A stretch of DNA of 64,000 nucleotides from Candidatus Danuiimicrobium aquiferis. GTDB taxonomy: Bacteria > Omnitrophota > Omnitrophia > Omnitrophales > Danuiimicrobiaceae. Both the position numbers and the translations under genes were made by a program. The DNA lies in assembly GCA_001804285.1 (NCBI GenBank), contig MHFR01000048.1, positions 43,622-107,621 on the forward strand, in the 5' to 3' direction. Positions within the stretch are counted from its first letter, which is position 1. Each line of letters starts with the position of its first letter. Under the pieces are notes generated by a model, which was not told where the DNA came from, searched no databases, and saw only the letters and a program-made list of their open reading frames with translations. Below are positions 1 to 64,000 of this stretch, one piece after another.

Positions 1-1
1 T

Positions 2-1252
2 GGATTTAAAGAAAAGCCGGATGAAATATTGCCGCGCATTATTCCCGATAATCTGGATGAACTCGAGTATCTCTTAGTTTCTAAAATTTACCGGATGACA
101 CTTGCCGAAACGCCGAAAATCGGCGTGATTGCGCCTGAGCGGGAAATGAGCGTTGATCCGCAAATGCAGGCGTTGATGCAGCAAATGGGCCAGGCAGTTC
201 CGCCGGCACAAAAAATTGATGAATACCGCTTGATCCCGATGGCGCTTGAATATGAGGGTTATCAAACGGAACGGATTGATTTGAAAGAAAAAAGCACCAT
301 CCCCGACGATATTCGGACCTTGGTGGTTTTGGAACCGACCGACTTAACTGATGATCAGCGGTTTCAAATTAATAAATTTCTTGTTCAGGGCGGGTCGCTC
401 TTCTTAGCGGCGCAAAATTATTTCTTTGAATATGCGCCAGCCGGGCGCGGTTCGATTCAAGTTGTTCCGCAAGCGAAAAATCCCGGCGTCGGGTCGCTCC
501 TCGAACCTTGGGGGCTTGGCATTGAAGATCAATTTCTCATGGATGAGAAGCAGGAAATTTTGAGTATTTCCAGCGGCCAGCAAATGGGCCCTTTTCAGCT
601 TTCGATTCCGCTCAAACTTCCGGTGCATGTCCGTATCGACCCGGAAGGGATGAATCATGATTTATCCATTACGTCCCGGCTTCCGTCACTTCTCTATTTG
701 TGGGGTTCGGCGCTGAAAGTGGATGCGAAAAAATTAGCGGAACTGAAGTTGACCGACAAAATTCTTTTAAGTTCAAGTAGGGATTCATGGATGGTTCCGT
801 CCCAGACGACGCCGCTTTCTCCTTTTCTGATGCGGCCGACGGCATCGTATAAAAAAGGCCCGTTCCCGCTTGCCGTGTTTGTCGAAGGGCAATTTCCGAA
901 TGCATATGCGGCAGAACGGCCGAATGAAATCTTAACGCCGAAACCGGGGAAATTGATTTTAGTGGGCGCGACCACTATGTTCCAGGAACAATTACTCAGG
1001 AAGGGCGGGCATTTGAATTTCATTTTAAATTCAATGGATGCAGTCAGCTTAGGCGAAGATTTAATGCAGATCCGTTCGAAGCAACCGATTGACCGGTCGA
1101 TTAAACGGGTTTCCGCCGCCGGTAAAGTTTGGTGGAAATTCTTTGCATCCCTTTTAATTCCGATTTTGATTACGATCATCGGAGGCATGCGCATTTTCTT
1201 AAGAAAACAAATTAAAGATAATTATTTGAAACTAGTGAGAGTTGTGTCATGA
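2..1252 (+). CDS. GldG-like ABC-transporter auxiliary (gliding-motility-associated) protein, 5'-truncated at window edge
   Basis: ORF open from window start in this frame. C-terminal hydrophobic TM helix FFASLLIPILITIIGGM. Followed by an overlapping DUF4340-like gene (stop/start overlap ATGA at 1249-1252), the usual GldG neighbourhood. Family assignment by gestalt only. Confidence 0.45.
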   Translation, partial: GFKEKPDEILPRIIPDNLDELEYLLVSKIYRMTLAETPKIGVIAPEREMSVDPQMQALMQQMGQAVPPAQKIDEYRLIPMALEYEGYQTERIDLKEKSTIPDDIRTLVVLEPTDLTDDQRFQINKFLVQGGSLFLAAQNYFFEYAPAGRGSIQVVPQAKNPGVGSLLEPWGLGIEDQFLMDEKQEILSISSGQQMGPFQLSIPLKLPVHVRIDPEGMNHDLSITSRLPSLLYLWGSALKVDAKKLAELKLTDKILLSSSRDSWMVPSQTTPLSPFLMRPTASYKKGPFPLAVFVEGQFPNAYAAERPNEILTPKPGKLILVGATTMFQEQLLRKGGHLNFILNSMDAVSLGEDLMQIRSKQPIDRSIKRVSAAGKVWWKFFASLLIPILITIIGGMRIFLRKQIKDNYLKLVRVVS

Positions 1253-2835
1253 GCAAAAGGCAAATTTTTATTTTACTTGGGATTTTAGTTGTTTTTGGCG
1301 TTGCCATTTTTGTTAAAAAGCTTCATAAGCCTGTGGAATATCAAACTGAAGCGGGAAGCTCCCTGGTAATTCAGTTTGATGAAAATGTGGTTGACCGGAT
1401 TGTAATGAAGAAAATAAAGCAACAAGATGCGAAAGTGGAAGAAGCAAAAACCGAAGTTCCTACGGAGAAAAAAGCGGAAGTGGACACGAAAACTGGCGAC
1501 GCCGCAAAAACCGAAAAAGGAAAAGAAGCGAAGTCTGCGACTCCATCGGCGGAAAGCGAAAAACCAAAAGAAGTAGTTGAACAAGTGGAATTAATCAAAA
1601 CGGATGGGCAGTGGAAGATTCCCGGCAAATGGGATTCGAAAGCTGACGCAGAAAGGATTAAACGTTTGTTCAAGAGCCTTTCGGAGCTCAAAGGGGAAGA
1701 GCGTGGTAGCTCGGAAGATCTTTATGGTGACTTTGGCATCAAGGACGAGCAGGCGCTTCATGTCGTTCTTTATTCGGGGAGTAACGAAGCGCTGCACCTT
1801 CTGTTTGGCCAGAAAAAAGCCGGTTTTCAGGACTTTTTTGTCCGAAAGACAGGCTCAAATTCTGTTTATCTCGCGAGCGGAAGTCTTCTTTCGGATTTGG
1901 GGATCTATGGTGAAATAAAAGATGCGGAACTGAAGGCGGATTCGTGGCTTGATTTGAAATTGCTTGGACTTAAACCGGAATCGATTAAGAAAATCGAAAT
2001 TAAAGAAAAAGGAAAAGGAAAAGATTGGCGTGAAATCGGAGTGAATTTGCCGTTTGAAAAAGACGAAGCAAAAATAAAAGATTATTTTGCGCGGGTGGCC
2101 AATTTAAGAGCAACGGGCGTTGAAGATCCCGGCGGACTAAAAGAAAAGGTCTTTGGATTCGAAGCACCGGAAGTCGAAGCGAAAATTACAGACATGGAAA
2201 ATAAAACCATTACGATTACGGTTGGTGCGGCAAAAAAAGAATCATCAAGCGACAGTTATCTCCAGGTTTCCGGCACCCCTCAAGTTTATACCGCTTCCCG
2301 GTATGCACTTGAAACATTTAGTGTAAATGAGGCGACTTTAGTCAAAGCGAATCCGCTCGGCATCGATAAAGCGAACTTGGAATCACTTGTGGTTCACACA
2401 GCTTCTAAAGAATATGTGCTCTCGCCGAAAAAAGATTCCTGGCCCAAGTTAGATGAGTATATTTCAAAGCTGGCTTCGTTTAGCGTGAGCGGCACGGATG
2501 CTTCTATAGCGACAGCCGTACTTCCTGATTGGATTGAGATCAAGGCAGAAGGCGGTGAGCCTCTTAAAATTTCCTGTGAAACACTCGTCAAAGATGCAAA
2601 AGACGTGCTTTGCAAAAATGAGAAGAAAAAACTTTCGTTTAAAATCAGCGATGTTACCTATAAAGATTTGTTTGAAGATTTAACCCGCCTTGAAAAACCA
2701 AAGCCCGAGACTCCGGCGCCAACGGCGACGGAAGTCAAAAAAGAGGAAGTTCCCGCAGTAGCGGCAGCCCCGGTTGTAAAGCCGGAAGAGCCGAAAGCAG
2801 ATCAGAAAAAAGCAGAAAAAAAGAAAAAGAAATAA
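1249..2835 (+). CDS. DUF4340-like membrane-anchored protein with K/E-rich low-complexity regions
   Basis: N-terminal TM helix (ILLGILVVFGVAIFV). Lysine/glutamate-rich linker segments. Typical partner directly downstream of GldG-type genes. Confidence 0.45.
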   Translation: MSKRQIFILLGILVVFGVAIFVKKLHKPVEYQTEAGSSLVIQFDENVVDRIVMKKIKQQDAKVEEAKTEVPTEKKAEVDTKTGDAAKTEKGKEAKSATPSAESEKPKEVVEQVELIKTDGQWKIPGKWDSKADAERIKRLFKSLSELKGEERGSSEDLYGDFGIKDEQALHVVLYSGSNEALHLLFGQKKAGFQDFFVRKTGSNSVYLASGSLLSDLGIYGEIKDAELKADSWLDLKLLGLKPESIKKIEIKEKGKGKDWREIGVNLPFEKDEAKIKDYFARVANLRATGVEDPGGLKEKVFGFEAPEVEAKITDMENKTITITVGAAKKESSSDSYLQVSGTPQVYTASRYALETFSVNEATLVKANPLGIDKANLESLVVHTASKEYVLSPKKDSWPKLDEYISKLASFSVSGTDASIATAVLPDWIEIKAEGGEPLKISCETLVKDAKDVLCKNEKKKLSFKISDVTYKDLFEDLTRLEKPKPETPAPTATEVKKEEVPAVAAAPVVKPEEPKADQKKAEKKKKK

Positions 2836-2890
2836 ATTTTCAAAATTTTTAAAACAGGGACAAACATTGCTTATGCTTGTCCCCGTTTTA

Positions 2891-4108
2891 TTAGGAAATA
2901 TATTCCCGGATAAGTTTCTGGTGAGGGACCGGAAACGAGAGGAGAACTAAGGTTTTTTGATCGACCCAGCGGGCAGATTGAAGGTTCTTTGCTTTTTCCC
3001 TCACCCTCTCCCTTAGGGAGAGGGTGAGGGGTAAATCCATTCTCCTATATTCCCGCTTTTCCGCCCAACAGGACGGCGGATTCGCCAGTTCTCGCCAAAC
3101 AGCGCAGCGAGTCCGACGCGTATTTTGGTGGATGTTAGGTGGACGCGGGGATGACATATGAACCACAACCGGCTCAATCCATAATGTTCGGTGAGTTAAT
3201 TGATGACGAAGTACTGGCAGTTTCTTTTCGATTTCAACTTGCATTCCGTAAGCCAATTTAAATTCCTGTTGAATCGCGTCTTCGGCTGACTCACCTTTTT
3301 GCCGGATGACACTCGGAAGTTCCCACAATCCGCCCCAAATGCCGTGGTTTGGTCGCTTGCGGACGAGGAGTCGTCCGCCGTTTTGAAGAATCGCCGCCGC
3401 CATTTTTATTTCTTTAATTGCCACATTTCGAGATTTTACCGGGACGTTTAATTCTTTCCCGCATTGATAGGCTTTGCACAATTGACGGACGGGACAAATG
3501 GCGCACCGGGGATTTTCCGGGACACAAATGATAGCGCCTAACTCCATTAACGCCTGGTTGAAATCCCCCGGTTTTTTTTGAGGAACGATTTTTTCGGCAA
3601 TGGTAAACATTATTTTAATGGTGTCAGGTTTTGAAATATCTTTTCGAATATAAAAAATTCTTGAAAAGACACGCGCTACGTTTCCGTCAACCAGGGGCAC
3701 GGGTTTTTGAAATGCGATGCTTGCGATTGCGCCGGCTGTGTACCGGCCGATTCCGGGTAGTTGCCGAAGTAATGCGGGATCGGATGGAATATGGCCGCCA
3801 AATTGATTCACAATCATTTTCGCGGCCTTGTGGAGATTCCGGGCTCGCGAATAATAGCCAAGCCCCTCCCAGAGTTTTAATACACGGTCAACCGGCGCGC
3901 GGGCGAGTACCCGGATATTTGAAAACGCTTTCAGCCAGCGGTCGTAGTAGGGAAGGACCGTTTTGATTTGAGTTTGCTGGAGCATGATTTCAACGACAAA
4001 GATGCGGTACGGGTCGACGTTCGGAATCCGCCACGGCAGCCGGCGCTTATTTTTTCCGAACCAGCGTAAAAGCTTAAATTGAAATGACTTATAATTAAAG
4101 CGTTTCAT
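2891..4108 (-). CDS. mutY: A/G-specific adenine DNA glycosylase MutY
   Basis: HhH-GPD motifs (LPGIGRYTAGAIASIAF, VDGNVARV) and a 4Cys FeS loop (CxxxxxxCxxCxxxxxC: CVPENPRCAICPVRQLC). N-terminus LLRWFGKNKRRLPWR matches the MutY start, so the start is placed at M of MKRFNYKS (4108) rather than the longer track ORF. C-terminal ~55 codons read through a palindromic repeat (2998-3031). Confidence 0.85.
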   Translation of the reverse strand: MKRFNYKSFQFKLLRWFGKNKRRLPWRIPNVDPYRIFVVEIMLQQTQIKTVLPYYDRWLKAFSNIRVLARAPVDRVLKLWEGLGYYSRARNLHKAAKMIVNQFGGHIPSDPALLRQLPGIGRYTAGAIASIAFQKPVPLVDGNVARVFSRIFYIRKDISKPDTIKIMFTIAEKIVPQKKPGDFNQALMELGAIICVPENPRCAICPVRQLCKAYQCGKELNVPVKSRNVAIKEIKMAAAILQNGGRLLVRKRPNHGIWGGLWELPSVIRQKGESAEDAIQQEFKLAYGMQVEIEKKLPVLRHQLTHRTLWIEPVVVHMSSPRPPNIHQNTRRTRCAVWRELANPPSCWAEKREYRRMDLPLTLSLRERVREKAKNLQSARWVDQKTLVLLSFPVPHQKLIREYIS

Positions 4109-4230
4109 GTGTCCGAGTTTAACATGTCCGATATTATAATTGATAGAGCAATTGACCTTCGATTCTTGGGCCATTATAATCAAACCATTAGAATCATTCA
4201 GCTCAATTTATAAAAAATCGGAGAAAAAGA

Positions 4231-4788
4231 ATGGCAAAATTAGATGAACTGAAAGCCCAACTCTTACCCTTTGTTAAACAGCATGCACATATTAAACTTT
4301 CCCAGCCGATTCAATTAGCTTCGGGGAAAATGAGCAATACCTATTTTGACGGGCGACAGGTCACTTTACATCCGGAAGGGATGTCTTTATTCGCCCGTTC
4401 GATTCTCGAAGTCGCATTGCTCAGCGAAATTCACGCGGTCGGGGGTCCGTCTATCGGCGCGGATCCGATTGCGACGGCGGTATCACTTTTCGCCTGGCTT
4501 GACCGGAAGATTACGCTTCCCGCATTCTTAGTCCGGAAAGAACCGAAAAAGCACGGACTTCAGCGACAAATCGAGGGGCCCGAATTAAAACCGGGAATGA
4601 GGGTGTTGGTGGTTGAAGATGTCATCACGTCCGGCAAGTCGGTTTTACAGGCGATTTCAGCGATTGAAACACTTGGGGCCATAGTGGCGCAGGTGGTGTG
4701 TCTTGTGGACCGGAATGAAGGCGGCCGGGAAGCGCTTTCCAAATATGTGTATCAGCCGATTTTTACGAGAGATGAGGTTGAGAAATAA
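4231..4788 (+). CDS. pyrE: orotate phosphoribosyltransferase (short form)
   Basis: PRPP-binding motif VLVVEDVITSGKS. Conserved QVVCLVDRNEGG. Length ~185 aa. Confidence 0.8.
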   Translation: MAKLDELKAQLLPFVKQHAHIKLSQPIQLASGKMSNTYFDGRQVTLHPEGMSLFARSILEVALLSEIHAVGGPSIGADPIATAVSLFAWLDRKITLPAFLVRKEPKKHGLQRQIEGPELKPGMRVLVVEDVITSGKSVLQAISAIETLGAIVAQVVCLVDRNEGGREALSKYVYQPIFTRDEVEK

Positions 4789-4893
4789 TATGTATTTTCA
4801 AGCAAAACAAAATACCCGGGGCTCAGCACGGACTTTCATTGAAAACAATCAAATGTTTTCTTATCGGCAGTCAGTGCAGCCCTTGAGCTTTCC

Positions 4894-5334
4894 ATGAATC
4901 TCTTTAATGGAGCTCAATGGGCAGACAGCGGCTGTCGCCGAACTCGCCGCGGGTATTTTGTTCTGCTTGCTGCATCTACAATTTTGTGTTTAATGATTAA
5001 TTATCCGATTTCTGCTGCTTCGGAGATTACGAAAAAAGTGGATGGGCGGGTAATCCGTGTGAATGCGCCTGCGAATATGTTTGCAATTGAATATGAACAT
5101 CCGGCGACAGGCGAGCATATTGAACAGGAATTTTTGATCGATGAGCACACACGCCTTAAGAACGTAAAGAGCCTGGAAAAATTAAAAAAAGCCGCCATCA
5201 TCACTGTCGACTATCGTGTGGTTGACGGGAAGGCGAAAGCGTTTTATGTCGATCTTGTGCTGACCCAAGTTCAGTATGTGAAGCCCGAAGAATTGGCTGC
5301 CTTGATTCTTAAAATAAAACCGGAAAAAAAGTAA
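4894..5334 (+). CDS. small secreted hypothetical protein
   Basis: Signal-peptide-like N-terminus (RRTRRGYFVLLAASTILCLMINYPISAASE). No recognisable domain. Confidence 0.35.
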   Translation: MNLFNGAQWADSGCRRTRRGYFVLLAASTILCLMINYPISAASEITKKVDGRVIRVNAPANMFAIEYEHPATGEHIEQEFLIDEHTRLKNVKSLEKLKKAAIITVDYRVVDGKAKAFYVDLVLTQVQYVKPEELAALILKIKPEKK

Positions 5335-5383
5335 AAATTTTCAATTCAGACAGAATCGATTAAAATTTGGCGAAATCAATCAT

Positions 5384-6469
5384 ATGAAAAGGAGTAGAGT
5401 CGCTTTAAGTATGTTGCTGATGAGTTTGACTTTCGCTTCATGGGGTTGGACCGAGTTTCCCCCTGTGAGTCATCGCAGGGAATCGCTTCTTCAGGATGCT
5501 CTCGAGCATCGGGGAAAAGGTGAGTATGATTTAGCGATTGAGAACTATCAAAAATTGAGCAAAGAAAATCCCAACGATGCAAAACTGATACGCGAGCTTG
5601 GGGTTCTTTATTTTGAAACAAATAACTATCAGGAAGCGTTAAATTCGTTCGGAAGAAGCCTCGAATTGAATCCCAACGATGCCGAAACGGAATATAATTT
5701 GGGACAAACGTATTTGGGAATGAATGATTTATCGCGTGCGCGTTCGCATTTTGAACGGGCCTGTGAATTAAAACCCGAACATTTGGGAGCGACCTACGGA
5801 CTTGGTTTGGTATTGGATGCGACGGGCGATCCGGCTGCTGCGCAAATGTTCCGGAAGGTGATTGCGAAGGATCCGCAAATGGCAGACGCGCATTTTCATT
5901 TGGGATCGATTTATTACGGGACGAATAGATATCTTGAGGCGGAAAATGAGTTTCAACAAGCCGTCACACTTCAGCCGGCAAATATATCCGCATATTACAA
6001 TCTTGGTCTTGCCCGGATTCAACAGGAAAAATGGGAATCCGCGCGTGAAGCGTTCAAACAAATGCTCGAAGATTCGGCCATGAGGCCAAAAGCGTTATAT
6101 CAAATTGCATTTTCTTATGAAGCTCAAGGGTTTAATGAAGAAGCGGCTCAATATTACGAGGAAGTGATTCTGCTGGATCCATCGGATTTGGATGCGCAGG
6201 AACATTTGCAGGCGCTTCGGGAACATCGTTCTCTTCCGCGGGATGCCGTGAATGAAGAATCAGCGGATTTTTCTGATGGCTGGCAGGGCGGAGCGCCAAA
6301 CCAACGCACCTATGATGCAATGTTTCCAGATCCTTCCTATGAAGCGGGTTACGGGCAACAGGAATCCGGAATGGGTGGGATTAACGATGCCAAAGGGGCG
6401 CTGCTTCAGTCCGGAATTTCGATGTTGACACAAATGTTAAGTTCAAAAATGGGAAGCAAGGATGAATAG
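5384..6469 (+). CDS. tetratricopeptide-repeat protein with signal peptide
   Basis: Signal peptide MKRSRVALSMLLMSLTFASW. Multiple TPR units (xAxxYxxLGxxYxxxxxYxxAxxxF) repeated about 7 times. Confidence 0.7.
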   Translation: MKRSRVALSMLLMSLTFASWGWTEFPPVSHRRESLLQDALEHRGKGEYDLAIENYQKLSKENPNDAKLIRELGVLYFETNNYQEALNSFGRSLELNPNDAETEYNLGQTYLGMNDLSRARSHFERACELKPEHLGATYGLGLVLDATGDPAAAQMFRKVIAKDPQMADAHFHLGSIYYGTNRYLEAENEFQQAVTLQPANISAYYNLGLARIQQEKWESAREAFKQMLEDSAMRPKALYQIAFSYEAQGFNEEAAQYYEEVILLDPSDLDAQEHLQALREHRSLPRDAVNEESADFSDGWQGGAPNQRTYDAMFPDPSYEAGYGQQESGMGGINDAKGALLQSGISMLTQMLSSKMGSKDE

Positions 6470-6493
6470 AATGCAAGCGAACAGGAACACAAT

Positions 6494-7192
6494 ATGACCA
6501 TTAAAACCATCTTCTTCGATGCCGGTGGAACACTTTTTAAACCGTATCCGTCTGTCGGCGGGCTTTATGCGAAAATGGCTGCACCTTTCGGAAAAGAATT
6601 TGATCCTGATATCTTGGAAAAAAAGTTTCAAGCTGCCTGGCAAAAACGCGGAGGCCTGGCGTCTCTCGGATCGGAAACAAGCGAGGAAAAAGAACGCCAT
6701 TGGTGGGTGACGCTCGTGGAAGAAGTGTTTGAGCCGTTTGGCGGGATGCCGCATTTCGAGCAGTTTTTTGAAAAGCTCTATCAGGCGTTTGAAGAAAAAG
6801 AGTCGTGGGAAATTTTTCCAGAAGTGCTTGAGACGTTAAAAGAACTTCGTTCGAAAAAGTTGACACTTGGTATTGTTTCAAATTGGGATTTAAGGCTTCA
6901 CAAGGTGCTTAAGAGTTTGGATTTAATACAGTATTTTGATTTTATTGTCGGTTCAAGCTATGTCGGCGCGACCAAACCCCACCGGAAAATATTCGAGGAG
7001 GCGCTTTCAAAATCCGCAAGCAAACCGCATGAAGTGATTCATGTCGGAGACAGTTATCCGGAAGATATTATGGGCGCCGAGCCCCTTGGTATTCGGGCTT
7101 ATCTGATTGAACGGAACGGATCGGCCCTCAAAAATCCGGAAGTCAGAACAATCCGCTCGCTCAAAGAACTTTGTAAGCTGATTGAAGAATAG
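6494..7192 (+). CDS. HAD-superfamily hydrolase (subfamily IA-like)
   Basis: Motif I FFDAGGTL. Motif III/IV region (IVSNWD; HVGDSYPEDIMGA). Confidence 0.75.
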   Translation: MTIKTIFFDAGGTLFKPYPSVGGLYAKMAAPFGKEFDPDILEKKFQAAWQKRGGLASLGSETSEEKERHWWVTLVEEVFEPFGGMPHFEQFFEKLYQAFEEKESWEIFPEVLETLKELRSKKLTLGIVSNWDLRLHKVLKSLDLIQYFDFIVGSSYVGATKPHRKIFEEALSKSASKPHEVIHVGDSYPEDIMGAEPLGIRAYLIERNGSALKNPEVRTIRSLKELCKLIEE

Positions 7193-7405
7193 CGAACCAC
7201 CCAAATAATCATTTAGCCGATTCCCGATTTCCCCCCGAATGTTCCTTTTTTGATATTGTCATCTCCGTGGAAACGGGGATCTATCAGAATCTAAAAACTG
7301 CACGGATAGATTCCCGCCTAAAGCTTGCGGGAATGACACTAAGAAAAGGGGACACTCACGAATGTGGATGCCCTCTTTTTTGTGTGCGCCCGGCAGGGCG
7401 ATATG
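7193..7405. repeat. inserted repeat block: double-hairpin MITE core (7265-7338, minus orientation) plus a degenerate terminator-like hairpin (7346-7383)
   Basis: Contains GATCCCCGTTTCCACGG and GATTCCCGCCTAAAGCTTGCGGGAATGACA. Also AAAAGGGGACA...TGCCCTCTTTTTT. Flanked by diverged direct copies of the HAD 3' end (7130-7192 and 7406-7471). Confidence 0.6.
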
Positions 7406-7496
7406 GTGAAAAATCTTGCTACGAAAAAGATCCGATCGCTCAAAGAATTATGCAAGTTGATTGAGGATTAATGTGATGCTGTTCCGCTCGTGACAA

Positions 7497-8294
7497 TTAC
7501 TCTACAATGCTTTCGCCGCCGTCGATTCGGATCGTGTTTCCAGTCATCCAGCCTGTTTCTTCGCGGGAAAAAAGCGAGATAACTTTTGCAATATCTTCCG
7601 GAACGGTAGACCTTCCGCCCGGGTTTTTCCGAAGGGAGATTTCAAGCATTTTTTCATAACCGGGAATTTTTCGAAGCGCCGGTGTGTCCGTAACGCCGGC
7701 AAGAATGGCATTGGCCGTAATTCCGAGAGGCGCAAGTTCAAGCGCAAGCTGGCGGATATGGGATTCAAGAGCGGCTTTTGCGGCCGATACGGCTCCGTAA
7801 CTTTTCCAAACCCGGCTGCTTCCGGCACTCGTCATCGCGAAAATCCGCCCGCCTTTCGACATTAACTTTTTCGCAACTAATTTTTGCACCCAATAAACAA
7901 GACTATTTGCCATCACGTCGATCGTGGTATCCATTCTTCCTTTTGGCATTTCCTCCGCCGGATTTTCAGAAATGAAAGGTTTTAGAGATCCAAACGCAAG
8001 GGAATGCAATAAGACTTGGATGGTTGAACCGGGTATTGCTTCAAACTTTTTTTCGATGGCGGTTACGATTTCAACCATGTTGGATTCTTCGGCAGCGTTG
8101 CAATTGAAGAAAACCGCTTCGACATTTTGGCTTTGAATTTGGCGGATCACTTCTTCGGCATGCGCAATGGTTGCTTTGAGATCGAGGTGAACGCCAAAGA
8201 TATTCATACCGTCTTTGGCAAGCTGAATGGCTGTGGCTGCGCCAAATCCGCTGGATGCTCCGAGAATCAGTGCCCAACGATTTATTTTTTCCAT
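7497..8294 (-). CDS. short-chain dehydrogenase/reductase (SDR) family oxidoreductase
   Basis: N-terminal Rossmann motif ALILGASSGFGAATA. Catalytic YxxxK (SYGAVSAAK). Lies immediately downstream of etfBA. Confidence 0.7.
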   Translation of the reverse strand: MEKINRWALILGASSGFGAATAIQLAKDGMNIFGVHLDLKATIAHAEEVIRQIQSQNVEAVFFNCNAAEESNMVEIVTAIEKKFEAIPGSTIQVLLHSLAFGSLKPFISENPAEEMPKGRMDTTIDVMANSLVYWVQKLVAKKLMSKGGRIFAMTSAGSSRVWKSYGAVSAAKAALESHIRQLALELAPLGITANAILAGVTDTPALRKIPGYEKMLEISLRKNPGGRSTVPEDIAKVISLFSREETGWMTGNTIRIDGGESIVE

Positions 8295-8320
8295 AGTGGT
8301 TATTTAAAATTATTGGGTTT

Positions 8321-9355
8321 TTATTTTTTTGTGAGTAATTCGGTTACTTTTGTCATGACTTGAAACGCATCGGCTACATAAAGAACATCTGCTTTCCCTT
8401 GCGCCCATCCGCAATTTGGATCCAAATTGACTGCGCGACGTTCATTGATAAACCGCCAGCCGACCGTATGAGGTTCTTCTCCGTGACAACACGCGGCCAA
8501 CCCTTTCGGATGGCGCGGTGTCGAACCGGTTTGCCCCACTTGGTTCAGATGGCTTAAAAACGGCAACACTTCTTCGCCTTCGCTTCCCTGATCGACAAGC
8601 GATTTACTGCTTCCGAGGGAAGCGTTTGAAGAATTCAGAAAATCAAGAATGATCCGTTCAGCGTCTTTGATATGGATTTGGCCGTCGGCTTGTTTTTTTG
8701 TCCAACCGGCGCCTGCCACAAAAAGAAGAGCGGCGTCGGGCCGAATGGTTTGCGCGGTTGTTTGCGGTGCTTGAAGGCCGACTACTTTTGTTTTCTTTTT
8801 CGACTCGTCAAGCTTCATATCAATTTTTTGAAGTGTGGCAGAACCCGTTTGTGCCTGAAAAGCCGGGTAAATTCCGGAATCGACGAGAAGCAGCCAAGGC
8901 CGTTGTGTACGGCTCATCGAAGCAACCATGCGCTGACGGTAATACCAGCGCTGAATTTCTAATTTTCCGCTTCCCGTTTCAAATCCGCTCACGTGCGTAT
9001 CAATGAGGCCTTTTAACCGGTAAGCGACGCCTGGCATTGCCCGGCAAAAGCGGGAAGTGGAGGATGCGAGAACAATCGTTGCGTTTGCGGTGCGGATTAA
9101 AATTTCAAGGGCGGCAACGTCGCTTGCGTAACGGGAGCTGCCAAAATCCGCGCCCTCAACGGCATAGAATTTTGAAGCGCCGCAATTTGAAACAGCGTTT
9201 ACGGCTGATTGGACATTTTCGCCGATGAGGCCCGCGACAAATGTTGCGCCGGCAAGTTTTTTCGCGAGGTCAGAAGCCGCGGTTAATGTTTCCATGCTTG
9301 CTTTTGATAGACTGCCGTTTGATTCTGTATGTGCTATATAAAGGATTGTTTCCAT
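8321..9355 (-). CDS. etfA: electron transfer flavoprotein alpha subunit
   Basis: C-terminal FAD-binding region (LLFVAGAGW...; QVGQTG; IAVGISGA-like PKGLAACCHGEEPHTVGW; ADVLYVADAF). Confidence 0.85.
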   Translation of the reverse strand: METILYIAHTESNGSLSKASMETLTAASDLAKKLAGATFVAGLIGENVQSAVNAVSNCGASKFYAVEGADFGSSRYASDVAALEILIRTANATIVLASSTSRFCRAMPGVAYRLKGLIDTHVSGFETGSGKLEIQRWYYRQRMVASMSRTQRPWLLLVDSGIYPAFQAQTGSATLQKIDMKLDESKKKTKVVGLQAPQTTAQTIRPDAALLFVAGAGWTKKQADGQIHIKDAERIILDFLNSSNASLGSSKSLVDQGSEGEEVLPFLSHLNQVGQTGSTPRHPKGLAACCHGEEPHTVGWRFINERRAVNLDPNCGWAQGKADVLYVADAFQVMTKVTELLTKK

Positions 9356-9403
9356 AATCTGCTTTCACGTTATGGTACCGGAGTTCCGGGTACCGAGGTT
9401 CTT

Positions 9404-10216
9404 TCAACTTTTAATCCACTCGACAATATCCCGGGCAATCTCATCGACCGGAACGTCTTTCACGATTTTTGTTTGCCGTTGCTGCTGAGGCAGTTTTACG
9501 CTTGCGAAGGTAACGCCTTCGGCGCCAACTTTGGCCGCTTGCGCTTTCTGAAGCGCCGGCATGATGGTCCTCATATTCACCATTCCGATTTGCGGATTAT
9601 TCGGCGGTTCGGGCAGATTTCCCGTCGCCCAGCCGATAGCAATTGGAAGCGCGGAACAAACCGAAACTTGATATTGTCCGGCTTCAACACGTTCGAGAAT
9701 TTTAAACGAGCCGTCATTTTGAACCGTGAATTCGTCTACGGCGAGAAATTGATCGGTAATTCCCAAATGTTCGCCGATCAATTGGATGGTTGCACCGGCA
9801 TCGCGGGATGCGGAAGAACATCCGCCAAAAACCAGCAAGCGGGATTTGTCGAGGCCCGGAATTTTTTCGATTGCCCCGGCAAGGGTTTGTGCTACTTCCG
9901 CGGAGTCGGTAAATCCGCTTGAGGATCCGTCAATCGCGACGAGTTCAAATGCGGCTTTTTGCGCCATGGTCATCATTAATTGTTGAAGTTTTGCTTTCGG
10001 TCCGAGACTGACAAGCCAAACCTTACTGTCCCCACCGGTTTTTTTTGCCAAGTTGGCAGCTTCGTAAAGCGCGTGAGCGGCCCACGGATCGAGGACGGCC
10101 GGAAGCATCATTTCATTTTTGAGGGCCGGGCCCGTCGGGCTTTGAATCGGTTCAAGAGTTTGAAGCGGGTCCGGAACCAGACTTCCGCAGACGACGATAT
10201 GAAATCCTTGTGCCAT
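9404..10216 (-). CDS. etfB: electron transfer flavoprotein beta subunit
   Basis: EtfB-like sequence (GFHIVVCGSLVPDP...; VDEFTVQNDGSFKILER). Start placed at MAQGFHIV (10216). The longer track ORF extends into a MITE (10263-10382). Confidence 0.8.
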   Translation of the reverse strand: MAQGFHIVVCGSLVPDPLQTLEPIQSPTGPALKNEMMLPAVLDPWAAHALYEAANLAKKTGGDSKVWLVSLGPKAKLQQLMMTMAQKAAFELVAIDGSSSGFTDSAEVAQTLAGAIEKIPGLDKSRLLVFGGCSSASRDAGATIQLIGEHLGITDQFLAVDEFTVQNDGSFKILERVEAGQYQVSVCSALPIAIGWATGNLPEPPNNPQIGMVNMRTIMPALQKAQAAKVGAEGVTFASVKLPQQQRQTKIVKDVPVDEIARDIVEWIKS

Positions 10217-10262
10217 TGTCATATTCTCCTTATGAATGATGTTATGTAATTCTTGTTTTTTG

Positions 10263-10382
10263 TCATTGCGAAGCGGCAAACCGTAGAGGATATCGCTTCC
10301 GCCGAAGGCGGATCCGCCTCTGGCGGAGAAGCAATCTAAGGACCGGGATTGCTTCTCCCGCCTTTGGCGGGATCACAATGAT
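10263..10382. repeat. MITE with GTCATTGCGA...TCACAATGA(C) inverted termini
   Basis: GTCATTGCGAAGCGG...GGGATCACAATGAT. A second copy lies at 20328-20437 and a partial copy at 52966-52975. Confidence 0.6.
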
Positions 10383-10508
10383 GTGTGAGAGTGTAATTAT
10401 ATTCATGAAATCAAATTTGGCCAGCTTCTTTTATGGTGAATTTGGGGTGAGGCTTATTATTTTTAATGTTAAGCATATAAAGCTGATAGACGACATATTA
10501 TTCAGAGT

Positions 10509-10656
10509 GTCTGTTTACCGTTTTGAAGTAATTATCTACCTGTTTTTCTGTCATTCCCGCGAAAGCGGGAATCCAGAATCTATGGATGCCCGCTGAAAAC
10601 ATGCGGGCATGACACAAGTGGGCGTATCCGCCACTTCAAAATGCTAAACAAATATT
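10509..10656. mobile_element. composite MITE: TIR framework (TGTTTACCGTTTTGAAGT ... CACTTCAAAATGCTAAACAAATA) carrying a double-hairpin core (10549-10613)
   Basis: Core GTCATTCCCGCGAAAGCGGGAATCC...GGATGCCCGCTGAAAACATGCGGGCATGACA. Same TIR framework as the elements at 18596, 19002, 19803 and 50636. Confidence 0.6.
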
Positions 10657-10733
10657 ATTCGTATAGGATTTAGCTGCAGGCACAATCAATTTTATATAAA
10701 AGTGATCATGGTTTAAAAAAGGGTTCCCTTTTT

Positions 10734-12572
10734 ATGGAATATCGCGTTGTTTTATATGAGTTGAATAAATGGTTAAATGACGAAGATGTCCTGAGAACCA
10801 TCGAAAGCGTCGGCGTTCCCAGCCGTAAAGAAGTTCTTAACCTGATCAAGCGCAATCGAGTGCTTTATATTAAAAGTCTTGAAGAATCAAAAGCCAGGGC
10901 GCTTGCCGATTTTTTTAAAGGCCGAGGAATTGATTGTGATCTTGAGCCGATGGAGCTCGACGATACGGTTCGAAATTGGATTTTAGAAGAAGGGAAGAAA
11001 TGGCTCAAACGGAGCTTTGTTTATCCTCATCATTTAGTGAGTATTTGGCGGAATTATGGATTAGAAGCGGCCGGTTCGGTTCTCCCGCCCGTTAAGGCAA
11101 AAGATCCTAAATCTCTCATTAAAACAATTCTCACCATCGGGGCGGTACTGATTGGGCTTGGCATTATTTTATTCATTGCTTCGAATTGGCAACGTTTTCC
11201 CAACAGCATGAAAATTATAGGCTCGACTGTTTCGACCCTTGCATTTCTTCACGCCGGTTATTATGTGAGAGAGAAATCGTTTGGTCCGAAGCATTTGACG
11301 AATGCGCTTTTTCTTATTTCCATTTTTAGCATTGGCAGCACGATTGCTTTAATTTCACAGATTTACCACGTTGAAGCCGATTCTTATATATTGCCGCTTA
11401 TCTGGGGATTCTTAGCCTTGCCGGTTTTCTTTTTCTTGGATTATTTTCCGGCTATTTATATCGCAAGTGGTTTATGGCTTTTAGCGAATGTTTTATATCA
11501 ATCTCTGATCGGGACGGCGCCCTGGTTTTATCCTTTATTGCTGCTTGGTTTTTTATTGCCTTATAGCGCTCGAAAAAAAGACGAAAACTTTTTTAATGTC
11601 AATTTGGTTTTTTTGATGGTGGCATTATCGATGACGACTATTGTCAAGGATTTCGTTGCAAGCTCAATTTGGGTTTTATCCCTAACGTATCTTCTTAAGC
11701 GGAAGAAAACAGAATTATATGAATATCTGGTAATGGCGGGGTTTTTTATTTGGAATATTAACTTCGTTCAAAATTTCGGACGGTTCCCGAACCTGCTCTA
11801 TCTGGTTATTCTTTTCTATTTTGTGAAGCGTGCCTTGAGTTTGCGGTCAAACGAAATGATGATTGTTTCCATTTTTAATGGGTTGTACTGGCTGTCGAGT
11901 TTTTATTGGCAGGCGGAGCGACGATTTAATCTTACTCCGCCGGATGGTTCGGATATTATTCTATATTTGATGAGCGTCGGAATGATTTTTTATGGAGCCG
12001 GGAAAAGAATACTTTCGAAAAGTGAGTGGAAAACGCTCGCGAATTTTTTATGTTACGGGGGGCTTGTTTTGGTGGCGTTGATGGTCTATGTTATGTCTTT
12101 CCGTTTTTATTCGTCGAGGGACAATTTCTTCCAATCCATTCCGTATCTGTTTAGTACGTTGTGTTTTACGGTTCTTAGTGTTTATTTAGCGCTTCCTTCT
12201 CTCGTGAAGGATTTCCAGACAGATCCCAGGAAAAAAGACGAAATTGGAATTTACGCGTTTACGGCAGGCGGGTTAATTTTGACGGTTCTTGTTCCGCCTT
12301 ACGCGGGCATTCATGTTGTTTTGTTTAATTTAATTCTTTTTTTTATGGCATTTATGTTTATGACAAAGGGACACCGGGAACAACGGATTGCATTTTACAA
12401 TTGGGGAATTGCGCTTTTTATTGTTTTGATTATTTCACGTTATACGGATACGTTGTGGGCGTTTTTATCCCGTTCAATATTTTTTATTTTAGGGGGTGTC
12501 TTTTTAATTTGTTGGGCGATCTTTATTGACCGGGAAAAGAAACGTATGGGAAAGGCGCAATCGGATGATTAA
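10734..12572 (+). CDS. polytopic membrane protein (DUF2157/DUF4401-like) with ~110-aa N-terminal soluble domain
   Basis: About 14 predicted TM helices after a soluble N-terminus. A GDYXXLXY-type gene lies directly downstream, a conserved pairing. Confidence 0.5.
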   Translation: MEYRVVLYELNKWLNDEDVLRTIESVGVPSRKEVLNLIKRNRVLYIKSLEESKARALADFFKGRGIDCDLEPMELDDTVRNWILEEGKKWLKRSFVYPHHLVSIWRNYGLEAAGSVLPPVKAKDPKSLIKTILTIGAVLIGLGIILFIASNWQRFPNSMKIIGSTVSTLAFLHAGYYVREKSFGPKHLTNALFLISIFSIGSTIALISQIYHVEADSYILPLIWGFLALPVFFFLDYFPAIYIASGLWLLANVLYQSLIGTAPWFYPLLLLGFLLPYSARKKDENFFNVNLVFLMVALSMTTIVKDFVASSIWVLSLTYLLKRKKTELYEYLVMAGFFIWNINFVQNFGRFPNLLYLVILFYFVKRALSLRSNEMMIVSIFNGLYWLSSFYWQAERRFNLTPPDGSDIILYLMSVGMIFYGAGKRILSKSEWKTLANFLCYGGLVLVALMVYVMSFRFYSSRDNFFQSIPYLFSTLCFTVLSVYLALPSLVKDFQTDPRKKDEIGIYAFTAGGLILTVLVPPYAGIHVVLFNLILFFMAFMFMTKGHREQRIAFYNWGIALFIVLIISRYTDTLWAFLSRSIFFILGGVFLICWAIFIDREKKRMGKAQSDD

Positions 12573-13089
12573 ATTCAGTTTGAAACAAGGCCTTTGGCTG
12601 ACGACCCTGATTTGGGTATTAACCGTTGGCGGGGTGTGGGCTTCGCATGAATATGAACTCAGCCACGGCCGGGAAATCGTTTTAAAAACGATCCCGGTTG
12701 ATCCGATAGATTTTTTCCGGGGAGAGTATGTTAACTTGCGTTACGATATTTCTTCATTGGACCGGAAATTGATGCCTATGTTTTACGGGCAATCTTTTCC
12801 AAGAATGAGCCGGGACGCAAAAATTTATGCCAAACTTATTGAGAAAGATGGCGTATGGAATTCCGAGGGGTTTGTGTTTGAACGCCCTAAAGACGGAGTT
12901 TATTTACGGGGAAGAGTTTCTCTCTATGGCACGCCGCAGCTTAGGGTTAACTATGGGATCGAAAGTTATTTTGTCCCCGAAGGTGAAGCAAAAAAATATG
13001 AGGCTGCTCAAAATCAGAAACGTTTATATGCGGTGATTAATGTTACCTCTAAAGGCGTTGGCAAATTAAAACACCTCGAAATCCGCTGA
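12565..13089 (+). CDS. GDYXXLXY-domain protein
   Basis: N-terminal TM helix (LWLTTLIWVLTVGGVWA). Motif RGEYVNLRYDI (GDYxxLxY with D>E). Overlaps the upstream membrane-protein gene. Confidence 0.55.
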   Translation: MIKFSLKQGLWLTTLIWVLTVGGVWASHEYELSHGREIVLKTIPVDPIDFFRGEYVNLRYDISSLDRKLMPMFYGQSFPRMSRDAKIYAKLIEKDGVWNSEGFVFERPKDGVYLRGRVSLYGTPQLRVNYGIESYFVPEGEAKKYEAAQNQKRLYAVINVTSKGVGKLKHLEIR

Positions 13090-13112
13090 AAAAACTGCCA
13101 GAATTAATAATC

Positions 13113-13138
13113 AATTCTCTGCAGAATGTAATCCGCCG
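13113..13138. repeat. 26-bp direct repeat, copy 1 (AATTCTCTGCAGAATGTAATCCGCCG)
   Basis: Identical to 14260-14285, which is the last 8 codons plus stop of the ETF-QO gene. The two copies bracket the PD40 gene. Confidence 0.8.
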
Positions 13139-13175
13139 AAGCGCCGGCGCTTCGCCAGCCAATTTTTCGAGAGGC

Positions 13176-14222
13176 TTAGGTTTTTCTCGCGGGGATCCAA
13201 ACCGGATATTTATCGCTTTTCGGATGGGTTGTTACTTTGAACACCGACGTTCCGTCGGCTTTCATCACCAAAATATCGTCAAGACTATTTTTCGGATCTG
13301 GCGCCTGGTAAAATGCGGAAAAAACAACAAATTGTCCGTCCGGAGAAAACGAGGGAAGAAATTCCGCCCACTCGGAATGTTTTCCGCTTTGGCTTAAATC
13401 GACGACGGATTTCCCGTCGCGGTCGACTTTCAAAATATGCCAAATCCCGTTGCCCCAATTTTCACCCTTTGAACTCGTTGCCCGTTCAAAAACAATCCAT
13501 TGATCATCAGGGCTCCACTCGGGATCATAATTTCCTGCCGGAAAGACGGGCGTTGAAACGCCGGGACCGCCATCGTAGACGGTCCTGATATTTTTTCCTT
13601 GAGAATCCATGATTTTGATGACGAACCGGGGTGTCTTTTGATCGAGATACGCGAAAACGATTTCCTTCCCCGAATGCGACCATGCGGGATCCCCTTCGAT
13701 TGCGGCCGGTGTGTCCGTCAATGGCGTTAACTGTGTACCGTCCCGTTTGATTTTATAAATGTCGCTTTGTTCTTTGCCCTTTCGCTTCATGAGGAACACG
13801 ATCCACTCGCCGTCGGGGGAAAAGCTGTCACCCTCAGCGTGGTTTTTCGAATCCGTCAAACGTTGTTCAAGTTTGTTTTTTGTGTCAATGATCCACAGAG
13901 ATCGTTTATCCTCATCGCCCAAACCTTTGGGGGCCGTTGTGTCTTCTGCAGCCCTCGAGGCGACGATATATTGAGTCGTTTGATCAACACCAAGGATGAA
14001 ATGATGATATTTCGAATAGGTGATTCTGGTGGCGCCGCTTCCGTCGGTATTGATTGCGTAGATTTCAGACCGCCGGTCTTTGGTGTCGCGATTTGATGTT
14101 ATCAAGATATGCGCATTTTTGGGGATGGGCGTAATTTTAGCTTTTTTCGGTTGTTCGCCGTAAAGTGTTTTACCGGAGAGCAAGAAAAGCATCAAAAATA
14201 TGACAGATAGTTTTTTCATCAT
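13176..14222 (-). CDS. periplasmic PD40/WD40-like beta-propeller repeat protein (TolB-like)
   Basis: Signal peptide MMKKLSVIFLMLFLLSG. Repeated PD40 motifs (SFSPDGEWIVF, EWSPDDQWIVF, SFSPDGQFVVFSA). Confidence 0.6.
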   Translation of the reverse strand: MMKKLSVIFLMLFLLSGKTLYGEQPKKAKITPIPKNAHILITSNRDTKDRRSEIYAINTDGSGATRITYSKYHHFILGVDQTTQYIVASRAAEDTTAPKGLGDEDKRSLWIIDTKNKLEQRLTDSKNHAEGDSFSPDGEWIVFLMKRKGKEQSDIYKIKRDGTQLTPLTDTPAAIEGDPAWSHSGKEIVFAYLDQKTPRFVIKIMDSQGKNIRTVYDGGPGVSTPVFPAGNYDPEWSPDDQWIVFERATSSKGENWGNGIWHILKVDRDGKSVVDLSQSGKHSEWAEFLPSFSPDGQFVVFSAFYQAPDPKNSLDDILVMKADGTSVFKVTTHPKSDKYPVWIPARKT

Positions 14223-14257
14223 GATTCCTTTCTGACTTTATATTGTCAACGCTAATG

Positions 14258-16123
14258 CTAATTCTCTGCAGAATGTAATCCGCCGGAACCGGCACGGAAG
14301 TTGACGTTGGTGCGTTCCGGGTCAGTGTCATGGGGTTTTGCGCAAGTCCACATGCACGCGCCGCAGTGAATACATTTCTCGCGGTCGAATTGAGGCACCT
14401 GACCGTCTTCGCCGGGCGTGATGGCTTGGCCGGAGCAAATCTCAATACAGACTTTTGTTTTGCAGTCTTTGCACAGTTTTGTGTTAAGAAATGTGACATG
14501 GTCCGCAAAACCGCCCGCTGCCTGAACCTTGCCGCCCATGAGGAGTGCATCCTGATGCGAAACAAGCAATTTCCCGTCATATTGGATTTTGGGCCAGCCC
14601 GCTTTTTCCATTAAGGCGCTGTTGAGATATGTACCGGCACGAACGGTTTCCTCACGGGTTTTCGAGATTTCTTCGGGGCTGATAAGCCCTTTGTAATAGT
14701 CTTCAAGAGACGGAAAATGTTCATACAGGCGTTTTGATTTTCCGGAGAGATTCAATTTCCCACCGGTGAATCCGGAAATCGCCATTCCGATAAATCCTTT
14801 GACGAAGCCGTCATCAAATCCGTCCCGCGATTTTTCAGCCACTTTGGCTTCTTCTTCAATCCAGCTTGAGCGTCGCCGGTTCTCATACGCTTCCTGCAAA
14901 TTTTCTTTTGAGAAGGGTTTACCCGCCTTACAAAGTTCAATCACACCTTCCGCGAGTTGAATGCCCGTCATCCACGCTTCATCAACCCCGGAACCCGTTA
15001 AGACATTCGTGCTTCCGGAACCTTCGCCGATTCGGGCATATCCATCGCCCACGAGGAATGGTTCGCCGCGTTTTCCGGATTCCTGAAGCGATTTCGCGCC
15101 CCACGATTTCATGGTGCCGCCTTTTACATAACGCCAAATGTAGGGATGCATGAGCCAATATTGTAAATACCGGTAACTTGTCCGCGTGGGAGTGTTCATC
15201 CACGATGGAATAAACACGCCGACGGAAGCGAGGCGGTTCGGATACACATAGAAGAACCCGAAAATTTCCGGTTCTGGATATCCGAAAGTGTGAAATACGG
15301 TTCCCGGTTTGAGCGGGCAATCCTCGGGTAGTTCAATCACCATTTTCATTCCGACGGCCCATTCGCGCTGGTGATGATCTTTCGGCAATCCAAAATGTTG
15401 ATCGAGTTGTTGGCCGACGGCGCCGACGGGCCCGTCTCCCACGACCGTCAGATCGGCACGGATATCCATGCCGGGCATATAGCCTGCGTCCGGATTTCCG
15501 GCCTTGTCCGTTCCCTGATCCACTAACCGGATTCCGGAAACTTTTCCCCCGTCAAAAAATGCCGATTTAGCGGGCATTCCCGGCCAAACTTGAACGGCCC
15601 CGGAGGCCATGAGCTGCGAACCAACCCACGTATTGAATTGGCCGATTGAGAATACAAAACCGCCGTGTTTATTCATGAACGGAGGAATAAAGGGAACTTC
15701 AAATCCGTGTTTTTTGTAAAAAGGATTGATGCATTTTGTGGCGTTGATCAAGAAATCTGCGATCTTCAGGAGAGGAGACCTTCGGCTTTTTCCAATCGGG
15801 TCGAGCAAATAAATAAGTTTTTCGGAGGTCACGGGTGCGGCCATCGGAATTTGAGAAAGTTCTTCTGTGGTAAACGACTCACGGATTCCGCGTGCTTTCG
15901 TGACAACACCGGACGCGCCGAAACCGATATCGTCGGCGCGTTCATAGCAAATGACTTGTAACGGCATTCCCGGCATGGCTTTGCTTTGAAGGATGGGTTG
16001 AAGCGCCGGGTCCTGGAGTGCTTTTGAAAGGGTGGTGAGGAATCCGCCGGTTGCTGGGCCGAATCCGACACAGACGATATCGACGTTCATGCTTTGCCGT
16101 TCAATAGATGGCTCTGACTTCAT
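14258..16123 (-). CDS. electron-transfer-flavoprotein:quinone oxidoreductase (FixC-FixX-like fusion)
   Basis: FAD GxGxxG (VDIVCVGFGPATGG). C-terminal 4Fe-4S ferredoxin motif CIHCGACMWTC. Start may be the internal MNVDIV (16090). Confidence 0.85.
   Translation of the reverse strand: MKSEPSIERQSMNVDIVCVGFGPATGGFLTTLSKALQDPALQPILQSKAMPGMPLQVICYERADDIGFGASGVVTKARGIRESFTTEELSQIPMAAPVTSEKLIYLLDPIGKSRRSPLLKIADFLINATKCINPFYKKHGFEVPFIPPFMNKHGGFVFSIGQFNTWVGSQLMASGAVQVWPGMPAKSAFFDGGKVSGIRLVDQGTDKAGNPDAGYMPGMDIRADLTVVGDGPVGAVGQQLDQHFGLPKDHHQREWAVGMKMVIELPEDCPLKPGTVFHTFGYPEPEIFGFFYVYPNRLASVGVFIPSWMNTPTRTSYRYLQYWLMHPYIWRYVKGGTMKSWGAKSLQESGKRGEPFLVGDGYARIGEGSGSTNVLTGSGVDEAWMTGIQLAEGVIELCKAGKPFSKENLQEAYENRRRSSWIEEEAKVAEKSRDGFDDGFVKGFIGMAISGFTGGKLNLSGKSKRLYEHFPSLEDYYKGLISPEEISKTREETVRAGTYLNSALMEKAGWPKIQYDGKLLVSHQDALLMGGKVQAAGGFADHVTFLNTKLCKDCKTKVCIEICSGQAITPGEDGQVPQFDREKCIHCGACMWTCAKPHDTDPERTNVNFRAGSGGLHSAEN
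14260..14285. repeat. 26-bp direct repeat, copy 2 (3' end of ETF-QO gene)
   Basis: Identical to 13113-13138. Confidence 0.8.
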
Positions 16124-16135
16124 TTTTTTTCTCTT

Positions 16136-16300
16136 TTGTTATGCGCGCATAAGTGCACAAGTGCACAGGGGCGCAAGGAAAATCGCGACAAAAAAGGGGA
16201 CAGGCAATTGCTTAATATGAGTCATATGCCTGTCCCCTTTTTTGTTTCTTCATTGTTTCAACTTGTGCACTTGTGTTCTTGTGAGCCTGTGCGCTTATTC
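16136..16300. promoter_or_regulatory. intergenic composite: inverted GTGCACAAGTGCACA-type repeats flanking a terminator-like hairpin (16192-16246)
   Basis: Left GCGCATAAGTGCACAAGTGCACAGGGGCGC. Right CAACTTGTGCACTTGTGTTCTTGTGAGCCTGTGCGC. Centre AAAAAAGGGGACAGGCA-N21-TGCCTGTCCCCTTTTTT. Confidence 0.5.
16192..16246 (-). terminator. intrinsic-terminator-like hairpin downstream of acyl-CoA dehydrogenase gene (repeat family D)
   Basis: 11-bp GC-rich stem GGGGACAGGCA/TGCCTGTCCCC. T-tracts on both sides. Confidence 0.55.
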
Positions 16301-16313
16301 AATAACGACTTAA

Positions 16314-18401
16314 TTACGCCGGATAGTCCAAGGCTTCGGGAATCATCACCTGGCTGACGGCAAGCGCTGCGCGTTCCTTCGCCAAGCGATATCCTTTAAT
16401 GGATATGTCAACTTTTTCGCGAAGCTTTGAAAATGTCGAAATTTCTTCGTTTGTCAAATTCGGGTTGTAACCATAAACCAATTCCGCACAAATTCTTGCC
16501 GCTTCTTCACTGGCCCGTGCTGATTGAACTCTCGCCAAATCGGAAAAGAAAGTGACGAGCCCCGCCAAGCCTTCGGCGACAACCGGATTTTCAGGCCCTT
16601 TTGCTTTTAGTTCAAGCACGTCTATGATTTGACAATAGGAAGCAAGCAGCCAGCAAAGCGCATCTGCAAGCGGGAAAGTGACGCCTTGGCGCTGACCGTG
16701 GTAAACAGTTTTACCGTTCCAGTCTTTAGCGGTTTCGAGGTGTTTGAATGCCCAATACCAAACTTCCATTCCCGCGGCAAGCGCTCCGGCTCCGAGATCC
16801 GGATTCGCACCGTTGATTTTTTCAAGGTCCTTAATCCAGTTTTGAAGTTGCTGGAGAAACAGTGGGCTCGTCATGGTCACCGAAAGTTGCCGGCGTTGAA
16901 CGGCTTCCGGCCCTTCATAGGTGGCCTCAAGTTGCGAATCCATCCATTTTTGGCCGAGAAATCCGGGGCAATCTTCGGTGATGCCGTATCCGCCCATTAA
17001 ACTGACGGCTTCGCGCATAACGGTTGCGCCATAGCCTGTGTTCCAAAGTTTGCAGGCCGGGCAGAGAACGTTTGCGAGAGAATCTTGGACAACGAATTGA
17101 ACAAGCGGATCATTTCCCAATTCCTGGAATCGTTTTGCATCGCGTTTGTTCTCCGCAAGCTGTAACATTTTTAAATATTCGAGCGCATCTTCCTGCGGTT
17201 TTTTAAGCGCTTTCATTTGTGCGCGTGCTCCGGCAATTCCTTGTGCTTTGAAAATTTCTTCTTTCTTCGTTTCAACCGGATCGAATTCATCAAAGAGCCG
17301 TGCGGCTGTGAAACCGAGAGAAGCGCTTGCTTCGCCGGTTGCCCATATATCAACAAGACGTTGCACGGCATCTTCTTTCTGCTGAAGCCCCAAATCAAAA
17401 CGAGGAGTTCCAGCTGAAATTGAAGAGCCTCCCCGGAAACGGTTTCTTTGGTATCGAATCACAGGTTCAACCGCGGAAAGCAGTTTTGCAGAAGTCATAA
17501 TGCCGACCGTGACGCGCGTTCTGCGAAAGACAGCTTCAATGACTTCTGAATGTGAAAAGTTAGGAATAATCACGCCGTCTTTAACGGTGTATCCGCCGAT
17601 GATGCGGTTAGCGGGAACTTTGAGGCTGAAAATCGGATCATGGGTTGAAGAAAGCTGATGAACTAACTTGAGCGTTGGTGCGCCGCGATCATAAACGCCT
17701 GGATCTCCTTCTTCAAGAATGATCATGCAGCTTGTTTTAATTTTCGGATCATCCGTATCGACGGCGGCCGTGACAAAATTTGCAAAACCCATATTGGTGA
17801 TAAATCGTCCGCGTTTTTCGACGTGGAGAATCGGCTCTTTTCCTTCTTTCCATTCTGCAATGCGGACTTTTCCGGAAACAACTCCGGTATCGACGCCAAC
17901 GAACGGAAGCGGTTCGGTCAACGCAAAAGCGCCGCGCCAAGGTTTTTTATTTTTGTCGGAAGGGACGCAGAGGCTCATGTAGTGTTTCTTCTGTTCCGGC
18001 GTGCTTTTTTCGTGAATCGGCGAAAGGGCCAGATTTCCGGCCAAACTGCCGGTGGCAGCGCCCGCATCGACCCAGGAGAGTTCAAAAGCGACAAGCGCAA
18101 GTGCCATATTTTTCGGGCCTTCGATGAATCCGCCTTCATCCGGATCCATAAAAACGGAAGTGATACCGGCTTCATCCAGCGTAGTTAAAAGCTTGGCTTT
18201 TTCCGGCGTCCAATCATGCGTATTCCGGGCCCCGTCAGCTACTAAGCGTGCTACAATTCCGCGCGCGACTGAACGGGCGGATTGGACGACCATTTGAAGG
18301 TCGTAGCGATCCCGAAACCGCCACATAATTTGCCGGACGTCATCGCCGGGTAACGTGCTGAGTAAAGCTGTTGTGTTTTTTTCAGAACTTGCTGTGCTCA
18401 T
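16314..18401 (-). CDS. large acyl-CoA dehydrogenase family protein
   Basis: ACAD-type N- and middle-domain sequence. Length ~695 aa with C-terminal extension. In an operon with ETF-QO. Confidence 0.75.
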   Translation of the reverse strand: MSTASSEKNTTALLSTLPGDDVRQIMWRFRDRYDLQMVVQSARSVARGIVARLVADGARNTHDWTPEKAKLLTTLDEAGITSVFMDPDEGGFIEGPKNMALALVAFELSWVDAGAATGSLAGNLALSPIHEKSTPEQKKHYMSLCVPSDKNKKPWRGAFALTEPLPFVGVDTGVVSGKVRIAEWKEGKEPILHVEKRGRFITNMGFANFVTAAVDTDDPKIKTSCMIILEEGDPGVYDRGAPTLKLVHQLSSTHDPIFSLKVPANRIIGGYTVKDGVIIPNFSHSEVIEAVFRRTRVTVGIMTSAKLLSAVEPVIRYQRNRFRGGSSISAGTPRFDLGLQQKEDAVQRLVDIWATGEASASLGFTAARLFDEFDPVETKKEEIFKAQGIAGARAQMKALKKPQEDALEYLKMLQLAENKRDAKRFQELGNDPLVQFVVQDSLANVLCPACKLWNTGYGATVMREAVSLMGGYGITEDCPGFLGQKWMDSQLEATYEGPEAVQRRQLSVTMTSPLFLQQLQNWIKDLEKINGANPDLGAGALAAGMEVWYWAFKHLETAKDWNGKTVYHGQRQGVTFPLADALCWLLASYCQIIDVLELKAKGPENPVVAEGLAGLVTFFSDLARVQSARASEEAARICAELVYGYNPNLTNEEISTFSKLREKVDISIKGYRLAKERAALAVSQVMIPEALDYPA

Positions 18402-18595
18402 GAAAATAGCCCCTTTTTAATAGGATTAACAGTTTAAAAATTACGCTTTTAATGATGGTATCTATATGAAAACCAGGCCTTTATGGCCCGCATATATTAA
18501 TGATGAATGCTTTGCGATGCAAGCGAAAAGCCACACCGGGCATATGTTTTTCCGTGACGGGCGGATAAGCTAAGATTATAATAACAAAAATTTTT

Positions 18596-18702
18596 GTATC
18601 TGTTTAGCGTTCTGAAGTTGACTTTCCTCCCTCACCCCTGCCCTCTCCCTCGGGGAGAGGGCAGGGGTGAGGGGGATTTGTTAATCTCTTCAAAATTTTA
18701 GA
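18596..18702. mobile_element. MITE: TIR framework (GTATCTGTTTAGCGTTCTGAAGTTGAC ... CTCTTCAAAATTTTAG) with palindromic core CCCTCACCCCTGCCCTCTCCC-TCGG-GGAGAGGGCAGGGGTGAGGGGG
   Basis: Near-perfect 25-bp palindrome arms. Related copies at 2998, 19803, 27246, 29117 and 50636. Confidence 0.7.
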
Positions 18703-18739
18703 TGTATTTCCTATTTTTAAATTGAAGGAAAATGAATAG

Positions 18740-18949
18740 GTGAATATGAGCGCGACGAATTTAATAGCGGGAATTATCTTTGGGGGAATAGGATTTGTCG
18801 CTTTTATTTATGGAAAAAAGCAAGCCAGTTGGAAACCGCTTGCGATCGGCATCGCTTTAATGGCCTATCCTTATTTTGTTTCCAATACCATTGCGCTTTA
18901 CGCGATCGGAGGGCTTCTCACCCTTTCGTTATTCTTTTTTCATGATTAA
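18740..18949 (+). CDS. small two-TM membrane protein (69 aa), hypothetical
   Basis: Two hydrophobic helices (LIAGIIFGGIGFVAFIY; NTIALYAIGGLLTLSLFFF). Flanked on both sides by MITEs. GTG at 18740 or ATG at 18746. Confidence 0.35.
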   Translation: MNMSATNLIAGIIFGGIGFVAFIYGKKQASWKPLAIGIALMAYPYFVSNTIALYAIGGLLTLSLFFFHD

Positions 18950-19001
18950 ATTCTACTTGAAAAGAATGCCCGGCTCTGGGAAACTTAACCTTTCATTCTG
19001 T

Positions 19002-19156
19002 GTCTATTTAGCGTTTTGAAGTGGTGAACACGCCAGTTCGTGTCATGCCCGCATGCTTTAAGCGGGCATCCATAGTTGCTGGATTCCCGCTTTCGCGGGA
19101 ATGACAAAAAAGCGGACGACCTTTTATAGATAATCACTTCAAAGCGCTAAACAAAT
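19002..19156. mobile_element. composite MITE: TIRs TCTATTTAGCGTTTTGAAGTG ... CACTTCAAAGCGCTAAACAAATA with double-hairpin core (19042-19106)
   Basis: Core GTCATGCCCGCATGCTTTAAGCGGGCATCC...GGATTCCCGCTTTCGCGGGAATGACA. Confidence 0.7.
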
Positions 19157-19191
19157 ACTTCATTCTTAAATCGTCTCGGGAATAAGGATAT

Positions 19192-19785
19192 ATGGCAAAC
19201 AATAAACTGGTTTTAGATCTTGAAACGCAGAGGACGTTTGATGAAGTGGGGCGGGAAAACCTTCACAAGCTAAAGGTTTCGGTTGTCGGTGTGTATGATT
19301 ACGGGACGGATCGCTATCAAATTTATGGGGAATCCGAAATTCCCGAACTTGAAAAACGGATGCAGGCGGCGGAGCTGATCATCGGGTTTAATATTAAACG
19401 GTTTGACATGGTGGTGCTGCAACCGTATCTTTTTGCATCGGCTGAGCGATTTCCGGTGCTGGATTTAATGGAAGAAATCGAAAAAGTTCGCGGACATCGC
19501 GTGAGCCTGCAAAGCGTTGCGCAAGCGACACTTGGAGTAGGGAAAAGCGGGCATGGAATGGATGCGGTTCATTATTGGCGCGAAGGGAAAATGGAAGAAT
19601 TAAAGAAATATTGCTTAGATGATGTTAAGATTACAAAGGAAGTATACGAATACGGTTGTGCAAATCAGCGGATTTATTTTGTGTCAAACCGGGACTGGAA
19701 AAAATATGAAGTTCCGATTGCCTGGGGATCGGTTCCTGAGCCGGTAAAAGAAATAAAATCAGATTTCCCGAGCAGTTTATTTTAA
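19192..19785 (+). CDS. RNase H-like / DnaQ-like 3'-5' exonuclease domain protein
   Basis: N-terminal acidic motif LVLDLETQ. Later IGFNIKRFD and YCLDDVKITKEVYEY (Y..D motif), consistent with a DEDDy-type exonuclease fold. Weakly supported. Confidence 0.45.
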   Translation: MANNKLVLDLETQRTFDEVGRENLHKLKVSVVGVYDYGTDRYQIYGESEIPELEKRMQAAELIIGFNIKRFDMVVLQPYLFASAERFPVLDLMEEIEKVRGHRVSLQSVAQATLGVGKSGHGMDAVHYWREGKMEELKKYCLDDVKITKEVYEYGCANQRIYFVSNRDWKKYEVPIAWGSVPEPVKEIKSDFPSSLF

Positions 19786-19802
19786 TGGAAAACATGAACC
19801 AG

Positions 19803-19917
19803 CTATTTAGCGTTCTGAAGTTAGCTATTGTCCCTCACCCTAACCCTCTCCCTAAGGGAGAGGGAAAATTCAAAGCGGGGGGTGAGGGGGATTAGTTAAC
19901 CGCTTCAAAACGCTACA
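19803..19917. mobile_element. MITE, TIR framework with palindromic core (interrupted)
   Basis: TATTTAGCGTTCTGAAGTTAGC...CCCTCACCCTAACCCTCTCCCTAAGGGAGAGGG...GGGGTGAGGGGGATTAGTTAACCGCTTCAAAACGCTA. Confidence 0.7.
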
Positions 19918-19945
19918 TGAACTGTTCCCAACTCTATAAAAAAAT

Positions 19946-20320
19946 ATGCATAAACCGATTTGTTTAATCTATTTGAATGAACTGGAATTTAAAGCAAACC
20001 TTAAAACTTGGGCGGAAGAGTTCGGGATCGAATGTTATTTCGTGATGCAAGGAGAGCAGCTTTATCAGCTCGTCAAAAATTGGGCGCCGTTCATGATTTT
20101 AGTTGATTTAACAGCGGCGGACACAGAGTGGCTTTATAAACACATTGCGATGATTCAATTATTCAAGCCCGGATTCCCGATGCTTGCGATTGTGCCCGAA
20201 CACCAAGAGCGTCCCCGTCAGCGGGCGGAAGGTTACGGCTGTAAATTTGTTTTAACGAGAGCGGAATTTGTAAAGAAGGCTCCGAAATTGATTGAGAAAA
20301 TTTTAAATAAACAGATGTAG
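19946..20320 (+). CDS. hypothetical protein, possibly degenerate CheY-like receiver fold
   Basis: Alpha/beta pattern with MILVDL...; no clear conserved Asp pair. Weak. Confidence 0.35.
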   Translation: MHKPICLIYLNELEFKANLKTWAEEFGIECYFVMQGEQLYQLVKNWAPFMILVDLTAADTEWLYKHIAMIQLFKPGFPMLAIVPEHQERPRQRAEGYGCKFVLTRAEFVKKAPKLIEKILNKQM

Positions 20321-20327
20321 AAATATT

Positions 20328-20437
20328 GTCATTGCGAGGAGGCCTTGGGCCGACTTGCCCGCCACATATCATGGCGGGCGGGCAATCTCTGAACACAGAT
20401 TGCTTCTCTGCCACAGTTCTTGGCGGATCGCAATGAC
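20328..20437. repeat. MITE (GTCATTGCGAGG...GATCGCAATGAC)
   Basis: Inverted termini. Internal GGCGGGCGGGCAA hairpin. Related to 10263-10382. Confidence 0.6.
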
Positions 20438-20453
20438 GGAGATGGTGAAATCG

Positions 20454-21629
20454 ATGAAATTGCCGATTTATTTAGATTATCAAGCGACAACGCCGATGGA
20501 TCCGAGGGTTCTGGAAGCGATGCTCCCTTATTACAAGGAATATTTCGGAAACGCCGCCAGCCGTCACCATCCTTTTGGTTTAAAAGCGAAACAGGCGGTT
20601 GAAGATGCGCGCGCAAAAATTGCTTCTTTCATCAATGCCGAAGATCCGGAGGAAATTATTTTTACAAGCGGCGCGACGGAATCAAATAATTTTGCGATTC
20701 GTGGCATTGCTGAGATGTATCGCGAAAAAGGAAATCACATGATTACGGTTGCGACCGAACATAAATCCGTTCTTTCGGTTTGTCAACATTTGGAAGAAAA
20801 AGGTTTCAAAGTGACTTATCTTCCGGTCGATCGCGAAGGATTGATAAACCTTTGCGAATTAAAAACGGCCATCACCGGAAACACCATTTTGATTTCTGTG
20901 ATGCACGCCAACAATGAAATCGGTGTGATTCAGCCGATTGCGGAGATCGGAGAAATGGCGAAAGCGGCCGGCATATTTTTTCACTGCGATGCGGTTCAAA
21001 GTGCCGGAAAAATCCCCTTTGATGTTCGGGCAGCAGGCATTCATCTTGCGAGTATTTCGGCGCATAAAATGTATGGGCCGAAAGGAATCGGTGCGCTGTA
21101 TGTGCGAAAACAAAATCCGCGCGTCCGGCTTGCGCCGCTCGTTTACGGCGGCGGGCAGGAAATGAATTTGCGCGGCGGGACATTAAATGTTCCGGCCATC
21201 GTAGGTTTCGGTGAAGCGGTTCGGATTGCGAAAACGGAAATGGCTGAAGAAGCAAAACGGGTTCTTGGTTTGCGAACCGAACTTCATTCGATGATTTGCA
21301 AAGGGCTCGATTGTGTTGATCTTCACGGAAGCCTTGAGAAAAGGCTCCCCGGCAATCTCAATGTGAGTTTTGAATTTATTGAAGGAGAATTATTATTTAA
21401 GTTGATTAACCAGGAACTTGCCGTGTCTTCCGGGTCCGCATGTTCTTCGACAAGCCTTGAGCCGTCTTATGTCTTGAAGGCATTGGGCGTGCGCGAAAGT
21501 TTGATTCATACATCCGTCCGCTTTAGTCTGGGCCGCTTTACGACTTCAGAAGAAATTGATTACGCGGCGAATAAAATTGTAAGTGTGGTGCAAGAGTTGC
21601 GGGAGAAATCGCCGTTTTATAAGAAATGA
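20454..21629 (+). CDS. iscS: cysteine desulfurase (IscS/NifS family)
   Basis: MKLPIYLDYQATTP start. PLP-lysine motif SAHKMYGPKGIGALY. Active-site loop SSGSACSS. Start chosen downstream of the MITE at 20328-20437. Confidence 0.85.
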   Translation: MKLPIYLDYQATTPMDPRVLEAMLPYYKEYFGNAASRHHPFGLKAKQAVEDARAKIASFINAEDPEEIIFTSGATESNNFAIRGIAEMYREKGNHMITVATEHKSVLSVCQHLEEKGFKVTYLPVDREGLINLCELKTAITGNTILISVMHANNEIGVIQPIAEIGEMAKAAGIFFHCDAVQSAGKIPFDVRAAGIHLASISAHKMYGPKGIGALYVRKQNPRVRLAPLVYGGGQEMNLRGGTLNVPAIVGFGEAVRIAKTEMAEEAKRVLGLRTELHSMICKGLDCVDLHGSLEKRLPGNLNVSFEFIEGELLFKLINQELAVSSGSACSSTSLEPSYVLKALGVRESLIHTSVRFSLGRFTTSEEIDYAANKIVSVVQELREKSPFYKK

Positions 21630-21639
21630 TTAAAAAAAA

Positions 21640-21750
21640 TGACCAATGGCCAAGCACGCAATGACCAAGAAAGTTTCCAATGTTTCAAATCCACATTGGA
21701 ATTTAATTTTTTAGGATTTATTTGCGGCATTGGTGTTTGGCCATTGAGAC
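21640..21750. repeat. MITE-like repeat (family F; TTGGAATTTAATTTTTTMGGATTTATTTG core)
   Basis: Shares ~50 bp with 49601-49709. Inverted ends TGACCAATGGCCAAGC / GTTTGGCCATTGAGAC. Confidence 0.5.
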
Positions 21751-21771
21751 TTTTGAACTGGAGGAACTAAC

Positions 21772-22095
21772 GTGATCCAAATAACACCCAGTGCAGTCAC
21801 AGAAATTAAAAAGCTGCTTGCTGAACAAAATCAGCCGAACATGGGTCTTAGAGTCGCTGTTTTTTCAGGCGGTTGTTCCGGCATGTCGTATCGGTTGGTG
21901 TTTGATGAAAAACAGGAGCATGATCAAATCCAGGATTTTGACGGCTTGAAGGTGTTTATTGATGAGCAGTCGAACACTTTGCTCGAAGGAACTTCAATTG
22001 ACTTTGTCGATAGCGCGGAAGAACGGGGGTTCAAGTTTTCAAATCCCAATATTCCGAAAGAGCCCGATTGCGGCGGCTGTCGCGGATGTCATTAA
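21772..22095 (+). CDS. HesB/IscA-family iron-sulfur cluster insertion protein
   Basis: GGCSGMSY motif and C-terminal CGGCRGCH cysteines. GTG start with GGAGGA RBS 7 nt upstream. Confidence 0.6.
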   Translation: MIQITPSAVTEIKKLLAEQNQPNMGLRVAVFSGGCSGMSYRLVFDEKQEHDQIQDFDGLKVFIDEQSNTLLEGTSIDFVDSAEERGFKFSNPNIPKEPDCGGCRGCH

Positions 22096-22234
22096 ATTAA
22101 TTGAGCCCTTGGAAGTTCTTTAATCTTGACCAAGGGCTCATCCCAGAAGCCAGCAAAGCTGGCGACGCGGGAACTCCTTAATTTTATAAAGGGGAAAGGG
22201 GTGAGAACACCCCGACCCCTCATTTAATTCAATC

Positions 22235-22684
22235 ATGCAAATGATTCGCATCAGGTTCAAATCCAAGTTAGCGGCGTTTGCCGTTTTTTGTTTTCTCGTC
22301 TACGGGCTTTACTATTATCTCTGGGGCCGTTATACATTTTTGGTGACGGCCTACTGTAATTGTCCTATTTGTATTAATGTTCCCGAGTTTTACGACGGAA
22401 AATTTGCAAGCGGGAAAAAAATTTATTGGGGCGGAATCGCCGCTGACAAAAAATATAAATTCGGGACCCAAATGGAATTAGTCCCGTTTTTTCCGCAGGA
22501 TTCACTTGCGATTTTCTCTATTCTTCGGGGGCGTCGGAACTTTATTGTCGAAGACTGCGGCGGAAAAATCCGGAACCGGCATATAGACCTTTTTATCCCA
22601 GACAAATTCGGCGGCCATCAGGAGGCGAAAGAGTGGGGTGCCCGCTGGATGCGCGTCAAGGTCAACGGAAAGTGGGCGGAGTGA
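22235..22684 (+). CDS. 3D-domain (MltA/RlpA-like) protein with N-terminal membrane anchor
   Basis: VTAYCNCPIC...GGIAAD...FIVEDCGGKIRNRHIDLF matches the 3D domain signature (three conserved Asp). Confidence 0.55.
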   Translation: MQMIRIRFKSKLAAFAVFCFLVYGLYYYLWGRYTFLVTAYCNCPICINVPEFYDGKFASGKKIYWGGIAADKKYKFGTQMELVPFFPQDSLAIFSILRGRRNFIVEDCGGKIRNRHIDLFIPDKFGGHQEAKEWGARWMRVKVNGKWAE

Positions 22685-22785
22685 CGTTAGGGAATCTTGT
22701 AGCGATTCCGGATAAGAACCGAAAGAGGTAAAAGCCGTCAAATTTCATGCGAAAGGGTGCATACCACTTCATCCAGTACTTTTAT

Positions 22786-22853
22786 GTCATCCCGAGAGAA
22801 GTCGAGGGGTCAAGATCCCTCGGCTCATTCACTTGTCACACCCGCTCGGAATG
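22786..22853. repeat. MITE variant (GTCATCCCGAGAGAAGTCGAGGGG...CTCGGAATGAC)
   Basis: Inverted termini. Internal GAGGGGTCAAGATCCCTC hairpin. Confidence 0.55.
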
Positions 22854-22965
22854 ACTGGATGAAATAATAATTGTCGCGTAAAATTATTGTTTCTTTTTGG
22901 TTCCTTTATGAGGTAAGATAATTTTCAGCGGGACGCGAAATTGCGCGCCGCGAAAGGAAAAGAGA

Positions 22966-23301
22966 ATGAAAACAAGCCTCAAAACAAAAGAAAAAACCGC
23001 ATTAGCCGAGTTTGTTTCCAAGGTCAAGCGATCGTTGGGCAAAGATTTAGTCAGCCTTCATTTATTTGGATCAAAAGCGCGGAGCGCGTCTCAAAAAGGT
23101 TCTGATGTGGACGTGTTGGTGGTTGTTTCTCGTTTTTCGGCTGATATTAAGAATGCCGTTATTGACATTGCATTTGACGTCAATTTGAAATTTGACGTTT
23201 ACATATCTCCCCGTGTCGTTCCCGCACGCATTTTTTCAGCTCGGGTATGGCGGATCACTCCTTTCGTTCAAAATATCCGGCGTGAAAGCATTCCTTTATG
23301 A
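22966..23301 (+). CDS. nucleotidyltransferase-domain protein (MNT-type antitoxin-like)
   Basis: hG[GS]x9-13Dh[DE]h motif: LHLFGSKARSASQKGSDVDVLVV. Confidence 0.7.
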   Translation: MKTSLKTKEKTALAEFVSKVKRSLGKDLVSLHLFGSKARSASQKGSDVDVLVVVSRFSADIKNAVIDIAFDVNLKFDVYISPRVVPARIFSARVWRITPFVQNIRRESIPL

Positions 23302-23696
23302 CAGACGAAGTTTGTTCTTTGATTCAATTCCGGTTTAAGCGGGCAAGAACGGCTTTTCGGGATGGTGTATCTCTCATGCGGCGGAAATCTTTTGAAAGCG
23401 CAGTGAACCGTTTTTATTACGGCGCTTTTTATGCTGCGCGGGCGCTTCTTGCGACGAAGGGATTGGATGCTTCCAAACATAGCGGTGTTATTTCTTTGTT
23501 CCATCAACATTTTGTCAAAAGCGGTTTGTTTGACAAAGAAATTGCGCGCGCTCTTTCCAGAAGTTTTGAACGCCGGATCGATAGCGATTACGGAGATTTC
23601 TTGGTTGTCAACGGTTCCGAGGCGCTTCAAGTTCAGAAAGAAGTGGAGCAGTTCATTTCAGCATGCAGAAGTTTTTATAGGCAACAAGCAAAGTAA
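23298..23696 (+). CDS. HEPN-domain protein (toxin-like partner of MNT)
   Basis: 4-bp overlap with upstream MNT gene. HEPN-like helical sequence with R(x)4-6H-like region (FERRIDSDYGDF). Confidence 0.65.
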   Translation: MTDEVCSLIQFRFKRARTAFRDGVSLMRRKSFESAVNRFYYGAFYAARALLATKGLDASKHSGVISLFHQHFVKSGLFDKEIARALSRSFERRIDSDYGDFLVVNGSEALQVQKEVEQFISACRSFYRQQAK

Positions 23697-24059
23697 CAAA
23701 GAATAAAACCCCTCATTTTTGATCGCGTTTTTCCTTTTCAAACAGATCATCTACTCCTTCTACGGTCAATCGATCGAGTTCTTTTTTAATATTCCATTTG
23801 TCATTCGTCATTTCCCGCCGTAGATATGTCGGCGCGCGCCTCTGCGAAGCGTTTATTCTGCTACAGCGGAGCGGGGGATCCGCCCCGTTGTTTGACGGAG
23901 GCCTTTGACATTTCTTTCTCCTTATTTCGCTTTTTAAACTCCGGAAATAAGCTGAATTATTTTCGCCTCTGGTTTGCAAACCATATGAGGGGGGGGTAGA
24001 CTTCAGGCAGTGATGTTAATTATTCTGAAAAAAATTCCATTTCCGGGGAGGAACTAAAA

Positions 24060-26288
24060 ATGAAAGCATTTTCTTTTGGGGTAAAATTTTTTGTTTTAGT
24101 CGTGTTATTAAATTTTTTTTCTCCATTTCTAATTTTGGCGGAAGATCCGCTGCCCGCGCCGCAGCTTCTTCCGGGTTGGCCGATCTCGACCGGTGAAGAA
24201 GTTCGGCAGACCCCTACGCTGGCCGATTTGGATGGAGATGGCCAAGTGGATATTGTAGCGGCATCTTTTGACGGAAAAGTTTATGTATGGAATATGGCAG
24301 GGCAAGCTCTCCCGGGGTGGCCGAAAGACCGCGGCTCCCAAAACCCTCCTTCTTTCATCAATTGGGGTTCTTCTCCGGCAGTGGTTGATATGGATGGAGA
24401 CGGCAGTTTGGAAGTTGTGGTTGGCAGTTATGAAGGTAAAGTATATGCATGGAAAAAAGACGGGTCAGACGTTTCGGGATGGCCAAAAGACACAGGCGAA
24501 GAAATTGTTGCGTCACCTGCTGTTGGCGATATTGATCCGAATTATCCAGGCCTCGAAACGGTTATCGCTACGAGTGCGGGGGCATATCCAAACTTTACAG
24601 CCAAAATTTATGTTTGGCATGCAGATGGAACAGAGGTAACCGGCTTCCCCAAGGTATACGAAAATATGTGGGGAGAATCGACGCCTGCCATCGCGGACTT
24701 GGATCCAAATTATTTTGGTTTTGAGATTATCCTGCCCCTATCGGATGCTCAAACCGGAGGCTCACAAGTGCATGTTTTACATCAAGATGGTACAGAGATG
24801 ACGGGTTGGCCAATCGGAATTAGCTATTCCGAACGGACTCCGGTCGTTGCGGATTTTGATGGGGATGGTGATTTAGAAGTCATTACTGGCGCAGGCTCGA
24901 CCGGCGGACAAATCTATGCATGGCACCACGATGGATCTGTTCTGAATGGCTGGCCCAAGCAGATGCCAAAGGCAGTTGTAGCTTCTCTATCAGCAGGTGA
25001 TATTGACCCTTTGTTTCCGGGGCAGGAAATCGTTGCTGGTTTGATGGCCAAAAATATTTACAACTTAGACGGTACGATAAAGACGATAGTTCCAAACATA
25101 TATGTATATCATTGCGATGGGACCATCGTTTCGGGTTGGCCCCAAGCCACGGGAAAATATATATATTCATCGCCAGCAGTTGGCGATATTGACGGTGACG
25201 GGAATTTGGACATTTTGTTTGGTTCAGATGATAAAAATCTTTATGCGTTTCATGGGGATGGAACGGCAGTCCAAGGATTTCCACTTCAAACTCAAGGACT
25301 GATCCATGCAAGCCCTGTGATTGCCGATTTGAATCACGACGGCAAGCTGGAAATTGTAACTGGTTCACGAGATAAAAATATTTACGCATGGACCATGCCG
25401 TTTCAATCTCTTCTTGATGAAAGTCCGTGGCCGACGTTTCACCATGATGCACAGCGAACGGGCCTTTATACGCCAACGAATCACAAACCTGAAATTACAA
25501 TCACGCCTGCTTCTGTATCAGGATCTGAAGGTGAAGAAATTACATTTCAAGTTTCGGCAACGGATCCTGATGGTGATCAGGTTAACATTTCTTTGGACGA
25601 GAACACGAAACCGAAAGGCGCATCTTTTGAAGCTGATCCTCAAAATCCGGGGAATTATCAATTTTCCTGGACACCGATTTATCATCAGGCCGGAACGTAT
25701 TCGGTCAAAATTACAGCTTCAGACGGAAAAGACACAGCGGTTAAAGATGTTTTCATTACCGTTGAGCCCGGGCCGGTGCCGCAACTTTTAAAGGCGAGCT
25801 CTGGAAAAACACATGGAACTGCCGGAAAATTTTACATTGATAGCAATACAGGGCCGTCGGAACTTGTGTTAACCGAACCTCGGCTAGGCGGTCCGACAGA
25901 AGTCATTCTCACGTTTGATAAAGCTATTGACCCTGATACGGTTAGAGTGGAGCTTTCGAGCGGTAGCGTAACTTCCAAGACGGCCATTGACGCTGGATTA
26001 ATTCTCGGGATGAAAGATGTGGCGAATAATCAATGTCTCAATATTAATATCAGAGATTTTGCAGGGAATTTAATCGGCCATGCAAAAATTAAAGCGCTTC
26101 TCGGCGACGTGAACGGTGACGGCCGCGTCAACAATTTCGATATCCTCGCTCTGCGAGCAAAGTTGAATGCTGTCGTAACGGAGGGAACCTTCAAATATGA
26201 TATCAATCCCACTGGAAGGATTGACAATTTCGATGTCCTTTTAATGCGGGGGAATATTGATTCCGATGCAAATTTGCAGAATTGTTAG
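24060..26288 (+). CDS. secreted FG-GAP/VCBS beta-propeller repeat protein with Ig-like domain and C-terminal dockerin-like repeats
   Basis: Signal peptide. At least 8 repeats of DxDGDGxxDIvxxsxDGKVYAWxxDGSxxxGWP. Cadherin/Ig-like segment (PEITITPASVSGSEGEEITFQVSATDPDGD). Two dockerin-type Ca-binding loops (DVNGDGRVNNFDIL; DINPTGRIDNFDVL). Confidence 0.7.
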   Translation: MKAFSFGVKFFVLVVLLNFFSPFLILAEDPLPAPQLLPGWPISTGEEVRQTPTLADLDGDGQVDIVAASFDGKVYVWNMAGQALPGWPKDRGSQNPPSFINWGSSPAVVDMDGDGSLEVVVGSYEGKVYAWKKDGSDVSGWPKDTGEEIVASPAVGDIDPNYPGLETVIATSAGAYPNFTAKIYVWHADGTEVTGFPKVYENMWGESTPAIADLDPNYFGFEIILPLSDAQTGGSQVHVLHQDGTEMTGWPIGISYSERTPVVADFDGDGDLEVITGAGSTGGQIYAWHHDGSVLNGWPKQMPKAVVASLSAGDIDPLFPGQEIVAGLMAKNIYNLDGTIKTIVPNIYVYHCDGTIVSGWPQATGKYIYSSPAVGDIDGDGNLDILFGSDDKNLYAFHGDGTAVQGFPLQTQGLIHASPVIADLNHDGKLEIVTGSRDKNIYAWTMPFQSLLDESPWPTFHHDAQRTGLYTPTNHKPEITITPASVSGSEGEEITFQVSATDPDGDQVNISLDENTKPKGASFEADPQNPGNYQFSWTPIYHQAGTYSVKITASDGKDTAVKDVFITVEPGPVPQLLKASSGKTHGTAGKFYIDSNTGPSELVLTEPRLGGPTEVILTFDKAIDPDTVRVELSSGSVTSKTAIDAGLILGMKDVANNQCLNINIRDFAGNLIGHAKIKALLGDVNGDGRVNNFDILALRAKLNAVVTEGTFKYDINPTGRIDNFDVLLMRGNIDSDANLQNC

Positions 26289-26323
26289 CAATTGAAAAGA
26301 GACAAGGGAAAAGAGCTCTAGTA

Positions 26324-26345
26324 GGGAACAGGCATGCCTGTCCCC
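26324..26345. terminator. bidirectional terminator-like hairpin between convergent genes (GGGAACAGGCATGCCTGTCCCC; repeat family D)
   Basis: Perfect 11-bp palindrome stem between the 24060..26288(+) and 26345..27202(-) genes. Confidence 0.55.
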
Positions 26346-27202
26346 TACAGGACAAATTTTATTAATTCCTGGACTGATTGGCATACATAGTCCGCGCCGG
26401 CGGATTTTAAATTTGTTTCCATTTCTTTTAGCGAAGTTGAGGCAATCAGAAATCCGCACGATTTAATGTTTATTTGTTTCTTAGCTGCTTCGGCTGCCAG
26501 AATATCGTCCGGTAAATCGCCGACATAAAGATAACGTAAATTTTTCCCGAAAATTTTTGCAACCCTCAGCAATCCAAAGGGATCCGGTTTTTTCCGGCCC
26601 GGCGGTGTCTCATCTGTAGTCGTCATCGCATCGATGAATGAATCAATTTGAAACCTTCGAAGCGCGAAATTGGCTTCCTCCCGGTTCCGGCCTGTGACAA
26701 TTCCGATTTTAAGGCCTTTTTGCTTCATTTTCCTGAAGTAAATTTTGGGAATCAGCAGTTTTTCGTTCCACACGTATTCGTTTAAATAATAATGTTGGAA
26801 GATTTTTGAAATTTGGGGGAGGAGGGGCAATTCATGAATTGCCCTTACGGTTTTTGTGAGCATCGTTTCAATTCCTTTTACGCCGAGCGGCCGATCCCTC
26901 ACCGAATTTACAAATTCGGAAATATTCTTTTCCTTAATCAATTCGCGAACCGCATGCCTTGCCGGTTTTAGCGACAACGCATAAAGCAGAAGTCCGTAGC
27001 AGGTGTCCCAATCGTCGTTGAAGCCACCAAGCGACTTAAATTGTTCGACGTCAAGCCGCGTGAATAAGGGTTTGCGCGACGGTGAGAAGCGAAGGACTGT
27101 TTTAAGATATTCATCCACGGTTTTCCGGATGCAGTCGGTGTAAGACGCGCGTGTATCGACGAGGACATTGTCGATATCAAAAATAATAGCGTTGTAAGGC
27201 AT
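26345..27202 (-). CDS. HAD-like hydrolase with large cap domain
   Basis: Motif I AIIFDIDNVLVD. Motif III IGIVTGRNREE. Motif IV YVGDLPDDILAA. Start set at MPYNAIIF (27202). Upstream track extension overlaps a palindromic repeat (27246-27320). Confidence 0.65.
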   Translation of the reverse strand: MPYNAIIFDIDNVLVDTRASYTDCIRKTVDEYLKTVLRFSPSRKPLFTRLDVEQFKSLGGFNDDWDTCYGLLLYALSLKPARHAVRELIKEKNISEFVNSVRDRPLGVKGIETMLTKTVRAIHELPLLPQISKIFQHYYLNEYVWNEKLLIPKIYFRKMKQKGLKIGIVTGRNREEANFALRRFQIDSFIDAMTTTDETPPGRKKPDPFGLLRVAKIFGKNLRYLYVGDLPDDILAAEAAKKQINIKSCGFLIASTSLKEMETNLKSAGADYVCQSVQELIKFVL

Positions 27203-27245
27203 AGATTTTAGCACTTTGTTCAACAAATTCGTACCGACTTCCATT

Positions 27246-27320
27246 CCCCTCACCCTAACCCTCTCCCGCGGGGAGCGGGCAGGAGTGAGGGGGATCTGTT
27301 GATCACTTCAAAATCAGAAA
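27246..27320. repeat. half MITE (palindromic core + right TIR CACTTCAAAATCAG)
   Basis: CCCTCACCCTAACCCTCTCCCGCGGGGAGCGGGCAGGAGTGAGGGGGATCTGTTGATCACTTCAAAA. Confidence 0.6.
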
Positions 27321-27433
27321 TGATTACATTCATATTTCGACTGATAAAACAGAAACTTAACTTTTTAACCGCTTAGATCTCGCAAACTATTTAATTGCAA
27401 CAAGTTAGAGTAATTAAAAAGTTTAACTTAGCC

Positions 27434-27462
27434 TTGTATTCTTATTATCTGTCGGGTATAAT
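27434..27462 (+). promoter_or_regulatory. candidate sigma-70-like promoter for the giant gene (TTGTAT-N17-TATAAT)
   Basis: Seen in an AT-rich region ~190 nt upstream of ATG 27654. Only meaningful if the host uses canonical -35/-10 promoters. Confidence 0.3.
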
Positions 27463-27611
27463 TAAACATCCTACCGATAAGGAGTACAGAGTTCATTAAA
27501 TTATAGAGTTTTCGAGCCAAGGGGAAAACATTCCCGTTTCATATTTAAAGTTTTGAAAGTAGTTTAGCAAAAAATTTATCAGTTTTTTAGGAGGTAAATA
27601 ACCGCCGATCT

Positions 27612-27650
27612 ATGTTTATTTCTTTTGGAAACATGGCGGTTAAACGGTAA
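27612..27650 (+). other. 12-codon uORF (MFISFGNMAVKR) ending 3 nt before the giant-gene ATG
   Basis: ATG 27612 and TAA 27648-27650, same phase as the giant ORF. Its stop overlaps the only SD-like purine tract (TAAAGG) of the giant gene. Confidence 0.3.
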
Positions 27651-27653
27651 AGG

Positions 27654-30600
27654 ATGCATTTTGGGATTAAACAAAAAAACAAATCATTTAATCTAAGCGT
27701 AAAACGAGCCACTCTCTCTATTTTTTCATCCCGTTTTCTTCGTTCAATTGCCCTTGTTGTGTTGATTTGTTTTGTGACGACGAATATCACATGGGCAGAT
27801 GTGAGCGTTGGCGCATCGATCACCACCCTTCAAAATGAAATCCAATCGCTTGCCCTCAAGCCCTTTGCGATTCCCCGGGAAGCCGGACGGATCGAAGAAT
27901 TGTTTCTTCCTGACGGAATGTCCCCGGAAACACCGCTGATCGTCTATTTGCAGGATGCTCATACCAACTTGGGCGCGCAAGAGAATATCCAAAAAATTGT
28001 GCAGGAATTAGCGCCGAAACTCAAAATTGACACGGTCCTTGTCGAAGGCGGTACGGGCGAAATCGATTTGTCGGAATTGAAATCCTATCCGGATGAAAAA
28101 ATTAAAACCAACGTTACGCAGTTCTGGATGAAAGAAGCGGTTCTGAACGGAATCGAGCGCGCTGCGATATTAAGCAAAGCCAATTTCCGCCTCATTGGAA
28201 TTGAAGACAAGAATCTTTATGAAGAAGCCGGAAAGCACTTTGTAACGGCCAAGCAGGAATCGCAGGCATTTCTTGCCGAACTTGAGCCACGCTTGAAATT
28301 GATCAACGAAAAACGGAAAGCAAAATTCAATCAAGATTTGATGGTGTTCGATGATTTGACAAATATGTTCGAAAAGAAGCAGGAGCTCATGCCTCTTGTG
28401 AGCGTGATTGCCAATGAAGCCAGGAACCGCCATCTTGACCGCTGGAAATACGCGCAAGTTGAGAAGTTTATCAGTTTGATGCTGTTTGAAATTCGCGGTG
28501 GCAATCAGCAGCAACTTCTCAGAGCGAAAAAAGATTTAGACGCAAAACAATTTTTCAAAGAGCTTGAAGCTTTAAAACAAGAAGTCAAAGAATCGCTGTT
28601 TCAGAATGACGAAGAACGCGCGATTGACGCAGAGGCGCAGGGACTAAAGTTATTGCGCGATTTGGTGTCGCTCGAAGCCACGCCGGAGCAATATCAAAAT
28701 TTTCTGAAGGACCGCGAAAAGATTGAAAGATTGATTGAAAATAATTTTGGAATTCTGTCATCCCCGCATGCAGTAGGCGGGGATCCATGGATTCCCGCTT
28801 CCGCGGGAATGACAAAACCTCAAACGAATTCATCACTCGCCCTTGAATCCGCCATCGAATTTTACGAATCCGCAATTAAACGCGACGACATCTTATTTCA
28901 AAACCTGCAGGCGGCTCTATCAAAGCAATCTTCCAAACACATTTTTCTCGTCACCGGCGGATTTCATACGCCCGGCATTGTTGAAAAGTTGAAAAGCGCG
29001 AAGCTTTCGTACGTGCTCATTTCGCCGCAAGTGAGCGAAGAAGACAACGCCAGGCAATATTTAGAACGTGTCGCTGGCAAGCGCGCCGATTTGGAGGAAT
29101 TTAAATCAAAATACGGCCCTCACCCTAACCCTCTCCCTGAGGGAGAGGGCAGTCCAAATTTCTACAGGCAGTCCTCGCAGCGAAGCGGAGAGGGGAAGTT
29201 TAAGGGGACGGGTGAGGGGGAAACGTATGCCGTGCCCTCGGTCAGCCGGGCTGAAGTTGGAATCATCCGCGAATCCTTTGATTGGGCGGCAGAGCGATCT
29301 GGGGAGATCGACAATAGTCACTGGTCACCAGTCAATAGTGCCCCTTTTTCTACGAATGTCATCCCCGCAAAAGCGGGGATCCAGCGGGATTCCCGCCTCC
29401 GCGGGAATGACACAATATTCCGCTCCGAAGCGCGAAGTACGCAGAATCATGATCAGTACGATACCCCGGCCTATAGTCTTAATTCCGGTTTTGATTCAGA
29501 TGATACTGATGAAATTCAACGAATTTTGAGCGAGTTTCGCCGCATTTCCGGCATTTCTCGGAAAACGGTCCAACAATTTGCGAAGGAAGCTATTCAATCT
29601 GCAGGCAGCAAAGAGTTGCGGAGACTTCGCTTTGAATCAACGCCTCGCGAAAGATCAATATATTACTGGACTCTTTTGATTCTTGGCTGCATCACCGTCG
29701 GTTTAGGTGCCGCTTCAGCAGGTTGGGCGTGGTCCGCGGCCATCTTGCGGGATATGGGACAGAAGGATCATGTTTCATTTTGGACATCCGTTATTCCCAT
29801 GGCGATTGGGCTTGGGATTTTCATTGTCGGAGTCATTGTTTTAATTGCGCTTAACAGACCGTACCCGCTTAATGAAAAAAGTGTCTATGAACTCGCGTTG
29901 CGGTTTAAGTATCTTGATGGCGAAACATTTCGAAAACCATCCGATTCGGCAAACCTTCTCGCCCGTTCCGAAGTGCGTGGCGAAAGTGAAGCAAAAAAAC
30001 CGATTATTGATGTTCGCCGCCTTGAAGATCAGCACCATCGGCGATTTCAGGAACTCGTCGGGCTGTATCAAAAAATAAAACCCCAATCTGTAGCGGCTGA
30101 GATCAGGCTGTTTATTTTTGGCGCGATTTCTTTCATCAGTATGATAGTCGGTTTTTTTATGATGAGTAGTATCGAAAACCCCCGAGACCTTGTCACAATG
30201 ATAATGCCGTCTATCGCCATATCTCTTACGGCGCTTATGCCCACCATTTATTTTATGTGGAAAGCTAAAAAATTGGGGACACTTTTAAATAACATTCTGG
30301 GCAATTTCAGCGGCATGGAACTGACGAAAGAGGAACGCTCACAAAAACCGAAAAAATTAGAGCAGTTTTCTTTGAGATGGGGCGAGCGGTTTGATTTCGA
30401 GAGAAAACGGGGCAAACAATATCAGACGCCCAAATTGATTGAAGGCGGGCGGATGTTTGAAGAGGAAGGAGAATTTTTTTCATTGGATCAGAGGACGATC
30501 AATGATTTGGGTGTCGAATCGCTTTTGGAAAAACAGGATAGGACAAAGACAGGATTCGGACAGTCGCGGCTCGAATGGCTCATTAAACATCCGCTTCTAA

Positions 30601-33600
30601 CGCCGGGAAAAATCCGGGAACGGCAGGCGTCTATCGGTGAATTTATCCAAAATGAATCATTCCGGAAGATTATGGAAGAAAAATTTACACAATTGGGAGA
30701 AAAAATTCGAGACCGTGCCTTTTGGAGTTTTGACGTGCCGGATTTTCGCTACCGGCCGAATAAATGGATGGCGCTCGGGTTGACATTATGCAAATTTCTG
30801 CTGATTCCGGCGGGTATTTTATTGGCCGGCTATTCGTGGAAAATGCTTCCCGTTCCCTTTGTTTTGTTTTTAATGATTCGCAGCGCGTATCTGAATGAAA
30901 AAGTCATTCGAAGAGAATGGAAGGCGGTCGGAAAGTTTATCAATGAAATATTACCCGAACTTCGGCAAGCCGAATCGCCGTTACTTCAGAAAATTTACTC
31001 CGTGCTAAAGGATGCCGTCGATCCGCATGGCTCGGCCGGCATCGCTTCTTTTATCAACCGTCCCGGCATGTTGAATGGCGCGTGGGCGTATTTAAACAAA
31101 AGAAAAGAGTTACAGAGTGTCCTCGGCGCGATTGGCGAGCTTGAGAGCTTGTATTCCCAAGGGCAGGCGGCCGTTGACAATTTGGGATATCATGATTTTC
31201 CCGAAATATTGGATCGTGATACTTCCGTTTCTGGGCCAGAACAAGGCCGGCCGGTATTAAAGTTTGAAACGGAAAAATTGCATCATCCGGCCATTCCGTT
31301 TGAGAAATCCGTCGGAAATCCGGTCCGGTTCGCTTCGGATCATTCCTTTATGATTTTAACCGGCGCGAACATGGGCGGAAAATCGACCTTTCTCAAAACA
31401 TTGGCGCTTGCGATCATTCTCGCGCAAACGGGCGGGCCGATCCGCGGGTTCAACATGAAACTGACACCGGTCAAACTCATGACGCTTTTTGATGTCAGAG
31501 ATGACATTGCGGCAGGAAAGTCCAAATATGACGCACAGACAGACCGGCTCAAAGAAATGACTGATTTAGCGGCGTCAGATCCGAGAGTGATGTTATTTTT
31601 TGATGAAATGTTAAACGGAACCAACCCGGAAGATCATCTTGTGATCGAAGAAGGCACGATCCTCTACTTGGTGAAGCTCGGGATTTTCGGCATGTTAGCC
31701 ACGCATGATTTGGAAGTGACGGAACTCGAAACAGTCGAAAAGCAACCCGGCGTTTTCAATATGCATTTTGACGAAAAATTGGATGCCGACAGGAAGCCGC
31801 AAGCGGATTATGAGTTAAGCCAGGGACCCGTTGAAGGTTCAAACGCGATTTCCATTCTTGAAAGAAAAGGATATCCTCCGGAAATTATTGACGAAGCCAA
31901 ACGCCGCGCTCTGGTGAGACTGGAGAAAAAAGCAAAAGGGCAAGCACGGGCCGAAGTGCGCCACCTTGAAAATAGTGGCAAGGCGATTATTAATCGAGGC
32001 GCACGAGAGTCCTCGATACTTTCCAAGGGGCTTGTATCGAGGGCCGAAGTTCGTAACCTTGAGAATACAGAAGTCAGAAGTCAGAAGTCAGATATGTCAT
32101 TCCCGCAGGCTTCTGGCGGGAATCTGCGTTTGCTCGCCAGAGGCGAATTTGTCTTTGGCAGAGATTCCCGACAACAGATTTCGGGAATGACACCAGAATA
32201 TCGTTCCGAAGCCCGTGCGGATTCGGATTCCGACACGCCGGCTTATGTGTTGGATCCCGGTTTCGATCCAGAACAATATCCAGACGAAGTTCATACAATT
32301 CAACGAGCATTAACTAAAATTCGCCAAATCACAAACAAAAGCCAGGCAGAAGTTCAAACGGAAGCGAATAAACATATTCGCTTTAGCAATAATTATCCAT
32401 ACGCGCTATTGTGGCATAGCGAACCGGGATTATTTAACTTTGCCAGGGCAAAATGGAAATTTTTTCTGCTTGCCGGATTATGCCTCGCTTGTTTGCCATC
32501 TGCTGTGGCAATGTTTATATATTGGATTGCTCGACCTTTCAGTACCATACAGGAAGGAAGTGAATTTCATCACTCAAAATTCATTTTGTATTTTGGGCTT
32601 TTTCTTACTTTTGCGGGATATTATTTTTTACAAACATTTTTTGCTGCGCTGCCCGTGACGGAAGCGAATGTTTTCGCCATTTTTCGCGGAATCGATTTCA
32701 TCACGAAAGATGAATATCGGGATTTGACGTTAACTCTAAAGTCGTCGAACCCTTCTGCTGAAACTAGGGCTGAAGCGCGCGCGGAACCTGATTATGACAC
32801 GCCGGGATATAATTTAAGGCCGGGATTCGATGGCGACCAAATCAATACGCTTCAAGGCGCGTTAACCACAGTTCGGAAAGTAACGAAAAAGAGCAAGGAC
32901 GAAGTTCAGCGGGCCGCGAACAAATATCTCTGGCCATATCGCTTCCGTTTTTTCTCTTACTATGATGAAACGGGATTGTTCGACATCGCTCGTTTTAGAA
33001 ATCCGCCGGGAAAGATTCCCAATTATCTGCGTGCCTTTTTGAGTCCATCCGGACTTTTTTCCTTATTAGCCGCTTTGATTTTTGCGCTTGTTTTTGCCAT
33101 TCCTGTTGCTTTAGCGCAACGCTCTTTTATGAGAATGGTCCATGATGTCATGACAACGCTTACTTTCCCGCTCGGAATACAAATAGATGACGCGGCCGAA
33201 AGATTGCCTGCCTATACGCGCATGATTACCAATCCCTATTGGTGGGGAATTGTCTTTTTTATGGCCAATATATGGGCGGCAGCAACAGTGCTGAAATTGT
33301 TACGGGTCACGGAAGCGAACATTTATACCATTTTGTACCGTGTCGGATTCCTCACGAAAGACGAATATGAAGATTTGCTGAAAACTCTGGAATCGTCGCA
33401 ACCTCTTGGTCAAGAAACGCTTTCCGGGTCACGTTCTGCGGACAAACGGAAAATCGGGAGAAGGTCGCCCATTGAAGCGGCTTCCAATTATCTTTTGATG
33501 GGATTCGCCGAAGCGCGGCATCTTGCGCGCCTCCACCAACAAGCCATGCGCCTATCCGCTGCCGGGAGATATGTGCCCGCAAGAAACTTGCGTTTAAAAA

Positions 33601-36600
33601 CGATGATTTGGCGGGGAATTGTTATTAAGGGCGGAAAATGGATTGATATTTTTCAGTTGGTCAAAGAGTTCATGCGGGGATGGTTCGATATTTTTGATCT
33701 GCCCAAGAAGTTAATTAATCAACAAAGCATTCAGTTTCTTTCCTATGAATATTTAGGCGAAAGATATCATCGAGAAATGTTTCTTGATAGCGAAGAAGGA
33801 AATGCTCTCTACGGATTATTGGATGAAATGAAAAATGATCCGAAACGGTTTCCGGGAATTGATTGGTCGAAACATTCGGCCATTTATGGACATTGGGAAG
33901 TGTCGAGTTACCGGTATGAACGTTCCGAAGTTCGTAACCTTGCGCCGGAAAAGGGGACAGGCATATCCCTCAAAAGCGAACGATTGCCTGTCCCCTTTTC
34001 TGTTTTGACTTATGCTCCTGTGCTCTCGGCGGCGAAGTCCGCCGCCCGTTCCGAAACCCGCGCAGGAGCGGAAAAAGATCCGATCGGGCTGAGGAAAATA
34101 GAACAGATTGCCAGGGGATATAAAGATATCAGACGTTCGCGGCGAATGATTTATCCGAACATTATTCTTGATCGATGGCAATTGCCACCCGCTTTTGAAC
34201 CATACCAGGACGCCGTTCTCAACAGAAGAGCTCCCGAGTTTGAGGCGGGGATGGGCGTTGCTTTGATTGTGCCAGGTGAAGATATTAAAGCGGCGCTTCG
34301 AAAGAAGAAAGAACCAGAGGAACGGGTACAAGCGTTAATACGCCTCATCGAAACGATGGTAATTAAGGGGATCATGAAAGCGTGGCACGCGCGTGTTTTG
34401 AAATTCGGGTTAAAAGATGAAAAAAATCAATGGTCCGAAAAAGCGTTAAACAAGCCAGAAATCTTGCAAGTCGTGTTACAGGAATTGAGCGGTGAAAAAC
34501 TGGAAATTCTGAAACAATGCGTTGATATTTGGTTCAAGCGAATTCGAGAAGGACCGGAAGGGCGGTTGGGTAGCGGCTTGGTGTTGATTCAGAAAGACGC
34601 AGAACTTCTTTATGATTACCTCCGCAACGTTCATGCGCCTCATCAAAATTTGACGGGCTATCACAATATCGCAGGAAGCATTGTCGAATCTATTTTTCGG
34701 GGTGATATAGCGGCTAAAGTTCATTCTCTGGATGAATATGTTAAACAGTCCTGGGCGATGGAATTAACGGACGCGCTGCATACGTTAGAAACGCCAGCCA
34801 ATGCTTCGATTGCGGAAGCGGCCGTTGAACGAGTGACTCAAATTGCAGAACAATCGAAGAACAACCGGATCATCACGCTCGCCGGAAGTTTGGAAGATGC
34901 TTTAGCAGATGAAGAGCGGAAAAACAAATTGATTGCCAGAATCAAAACCATTTTGATAGATGAAAAATTAAAAGTGCTGGACTTTGCATTTTCCCGCCTG
35001 GAAGAAGCTGAAAAGCGCTTGCATGAAATGGAAGAATTCCAGCGTGAGCATCGGCACATGTTCACTATGCAAACCGACTATTATGCATTTGCGGATATTG
35101 CGGAAGGATATACGCGGCGCGTTGAAGAAATGTTCGGCCAAACGCCTAAGGATTATTCCGGACGCCGCATGAAGATGTTGATGAAAAATTTTGAAGAGAT
35201 GGAATTCCGGAACTTGGGAAGAAGCCAGCGTCAGGGTGGGGGACTACCTTTTACGACAGGTCTTCAGGTTGCAAAATTGTTGTGGGCGAGAGAGCGAAAG
35301 CCCGTTCGTGTATTGCGGGCTTTTAATCGCCTGATCAATAAGCAAGAATTGTTGGAAGCCGTAAAAGGTGTGAAAACCAGATCGAATGGTACCGCGAGGC
35401 CAGAAGAAGCAAAATCGCCGAAAGCGTATGTCGAGTTTCTGGGAGAGCACCGGATGAGTGCGATTGCTTTAGAGCTGGTGTATTACGGAATCGGAGAGGT
35501 GGCGCAGCAGCTCAGAGAAGATCTCGGGACCCACGCACAGGATGTCCTTGCTTATTTGAATAAAATGGAAATGCCTGCATTTCAGGGTGAGGGGGAATGG
35601 AAGGAAAAGTTGCATAAGCAAACAGCTGCCATTTTGAAGGCGTTGCGAGACATCGAGGGCATATTTGAAAAAGATGATGCAGAAAAAGATATATCTAAAA
35701 AACTATCGATTAACAAACGGGCTTCGATTGTATTCGAGCACGCGGCCAGGCTTCACCAAGAAATGGATCCAAGCTGGTTTCCGAATGATCGCACGATTGA
35801 TTTACTTCTACTTTACTGGACGAATACGTTTAAGGTGGGCGGAGCGGACCGTATTCACGAAGCGCTCGGCTCTATTTTGGAAAACGATTTATTCTATGAT
35901 TTCGAAGACGGAAAACGGAAACAAAAATCACCGGATGAAATTCTCAAGTTACTTGACACAAACCGCGCCCTTTCCCAATTGGCAACATTTGAGAGGAGGC
36001 AGCTTAAAAGCGTGCTATTTGAATTGGGCTTGATTAATCCCGAAGACGTGTATCCCGCCATGTTTAAATATGTGATGGAAAAAATCGGAACTGCAAAACC
36101 GCGCATGGTTGTTTTTTACGACCGGCATCTTCCGCTTGAAAACTCTTCCCCCATTATTGAAAGGATCGTCAAATCCGGGAAATATTCTTCCGATGATATT
36201 ATTTTTGTTCCATGGCCGGAATATACGACACCGCTTGGAGAGACGGTTGCTATTGCTGACGGGCTGATGGACTTGATGCGGCAAATGGCAAATCCGGAAC
36301 GGGGCAAACAGGTGCTTCCGGTTAAAAAATATTCGGTACGAGATCAACAATGGTTTGGAGAATTTGTGATCCGGGAAATTGCCGGAAAAATTTTCGAGCC
36401 GGAGGAACAAACAGCCCTTTTTCAGCAACAACAAAGGATCGGGACGAAATCATGGGGAGATATCGGGCCAATGCTCAAGAGTAGGCTGGGGAGTTTAGTC
36501 ATGAAGCCGTTATTGGCGGAAGCGGAAAAAAGAATCAAAGCAATTCATAGACCTGCGACTCAAGAAACGGGGGAAGGGGACGAGGAGACTCGAAGGTATG

Positions 36601-39600
36601 AGAGAGCTCTTTGGGATCGGTCTGGCGCTGTGACGAGGGAGACGAAACGGTTGATCGAAAAATTTTATGGTATGTTAAATGACGTGATGAACCGGATCGA
36701 TATCGGGAAACAGGCGGGCATTGAAGATGTTGAATTTCCGCCGAGCGAAGAACAATTCATTTATGCGCTGTTCCTCTATATGATGAAAAAAAGTTATCCG
36801 GACATGTTGTTTGTTTCTGTTCACCGTGATGTCATAATCAAAAAATCCGAAGATATTCAGTGGACGCTCGAAGAACTCCAGCAAGGTTTCCGATTGGTTA
36901 CGACCGACAAGGCAAAAGAAATTCATCAAGGACTCGAAATTCCGCAATTGTCGTGGAGAAAAAGATCACGGCAGGCGCATATTCATTTGGCGGTGGAGCA
37001 ACTTGTTTCTGCCAGGCGTGTCAATGCAGAAGTTCCTATTGTTTTTGTTGAGCTCAAACAGGATGCGCAAAAAATAGAATCAGTGCCGCAAGAAACATTG
37101 GCAAAGGCAATTTTGGGTTTATATGCTTTGAGCCTGTCGAATTTTGCTTCCTATTTTACTATTAGAGATGTTGTCCCTTCCCGAAGTGGTGTTTTGGGTG
37201 ACCCATATCGGATAGCGGATTATTTGTTAAGACCGGAGCCGGAAACAGAGGCGCAAATTGAACAAGGGGCAAAGGCTCTTGGGGAAAATTATTTCGATCG
37301 TGTTCTAACAAAAATGAAAGGGCAAGCCCGGGCCGAAGCGCGGAGTGATTTGAAGAGGCGGTCATTTGCCGAGGTTTTGTGGAATTATTTGTGGATGCCG
37401 AAGGAGGCCATTCAACTTGCAAAGTTGCATGCTGAAGCAAGAAAACTGGCACATGCGGGAAAATTTGATCAAGCCCGGGAACTTCGGATCAAGATATTTA
37501 TTTGGAGAGAAGTTGTTCTCGAAAAAGATCGTTGGTTAGGACCGGATCAATTTCGTGAAGCGATGTTTGGAGATTCTTCAATCGATTCTTTATTCATGAA
37601 TTTTGTTCAACATAAAATGCATCATGATGCGCCGACCCACTCAGATCAGATTGAAACGGTTGTCGATTTACTTTGGGAGGTTGAAAGCGATCACGTACAT
37701 TTTCCGGGATTCAGGGTGATTGTAGATGTCCGGAAAGGCCCGCAGGGGGTTGCGTGCCGTTATGATGAAAAGAAGCGATCAGAAGCGAGAAACGGAGAAG
37801 TCGCGAAGGAAATCCCTGAGGAGTTGGATTTTTACATTAAAGAGTTTTTATCGATTTTGCCGGAAAATAAACGTCCGAATATTAAAAAATTCAAAGCCGC
37901 AAATCAAGTGATCCGGACGAACTTGAACGATCCGGTACGTATTAAATATAAATTGCCGGTTACCATTGTTTTTAGACCCGAGTTTTTTATCCGCGGATTG
38001 CCGCCCGATTTACAACCCCGGGGGATGCCGTGGCAATTGGTATATACCAATCACGATTTGGCGGATGAGGCTTTTGAGTCTTTATTGGTTATCCACGGGA
38101 ATAAGGAAATTGAGGAGGTCAATCTTTCACAGGGCCCTGTGGATTATTTCATTTCTTCAAGCGAAAAGGCTTACCGGCATAAACGCCGGTCGATTTTGAG
38201 TTTTACACCGCTTGAAGGAAGAACCATGGATGACGTAAACCAGGGCACCAGTTATTTAGACGGTGCGTTTTCGGCGATTGTTGCAAAACCAATCAAAAGC
38301 AAAGGGGAATTAACAGAAAAACAACTTCAGAAAAAAACAGATGAACAGAAAAGAAAAATCATTGAGTTGTGGACGAAGTCGCTGGTAAATATTGGGATTT
38401 TGGGACAGGTATACATTGCGTCAACCGGAAACTTGATGCAGGCGGAAGAAATGGATTTGATTATCCAGTATGCATATGACATGGAATCTCTCGAGGAAGC
38501 AGAACAGAGACAGATGGCGCGTGGACAGCCATCCGGGGCAGTGGATTATCAGCCGGTATTTGGCCGAAGAGATTTACCTCCCGCGGTCGGAGTTTCCGAT
38601 GTAAATTTAGGAATTCCAAAGAAGAAATGGAAAATTCAAGGAATTGGCCCCGTGAATGCGATTCTTGCGCTGATCAAACATCCTGTGATTCAAAAAAAAT
38701 ATTTCGGGGGACAAGAACCGCCGCAAGTCAATGTCGGATTCTTTGGCTTTGGTCGTGTGGCCGCTCAAATGGCGAGTGTGGTGATATACGATTATGCGAA
38801 TATAACCCCCATTCAATTTAGCGGAATTATTGATGAAGCCCGGCAAATTTATTCGAAATGGGGAGAACTTCCCGTGCCCGTTCTTCAGGAATTGATTCGA
38901 CGGGTGAATCAGCGAGCAGATAGTCCGTTGCAAAAGTTGGCGCGCAGATTCCGGCGTTATGGTGTGCGAGAGCTTTCCAGCAATTCGGTACAACAAAAAG
39001 TATTGTCGGAAAATATTGATGTGCTTGTGCTTGCTTCGCCGCCGCAAACATTTGGAGAGAAAGAGGCCGAACGTTTTGAGGGGAAAATAGTTATCGAAGC
39101 CAACCAAAATGTGGCGACGAAAAAAGCCATTCAGATATTGAATCAACGAGGGATTAAATTTGTACCTTATTCGACGGTCAATATCGGAGAATCCTACGCT
39201 GCGCGCCATGAATTTGCGAATCCCTTTATGAAAGCCCCACGTTACGATAAAGAGTTTTATGTACTTAACGGAATCGTCGGGCATACATTCGCCAATATTT
39301 GGATGGGACTCGAATCGTTTGAGAAAAACCGTCTAAATCAGTGGAAAACGCTGATTCTATGGATTGTATCAGCTGCGCTGATTGGAACTGCCAGCGGATG
39401 GCTGGGAGGAATCCTTTTATCGATTCCCTTGATTGGAATTTCTGTCGGTTTTTCCCTTGGAACGATTGCTGGACTGATTGCGGCTTATATATTCGAGCCG
39501 CAAGCCGCGAAATCCATGGTTCAAACCGTGGGTGAACTCAATGAACGGATGAATCGTGAAATCGATGCGCTTGTTGTCGAAATGTATCACTTAACGCCGG

Positions 39601-42600
39601 AACTACATGATTTCAAACAAGACGAACAGAATAAAACCCAGTTGAGGGCTATTTGCAATAGACTTTTATCGAGGATTAAAGAGAAGAAATTAAGCGCGGA
39701 GCAAAAGAGGCAGTATTATCGCATTTTGGGGAAGATATACTTGCTAATGAGCCAAAAGGGAAGAAATGAGACTTATATGCCTTATGTTGTGGCATTAAAA
39801 ATTGCTGTGTTTCAGGAAGTTAATGCCGTGATTATCTCAAAAAGTTACGATTTAAAAAAATTGAAAGAACATCTTCGGTATCCCCAAAAATCAGATGCGA
39901 TTCAAAAACGAGTTGCGGCATTCGTAATCGGACAAGCGCGGCATGAGCCGAAGGATATTCCCGAAATCGTTGAGGCGTTGGGGGATCAGCTGATTAAAAG
40001 CGATGATTATCATGTCAGAGCAGAATGCGCGAAAGCTCTTGGATTAATCCGGCATTCAAAGGGGAAATCTTATTTGTTCATGTCGTTTTTTAGCACGAAG
40101 GAAACAGATTCAAGCGTGAAGGAATGGGTGGAATGGGCACTTGCCAGATATAATGTTAATTGGGAAGCGAATGCCGAGGCATATTATGAGAAAGAGCTTT
40201 TACCGATCCAGAGAAGAATTGAACAATTTGAAAGAATAACGGATTTGCGGAAAAGCACCCAACCCCGGCCGGCTTTTTGGGAACAAATCAAAGAAGGGCT
40301 GCAGTCTTTTCAGTCTTTATATAGAAAAGCCGGGCAGACTTATTTTGAATATGCACAAATGAAGCGGATGGAAGGGGATGATGAAACGGCTCTTAAACAT
40401 TATAAAGAAGCGATCAATTTGCTCGGCAAAGCGGGGTGGGAGGGCAATGCATTTCCATTTATTGTTCAACAGGAAATCGCTGAAATCTATTGGACGTTAA
40501 ATCAACCGGCGAAAATGCGTGAAGCACTTTTAAAGATGATTTTACCCGGCGCAGCATTTGAATTGGTCAAAGGCAAGGAGATAAAAGAGCAACGAAACAT
40601 TCAAGATTTCTTGATGCCGATTGAAATATACCAGCGATTGGCGTTTGAGCGGTTTTTCATCTGGAATGGATTTAAACCGGAAACGGCAGAAGTGATGGCG
40701 GCCGCGCTGAATCATTATATTGAGAGGAAATATAATGAACTCATACACGATTTTGGTTATGTCGGCAAAATGGACGAAGTCGATGCCAGGGAGCAACTGA
40801 TTCGAAAAGATATTGAAATTCTTGAAGAAATTAATAAAAAAATTATCCCAAAACTTTACATCGAAGATGAAAAAGCAGGAAAAATTCCATTTCTCAAATT
40901 AATGATTCTGGTGACAACCAATATGTATTATCAGCGCTTTCCCAAACTCATGCAATGGATTGTTCAAACTTTGAGCGAAGAAAAAATTCCACCGGAAATT
41001 CAAAAGCCGACCAATCCGGAAGCAAAATTCCTTCAGGATCTTTTTGTGGAAATTGGGCTTATCCAGGGTTCGAACGAGGGGGCGGCCGGCGGACGTAGCG
41101 AAATCCGTTCAAAAGGGGAAGAGTATCTTAATAGGCATGCGTTGATCAATGAATTTGGGACATTCAAAAGAGCGAATTTAGAAAAAGAATTTATGCCATT
41201 CCTGAATCAGCTGAAGTCGCAAGACTCCGTGCTGATTGAACGTGGATTCGAGAACATCAAACAACATTTAAATGCGGAGCTTAAACGGGCGAAGCAGCTT
41301 AGCAGACAGGATGAAGCGAAACGAGTGCGTTCGTTTGTGGCCGGAAGACTCGTTGCGATGATCCCGAGAATGAAGGAAAGATACATTCCGAATGTAGTCG
41401 AACTCTATGAAATACTTTTAGGGTCGATGACTTATTCCGTTTCCAGGTATCTTGGGTCGGGCGTCGCGCGTGACCCGGAAACGCAGATCCGTATCCGTCT
41501 TTTAAAGATTCTGCAGAAAGGCTCTGAAACCGGCACGCGGCCAAATATTGCAATCAGTATTCTTAAAAGTGAAACATTCGCAGGCAGTCGCGGTTTATTA
41601 AAGACTGAACCGGAAAAAGAATATTTGAAAATTGTTGATCAAACTATTTTAAAACGGATCGCGAAGGCATTCCGCGCGGGAGATGCGAGGCAACGTTTGT
41701 CGCTACTTCAGGACCTGCTCGAAGGAGTGCGCGCGTCGAAAGGTTTCGCAATCGAAGTTTCAAATCAGTCTTTATCCTCGCTTTTGGTCGGGGTTCTTGG
41801 CCGTTTCCGTTTTTCAGTTGAGGAATCAATCATCATGAATGAAATTAAAAAGACCGTGGAAAACCAGGCAGCTTCTCCGCTCATCCGGCAAGTTCGTAGG
41901 GCGATGGTTTTCGGGATGCTCAATCCGCCTGTCTATCAAAATCTTGACGATATATATTTTTATGATTCCGACCGGGCCATCTATCACGCGGCTATTCTTT
42001 TGGAGCATGGATTGATTCCGTTGATTCATTTGCCTGTTTTTGCATCGGGCATACAAGACAAAAATGATTTGCATAAAGAGCAGAAATATTCCGAACAAAT
42101 TTTTTCCGGGATTAAACGGCTAAGAAAAGAAAATCCAAAAGCGCTTTTGGCGGTGGGTGGAATTAAAAATTTTCAAGCCGCAATGAGAGCTGTCGAAAAC
42201 GGAGTGAATGTATTATTTGTTTCAAAATCACTGTCTTCGAGGCAGATTAAAAAATTAAAGTGGTATGCGGAAAAAATTCATCCGGAAAATCCGGATATTT
42301 TGGTCCTTTCAGGTGTTGAACGGGGTAAGAAAATGACACGGGGGCTAAATCGGCAAACAGGCGGCGGATTTCTGGCGCTCGATAAGCCTGAGGAAGCTGC
42401 GGTAAACGAAGATGAGATTCAGCGGCTGAAAAGGCTTCAAGAAAAACGCCCGCAAAATGTCTTCGGTTTTTATTGGTTGTTTTTAAACCGAGCGGTTGAA
42501 GAAGCTATGAAAACACCGGCCGATTTTATAGTGGTAGATGCGGAATTTTCTTTAGGGACTCAAGCCGAGATCACTGCGCAATGGCTCGAAAATTTGAAGA

Positions 42601-45600
42601 ATGAAACGATCCAACAGAGAATACGCCAGCGCCGACTGGATAAAAGAACGGTTTCTGGAAAACCGGAAGGACGGGCCGAGGTTCGTAACCTTGAAAGTAA
42701 TTCCAATCGGTTATCAACAGGGACGAACGAAAGTACTTTTAAACTTCCGAAGAGAAGTTTAAAACGTGCCGAAGCTCGGTCCCCGATAGCTGATTTGGCG
42801 AAAAAAGGTCAAGTAGCGAACATGTTTTCCGAGGAAGATCCGTCTGTGGTTTATTTGGCGGCGAAAAAAATGAAAGATGCGGCGGGAACCGTTCTTGCCC
42901 ACCGGATGAGTGCGATCGATAAAGACTTGGTTGGGCCAGTTTTTGGATTGGTGATCGAAACGGATGAGGGGCAATCCTTTCTGATTCAACGGTTGGCTGA
43001 AGGAACTTTTGACGAGAACATTCAAACCAGAGAATGGATTGCGGTTCATACGGTTCAGGAAACCCGCGCCGGACCGGAAACAGACGATCAAAGTTGGACG
43101 ATTATTTCAGAGCAGCCTCAGTATCTTACCACACCGGAAGCCATTCAAAATATCCGCTTAGGCGAACATGTTCAAATTGCTTATCAGCAAAAAACAGAAA
43201 AAAATCAGGCAGCAATTATTTTAACCGCACCCAATTCAACAGATCGCCGGAAACTAACCATTTATTCAGTTGAGATTCTTCCGGAAGGAATTCAAGCGGT
43301 AGACTCGACGGCTGATGACGCGGAGGCTATAGATCCTTATTTATATGATTTTCAAGATCAAGAACCGGGGAGCGCTGTTGTAGAAGAGAGAGCGCCGAAG
43401 CGAACGGTTCCTGATTTTTCTGATACCTTAGCGCCAAAAGCCAAAAAGGCGCCTCGTTCTTTTGCTTCGGCTAAGAAAAGAATTTTCCGCGCGTTGAAAC
43501 GAATTCCGTTTTTATTCTTTGTTTTTCTGATTGGCGGAAGCGTTGTCCTTTCTTATTTTTATATTCACAGCCTTGAAACAGAAACGATGCGAGGCGTTAC
43601 ATATCAGCATCTTCCTTTTGTTGCAAGCCAGATTGAATGGAAAGATTTAACTCGCGAAAGATATTTATCCAATAATCCGAATTCAACGGTAGATGATGTG
43701 TTGACGTCCGAACTTGCCGAGCCCATACGAATGCTTGCCCAATATAATCAGCAACGGTGGCTTCAGATTTACCGGATTGAAATTGCGAATGCAAAAGTTC
43801 CCGTATCTCAGCCGGCGCAAACCGGAAACAATTTTCGTGTCGGGGCAACTCCTGTTTCCAACGAAACAAAACCAGCCCTTCAAATCGGTGTTTTTCATGA
43901 CCGGACATTGGGGGAACCCAACCCGCCATTTCCGCAGGAAACGATTGTCTCCCTTGATCCGTTAGATCGTAAAGCACTGCATCAGTTTAAAGTGGCGGTG
44001 TATGGGAAGCCGGCCGCGCAATACAACTTGGATTTTGCTCGTCAGCAAAAAGATGCCATTACCTATTGGACATATTTTTATTTATTTGCCGGTGTCATTA
44101 TTTTTGCCGCGGGATTGGTCAGTGAATTTGTATTCCGCAAAAGCCGAATTATCAGGCGTGAAAATATTCGCGCGGACCGACGAGAGAGAAACGCACGCGA
44201 ATTCCGGCAAGCCGAAGGTCATTCGGGGCGAACAGAAGGCGGTGAACGAGGAAGGGCCGAAGTGCGTGCCGCGAAAAACGTTTTTAGATTAAAGGTAGTT
44301 GTGGTCCCGGGGCTTAGCCGGTACCGTGAAATTGAAGGCCATCAGGTTTTTACAAAGCCTTTGGCGGATATGACGGATGAGATGAGGCGGAAACTCAACG
44401 AATGGTTTAAGCCGTTTATGGGAGAAGGCTTTTATCAATTTGTGACAACAACCGGAATGCCGGATTTTATATTTTTGACGAAAGTACAAATTGTGTCGGG
44501 AAATGTGATCAAGCAAACGTTGGAAGATGAGTCCGGCGCCGAGCCGGCGGAGGCTGACCAAAGCTATCAACTCATCACGTTTATTCCGCTAACACCTTTT
44601 GCTGTCCAGCAAACCGGTTTATTTAAAACATTGGTTCGCGAATATATGAAACAAGCCAATATAAAAGAGCCTATTTATTTTTTACGGAGCCATGTTTATC
44701 GGACAACCACTCCTGAAGTGAATATAGAACAAAAGGAAGAATCAAGAGAAATTACCATTACGCGTTCAGGGCATTCAAGCCTTGTGATTGAAGAAATGGG
44801 GCGTGCCGAAGGTCGCAACCTTGCACCGGAAAAGGGAACAGGCATATTACTCAAAAGAGAACAATTGCCTGTCCCCTTTTCCGGTAAATCCGAGCTGCGC
44901 CACATTGAAAATAGTTCCGAGTTTTCAGTTCCGAGTTTCAGGTTAGGACGAATGGATCAACTCGAAACTCAATTCAGGGCCGAAGCCCGTAACGAAATTG
45001 CTGCGGAACTCAATCCGGGATTGGAAGCAGTTTTTATCCGGGCGCCGAAGAACGTGCTGGCAGGTATTGTAAAAGAGCTTTATCCAACCGATGATGCACG
45101 CCGGACCGGATTCCTGAATTTAATCCAAAATCCGGAAGCGGATCACGATCGCTGGCTCCCCGTAGGCCATCGATTACTTCTCGGCTGGTGGAGAGAAGCG
45201 CCTTATGCGGGGACGATGGTTTTGACATTTGATTTGCGAAAATTAAATGCCGCGCAAATTCGGGAATTCAAGCGTAAACGCGAAGGAAAGCACGCACTTG
45301 AAGGTGATTTCTGGCTTTACATTAATCGGGTTATCAGACGGATAACTGGCCAATCGATTGAGTTAGGCGGGGTTGAATCTGACGATAAGACGCTTTCTCC
45401 TGAAGAATTGCTTTTGCGATTGAAAATTCTTGAGCCAACCTGGACTTCCGGGAATATTGACGCACTGATTCACGTCGGAAATTTTTTCCGGGCAAAAGGA
45501 GATTTGGGACGTGCAGAGTTTTTTCTCAGAAAAGCAGCGGAGCTTCTTCCGGAAAACGAAGATTCGTTTTGGCGGGATCAACAGGCGAAAAAAATAATTA

Positions 45601-48600
45601 ATATTCTCACGGCTGCTTATGAAAATGTGGCAACAGAATATATTAAAATCGGGGATCGCGACAGTTTGCAAAAAGCCAGAACGCTTTTGGATTTTGTCTT
45701 CTATGGATTACTTAATCAATATCCTTTAAAGGATTCAGTTGCCCGCGTGGCCGGTCGTTATAATCAGCTCGTCGGTATTTTATATCACAGAGATTTAAGA
45801 GATGCAGGGGATGCGTTAAAGAAAGAAATCAGTTTGCTTAGGCAATATCGGGTGGCATCGCGGGTACCCGAACAGGCAAAATATGTGTTTGGAACAACCT
45901 TGAAATTAATTCGGGCATACTGGGGAGAATCGCCGTCGACATGGGGTCTTCGCACTTATCAAAATAGACACGAAGGAGCGATGCGTAGGCGTGACGATGC
46001 GATCGAATGGATGAAAATAGCGGAAACATTAACGGGAGATCCCGAATTTAGGGCTCATATGACGGATGCGCAAATCCGGGATTTTGAAAAAATGAAAACA
46101 TATTATGGCGGTTTGCAAGGGGAGTTCAGCTGGATCACAAATGGTGACTATGGCACTCCCGGACATATGATGCTGGAATTCCGGGGTGCAATGCATCATC
46201 AGGATATTCAAGCGATTCAGCGGCGTTCACCTTTAGTGTTAAAGCATATTGAGTATTGCAGGAATAATAGAACAAACAGGAGATTACAGCCCCAAGAGCG
46301 GCTGATCATGCGCGAAATTCGTTCGTTTGAGAAACGGCATGAGTGGGATGATGTTAACCGTTCAGAAGACGAAACGCGGAGGTCGGAAGCGCGCGAGGAA
46401 TCTGCCGAGAAACGCGAACTTCCCGAAGAAATACAAGCGGCGGTTGAATTAATTCGTCAGGCAATGGAATCATTCCAAGCCGGAACAAAAGAACGGGAGC
46501 GAATGAAATGGGCTTATCAGTATTTTACGGAATTATTTCAAAAAGGAAAACTCCGGATTGAAATTATCGAAGGCTATGAGACATTTGCAAGTAAAGGCAG
46601 TACGGATCATGACCCAATGGTGATCAAGGTCGGGGCGCAAAATCTCGCAAGCCCCGAAATTACGGCGCGGGCGCTTATTGTTGGATTTTATTTGCTGTAT
46701 TTAAAGCCGGAAAATAAAACGGAACCGGTCTTTAAAAAGACGGTAATTGGAAAAGCAAAGTGGTTAACGGAAAAGACGGATTTTCATTTTCCTAAAACGC
46801 CGGCAGAAAAAAGCGAAGAAGGGGCGTTGCGGGCAATTGGGCCTCAAACGGTAAAAGAGTTGGGTGAACTTAAAGATCATTTGGCGTCGATCCGGTCGGA
46901 GTCCGCAAAAGAAGCGGCGCGTGATGCAAGGAATGTTCAAGTTGATCCTGTGATGGTTCAGGCCTTGCAACAGTTTGCGAATGAGAGCAAAGGCAATCTT
47001 ACGGAGGCGTGGCGGCTTTATGCCGAAATTCTGAATGAACATCTTGAACACCGGCAATCGGAAAAACTGGTTCAGTTTTTGACGCAATTTTTAAATACGT
47101 TTTTAATTGTGGTTGCCAAAAGGAGTACATTCCAGGACCTATTCTTAGAAGTCCCCGAATCATTTGCTGAAACGCTCATTGATTATTTTAATTCTCCCGC
47201 GCCGGGGCAGGGAGGGATTGATGATTACCGTGCATTACTTCTGGAATCAATTCGGTCCATTAATCCGGACGCATTGGACCGTTTCATCGGTAACAAAGCG
47301 CTTTTGTTTGGGATTGCAAAGATGATTGAATCGGCCGAGGTCAGTGTGAAAATTGCCCGCGGAAAAATATCATCGTCCCGGATTTCGGCAACTGCGGCCG
47401 CAGGCCGGCAAACATTAAGAGAATTAGCGGCCCAAGCGGGCGGAAATTTACTCCCGTTACTCGAAGGGGCGAGAGTGATTACGGATACAGGTCGTTTGCT
47501 TCCAGGTCCGGAACCGAGTGGTGCCGGTGCTGATGGTGTGCTGGCTCCGGGGACTGTCCGGCCCGTAAAAGATCATCTTCCCGTAAACGCGGAATATAAG
47601 GGTTTTCAGGCAGCGCTTCGAAATGCGCTTAAAGCGGCTTTAAAGAAAAAACCAATTCCGTCGTTTGTTGAATTTGCAGAACGCGAAGTCCCAAGGCTCC
47701 TTGAAAATATGCATCACGCATTTGAGCAAAGAGAGAACAAGATTCGCGGAGGGCTGGACGAGCTTTCTGAGTGGCTGAAATTCTTGCATAATCAGGTTGC
47801 GGGTGGCGGCCCCCTGAATGGGGATTGGGCAACTTTTATTTCTAAAACCGAGGGAGCAGAATTTCAAGGGGCCGGAAAAGATTTGGGAAAAGAAAAATTA
47901 TCCGAACTTTATACCGTTATTTTCCTTGCGCAAACGATTTATGCCTATTTGCATGCCGGCCGGTATCAAACGACTGCTGCCGATGCTCGCAATGAAATTA
48001 ATAATCGTTTAAAAGCGCTGGCTGAGAGCGAAGGGCCTCCTGTTTTTAGCGCGGTTCAGCAGTGGTTTACGCGTTTTGAGCATGACGTTCAAACGGCCGA
48101 AACGCAAGCGGCAACACAGGCATCGATTATTCAAGCAAGACGGGACGATTATGAAGCGCGGACAACCAAAGTGCGAAGGCCGAAAGAAGGGGCAGGGGCG
48201 GCGGCTCACGTGGAATCAAACGCTATTCCGGTGGCGGAAGAACCGCAGGCCATTGCTCAGGAGCCGACGTTTAAAGGATTTCAGCAACGGTTGGTCCATG
48301 CGAAACTGAATGCGACGATATTAAATGCGGACCGCGAAAAAGCAATGGCGACTTTGGTTTTCTTGGTTGCGGGTGAGGAGAAAAAAGGGCTTGAAGCCAT
48401 GCCGGCATATCTGGCAAGGACAAAAGACAATTATGACAAGGGACGGAGAACTTTGTTGATGCAGCTTCACCCGGATCGGTTAAGAAGAAAACCTACGGCG
48501 GTAGAACAGAAAATATATCAATTTTTTGATCAATACAAAGATTTTCCGGGAACCGGACAAGGATTTAAAACGGGCGGGGATTTCGGGACGCAGTTGGTTG

Positions 48601-49532
48601 ACATTCAGAAATTGTTGACGGACGAAGAAGCTGCAGCAAAAGACGTAGCGGCCACCCGGGAGCGGGAACTGGCGGAAAAAATGGCGGGCCTTCCGGACCG
48701 GGTTGCGGCGCTTGAAGTTTTAGCGAAGAAAATAGAGGCTCAAGTGGCACAGTTTGGATCGCAGATTGAGACTTTCGGAAAATACGTGGCTCAAGCAACG
48801 GACATGCTTCAGCGCATGGAAGCGATGCAAACAAAGTTAGATCAATCGCAAAAACGGCGGGCAGAGGTGAGAACGGACATTCCGGTGGAAATCCATTCCG
48901 CTACGCGTTCTACGATGTCGGCTAATGTTGCGCAACAGCCCAAACGCATGATTGTGATGCTTGATTCGCTTAAATCCCCGGAATTTCGGAAAACATTTAT
49001 CCAGATGTTGGAGCAGACGAAAGCGGATCGATCGCTCGAGGTTGCGGTGGTGGCGTCATATGAAAATGAACTTTTAATTGAGCCGTATATTTTTGATTGG
49101 TTCGGGGATGCGAAATTTTTTACGAAGTATCAACAAGTCCAGCTTTATTCCGTGAACCGGTTGCTTCAGGGGCAAGATTCTCAGATTTCTCCGGAACGGA
49201 TGCGTCAGATGTTCGGCGTTCAAATGGAGGACAGCCGTTTCATCAGCCAGTTGATTGATCAAAAGAAGAAAGAGGCTCAAGCAAATGCGTTATCAACGCG
49301 CGTGGTTGTCATTGGAAACGCACAAATTTTCGAAAAAATTAAACGGCGTGATACGCCAAAACTTCTTGATGCGCCGGAGGCTTTAAAAGCAGCGCTGTTG
49401 TTATTTGATCTCGACGGTGCGATTGACTGGGTGAAAATGGCTCCTCAAGGTTATATTGATCCGACAACGACGATGATGCAGTCGCTTGAGAGTGCGATCG
49501 CCGGACAGATAAGGATCGGGACGGCAGCGTAA
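27654..49532 (+). CDS. giant (7,292 aa) membrane-anchored multi-domain protein: TraB/GumN-like domain, TM bundles, MutS core+ATPase, GDH-like NAD-binding domain, HEAT/TPR-like repeats; multiple in-frame repeat-element insertions
   Basis: Uninterrupted 21,879-nt ORF; chance ORFs of this length do not occur at this GC. N-terminal signal anchor (IALVVLICFVTT). MutS Walker A TGANMGGKST, Walker B LFFDEMLNGT and ATHD. Several TM clusters. Terminator-like repeat directly after the stop. Confidence 0.8.
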   Translation: MHFGIKQKNKSFNLSVKRATLSIFSSRFLRSIALVVLICFVTTNITWADVSVGASITTLQNEIQSLALKPFAIPREAGRIEELFLPDGMSPETPLIVYLQDAHTNLGAQENIQKIVQELAPKLKIDTVLVEGGTGEIDLSELKSYPDEKIKTNVTQFWMKEAVLNGIERAAILSKANFRLIGIEDKNLYEEAGKHFVTAKQESQAFLAELEPRLKLINEKRKAKFNQDLMVFDDLTNMFEKKQELMPLVSVIANEARNRHLDRWKYAQVEKFISLMLFEIRGGNQQQLLRAKKDLDAKQFFKELEALKQEVKESLFQNDEERAIDAEAQGLKLLRDLVSLEATPEQYQNFLKDREKIERLIENNFGILSSPHAVGGDPWIPASAGMTKPQTNSSLALESAIEFYESAIKRDDILFQNLQAALSKQSSKHIFLVTGGFHTPGIVEKLKSAKLSYVLISPQVSEEDNARQYLERVAGKRADLEEFKSKYGPHPNPLPEGEGSPNFYRQSSQRSGEGKFKGTGEGETYAVPSVSRAEVGIIRESFDWAAERSGEIDNSHWSPVNSAPFSTNVIPAKAGIQRDSRLRGNDTIFRSEARSTQNHDQYDTPAYSLNSGFDSDDTDEIQRILSEFRRISGISRKTVQQFAKEAIQSAGSKELRRLRFESTPRERSIYYWTLLILGCITVGLGAASAGWAWSAAILRDMGQKDHVSFWTSVIPMAIGLGIFIVGVIVLIALNRPYPLNEKSVYELALRFKYLDGETFRKPSDSANLLARSEVRGESEAKKPIIDVRRLEDQHHRRFQELVGLYQKIKPQSVAAEIRLFIFGAISFISMIVGFFMMSSIENPRDLVTMIMPSIAISLTALMPTIYFMWKAKKLGTLLNNILGNFSGMELTKEERSQKPKKLEQFSLRWGERFDFERKRGKQYQTPKLIEGGRMFEEEGEFFSLDQRTINDLGVESLLEKQDRTKTGFGQSRLEWLIKHPLLTPGKIRERQASIGEFIQNESFRKIMEEKFTQLGEKIRDRAFWSFDVPDFRYRPNKWMALGLTLCKFLLIPAGILLAGYSWKMLPVPFVLFLMIRSAYLNEKVIRREWKAVGKFINEILPELRQAESPLLQKIYSVLKDAVDPHGSAGIASFINRPGMLNGAWAYLNKRKELQSVLGAIGELESLYSQGQAAVDNLGYHDFPEILDRDTSVSGPEQGRPVLKFETEKLHHPAIPFEKSVGNPVRFASDHSFMILTGANMGGKSTFLKTLALAIILAQTGGPIRGFNMKLTPVKLMTLFDVRDDIAAGKSKYDAQTDRLKEMTDLAASDPRVMLFFDEMLNGTNPEDHLVIEEGTILYLVKLGIFGMLATHDLEVTELETVEKQPGVFNMHFDEKLDADRKPQADYELSQGPVEGSNAISILERKGYPPEIIDEAKRRALVRLEKKAKGQARAEVRHLENSGKAIINRGARESSILSKGLVSRAEVRNLENTEVRSQKSDMSFPQASGGNLRLLARGEFVFGRDSRQQISGMTPEYRSEARADSDSDTPAYVLDPGFDPEQYPDEVHTIQRALTKIRQITNKSQAEVQTEANKHIRFSNNYPYALLWHSEPGLFNFARAKWKFFLLAGLCLACLPSAVAMFIYWIARPFSTIQEGSEFHHSKFILYFGLFLTFAGYYFLQTFFAALPVTEANVFAIFRGIDFITKDEYRDLTLTLKSSNPSAETRAEARAEPDYDTPGYNLRPGFDGDQINTLQGALTTVRKVTKKSKDEVQRAANKYLWPYRFRFFSYYDETGLFDIARFRNPPGKIPNYLRAFLSPSGLFSLLAALIFALVFAIPVALAQRSFMRMVHDVMTTLTFPLGIQIDDAAERLPAYTRMITNPYWWGIVFFMANIWAAATVLKLLRVTEANIYTILYRVGFLTKDEYEDLLKTLESSQPLGQETLSGSRSADKRKIGRRSPIEAASNYLLMGFAEARHLARLHQQAMRLSAAGRYVPARNLRLKTMIWRGIVIKGGKWIDIFQLVKEFMRGWFDIFDLPKKLINQQSIQFLSYEYLGERYHREMFLDSEEGNALYGLLDEMKNDPKRFPGIDWSKHSAIYGHWEVSSYRYERSEVRNLAPEKGTGISLKSERLPVPFSVLTYAPVLSAAKSAARSETRAGAEKDPIGLRKIEQIARGYKDIRRSRRMIYPNIILDRWQLPPAFEPYQDAVLNRRAPEFEAGMGVALIVPGEDIKAALRKKKEPEERVQALIRLIETMVIKGIMKAWHARVLKFGLKDEKNQWSEKALNKPEILQVVLQELSGEKLEILKQCVDIWFKRIREGPEGRLGSGLVLIQKDAELLYDYLRNVHAPHQNLTGYHNIAGSIVESIFRGDIAAKVHSLDEYVKQSWAMELTDALHTLETPANASIAEAAVERVTQIAEQSKNNRIITLAGSLEDALADEERKNKLIARIKTILIDEKLKVLDFAFSRLEEAEKRLHEMEEFQREHRHMFTMQTDYYAFADIAEGYTRRVEEMFGQTPKDYSGRRMKMLMKNFEEMEFRNLGRSQRQGGGLPFTTGLQVAKLLWARERKPVRVLRAFNRLINKQELLEAVKGVKTRSNGTARPEEAKSPKAYVEFLGEHRMSAIALELVYYGIGEVAQQLREDLGTHAQDVLAYLNKMEMPAFQGEGEWKEKLHKQTAAILKALRDIEGIFEKDDAEKDISKKLSINKRASIVFEHAARLHQEMDPSWFPNDRTIDLLLLYWTNTFKVGGADRIHEALGSILENDLFYDFEDGKRKQKSPDEILKLLDTNRALSQLATFERRQLKSVLFELGLINPEDVYPAMFKYVMEKIGTAKPRMVVFYDRHLPLENSSPIIERIVKSGKYSSDDIIFVPWPEYTTPLGETVAIADGLMDLMRQMANPERGKQVLPVKKYSVRDQQWFGEFVIREIAGKIFEPEEQTALFQQQQRIGTKSWGDIGPMLKSRLGSLVMKPLLAEAEKRIKAIHRPATQETGEGDEETRRYERALWDRSGAVTRETKRLIEKFYGMLNDVMNRIDIGKQAGIEDVEFPPSEEQFIYALFLYMMKKSYPDMLFVSVHRDVIIKKSEDIQWTLEELQQGFRLVTTDKAKEIHQGLEIPQLSWRKRSRQAHIHLAVEQLVSARRVNAEVPIVFVELKQDAQKIESVPQETLAKAILGLYALSLSNFASYFTIRDVVPSRSGVLGDPYRIADYLLRPEPETEAQIEQGAKALGENYFDRVLTKMKGQARAEARSDLKRRSFAEVLWNYLWMPKEAIQLAKLHAEARKLAHAGKFDQARELRIKIFIWREVVLEKDRWLGPDQFREAMFGDSSIDSLFMNFVQHKMHHDAPTHSDQIETVVDLLWEVESDHVHFPGFRVIVDVRKGPQGVACRYDEKKRSEARNGEVAKEIPEELDFYIKEFLSILPENKRPNIKKFKAANQVIRTNLNDPVRIKYKLPVTIVFRPEFFIRGLPPDLQPRGMPWQLVYTNHDLADEAFESLLVIHGNKEIEEVNLSQGPVDYFISSSEKAYRHKRRSILSFTPLEGRTMDDVNQGTSYLDGAFSAIVAKPIKSKGELTEKQLQKKTDEQKRKIIELWTKSLVNIGILGQVYIASTGNLMQAEEMDLIIQYAYDMESLEEAEQRQMARGQPSGAVDYQPVFGRRDLPPAVGVSDVNLGIPKKKWKIQGIGPVNAILALIKHPVIQKKYFGGQEPPQVNVGFFGFGRVAAQMASVVIYDYANITPIQFSGIIDEARQIYSKWGELPVPVLQELIRRVNQRADSPLQKLARRFRRYGVRELSSNSVQQKVLSENIDVLVLASPPQTFGEKEAERFEGKIVIEANQNVATKKAIQILNQRGIKFVPYSTVNIGESYAARHEFANPFMKAPRYDKEFYVLNGIVGHTFANIWMGLESFEKNRLNQWKTLILWIVSAALIGTASGWLGGILLSIPLIGISVGFSLGTIAGLIAAYIFEPQAAKSMVQTVGELNERMNREIDALVVEMYHLTPELHDFKQDEQNKTQLRAICNRLLSRIKEKKLSAEQKRQYYRILGKIYLLMSQKGRNETYMPYVVALKIAVFQEVNAVIISKSYDLKKLKEHLRYPQKSDAIQKRVAAFVIGQARHEPKDIPEIVEALGDQLIKSDDYHVRAECAKALGLIRHSKGKSYLFMSFFSTKETDSSVKEWVEWALARYNVNWEANAEAYYEKELLPIQRRIEQFERITDLRKSTQPRPAFWEQIKEGLQSFQSLYRKAGQTYFEYAQMKRMEGDDETALKHYKEAINLLGKAGWEGNAFPFIVQQEIAEIYWTLNQPAKMREALLKMILPGAAFELVKGKEIKEQRNIQDFLMPIEIYQRLAFERFFIWNGFKPETAEVMAAALNHYIERKYNELIHDFGYVGKMDEVDAREQLIRKDIEILEEINKKIIPKLYIEDEKAGKIPFLKLMILVTTNMYYQRFPKLMQWIVQTLSEEKIPPEIQKPTNPEAKFLQDLFVEIGLIQGSNEGAAGGRSEIRSKGEEYLNRHALINEFGTFKRANLEKEFMPFLNQLKSQDSVLIERGFENIKQHLNAELKRAKQLSRQDEAKRVRSFVAGRLVAMIPRMKERYIPNVVELYEILLGSMTYSVSRYLGSGVARDPETQIRIRLLKILQKGSETGTRPNIAISILKSETFAGSRGLLKTEPEKEYLKIVDQTILKRIAKAFRAGDARQRLSLLQDLLEGVRASKGFAIEVSNQSLSSLLVGVLGRFRFSVEESIIMNEIKKTVENQAASPLIRQVRRAMVFGMLNPPVYQNLDDIYFYDSDRAIYHAAILLEHGLIPLIHLPVFASGIQDKNDLHKEQKYSEQIFSGIKRLRKENPKALLAVGGIKNFQAAMRAVENGVNVLFVSKSLSSRQIKKLKWYAEKIHPENPDILVLSGVERGKKMTRGLNRQTGGGFLALDKPEEAAVNEDEIQRLKRLQEKRPQNVFGFYWLFLNRAVEEAMKTPADFIVVDAEFSLGTQAEITAQWLENLKNETIQQRIRQRRLDKRTVSGKPEGRAEVRNLESNSNRLSTGTNESTFKLPKRSLKRAEARSPIADLAKKGQVANMFSEEDPSVVYLAAKKMKDAAGTVLAHRMSAIDKDLVGPVFGLVIETDEGQSFLIQRLAEGTFDENIQTREWIAVHTVQETRAGPETDDQSWTIISEQPQYLTTPEAIQNIRLGEHVQIAYQQKTEKNQAAIILTAPNSTDRRKLTIYSVEILPEGIQAVDSTADDAEAIDPYLYDFQDQEPGSAVVEERAPKRTVPDFSDTLAPKAKKAPRSFASAKKRIFRALKRIPFLFFVFLIGGSVVLSYFYIHSLETETMRGVTYQHLPFVASQIEWKDLTRERYLSNNPNSTVDDVLTSELAEPIRMLAQYNQQRWLQIYRIEIANAKVPVSQPAQTGNNFRVGATPVSNETKPALQIGVFHDRTLGEPNPPFPQETIVSLDPLDRKALHQFKVAVYGKPAAQYNLDFARQQKDAITYWTYFYLFAGVIIFAAGLVSEFVFRKSRIIRRENIRADRRERNAREFRQAEGHSGRTEGGERGRAEVRAAKNVFRLKVVVVPGLSRYREIEGHQVFTKPLADMTDEMRRKLNEWFKPFMGEGFYQFVTTTGMPDFIFLTKVQIVSGNVIKQTLEDESGAEPAEADQSYQLITFIPLTPFAVQQTGLFKTLVREYMKQANIKEPIYFLRSHVYRTTTPEVNIEQKEESREITITRSGHSSLVIEEMGRAEGRNLAPEKGTGILLKREQLPVPFSGKSELRHIENSSEFSVPSFRLGRMDQLETQFRAEARNEIAAELNPGLEAVFIRAPKNVLAGIVKELYPTDDARRTGFLNLIQNPEADHDRWLPVGHRLLLGWWREAPYAGTMVLTFDLRKLNAAQIREFKRKREGKHALEGDFWLYINRVIRRITGQSIELGGVESDDKTLSPEELLLRLKILEPTWTSGNIDALIHVGNFFRAKGDLGRAEFFLRKAAELLPENEDSFWRDQQAKKIINILTAAYENVATEYIKIGDRDSLQKARTLLDFVFYGLLNQYPLKDSVARVAGRYNQLVGILYHRDLRDAGDALKKEISLLRQYRVASRVPEQAKYVFGTTLKLIRAYWGESPSTWGLRTYQNRHEGAMRRRDDAIEWMKIAETLTGDPEFRAHMTDAQIRDFEKMKTYYGGLQGEFSWITNGDYGTPGHMMLEFRGAMHHQDIQAIQRRSPLVLKHIEYCRNNRTNRRLQPQERLIMREIRSFEKRHEWDDVNRSEDETRRSEAREESAEKRELPEEIQAAVELIRQAMESFQAGTKERERMKWAYQYFTELFQKGKLRIEIIEGYETFASKGSTDHDPMVIKVGAQNLASPEITARALIVGFYLLYLKPENKTEPVFKKTVIGKAKWLTEKTDFHFPKTPAEKSEEGALRAIGPQTVKELGELKDHLASIRSESAKEAARDARNVQVDPVMVQALQQFANESKGNLTEAWRLYAEILNEHLEHRQSEKLVQFLTQFLNTFLIVVAKRSTFQDLFLEVPESFAETLIDYFNSPAPGQGGIDDYRALLLESIRSINPDALDRFIGNKALLFGIAKMIESAEVSVKIARGKISSSRISATAAAGRQTLRELAAQAGGNLLPLLEGARVITDTGRLLPGPEPSGAGADGVLAPGTVRPVKDHLPVNAEYKGFQAALRNALKAALKKKPIPSFVEFAEREVPRLLENMHHAFEQRENKIRGGLDELSEWLKFLHNQVAGGGPLNGDWATFISKTEGAEFQGAGKDLGKEKLSELYTVIFLAQTIYAYLHAGRYQTTAADARNEINNRLKALAESEGPPVFSAVQQWFTRFEHDVQTAETQAATQASIIQARRDDYEARTTKVRRPKEGAGAAAHVESNAIPVAEEPQAIAQEPTFKGFQQRLVHAKLNATILNADREKAMATLVFLVAGEEKKGLEAMPAYLARTKDNYDKGRRTLLMQLHPDRLRRKPTAVEQKIYQFFDQYKDFPGTGQGFKTGGDFGTQLVDIQKLLTDEEAAAKDVAATRERELAEKMAGLPDRVAALEVLAKKIEAQVAQFGSQIETFGKYVAQATDMLQRMEAMQTKLDQSQKRRAEVRTDIPVEIHSATRSTMSANVAQQPKRMIVMLDSLKSPEFRKTFIQMLEQTKADRSLEVAVVASYENELLIEPYIFDWFGDAKFFTKYQQVQLYSVNRLLQGQDSQISPERMRQMFGVQMEDSRFISQLIDQKKKEAQANALSTRVVVIGNAQIFEKIKRRDTPKLLDAPEALKAALLLFDLDGAIDWVKMAPQGYIDPTTTMMQSLESAIAGQIRIGTAA
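27744..29063 (+). other. TraB/GumN/TIKI-like domain within giant protein (approximate bounds)
   Basis: C-terminal family motif HIFLVTGGFHTPGIVEKLKSAKLSYVLI (cf. FVAVGAGHL.G..G....L...GY.V). N-terminal PLIVYLQDAHTNLG. A MITE (28757-28814) sits inside. Confidence 0.4.
28757..28814. repeat. double-hairpin MITE core inside giant ORF, in frame (SSPHAVGGDPWIPASAGMT)
   Basis: GTCATCCCCGCATGCAGTAGGCGGGGATCCATGGATTCCCGCTTCCGCGGGAATGACA. Confidence 0.75.
29117..29221. repeat. palindromic-core repeat inside giant ORF, in frame (HPNPLPEGEGS...GTGEGE), with internal insertion
   Basis: CCCTCACCCTAACCCTCTCCCTGAGGGAGAGGGCAG ...(59 nt)... GGGTGAGGGGG. Confidence 0.7.
29316..29340. repeat. short repeat AGTCACTGGTCACCAGTCAATAGTG in giant ORF (SHWSPVNS)
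   Basis: Related to the intergenic repeat at 55761-55832 (GGTCACTGGACACCAGACACCAG...CTGGTGACTAGTGAC). Confidence 0.45.
29358..29412. repeat. double-hairpin MITE core inside giant ORF, in frame (VIPAKAGIQRDSRLRGND)
   Basis: GTCATCCCCGCAAAAGCGGGGATCCAGCGGGATTCCCGCCTCCGCGGGAATGACA. Confidence 0.75.
30472..31925 (+). other. MutS domain III (core/lever) + domain V (ABC-type ATPase) segment of giant protein, with TM hairpin in place of clamp domain IV
   Basis: LDQRTINDLGV...TKTGFGQSRLEWLIKHPLL...IRERQASIGEF matches MutS domain III. HPAIPFEK...ILTGANMGGKSTFLKTLALAIILAQTGGPI...LFDVRDDIAAGKS...MLFFDEMLNGTNPED...MLATHDLEVTEL...VFNMHFDE matches MutS domain V motif by motif. Confidence 0.8.
32097..32192. 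repeat. double-hairpin MITE variant inside giant ORF, in frame (MSFPQASGGNLRLLARGEFVFGRDSRQQISGMT)
   Basis: GTCATTCCCGCAGGCTTCTGGCGGGAATC...GATTCCCGACAACAGATTTCGGGAATGACA. Confidence 0.7.
33950..33999 (+). repeat. terminator-like hairpin (family D) inside giant ORF, in frame (EKGTGISLKSERLPVPFS)
   Basis: AAAAGGGGACAGGCA-N19-TGCCTGTCCCCTTTTCTGTTTTG. Preceded by the RSEVRNLAP motif. Confidence 0.7.
38590..39230 (+). other. Glu/Leu/Phe/Val-dehydrogenase-like NAD(P)-binding domain (degenerate) within giant protein
   Basis: KIQGIGPVNAIL...VGFFGFGRVAAQMA (GxGxxG/A) and DVLVLAS...KIVIEANQNVATKKAIQILNQRGIKFVPYSTVNIGESY. Compare the GDH signature KIVVEAANGPTT.EA..IL..RGI.VPD...N.GGV..SYFEW. Confidence 0.5.
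44830..44880 (+). repeat. second terminator-like hairpin (family D) inside giant ORF, in frame (EKGTGILLKREQLPVPFSG)
   Basis: AAAAGGGAACAGGCA-N20-TGCCTGTCCCCTTTTCC. Preceded by RAEGRNLAP. Confidence 0.7.
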
Positions 49533-49536
49533 CAAC

Positions 49537-49590
49537 AAAAAGAGGCAGGCAGCTGGGCGTATAGATACATGAATTGCCCGCCCCTTTTTA
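49537..49590 (+). terminator. diverged family-D hairpin immediately after giant-gene stop; likely its intrinsic terminator
   Basis: AAAAAGAGGCAGGCA-N23-TGCCCGCCCCTTTTTAT, starting 5 nt after TAA (49530-49532). Confidence 0.5.
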
Positions 49591-49600
49591 TTGAAAATTT

Positions 49601-49709
49601 CAATGTCCAAGTACCCAATGACGCAGGGAATTTCCAATTCCCAAATCACAATTGGAATTTAATTTTTTCGGGATTTATTTGGTCATTGCGTCCTTGGTCA
49701 TTGGACATT
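49601..49709. repeat. MITE-like repeat (family F) with AATGTCCAA...TTGGACATT inverted termini
   Basis: Shares an internal block with 21640-21750. Confidence 0.5.
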
Positions 49710-49767
49710 TATTACGCATCTTTTCTTTCTTGTTTCTACCAGTCCTTTATGCTTTAATAATTTCCAC

Positions 49768-50614
49768 TATGAACACCACGCCTTCTAATAAAATCCACTT
49801 TGGCCACAGCCCCGACCCTGACGATGCATTTATGTTTTATGCGATTGCAAACCAAAAAATCGATACCGCCGGATTTGAAATTGAACATGTTGTCGAAGAT
49901 ATTGAGTCGCTCAATCATCGCGCGATTCGCGGCGAACTTGAAGCCACCGCGGTTTCAGTCCACGCGTATGGACATGTCTCGGATCAATACGCGATTATGC
50001 GCTCTGGCGCGAGTGTCGGTGAAGGATACGGTCCCGTCGTCGTTTCTGCTAACCCTTTATCAATAAAAGATTTAGAAACCAAGACAATCGCTGTCCCCGG
50101 GATGCTCACGACTGCGTATTTGGTTTTGAAATTATGCCTGCATGATTTCCGGACGGTTGTGGTTCCTTTCGATCAAATTATGGATCATGTCTTTGAAGAA
50201 AAAGCGGATGCGGGTGTGATCATTCATGAAGGACAATTAACGTACGAAGACCGGCATCTTTATAAGGTTCTTGATTTGGGGGCGTGGTGGTTTTCGGAAA
50301 CAAAACTTCCGCTTCCTCTTGGGATTGACGTGATTCGTAAAGATCTCGGGTTTGATAAAATGAAAGCGCTTGCACGCGTTTTTCGGGAAAGCATTATTTA
50401 TTCTCTCGAACACCGGAAGGAAGCGCTTGAATATGCGCTTCCGTTCGGCCGCGGAATTTCGCGAACGGATGAAGACCGGTTTGTCGCGATGTATGTGAAT
50501 GATTTTACACGCGATATCGGTGAAAGAGGCGAAGCTGCGATCCGAGAACTTTTAAACCGTGGCGTAAAAACCGGAGTACTTGCAAAAAAAGTGGCGCCGG
50601 AATTTGTTGGATAA
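49768..50614 (+). CDS. MqnA/MqnD-family protein, most like 1,4-dihydroxy-6-naphthoate synthase (futalosine pathway)
   Basis: N-terminus KIHFGHSPDPDDAFMFYAIANQKID resembles the MqnD start (LGFSPCPNDTFIFYAL). Start set after the family-F repeat; the track ORF extends into the repeat. Confidence 0.55.
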
Positions 50615-50635
50615 GAGTTGAATGACAAATCAAAT

Positions 50636-50726
50636 GTATCTGTTTAGCGTTTTGAGGTTGACTATCGCCCCTCACCCTAACCCTCTCCCTCGGGGAGAGG
50701 GCAGGGGTGAGGGGACGCATTTGTTA
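50636..50726. mobile_element. MITE, TIR framework with palindromic core, between convergent genes
   Basis: GTATCTGTTTAGCGTTTTGAGGTTGAC...CCCCTCACCCTAACCCTCTCCCTCGGGGAGAGGGCAGGGGTGAGGGG... Confidence 0.7.
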
Positions 50727-50746
50727 TTACTTAGTTCGTCATTTCC

Positions 50747-51172
50747 TTACGGCACCGCTCCCGCGCAATCAACCGTATACTGATAATCGTTCCGCTCGCA
50801 TTCTTCGATGAACCTTACGCCGGCTTCAAAAATTCCGGTATCTAAATTTAATTTCCGCCAGGCGATTTCTGCGAGTAACCGGTTATCGGTGATTTTCAGC
50901 AGGGCATTGTAAGGAATGAGCTTTTTCAGTTTGTTTGCGTTGACCTGAAGAATGATTTGCGAATTTCTTTCAAGCGGCGCAAGCGTTGTAATTTTAATTC
51001 CGCCTTTTCCCAAATCTTTAATTTTTGCGGTTAGAAAAATTCCGGCAGTTTTCGAAAATTTGCTAAGGTCATAAATTTTAATTAATTCGCTAAAAGGAAT
51101 GCGTTTATGCCGTCTTCGTTCGGAGCCGAGGATTTTTCGGGTCACATTTCTTATTTCAGCTGTTTGAATCAT
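50747..51172 (-). CDS. PilZ-domain protein (putative c-di-GMP receptor)
   Basis: RRHKRIP (RxxxR) followed by DLGKGGI (D/NxSxGG-like). Confidence 0.5.
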   Translation of the reverse strand: MIQTAEIRNVTRKILGSERRRHKRIPFSELIKIYDLSKFSKTAGIFLTAKIKDLGKGGIKITTLAPLERNSQIILQVNANKLKKLIPYNALLKITDNRLLAEIAWRKLNLDTGIFEAGVRFIEECERNDYQYTVDCAGAVP

Positions 51173-51329
51173 TTGTCATATTTTATAGGACGAAAGCAAT
51201 TAAAAATCAAATCGTTCCACTATTTTTCTAAATTTTTAATTCCTTGCCATGTCTGACGAACGCTGTGATATTTGTTTATCGGCTGACGGGTCGGGAAACT
51301 GAATGCGGGGTGGGAGGTAATGCTGCCTT

Positions 51330-51590
51330 GTCATTCCCGCATGCTTCCCTCGGCAAAGCGAAGGCCAACCCTGTATTTCCAGGGTAGGCGGGAATCTGTT
51401 AAGCATGGATCCCCGACACCCAAGAAAAACTGGGGCCGGCCCTTTCTTTTCCAAGGGAAGCTTTCGGGGATCAAATTCGCGCGTTCAACTTTACATTTTG
51501 TCATTCCCGCATGCCTTAGGCGGGAATCGATGTTCATAGATCCCCGACAAAAGCTTTCGGGGATTAAATTCGCACATCGACTTACGTTCC
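51330..51590. repeat. two tandem copies of a ~125-165-bp double-hairpin MITE (51330-51495; 51500-51590)
   Basis: Each copy: GTCATTCCCGCATGC...GGCGGGAATC...GATCCCCGACA...TTTCGGGGAT(C/T)AAATTCGC. Confidence 0.7.
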
Positions 51591-51604
51591 GTAAGATCGA
51601 GTGC

Positions 51605-52738
51605 TCATTTAACTTCAAGTACTTTCCGGTATCGGGTCAAATTCCGGCAGCCGGTTTTGGTGACGGCGACCATGTCTTCGATTCGAACACCCCCAGTGCC
51701 CGGATAATAAAGGCCGGGTTCGACTGTGACAATATGTCCTTCGCGAAGAATATGATCGAGCACTGAAATCCGGGGCGATTCGTGGACGTCTAAGCCGATT
51801 CCGTGGCCTGTGCTGTGAAAAAATCCTTGCATCTTTCCGTTGATTTGCCCGGAAGGGAAACCCATTTTGTTAAAATAGTCCGTTACAGTTCGATGAATGA
51901 CTTTTGCATTGATGCCTTCTCGGATTAATTTGCATGCCAGAGTTTGAGCTTCTTTAACGGCGGCGTACATTTTTCTGATTTTTGGAGACGCTTTTCCTCT
52001 CACAAATGTGCGGGTCATGTCTGCGTGATATTTTGATTCATTGGATTGCGGGAAGACGTCGATGATGATCGGTTGGTGAGCGAGCAAAGGGCCTTTTCCG
52101 CGGTGATGAGGTTCTGTGGTCTGATTTCCGCAAGAGACAATGGTATGAGATGCCGAGCAACCCAATTCTAAAAGGGTGATGTCGATGATTTGTCTCAGTT
52201 TTTCTGACGTCAGCCGCTTTCCTTGATAAACAAGGTATTTTCCCCTGATGTTTGATTTTCTGAGTACGATTTCTGCTTTTCGAACGGCTTTTTCTGTTTT
52301 TCTTTGAGTGTTGGCAATCCATTTGATTTCCCGAGGCGTTTTGATTGCCCGTTCCTCGAAAAAAGGATCATCCTTTGGGCGGATCAAATATCCTTTTTTC
52401 CGAAGCCGGTCTGCAGAAGCAACCGGAAAATCCGAAGGGACGAGAAGATGGGAAACATGGTTCTCTGTTAAAATAAAATGAATGATTTCCGTCATGCTCG
52501 GATGATGATTTCCCGCGGCTTTCAGCTTGTTGCGGATTTCGGTACTTGAAATGATTTTGTGGACGCGCGCTTCTTTCCGCGCGCGGTCGATTTCGAGATC
52601 ATTCATGATCAGAATCTTCTTGCGGTCGATTTGAATGAAAGTGAATGGATCCGGCGCCAGAAAATGCGTTGCGTAATAAAGATTTGCGTTTTCTTCGCTT
52701 GATGCAATGATGAGTTTGGCTTCCTTTAATTTGCTCAT
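51605..52738 (-). CDS. M24-family metallopeptidase (Xaa-Pro aminopeptidase/prolidase-like)
   Basis: HSTGHGIGLDVHE. VEPGLYYPGTGGVRIEDMV. Start set at MSKLKEAKLII (52738). Confidence 0.8.
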   Translation of the reverse strand: MSKLKEAKLIIASSEENANLYYATHFLAPDPFTFIQIDRKKILIMNDLEIDRARKEARVHKIISSTEIRNKLKAAGNHHPSMTEIIHFILTENHVSHLLVPSDFPVASADRLRKKGYLIRPKDDPFFEERAIKTPREIKWIANTQRKTEKAVRKAEIVLRKSNIRGKYLVYQGKRLTSEKLRQIIDITLLELGCSASHTIVSCGNQTTEPHHRGKGPLLAHQPIIIDVFPQSNESKYHADMTRTFVRGKASPKIRKMYAAVKEAQTLACKLIREGINAKVIHRTVTDYFNKMGFPSGQINGKMQGFFHSTGHGIGLDVHESPRISVLDHILREGHIVTVEPGLYYPGTGGVRIEDMVAVTKTGCRNLTRYRKVLEVK

Positions 52739-53106
52739 AAACTCCCTTAGTGTATGGCCGTAGTATACCGTTTCTGAATCGAGAAAACGAGGGAAAACCG
52801 CAATGACCAAATCCCCCGCCAAAAAACTTGGCGGGCAGGCAATGACGCAAAGAAATTCCAAGTAATCAATTCCCAATATTTGAGATTTGAAATTTGAGAC
52901 TTCCTTGGCAATTGTCCGCCACTAAAGCGTTGGCGGAACCGACCACTTTTTTTGGCGGAGGATTTGGTCATTGCGATTTAAATGAGTTATTCCGTAAAAT
53001 TCATTGACGCTTTTCGGCAAAATGTTTATCATACGCAAGCCTTCCCAAGAGGAAGCTTTACAGCAAACAGGATTTTATCTTATAAAATTTAATCCCAAGG
53101 AATGAA

Positions 53107-53937
53107 ATGCAAGCATTACAAACGGAAGAATTGTGTCGGATAGCCAATGAAATGCGGAAGGATATCATCCGCATGCTTGCCGAGGCCGCATCCGGTCATC
53201 CGGGCGGATCTCTTTCGGTGACTGATATTCTTGCGGCACTTTATTTCAAAACCGCCCGCCACGATCCAAACAACCCCAATTGGCCCGACCGTGACAGAAT
53301 CATTTTAAGCAAAGGGCATGCCGCTCCGGCGCTTTATTCCGCATTGGCCAGGTCAGGATATTTCCCGGTTGATCAATTGATGACGTTAAGGAAATTAAAC
53401 AGCCCGCTTCAAGGACATCCCGACAGGCGAAGGCTTGCGGGGATTGAAATTTCAACAGGTTCTCTTGGACAGGGACTTTCCGTCGGGATTGGCATGGCTC
53501 TTGCGCGCCGGCTTGATCAGAAAAATTATTGGACGTATGTGATTACGAGTGACGGGGAAATGAATGAAGGGCAAACATGGGAAGCCGCGAGTTTTGCCTC
53601 CTTCCATAAAATGGATCATTTGATTGCGATTATGGATTACAACAAATTTCAGTTGGATGGCGCCGTCAAAGAAGTTCTTGATATGGAGCCGATGGTGGAC
53701 AAATGGAAATCTTTCGGCTGGTATACTTTCGAAATTGACGGCCACAACATGGAAGGAATTGTGAAGACGATTGAGTTGGCGAAGACGATTAAAAATGCAC
53801 CGGTGATGATTATCGCACATACGATTAAAGGGAAAGGTGTCTCGTTTATGGAAGGGAACAATCATTTCCATGGTGTTGCGCCGACAAAAGAAGAAGCCGA
53901 GAGGGCGTTAAAAGAGTTGGATAGTCATAAATTTTAG
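53107..53937 (+). CDS. transketolase, N-terminal (TPP-binding) subunit
   Basis: GHPGGSLSVTDILAALYF. GDGEMNEGQTWEA. Split-transketolase organisation. Confidence 0.85.
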   Translation: MQALQTEELCRIANEMRKDIIRMLAEAASGHPGGSLSVTDILAALYFKTARHDPNNPNWPDRDRIILSKGHAAPALYSALARSGYFPVDQLMTLRKLNSPLQGHPDRRRLAGIEISTGSLGQGLSVGIGMALARRLDQKNYWTYVITSDGEMNEGQTWEAASFASFHKMDHLIAIMDYNKFQLDGAVKEVLDMEPMVDKWKSFGWYTFEIDGHNMEGIVKTIELAKTIKNAPVMIIAHTIKGKGVSFMEGNNHFHGVAPTKEEAERALKELDSHKF

Positions 53938-54016
53938 ATCCGCCACAAAGCGTGGCGGATTCAATTCGGCCGCACAACTTGCGAATGGTAAATCTGCCGC
54001 AAGTTGTGGCCTCATT
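53938..54016. repeat. ~80-bp insertion with two hairpins (CCGCCACAAAGCGTGGCGG; GGCCGCACAACTTGCG...CGCAAGTTGTGGCC), flanked by diverged copies of the transketolase-N 3' end
   Basis: Copy 1 at 53890-53937 (EEAERALKELDSHKF*). Copy 2 at 54017-54064 (EEALRALRELEEKKF*). Confidence 0.6.
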
Positions 54017-54085
54017 GAAGAAGCCTTAAGGGCGTTAAGAGAGTTGGAAGAAAAAAAGTTTTAAACGAACGCGGAGAACGAATTC

Positions 54086-55039
54086 ATGCGTGAAAGAAAA
54101 ATGGGACTTGCGACGCGCGATGCGTACGGGAAAACGCTCGTTGAGCTTGGAAGGAAGAACCGCGATATTTTTGTGATGGACGCGGACCTTGCGAAATCCA
54201 CGAAAACGGATTTTTTTGCGAAAGAATTTCCGGACCGTTTTATAAATGTCGGCATTGCCGAAGCGAATTTAGTCGGAATTGCTGCCGGGCTTGCTGCTTG
54301 CGGAAAAATCCCGTTTATTTCGAGTTTTGCGTGTTTTCTCATTTGCAAAGGCTACGAGCAATTCCGGATGTCCGTTGCGTTTTCGGAATTGAATGTGAAA
54401 GTGGTTGTGTCACACGGCGGAATCAGCGTCGGTGAAGACGGAGCAAGTCAGCAATCCACAGAAGATTTCGCGTTGATGCTGAGCCTTCCTAAATTTGTGG
54501 TGATGAATCCTTCGGATGAAGTTTCTGCCAGAGCGCTTGTCGAACAAGCTGCGAAATATCAAGGTCCTGTGTTTATGCGGACCGGCCGGCCCAAGTATCC
54601 GGTTATCTATCATGAAGGAACGCAATTTGAAATCGGAAAAGGAATGTTACTTCGCGAAGGGGCCGACCTGACGATTGTCGCGACGGGAATCCTTGTTTTT
54701 GAAGCACTGATGGCATCCGATATTTTGGCGGAACGCGGAATTTCCGCTTCGGTCATTGATATTCACACCCTGAAACCGATTGACCGCGAGTTGCTTCGCC
54801 AGCAGGCGGAAAAAACCGGTGCGATGGTTTGTTGCGAAGAGCATTCGATTTATGGGGGATTGGGTAGCGTCGTGGCTTCCGTGATGGCGGAGGAATGTCC
54901 GGTGCCGATCGCGTATGTTGCGGTTCAGGATACATTTGCTGAATCAGGCCGGCCGGATGAACTCATCCAAAAGTACGGATTGACTGCGGCGAACATTGTT
55001 CAAACTGCCGAAAAAGTCCTTTCAAGAAAGCACAAATAA
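54086..55039 (+). CDS. transketolase, C-terminal (pyrimidine-binding) subunit
   Basis: Typical Tkt-C sequence (FINVGIAEANLVGIAAGLA; VVVSHGGISVGEDGASQQS). Confidence 0.85.
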   Translation: MRERKMGLATRDAYGKTLVELGRKNRDIFVMDADLAKSTKTDFFAKEFPDRFINVGIAEANLVGIAAGLAACGKIPFISSFACFLICKGYEQFRMSVAFSELNVKVVVSHGGISVGEDGASQQSTEDFALMLSLPKFVVMNPSDEVSARALVEQAAKYQGPVFMRTGRPKYPVIYHEGTQFEIGKGMLLREGADLTIVATGILVFEALMASDILAERGISASVIDIHTLKPIDRELLRQQAEKTGAMVCCEEHSIYGGLGSVVASVMAEECPVPIAYVAVQDTFAESGRPDELIQKYGLTAANIVQTAEKVLSRKHK

Positions 55040-55103
55040 TTTTTTTGTCGCTGCCCATTTTAATTTGCCAGCTTGACTCAATTCGCGCATCCCGATATCA
55101 TCT

Positions 55104-55748
55104 TTGTCCATGAAAACCTCATTATTCGTTAAGCAAATTCAAGTCGGGCCGATGGCAAATTTCGTTTATTTGGTTGGAGACATAAAAAATCACGAGACGT
55201 TTGTGGTTGATCCAGGATGGGAAGTAGAGAAAATTATTCAAGCGGCGAAAAAAGACGGATTCAAAATCATCGGAGCTTTGATGACGCATACTCATTTTGA
55301 TCATGCGGATGGTTTAAAAGAGCTTCTTCGGAAGACGGACGGGACGGCTTATATTCATGAGAAAGAAGCGGACTTTTTAACCGATGAAAAGCTCAAGCTC
55401 AAAAAAACGAAAGACGGCGATAAAATTCAAATCGGCGAAGTTGAAATTCAAGTGATTCACACGCCGGGGCACACACCGGGTTCTCAATGTTTTCTCGTTG
55501 ACGGAAATCTATTTTCAGGCGATACGTTATTTATCCAAGCGTGCGGCCGTTGTGATTTACCAGCGAGTAATCCGGAAGACATGTTTTACAGTTTGAAGCG
55601 GCTTTCCGGGTTGGATGATTCAACCGTTGTGTATCCCGGCCACGATTATGCGGATGAAACACAGTCGACAATCGGCAAAGAGAAAAGGAATAATCCGTAT
55701 ATGCAGATTCAGAACCTGGATGATTTCTTGCCGTTCCGGATGGGGTAG
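55104..55748 (+). CDS. MBL-fold metallo-hydrolase (glyoxalase-II-like)
   Basis: THTHFDHADG zinc motif. GHTPGS. Confidence 0.75.
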   Translation: MSMKTSLFVKQIQVGPMANFVYLVGDIKNHETFVVDPGWEVEKIIQAAKKDGFKIIGALMTHTHFDHADGLKELLRKTDGTAYIHEKEADFLTDEKLKLKKTKDGDKIQIGEVEIQVIHTPGHTPGSQCFLVDGNLFSGDTLFIQACGRCDLPASNPEDMFYSLKRLSGLDDSTVVYPGHDYADETQSTIGKEKRNNPYMQIQNLDDFLPFRMG

Positions 55749-55760
55749 GGAGGGAAAAAC

Positions 55761-55832
55761 GGTCACTGGACACCAGACACCAGTTACCGGTTAAGGACTT
55801 TACTGGTGACTAGTGACAAGTGTCTAGTGACT
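55761..55832. repeat. intergenic inverted-repeat element (GGTCACTGGACACCAGACACCAG...CTGGTGACTAGTGACAAGTGTCTAGTGAC)
   Basis: Inverted repeats of GTCACTGG/CCAGTGAC type. Short relative inside the giant ORF at 29316-29340. Confidence 0.5.
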
Positions 55833-55858
55833 TCTAATCGTTTAAGGAGTTTGTAAGA

Positions 55859-56362
55859 ATGACCAATAAAGGAAAGAAAAATTTCCCCAACAAGAAAAAA
55901 ATAGCGCGCGAGCTGCTTGAAAAAGGATACCAATTTCAAATCAGCGGGGACATCAATCACGCAATCGAGTATTACCGGAAATCGATTCTGGCTTTGCCGA
56001 CAGCTGAAGCGCACACATTTTTAGGATGGGCTTATAGTTTCCAAGGGCATTATGATGAAGCCATCCGGGAATGTCAAAAAGCCATTAAATTGGATCCGGA
56101 ATTCGGAAATCCCTATAATGATATCGGCGCTTATTTATTAGATAAAGGATGTTTAGACGAAGCAATTCCGTGGCTTGAAAAAGCGATCAACGCAAAACGC
56201 TATGACAGCTATTTTTATCCGCATTATAATTTAGGCAGAATTTATGAACAAAAAGGGATTTGGTCCCAAGCGGTCACGAATTATAAACGCGCGATTGAGC
56301 TGAAAACGGATTATCTTCTTGCGCGGAAAGCCTATAATCGGATTCTCGCACTACTGAATTAA
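55859..56362 (+). CDS. TPR-repeat protein
   Basis: Four to five TPR-like units (AIEYYRKSI, AIRECQKAIKLDP, NYKRAIELK). Confidence 0.6.
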   Translation: MTNKGKKNFPNKKKIARELLEKGYQFQISGDINHAIEYYRKSILALPTAEAHTFLGWAYSFQGHYDEAIRECQKAIKLDPEFGNPYNDIGAYLLDKGCLDEAIPWLEKAINAKRYDSYFYPHYNLGRIYEQKGIWSQAVTNYKRAIELKTDYLLARKAYNRILALLN

Positions 56363-56406
56363 GGCCGTTGTTCTCCGCCCTGGATTTGCGTTAAAGGATA
56401 AGCGAT

Positions 56407-57609
56407 TTGAATACAATGATTCTTGCTTTGGGTTTGTTTTCTTTTTTTCTCGGCAGCGCTTTTTTATTCGGAGTTTCACGGTTGATTAGCCTTGTTCCCG
56501 GGCAGATCCAAACCTTCTCGATTTTCATCATCCCGTCATTTCAAATTATTTCAAGCATCGGTTTCTTCTTCCGCCGGACATGGGGGCTTCAGTTAACCGT
56601 TTTCCTCCTTTGTTTTTATTTGTTTTTAGGTATTTTTATTTTAAGACAAAATATTTCAGCGGTGGATTTCTTGCCGCTCGCAACACTGATTGAATATATC
56701 CCCAGCAGCCTTCTTCGAGTTAATCTTCATTTCATGACGTGGATTTGCCTGATGTTTATCCCGCTTTTCATGCTTTCAGTCTTAAGCCTCAAACAATTCC
56801 AGGCTTGTTTTGAGTCAAAACGGGTGACTTGTGCCACTCCCTTCCCTCTTGTGTTAGCGGCGGGATTTATCTTTTCATACGGATGCTTAGCCAATTCTTC
56901 GCTTACCGAATTTATCACCGGCGGATCGCGCACTATTTTGGGAATAGCTATTTCTCCTTTGCAGGCAAAAGGATTGCGTTTTCTTGAATTAAATCTTCCG
57001 ATTTTTATCGCCATGGGGTTGGTTGAACAGAAACGGTTAAAAGGATGGATTCTGGCGTGGATTTTTTTCGGATATTATTGTTTGCCATTCTTTGGGATGA
57101 ACCGATGGGAAGCGCTCAAACAATTCAATTTTGTATTTTGGTTGATTTTATGGATTGCCTCGCTTGGGATCATTTCTTTTTACGCCTGCTTGTATTGGGG
57201 CAAAAAAGTGGTGAGTAAGAACTTGTCTCAAGAGGCTGCAAGTCCCAAAAAAAATATCAGCATTTTACGGATTGCGCTTGTTTCGAGCGCCGTTTTATTC
57301 ATTATTTTTTGGGTCCTTAAAAATGTTTTTTTGTTGCCCCCCAAAAATATTCCGGAAGTTTTAGCGCCTTCTGAAATTTCACAGTCTGCCGAAATTCCAA
57401 AACCGGACCGCGCGGTTAACTTTCGCCTCGAAGGAATATTTGTTGACCAGCACTTGAAATATGCTGTGATTTCCGGAAAAATTGTTAAAATCGGGGACTC
57501 AATGGGCGGGTTTTTAATTGAGGAAATAGAAAAATCCCGCGTGTTGCTATCCACTCCAGAGGAGCGATTCTGGCTGTCAGCATCGGATCAAACTTTTGAA
57601 GAGCGCTGA
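56407..57609 (+). CDS. polytopic membrane protein, hypothetical; C-terminal segment faintly GspB/PilP-like
   Basis: About 9 TM helices. C-terminus FRLEGIFVDQHLKYAVISGKIVKIGDSMGGFLIEEI. Confidence 0.45.
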   Translation: MNTMILALGLFSFFLGSAFLFGVSRLISLVPGQIQTFSIFIIPSFQIISSIGFFFRRTWGLQLTVFLLCFYLFLGIFILRQNISAVDFLPLATLIEYIPSSLLRVNLHFMTWICLMFIPLFMLSVLSLKQFQACFESKRVTCATPFPLVLAAGFIFSYGCLANSSLTEFITGGSRTILGIAISPLQAKGLRFLELNLPIFIAMGLVEQKRLKGWILAWIFFGYYCLPFFGMNRWEALKQFNFVFWLILWIASLGIISFYACLYWGKKVVSKNLSQEAASPKKNISILRIALVSSAVLFIIFWVLKNVFLLPPKNIPEVLAPSEISQSAEIPKPDRAVNFRLEGIFVDQHLKYAVISGKIVKIGDSMGGFLIEEIEKSRVLLSTPEERFWLSASDQTFEER

Positions 57610-57885
57610 TGCCGATTCATAAGACCTTGTATTTGAAGACACTCTTCGCTATTTTCGGCACTTAAATGGATATAACTTATTTTATATCAATCACTTAGAG
57701 TTATTTTATAAATTTAGTTAGATACCTTGAAATAAGGCAATAGAGCGGGTACTATTTAAAGTAAGGGGATGGGGTAGTTAGTGACTCGGGTTAGTATCAG
57801 CAATCAAAAAACCGTTGGCTTTTAAGAAAAGGAGTGGTTCTTTTTCTCTTGTTTAAAAAATCTATTCTAGAGATTCAATTTTCTT

Positions 57886-60800
57886 ATGGCACAAAAAGAA
57901 CTATTTAATGTTTTATTAATTGAAGATAACCCGCAAGATGCGCGGCTTCTGTCGGAGTTATTGCAACACGACGATTCCGTTTTTCCGCCATTTCATTTGG
58001 AGTGTGTGAACCGGCTCGCGACCGCAATCGACCGGCTGAAAACAGGGGCAACCTTCGATATCATTTTAGTAGATTTTACTCTTCCGGATAGTCATGGAAT
58101 CGAAACCTTCTCGAAAATAGTTGAATATGCACCTTCTCTTCCCATTGTCGTTGTGACCGGATTAAATGATAAGATGATTGCGCTCGAAGCAATGCGACAA
58201 GGCGCGCAGGACTATTTGGTGAAAGGGGAAATGGACGGAAAGTATCTTGCGCGAGTGATGCGTTATGCCATTGAACGAAAAGAGCTTGAGCAGAAAATTG
58301 TCCGGCACGAAAAGAATTTTCGAAAGATGGCCAATACCGCGCCTGCGATGTTGTGGATTTCGGGTTGGGATGGGAATTTTACGTTTTTTAATCAGCAATG
58401 GCTTGATTTTACGGGGAGAATATTGGATCAGGATTCCGGCGTTGGGTGGTTTGAATGTATCCATGCCGAAGATAGCAAATCAATTCAGGAAGCGTATTGG
58501 GCGGCTTTTCATGAACGAGCCGGTTTGAGAGCCGAGTTCAGGCTTAGACGGTTTGATGGAATATATTGCTGGATGCTTGCGACCGGTGCGCCGAGTTTTT
58601 CCGAAGACGGTGCTTTTACCGGCTTTATCGGATCTTGTATTGATATTACGGAATTGAAACAATCCGAAAAAGAATTAAAGTATCGCCTTGAGTTTGAGAA
58701 ATTGATCGCATCCATCTCCACGCATTTTATTAATTTAAAGTCAGATGAAATCGAAAAAGGGCTTAATCTCGCACTTCAAATCATAGGCGAATTTACCGGA
58801 GTTGATCGGAGTTATATTTTTCAATTTTCGGAAAACAGAGAAACAATGACTAATACCCAAGAATGGTGCCGTGCCGGAATTGAGCCTCAAATTCAAAATC
58901 TGCAATCGATATCCACGAAATTGTATGAATGGTTTATGGATCAGATTTGTAATTTTAAGAGTATCTATGTGCCAAAAGTTGAAGAACTGCCGGCGGAAGC
59001 AGGAGAGCTTAAAAAAGAACTCGAGCGGGAAAATGTTTGTTCGATGATTTGTGCCCCGCTTGTGCGTTCCGGGGCTGTCGTCGGGTTTTTGGGATTTGAT
59101 GCTGTCCGGCATCCGTCGACATGGACAGACGACGTTATTTCTCTTTTGAGAATTGTCGGAGAAATGTTTGTTAATGCGCTTGAGCGCAAGCGGAACGAAG
59201 AAGCTTTGCGGCAAGGCGAGGAGCGCCTTCGGATGTTTATTGAACACGCTCCGGCAGCGATAGCGATGTTTGACCGCGAAATGAAATATATGGTGGTGAG
59301 CCATCGGTGGGTGAGTGATTTTAATATTGACAGCGAAGATTTAATCGGGCGAAGCTTCTATGAGGTTTTTCCTGAAATTCCGGAACGGTGGAAAGAAATT
59401 CATCAGCGCTGTCTTTTGGGTGCGGTTGAAAAATGCGAGGAAGATATTTTTGAGCATGCAAACGGAACAGCGGATTGGCTTGAGTGGGAAATGCATCCTT
59501 GGCGGAGTGCGACTGGTGAAATCGGTGGAGTGGTGATGTTTACGGAAGTGATTACAAAACGCAAACAAACAGAAGCAGTCATTGTGGAAAGCGAAAGGCG
59601 TCTTCGCAGTTACTTTAATTTGTCACTCATCGGGATTGCGATTATTTCTCCCATGAAAGGCTGGGTGGAAGTCAATGACAAGCTTTGCGAGATTTTAGGT
59701 TATTCACATGATGAGTTAAAAAAAATGACATGGGTTGAATTGACCTATCCGGAAGATCTTGTTGAAGATTTAAAACAATTTGAGCTTCTTTTATCGGGAA
59801 GAATTGATAGCTATTCGATCGAGAAAAGATTTGTTCGAAAAGACGATAAAGTGGTTTATGCCAAGACAGATGTTCAGTGCGTGCGGAAGGCGGACGGATC
59901 CGTTAATTATTTTATTGCTGTCGTGGAAGATATTACCGCCAAAGTGGAAGTGGAGCAAGAATATGTGAAAACGGAGGAAAAATATCGCAGTCTTTACAAT
60001 TCCAGCCGTGACGGAATTCTTTTTGTGGATATGGCCGGGAAAATTCTTGAATCGAATCCCGCATTTCTCAATATGATCGGTTATTCCGCTGAAGAGCTTA
60101 AAAAAATACATTATCAAAAATTAACACCGGCAAGCTGGCGAGATCTCGAAGATAATATTATGAAGAATCAGATTTTAAAGAGAGGATACTCGGATATTTA
60201 TGAAAGAGAATATATCCGGAAAGAGGGATCTGTATTTCCGGCAACCATTAATTCCTGGATGGCAAGGGACAAAGAAGGGAACCCATTCGGAATTTGGTTT
60301 ACGGTGAGGGATGTTTCTGAAAGGAAAAAAGTTCAAGAGCAGCTGCGGCATCTCGTCTATCACGACGTTTTAACCGATCTTCCGAACAGGACTTTGTTCA
60401 TTGACCGTGTAGATCGCGCGATTGTTGCTGCGCGTTATAATCAGAAGCTGGTCAGCGTTTTATTTTTAGGGGTGGATCATTTCAAGAAAATCAATGATAC
60501 GCTCGGGCATGCCGTTGGAGACCGGTTGCTTCAAGCCGTATCGGGAAGATTGAGAGGCTATTTGCAGGAAACGGAAACGGTGACGCGAATCGGCGGCGAC
60601 GAATTCTCGATTTTACTTCCGAGCGTGGACCGGCTTGAGGATGCGATTAAAATTGCGGAAAAGCTTTTGCGTGCCATGCAGATTCCGTTCCTGATCCGCG
60701 GACATGAATTGTATTTGAGTTGCAGTATCGGCCTTAGTTTTTATCCGAATGACGGCGAAAAACCAGATTTATTACTTCGGAATGCCGATTCTGCGATGGA

Positions 60801-61644
60801 GCGTGCGAAAACCTTGGGAAGAAATAATTATCAACTTTATTCTGCCCTGATGAACGCAAAGGCGCTCGAACGGCTCGCGCTTGAAAATGGGCTTCGCCAT
60901 GCGCTCGAAAGAAAAGAATTTTGTGTTCATTACCAGCCGCAGGTGGATATTCAAACGGGAAAAATTATTGGGATGGAAGCGTTGATCCGCTGGCAGCATC
61001 CGGACCTCGGGCTTCTTTCGCCGGCAGAATTTCTTAATTTAGCGGAAGAGACGGGTTTGATTGTTGACATGGATGAATGGGTTTTGAAAGAAGCGTGCAA
61101 TCAGAATCGCCAGTGGCAAATAGCGGGTTTCACCCCGGTCCGGGTTTCGGTCAATTTAACGGCCCGTCAATTTCAACAAAAAGATATTTTTAAATCCATC
61201 GAGGGTATTTTGCAGGCGACAGGGTTGCCGGCTGAATTTCTTGAGCTTGAGTTAACGGAAGGATCGATCATGCAAAATCTCGAAGAAACGACGCAGATTT
61301 TGCAGAAATTAAGTGACCTTGGCGTCAAAATTTCAATCGATGATTTTGGGACAGGGTATTCTTCCTTGAGCCATCTCAGAAAGTTTCCGATTAACTCCTT
61401 AAAAATTGATCAATCGTTTGTTCGTGATATTCCCGTTAATTTGGAAGATACAGCCATCGTCAAAGCGATTATTTCCATGGCCCATAGCTTAAATTTGGAA
61501 GTGGTAGCGGAAAGTGTCGAAACGGAAGCGCAGCTTGATTTCCTGCGAACGGAAAATTGCGATAAAATGCAAGGTTTCCTATATAGCAAACCAATTTCTG
61601 CCGATAAGTTTACAGAGTTATTAATATCAGAAAAAAACGGATAA
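57886..61644 (+). CDS. hybrid c-di-GMP signalling protein: receiver-PAS-GAF-PAS-PAS-PAS-GGDEF-EAL
   Basis: Receiver domain (LLIEDNPQDARLL; DIILVDFTLPD; K-site VVVTG). GGDEF active site RIGGDEF. EAL motif EALIRW plus DDFGTGYSS. Confidence 0.9.
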   Translation: MAQKELFNVLLIEDNPQDARLLSELLQHDDSVFPPFHLECVNRLATAIDRLKTGATFDIILVDFTLPDSHGIETFSKIVEYAPSLPIVVVTGLNDKMIALEAMRQGAQDYLVKGEMDGKYLARVMRYAIERKELEQKIVRHEKNFRKMANTAPAMLWISGWDGNFTFFNQQWLDFTGRILDQDSGVGWFECIHAEDSKSIQEAYWAAFHERAGLRAEFRLRRFDGIYCWMLATGAPSFSEDGAFTGFIGSCIDITELKQSEKELKYRLEFEKLIASISTHFINLKSDEIEKGLNLALQIIGEFTGVDRSYIFQFSENRETMTNTQEWCRAGIEPQIQNLQSISTKLYEWFMDQICNFKSIYVPKVEELPAEAGELKKELERENVCSMICAPLVRSGAVVGFLGFDAVRHPSTWTDDVISLLRIVGEMFVNALERKRNEEALRQGEERLRMFIEHAPAAIAMFDREMKYMVVSHRWVSDFNIDSEDLIGRSFYEVFPEIPERWKEIHQRCLLGAVEKCEEDIFEHANGTADWLEWEMHPWRSATGEIGGVVMFTEVITKRKQTEAVIVESERRLRSYFNLSLIGIAIISPMKGWVEVNDKLCEILGYSHDELKKMTWVELTYPEDLVEDLKQFELLLSGRIDSYSIEKRFVRKDDKVVYAKTDVQCVRKADGSVNYFIAVVEDITAKVEVEQEYVKTEEKYRSLYNSSRDGILFVDMAGKILESNPAFLNMIGYSAEELKKIHYQKLTPASWRDLEDNIMKNQILKRGYSDIYEREYIRKEGSVFPATINSWMARDKEGNPFGIWFTVRDVSERKKVQEQLRHLVYHDVLTDLPNRTLFIDRVDRAIVAARYNQKLVSVLFLGVDHFKKINDTLGHAVGDRLLQAVSGRLRGYLQETETVTRIGGDEFSILLPSVDRLEDAIKIAEKLLRAMQIPFLIRGHELYLSCSIGLSFYPNDGEKPDLLLRNADSAMERAKTLGRNNYQLYSALMNAKALERLALENGLRHALERKEFCVHYQPQVDIQTGKIIGMEALIRWQHPDLGLLSPAEFLNLAEETGLIVDMDEWVLKEACNQNRQWQIAGFTPVRVSVNLTARQFQQKDIFKSIEGILQATGLPAEFLELELTEGSIMQNLEETTQILQKLSDLGVKISIDDFGTGYSSLSHLRKFPINSLKIDQSFVRDIPVNLEDTAIVKAIISMAHSLNLEVVAESVETEAQLDFLRTENCDKMQGFLYSKPISADKFTELLISEKNG

Positions 61645-61662
61645 AGAACAAGGATATCTGAT

Positions 61663-62583
61663 ATGCTTCTTTCGAGGAAGAGAAAAATTGATCATCAAGC
61701 CATCAAGACTGTGGTCATTAGCCGCGATGAAAGACTGCTTCAGTGGATGCGTAAAATTGCCGCGGAACATGATCAGGTTTTTATCGATTTTGAGTATATT
61801 TCCAATTTTGATTTTGGATTAGAACTCATTACCACTAAAAAAATGGATCTTGTTTTATTTGATTTATCTTCTTTTGAAGCCAACAAGATGGACTTAATGA
61901 TGAAGATCCTTGATCAGGCCGAAAATGTTCCCGTGATTGTCCTCGCTCAAATCAACGATGAAGCATGCGCCCTGGAAGCCATCGAAAAAGGGGCGCAGGA
62001 TTATTTGACGAAAGAACTGCTTGATCCGAATCAAGTTTTTCGTGCGATTCGCTGTGCGGTTCTCCGGCATGATATGATTCGAGAACTTCGTGTTTTGTCC
62101 ATGACGGATGAATTAACCGGTGTTCAGAACCGGAGAGGTTTTCATCATTTGGCGGAACAACAGATGAAGCTTGCGATAAGAGCAAAGCGCGGGCTTGTTT
62201 TGATTTTCGCGGATGTGGACAGGATGAAATGGATTAATGATGCTTACGGTCATCAAGCGGGAGATATGGCGCTTGCCGAAGCGACGGAAGTTTTACGGAA
62301 AACATTCCGCGGCTCGGACATTATCGGCCGGATCGGCGGAGATGAATTTGCCGTGCTTGCGATTGAGGCGCATAAAGAGAATGTTCCGATCCTGATGAGC
62401 CGTTTGAAATATACGCTTGAAGAACACAATCGCCAAAAAAAGCATAATTATGAGTTATCGCTCAGCATTGGGGCTGCATGGTATGACCCGACGGTGTCTC
62501 ATGTTTCTTTTGAAGATATGATGGCGCGTGCGGATGAGGCGATGTATGCGCACAAACTTGCCAAAATGCAATCGTATATATAA
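61663..62583 (+). CDS. response-regulator-like (degenerate receiver) GGDEF diguanylate cyclase
   Basis: DLVLFDL receiver-like aspartate. RIGGDEF with upstream RxGF (NRRGF). Confidence 0.8.
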   Translation: MLLSRKRKIDHQAIKTVVISRDERLLQWMRKIAAEHDQVFIDFEYISNFDFGLELITTKKMDLVLFDLSSFEANKMDLMMKILDQAENVPVIVLAQINDEACALEAIEKGAQDYLTKELLDPNQVFRAIRCAVLRHDMIRELRVLSMTDELTGVQNRRGFHHLAEQQMKLAIRAKRGLVLIFADVDRMKWINDAYGHQAGDMALAEATEVLRKTFRGSDIIGRIGGDEFAVLAIEAHKENVPILMSRLKYTLEEHNRQKKHNYELSLSIGAAWYDPTVSHVSFEDMMARADEAMYAHKLAKMQSYI

Positions 62584-62680
62584 TGCTTCATCAATTTTCC
62601 TTTCCCGAAGAAGCGGTTAGGGAGCCGGACAGATTGATCAGATAAGATCATCCAATCAAGAAAGATTATCAGGAGGAGTT

Positions 62681-64000
62681 ATGGATTTTCGGACGGAGAA
62701 AGATTCGATGGGGGAAGTTAAAGTTCCGAAAGATAAATATTATGGGGCGCAGTCTGAGCGTTCGCTTACGCATTTTAAGATTGGCGAAGAAAAATTCCCA
62801 AGGGTGTTTATTCATTCGTATGCAATTTTAAAAAAGGCGTGTGCCTTGGTGAACGCGGAGCTTAAAATCCTTCCGTCCGAAAAAAAAGATTTAATCGCGA
62901 GAGCATGCGATGAAGTTATTAGCGGAAAATGGGACGATCATTTTCCGCTATCCGTTTGGCAGACCGGAAGCGGGACTCAAACGAATATGAATGTGAATGA
63001 AGTCATTGCCAACCGCGCCATTGAACTCGCCGGAGGTGTGTTGGGAAGCAAGCAGCCGGTACATCCGAATGATGATGTCAACCTATCTCAATCCTCCAAT
63101 GACACGTTTCCGTCCGTGATGCATATTTCTGCGGTGATCGAGATACAAGAGCGGTTGATTCCGGCATTGAAAAAATTATGGGGAACATTTGAAAAAAAAG
63201 GGGATGCGTTTAAATCGATTGTCAAAGTTGGGCGGACGCATTTAATGGATGCGGTTCCTTTAACCATCGGGCAGGAATTTTCAGGGTATGTAACACAGTT
63301 GAAAAATGGGATTGCGAGGATTAACGGGTGTTTTCCGCGTTTATATGAATTGGCATTGGGAGGTACGGCTGTCGGGACAGGGCTTAATGCGCCGAAAGGT
63401 TTTTCAGAAAAAGCCGCGAAGAAAATTTCTGAATTGACAGGGTTTCCTTTTGTGTCGTCGCCCAATAAATTTGAATCGATAGCAAGCCATGACGCCATGG
63501 TTGAATTAAGCGGTGTATTAAAAACAATAGCCGCATCATTGTTTAAAATTGCAAATGACATCCGGTTGTCGGCATCCGGTCCTCGATGCGGAATCGGCGA
63601 ACTTAGCATTCCCGAAAATGAGCCGGGCTCGAGTATGATGCCCGGAAAAGTAAATCCCACTCAGTGCGAAGCGATGACGATGGTGGCGATTCAAGTCATG
63701 GGCAATGACGCAGCGGTTGGGTTTGGCGGTGCTTCCGGAAATTTCGAGTTAAATGCGTATAAGCCGCTCATGATTTATAATGTTCTTCAATCTCTTCGGT
63801 TGCTTTCTGATGCGTGCAATAGTTTTAATGATTTTTGTGTGGTCGGCATTGAGCCGAATATTCCTGTCATTCAAAATAATCTCAATCAGTCGTTTATGCT
63901 TGTGACAGCGCTTAATCCGCATATCGGCTATGATAAAGCGGCCCAGATTGCAAAAAAAGCATATCGAGAAAATATGACGCTGAAAGAAGCGGCGGTTAGT
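62681..64000 (+). CDS. fumC: class II fumarate hydratase, 3'-truncated at window end
   Basis: AGGAGG RBS 5 nt upstream of ATG. Signature [18 protein letters not shown]-terminal [21 protein letters not shown]. Confidence 0.85.

Follow-up and report, generated by a model that had tools for sequence, protein, structure and literature searches.

A degenerate two-domain glutamate dehydrogenase fold joined to HEAT repeats inside a giant Omnitrophota protein

The 64,000-nucleotide stretch of Omnitrophota DNA analysed here (hereafter the window) encodes a very long protein in which a sequence-only reading had pointed to a degenerate NAD-binding domain of the Glu/Leu/Phe/Val (ELFV) dehydrogenase type, regarded as a nucleotide-sensing or structural relic. 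This raises the question of what the domain is, how much of a dehydrogenase surrounds it, and what function it might serve deep within such a polypeptide. The position assigned to it, about 3,650 residues into the protein, is correct (38590-39230, corresponding to aa ~3646-3859), and the two strings quoted in its support, GFFGFGRVAAQMA (aa 3695-3707) and KIVIEANQNVATKKAIQILNQRGIKFVPYSTVNIGESYAARHEF (aa 3811-3854), are both present in the following ORF:

27654..49532, + strand: giant ORF of 7,292 aa (21.9 kb), host of the glutamate dehydrogenase (GDH)-like module

Besides the GDH-like part, which together with HEAT repeats forms a GDH-like+HEAT unit, the giant ORF includes an N-terminal signal-like hydrophobic segment, several TM pairs, a MutS_III/V ATPase module and TPR-like regions. 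An antisense ORF across the module (38607..39284) was rejected as a shadow ORF, its conservation being absent at two homologous loci, and Rfam and tRNA scans of the window returned no RNA features.

The similarity to ELFV dehydrogenases reflects true homology. Pfam ELFV_dehydrog (PF00208) matches aa 3697-3859 over profile positions 37-186 of 241, and scores above its curated cutoff of 23.4 bits when isolated segments are searched (27.3-28.9 bits, E 1.2e-6 to 3.6e-6); in 4,000-aa pieces of the giant protein the score is borderline (23.1-23.3 bits). Among 19 family segments, 14 are matched by the same profile. In PDB, the 16 best sequence matches of the module are all glutamate dehydrogenases, and are weak when a single sequence is used (E 0.005). 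With a family profile, E reaches 1.3e-22 against PDB GDHs, and some of these alignments begin at profile position ~131, within domain I of the GDH fold. A profile restricted to clade A, the clade of the giant-protein module, aligns by hhalign with two bona fide GDHs over the whole length (probability 93%, E 4e-8, 408 aligned columns). A word-indexed homologue search found nothing with a 550-aa segment and only four ordinary GDHs with the family alignment, and an exhaustive HMMER search of 1.84 billion representatives identified 24 relatives, almost all of them inside proteins of 1-4 kaa. A chance or generic Rossmann-fold resemblance would be compatible with the weak single-sequence PDB matches and the borderline Pfam score in the long-protein context, but it is hardly credible, since the significant matches are all to ELFV dehydrogenases and to no other Rossmann family, and since the homology also covers domain I, whose fold is not of Rossmann type. 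It is refuted by the profile alignments, by the fold matches described below and by a second, sister clade of relatives (clade B: P0014, P0016, P0018 and P0024) that bridges the module to GDH, with E 4.6e-13 to 8.8e-4 against the module sequence in the 1.84-billion library and E 1e-26 to 1e-35 against ELFV_dehydrog.

The extent of the homologous region is larger than a C-terminal NAD domain, which was the part that had first been noticed. That domain is present, but it belongs to a complete GDH fold with both of its domains, ~515 aa long (aa 3380-3896), that begins ~270 residues further upstream and is composed of the following parts:

37791..37955, + strand: N-terminal extension (aa 3380-3434), conserved in clades A and B, with helices and a short strand in the model
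37956..38618, + strand: degenerate GDH domain I (substrate/oligomerisation; aa ~3435-3655), assigned by hhalign and predicted structure, with no ELFV_dehydrog_N match
38619..39248, + strand: GDH domain II, Rossmann-type and dinucleotide-binding (aa ~3656-3865), which holds the ELFV_dehydrog match and is the portion seen in the sequence-only reading
39249..39341, + strand: long helix (aa 3866-3896) at the C-terminus of the GDH fold, carrying the clade motif dGI.g.TLaN.W

AlphaFold2 with a 19-sequence alignment yields a confident 525-residue model with the full GDH fold (pLDDT 88.6, pTM 0.89); a single-sequence prediction of aa 3501-3880 is unusable (pLDDT 35). Because the alignment included the GDH-like clade B, the model could be pulled toward GDH. 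The top 50 Foldseek matches are all GDHs aligned over both domains (E down to 4.6e-20, target-normalised TM 0.58-0.71, ~435-560 aligned columns), so that the catalytic domain upstream exists as well, although degenerate. Pfam ELFV_dehydrog_N (PF02812) has no match in the window and matches weakly in only two of the 19 family members; judging from the model, the substrate-binding domain of this type is present as a predicted fold although the Pfam profile fails to recognise it.

For the catalytic residues, a column-by-column mapping was made on the four loops that correspond to the conserved GDH blocks:

38133..38147, + strand: GPVDY loop (aa 3494-3498), counterpart of GDH 'KGGxR'
38256..38276, + strand: LDGAFSA (aa 3535-3541), counterpart of the GDH active-site GG[SAG]KGG
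38415..38432, + strand: IASTGN (aa 3588-3593), counterpart of GDH 'PAPD'
39093..39215, + strand: IEANQNV ... VPYSTVNIGESYAARHEF (aa 3814-3854), counterpart of GDH 'EGANGP ... IPD..NAGGV.VSYFEW'

Neither the catalytic Lys and Asp nor the two substrate lysines are retained. The substrate Lys of the first loop becomes Gln3493, just upstream of the loop, and the Arg becomes Asp3497. The second substrate Lys, in the M..K.A block, is Val3528. The catalytic Lys is Phe in the giant protein (GGxKGG to DGAFSA) and His, Tyr or Ala in other clade members, while the catalytic Asp is replaced by Gly3592, a glycine that is fixed in 13/13 clade members. For the roles of these residues, we take K89, K113 and K125 of Clostridium symbiosum GDH to be the substrate-carboxylate and catalytic lysines, and D165 the catalytic Asp. 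PROSITE PS00074, [LIV]-x(2)-G-G-[SAG]-K-x-[GV]-x(3)-[DNST]-[PL], matches neither the giant protein nor any family member, and it does match the control GDHs P0025 and P0026. The absence of a GGGKGG block upstream of the NAD domain had been noted before; this holds for the motif as such, but the homologous loop exists as LDGAFSA, in a complete degenerate domain. The NCBIfam GDH equivalogs score far under their cutoffs (GdhA_Arch 18.8-20.1 bits with a cutoff of 750, GdhB_Halo 16.6 bits with a cutoff of 620).

The clade has also acquired fixed residues of its own. In the IEANQNV ... VPYSTVNIGESYAARHEF region these are P for N, Y for D and I for A/G, and the replacements N→P, IPD→IPY and NAG→NIG are each found in 12 of 14 members, with D→G of the catalytic Asp in 13 of 13. 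The Asn of GDH 'GAN' is Gln in the giant protein and Pro in 12/14 clade members, whereas Glu3815 and Asn3843, which are conserved in all GDHs, are kept in 13/14 clade-A members. Fifty columns are conserved to ≥75%, although the overall identity among clade members is only 23-39%, and the cleft-lining loops are the most conserved portions.

The dinucleotide-binding motif has a different history in the giant protein and in the clade. It occupies the following position:

38745..38762, + strand: GFGRVA (G-x-G-x-x-A; aa 3698-3703), between predicted β1 VNVGFF and helix αA RVAAQMASVVIYD

Asp3727 follows predicted β2 (IQFSGII) as the acidic residue of the βαβ fingerprint, so that the giant-protein copy retains the complete Rossmann fingerprint, G-x-G-x-x-[GA] with an acidic β2 end, on predicted strands. 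Across the clade, ~6/14 members (P0005, P0007, P0009, P0010, P0012 and P0013) have a disrupted or missing glycine motif, and only 4/14 retain it together with the β2 acidic residue. As the glycine motif is not conserved clade-wide, NAD sensing cannot be the conserved function of the clade. The original suggestion of a nucleotide-sensing or structural relic thus remains the best class of explanation, with the restriction that its sensing part does not apply to the clade as a whole, even if the fingerprint is kept here.

The new residues at active-site positions could also be taken as those of an active oxidoreductase with altered chemistry, in which they stand in for the canonical Lys/Asp set. 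The fold and Rossmann core are intact in the giant-protein copy, and His stands at the catalytic-Lys position in the majority of clade members. This position is variable (F, H, Y, A), however, and Phe in the giant protein; all members have Gly in place of the catalytic Asp, both substrate-carboxylate lysines are gone, and many members lack the cofactor motif. An enzyme of this kind is extremely unlikely.

Downstream of the C-terminal helix, the unit continues with a membrane hairpin and helical repeats:

39342..39494, + strand: two TM-like helices (aa ~3897-3947) forming a hydrophobic hairpin, with a weak DUF1269 match
39888..40145, + strand: HEAT_2 repeats (aa 4079-4164), downstream of the GDH-like part

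The whole unit spans ~1,100 aa (aa 3375-4481), with the GDH-like fold as its first half. The two TM helices that had been proposed to follow the domain are real. The hairpin occurs only in the giant protein and in P0001 and is absent at the equivalent position in the other homologues; since no more than two family members have it, membrane tethering does not belong to the conserved function. The GDH-like+HEAT combination is also found in P0007 and P0008, and in the free-standing P0014, P0016 and P0024.

The clade-B proteins are free-standing GDH-like+HEAT proteins of ~750 aa, and resemble the giant-protein module in having the N-terminal extension, the GDH-like core and the downstream HEAT_2 region. 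They retain KGGxR, the second Lys, DGGK, GPD, GFGDVGG, EGANN and NGGGV. P0016 is the single free-standing gene on its contig, and their similar lengths suggest that the other members are likewise free-standing. L001 and P0008 belong to Omnitrophota, and P0018 (HKI37690.1) to Gemmataceae; the transketolase encoded in the window has an identical counterpart in Omnitrophica RIFCSP MAGs. In public annotation, family members appear as 'hypothetical' or 'HEAT repeat protein', and clade B as hypothetical or GDH/leucine dehydrogenase. The closest relatives of the module are unannotated GDH-like+HEAT units in Omnitrophota giant proteins, together with the free-standing ~750-aa proteins. The GDH-HEAT unit is probably ancestral, and from the residue states, which provide a direction without a rooted tree, we infer descent from free-standing to embedded forms.

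Conservation of the unit also bears on the idea of a functionless decaying relic, a captured enzyme domain in neutral drift inside a very long ORF. Lost catalytic residues, variable cofactor motifs and the rarity of the family would all be expected for such a relic. The strong conservation of fifty columns despite low overall identity is not, and nor are the high-confidence prediction of a full fold, the preservation of the unit with its HEAT partner in several lineages, and the complete lack of stops and frameshifts across the 21.9 kb of the giant ORF. Neutral decay is therefore very improbable.

A different possibility is that the dead GDH clamshell works as a sensor of NAD(P)(H) or amino acids, which would bind dinucleotide or a small ligand in its cleft and relay redox or metabolite status to neighbouring modules. 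The G-F-G-R-V-A motif between predicted β1 and αA, with Asp3727 after β2, is a classical ADP-binding fingerprint, and the retained Glu3815 and Asn3843, as well as the high conservation of the cleft-lining loops, are in line with ligand binding. The replacement of the 'GAN' Asn argues against it, and the scattered loss of the glycine motif and β2 acid indicates that dinucleotide binding is not under clade-wide selection. Moreover, no NAD(H) would be available if the module were located outside the cytoplasm. On this point the sequence gives opposite indications: the N-terminal signal-like segment of the giant protein suggests an extracytoplasmic location, whereas the positive charge flanking the hairpin would rather place the module in the cytoplasm. 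All considered, a sensor appears rather unlikely.

The reading that we favour, and consider reasonably probable, is that aa 3380-3896 form a complete two-domain GDH-fold pseudoenzyme, constituting the first half of a GDH-like+HEAT scaffold unit that was captured from free-standing proteins. The ~750-aa GDH-like+HEAT proteins with intact catalytic residues would be the probable source. After capture into multi-module Omnitrophota giants, the Lys/Lys/Lys/Asp set would have been replaced, and new residues would then have become fixed in the same cleft-lining loops. In the resulting order, the GDH-like domain would be followed by the membrane hairpin, in this lineage, and by HEAT/TPR-like helical repeats. 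A closed, rigid GDH clamshell next to a HEAT solenoid could serve as a non-catalytic binding or assembly platform, which would be the default role for a conserved dead enzyme beside HEAT repeats, and a scaffolding or ligand-binding function, possibly with oligomerisation of the module, can be envisaged. In the giant-protein copy, the platform would be tethered to the membrane by the hairpin, and because the βαβ fingerprint is intact in this copy, it may hold NAD(P)(H) as a structural ligand.

The borders of the unit are marked by a short recurrent peptide:

37776..37790, + strand: RSEAR pentapeptide (aa 3375-3379), directly 5' of the GDH-like unit
41094..41108, + strand: RSEIR pentapeptide (aa 4481-4485), where the homology to the L001/L002 units ends

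The upstream motif also precedes the unit in homologues P0002/L002, P0003, P0006, P0008 and P0010, and the units of L001 and L002 are likewise closed by RSELR/RSEVR, so that the homologous unit is bracketed in the giant protein, L001 and L002. In the giant protein, R[AS]E[AVLI]R is observed 19 times against 0.4 expected, and homologous giants have 6-10 copies. A DNA repeat was rejected as a general explanation, as the codons vary, including a TCN/AGC serine switch. A subset of the copies shows 26-80-nt DNA similarity. A search of the literature on the pentapeptide strings, on GDH pseudoenzymes and on GDH combined with HEAT gave nothing relevant.

The motif may mark processing sites. The giant ORF would then be a bacterial polyprotein with R[AS]E[AVLI]R, always at module borders, as its processing site, an improbable reading in our estimate. 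Cleavage would release, among other products, a membrane-anchored pseudo-GDH-HEAT protein of ~1,100 aa, which could assemble via the GDH oligomerisation surface into a multimeric platform. A conserved N-terminal module with invariant QDAH...EAQ...EG...GGFH, which opens nine proteins (the giant ORF and eight homologues), might be the processing hydrolase. As for a Tiki/TraB/ChaN-type hydrolase, a PDB profile search with this module found no match (best E 1.2), and Pfam gave one weak ChaN match (E 0.17) in one of seven members. If true, the polyprotein reading would provide the 'cleavage points' that the literature on Omnitrophota giant proteins calls unknown; the coincidence of module borders with an over-represented pentapeptide offers in any case a concrete, testable candidate for giant-protein subdivision.

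Returning to the pseudoenzyme scaffold, its relevance lies in that Omnitrophota giant proteins are largely unannotated, and that a ~1,100-aa stretch of one of them now has a confident structural identity as a dead GDH fold with HEAT repeats. It defines a very rare, unnamed family, with its 24 representatives among 1.84 billion clusters. A plausible origin is found in free-standing GDH-HEAT proteins of the Planctomycetes-Verrucomicrobia-Chlamydiae (PVC) group, which to judge from their residues are apparently active, and the module would exemplify a housekeeping enzyme fold recruited as a non-catalytic building block.

Published Omnitrophota giants comprise the 'Archaeovorins' (bioRxiv 10.1101/2023.11.21.568195) and the 'multi-enzyme metabolic cluster' giants (bioRxiv 10.64898/2026.06.07.730766), of >10-147 kaa. 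The 7,292-aa protein is much shorter (7.3 kaa), but has in common with them the phylum, a very long ORF, many hydrophobic segments, and divergent metabolic-enzyme folds interleaved with HEAT/TPR scaffolding. Archaeovorin-type giants are characterised by numerous TM regions together with a SecA DEAD helicase domain of divergent sequence, and frequently by C39/S8 peptidase domains (bioRxiv 10.1101/2023.11.21.568195). TM-like segments are present in the giant protein, and SecA_DEAD, C39 and S8 give no match (Pfam E ≤ 1, NCBIfam E ≤ 0.1), at which level highly divergent domains could escape. The main texts of both reports mention no GDH/ELFV or MutS domain, and PF00208 and PF00488 are absent from one supplement of 10.64898/2026.06.07.730766; for 10.1101/2023.11.21.568195 the statement covers the main text only.

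The closest enzymes of known structure are the small hexameric GDHs of Thermococcus profundus (1euz/8zmu), Thermotoga maritima (2tmg/1b26) and Pyrobaculum islandicum (1v9l). They are alike to the module in the two-domain fold (~450 aligned positions), in the order of the conserved loops, in the Rossmann βαβ with GxGxxA and β2 Asp, and in the Glu of the 'EGAN' and the Asn of the 'NAGG' blocks. The sequence identity is only 12-17%, and the module differs in the replacement of the catalytic Lys/Asp and both substrate lysines, the lack of PS00074, a ~50-aa N-terminal extension and internal insertions, and in its context, ~3,380 residues deep in a protein of 7,292 aa, with a membrane hairpin and HEAT repeats downstream. 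The large bacterial NAD-GDHs, which had been put forward as the only precedent, are a poorer comparison: Bac_GDH (PF05088) is unmatched at E ≤ 10, and the clade HMM scores 13.7 bits against P0027, a Bac_GDH-type comparison protein with PF05088 and PF00208, vs 22-29 bits against small GDHs. Like the module, Bac_GDH enzymes (~1,000-1,600 aa) hold a GDH core within a much longer polypeptide, but they are active, whereas the giant-protein module is without the catalytic residues. For a sensing or regulatory role, an analogy is offered by Thermus thermophilus GdhA, which in the GdhA-GdhB hetero-hexamer is poorly active and regulatory rather than catalytic. The structure of this complex (PDB 3aoe) is among both the sequence and the fold matches of the module. 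GdhA itself is a free-standing paralogue of ordinary GDH size, and its assembly includes an active partner, whereas the module described here is embedded in a giant protein.

The giant protein is encoded among ordinary bacterial genes (HAD hydrolase, menaquinone biosynthesis gene, M24 peptidase, split transketolase subunits, and GGDEF/EAL regulator). The transketolase subunit has exact counterparts in Omnitrophica RIFCSP groundwater MAGs ('Candidatus Danuiimicrobium aquiferis'), which makes the source an Omnitrophota bacterium.

27654..49532, + strand, giant ORF of 7,292 codons (ORF reading of the window)

The sequence-only reading had placed a degenerate NAD-binding domain of glutamate dehydrogenase (GDH) type at 38590-39230, i.e., aa ~3646-3859, where both peptide strings it cited are found. 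A 225-aa antisense ORF (38607-39284, - strand) overlaps this site; since the antisense frames at the corresponding sites of L001 and L002, two related loci with giant ORFs, are no longer than 95 and 109 codons, we consider it a shadow ORF. Pfam ELFV_dehydrog (PF00208) matches aa 3697-3859, and isolated segments score 27–29 bits (E 1.2e-6 to 3.6e-6), over the curated cutoff of 23.4 bits, while the score is just at the cutoff on 4,000-aa pieces. Bac_GDH, the other profile named in that reading, and ELFV_dehydrog_N did not match the window segment even at E <= 10, and the large Bac_GDH enzymes it offered as precedent are not the closest class. A single-sequence search of the PDB was weak (E 0.005), and its best 16 matches are all glutamate dehydrogenases.

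A word-indexed protein search for relatives gave zero matches. HMMER, run exhaustively against 1.84 billion cluster representatives, returned 24 relatives of aa 3380-3990, eight of them at E < 1e-30, nearly all within proteins of 1,000–4,249 aa, and scanning a single genome for each species gave two related loci, a Candidatus Omnitrophota MAG with an ORF of 5,988 aa and an uncultured bacterium with one of 4,254 aa. The common region spans aa ~3382-3896, compared with the 210 residues first noted. Aligned with each other (alignment A1), the window segment and 18 trimmed homologues fall into two clades. Clade A (n = 14, window included) has parent proteins above 1.1 kaa except P0005, P0007, and the truncated P0011. 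The five clade B proteins, of ~750 aa each, keep the canonical GDH motifs GKGGxRY, AMxxK, DGGK, AGPDM, QGFGDVGG, EGANN, and NGGGV; among them, P0016 is encoded by a free-standing gene and has HEAT repeats downstream of ELFV_dehydrog, and P0018 is a hypothetical protein from a Gemmataceae bacterium. In P0014 and P0018 the KGGxR-strand block (…AVTAVYGD…GKGGVRF…; A1 columns ~275-315) follows the DGGK loop instead of preceding it, which points to locally rearranged or permuted strands in domain I. Because clade B matches both ELFV_dehydrog (E 1e-26 to 1e-35) and the window (E 4.6e-13 to 8.8e-4 library-wide in the 1.84-billion search), it forms a solid bridge between the module and GDH. The A1 profile reaches E 1.3e-22 against PDB GDHs, with some alignments beginning within domain I, at profile position ~131, and a profile of clade A only aligns end to end with two bona fide GDHs (hhalign probability 93%, E 4e-8, 408 columns). 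Judged by these comparisons, the resemblance exceeds chance, and a fortuitous likeness to GDH is exceedingly improbable.

AlphaFold2 gave an unusable model when run without an alignment (pLDDT 35), and with A1 a 525-residue model of mean pLDDT 88.6 and pTM 0.89. The best 50 Foldseek matches of this model in the PDB are all GDHs (E down to 4.6e-20, target-normalised TM 0.58–0.71), aligned over ~435–560 columns, i.e., whole GDH chains. Such whole-chain matches, by hhalign and Foldseek alike, argue for an upstream catalytic domain that would be present in degenerate form. The earlier remark that no catalytic GGGKGG block is visible upstream holds for the loop, which has degenerated to LDGAFSA; the domain around it had escaped that reading.

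The catalytic residues were mapped by adding two control GDHs to the alignment and comparing columns, with roles that we take to be those of K89, K113, K125, and D165 in Clostridium symbiosum GDH.

GDH blocks and their counterparts in the window
KGGxR: Q-GPV-D-Y; Lys to Gln3493, Arg to Asp3497
M..K.A: TMDDVNQ; Lys to Val3528
GG[SAG]KGG: LDGAFSA; catalytic Lys to Phe3539 (His, Tyr or Ala elsewhere in the clade)
PAPD: IASTGN; Asp to Gly3592

The Lys/Asp set is accordingly replaced, and PROSITE PS00074, which both control GDHs match, is absent from the giant protein and every family member. NCBIfam GDH equivalogs score 17–20 bits against the giant protein, with cutoffs of 620–750. Altered catalysis at the remodelled site is very unlikely. 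Clade A has fixed alternatives at active-site positions (D to G in 13/13; the Asn of 'GAN' to Pro, IPD to IPY, and NAG to NIG in 12/14 each), so that the catalytic loss appears old and followed by purifying selection; 50 columns are at least 75% conserved at an overall identity of merely 23–39%. Neutral decay of the module is unlikely.

The window's copy retains a complete βαβ fingerprint (predicted strand VNVGFF, GFGRVA, helix RVAAQMASVVIYD, strand IQFSGII, and Asp3727), and binding of NAD(P)(H) by this copy is possible. In ~6/14 clade A members the glycine motif is broken or missing, and just 4/14 have it together with the acidic residue; from these patterns, NAD(P)(H) binding cannot be a conserved function of the clade. 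A dedicated NAD(H) or ligand sensor is the main rival explanation, although a rather doubtful one. We favour, as the fairly probable reading, a non-catalytic binding or assembly role, in which a dinucleotide may have been retained.

HEAT_2 repeats lie at aa 4079-4164 (Pfam), and a HEAT partner also follows the GDH-like part in P0007, P0008, and the free-standing P0014, P0016, and P0024. BLAST homology with the L001 and L002 ORFs is collinear over aa 3390-4486, and R[AS]E[AVLI]R brackets the unit in all three proteins (window aa 3375/4481; L001 aa 3039/4144; L002 aa 717/1695). We read the module as a pseudoenzyme with the GDH fold, joined to an α-solenoid; it probably arose by recruitment of an apparently active free-standing GDH-HEAT protein into multi-module giants. 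The two hydrophobic helices reported after the GDH-like domain are real, and form a hairpin (aa ~3897-3947) which, since only the window protein and P0001 have it there, is a lineage-specific insertion. The N-terminus of the giant protein resembles a signal peptide, which would put the relic outside the cell and without a cofactor; the positively charged flanks of the hairpin suggest a cytoplasmic location instead.

The giant protein contains 19 copies of the pentapeptide [RK][AS]E[AVLITG]R, where 2,000 residue shuffles give an expectation of 0.38 and a maximum of 4. All other six-frame ORFs of the window, 21,296 residues together, contain one copy.

First bases of the 15-nt motifs in the giant ORF, + strand
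1–10: 29421, 29964, 31947, 32040, 32202, 32766, 33921, 34047, 37329, 37776
11–19: 41094, 42672, 42765, 44253, 44802, 44886, 44976, 46380, 48858

It lies at module borders, immediately upstream of the GDH-like unit in six proteins, and homologous giants carry 6–10 copies, mostly RSELR. Different copies use different codons, even switching between TCN and AGC for serine, which argues for selection on the peptide; some copies share 26–80-nt DNA repeats with internal palindromes. We found no literature match for the pentapeptide, which is a candidate for a site of processing or for punctuation between modules. Small palindrome-containing repeats are translated in frame within linkers (33921-34000, 44802-44881; 28789-28817, 29387-29415, 32095-32192). 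The first two are copies of an 80-nt element (89% identical) encoding NLAPEKGTGI.LK.E.LPVPFS straight after the pentapeptide; REP-like GGATTCCCGC..GCGGGAATGACA units encode IPASAGMT / RLRGNDT-type peptides, and HPNPLPEGEG at aa ~505 looks similar.

Further modules of the giant protein, + strand
27741-29117, N-terminal module of ~450 residues (aa ~30-488), after a signal-like hydrophobic segment
29421-29960, 32202-32765, 32766-33400, three paralogous modules (aa 590-, 1517-, 1705-), each followed by hydrophobic segments
30516-31907, MutS_III/MutS_V ATPase module (aa 955-1418)
41109-42671, ~520 residues (aa 4486-5006) between the RSEIR ending the GDH-HEAT unit and the next RAEVR

Eight homologous giants (P0001, P0002, P0003, P0009, P0010, P0012, P0013, and P0019) share the N-terminal module at their own N-terminus, with invariant QDAH, EAQ, EG, and GGFH motifs (QDAH...AQ...E..G...GGFH). 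Neither the PDB nor Pfam gave a significant match to the module, one member giving a weak ChaN/Tiki-superfamily match (E 0.17); it could be a metal-dependent hydrolase. The paralogous modules share the start R[AS]EAR...D(T/S)..DTP(A/G)Y.L.(S/P)GFD...IQ(R/G)AL, and a 108-nt direct repeat (70% identity) joins the second and third. MutS_V is an ABC-type ATPase (Pfam, E 7.7e-22); NCBIfam MutS/MutS2/KamC models match partially, far under cutoffs, and hydrophobic segments lie between the domains (aa 1039-1073), with others flanking the module (aa 819-865 and 1604-1622). No family match was found for aa 4486-5006, and the units of L001 and L002 have nothing equivalent.

Giant proteins of Omnitrophota have been described with enzyme-like domains interleaved with HEAT/TPR scaffolds (bioRxiv 10.1101/2023.11.21.568195; 10.64898/2026.06.07.730766), and their cleavage points are stated to be unknown (10.1101/2023.11.21.568195). 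The main text of neither preprint mentions a GDH/ELFV domain; PF00208 is absent from one supplement of 10.64898/2026.06.07.730766, the 2023 preprint being compared by main text. The window protein and the giants of both preprints are alike in having an enzyme-like domain interleaved with a HEAT/TPR scaffold.
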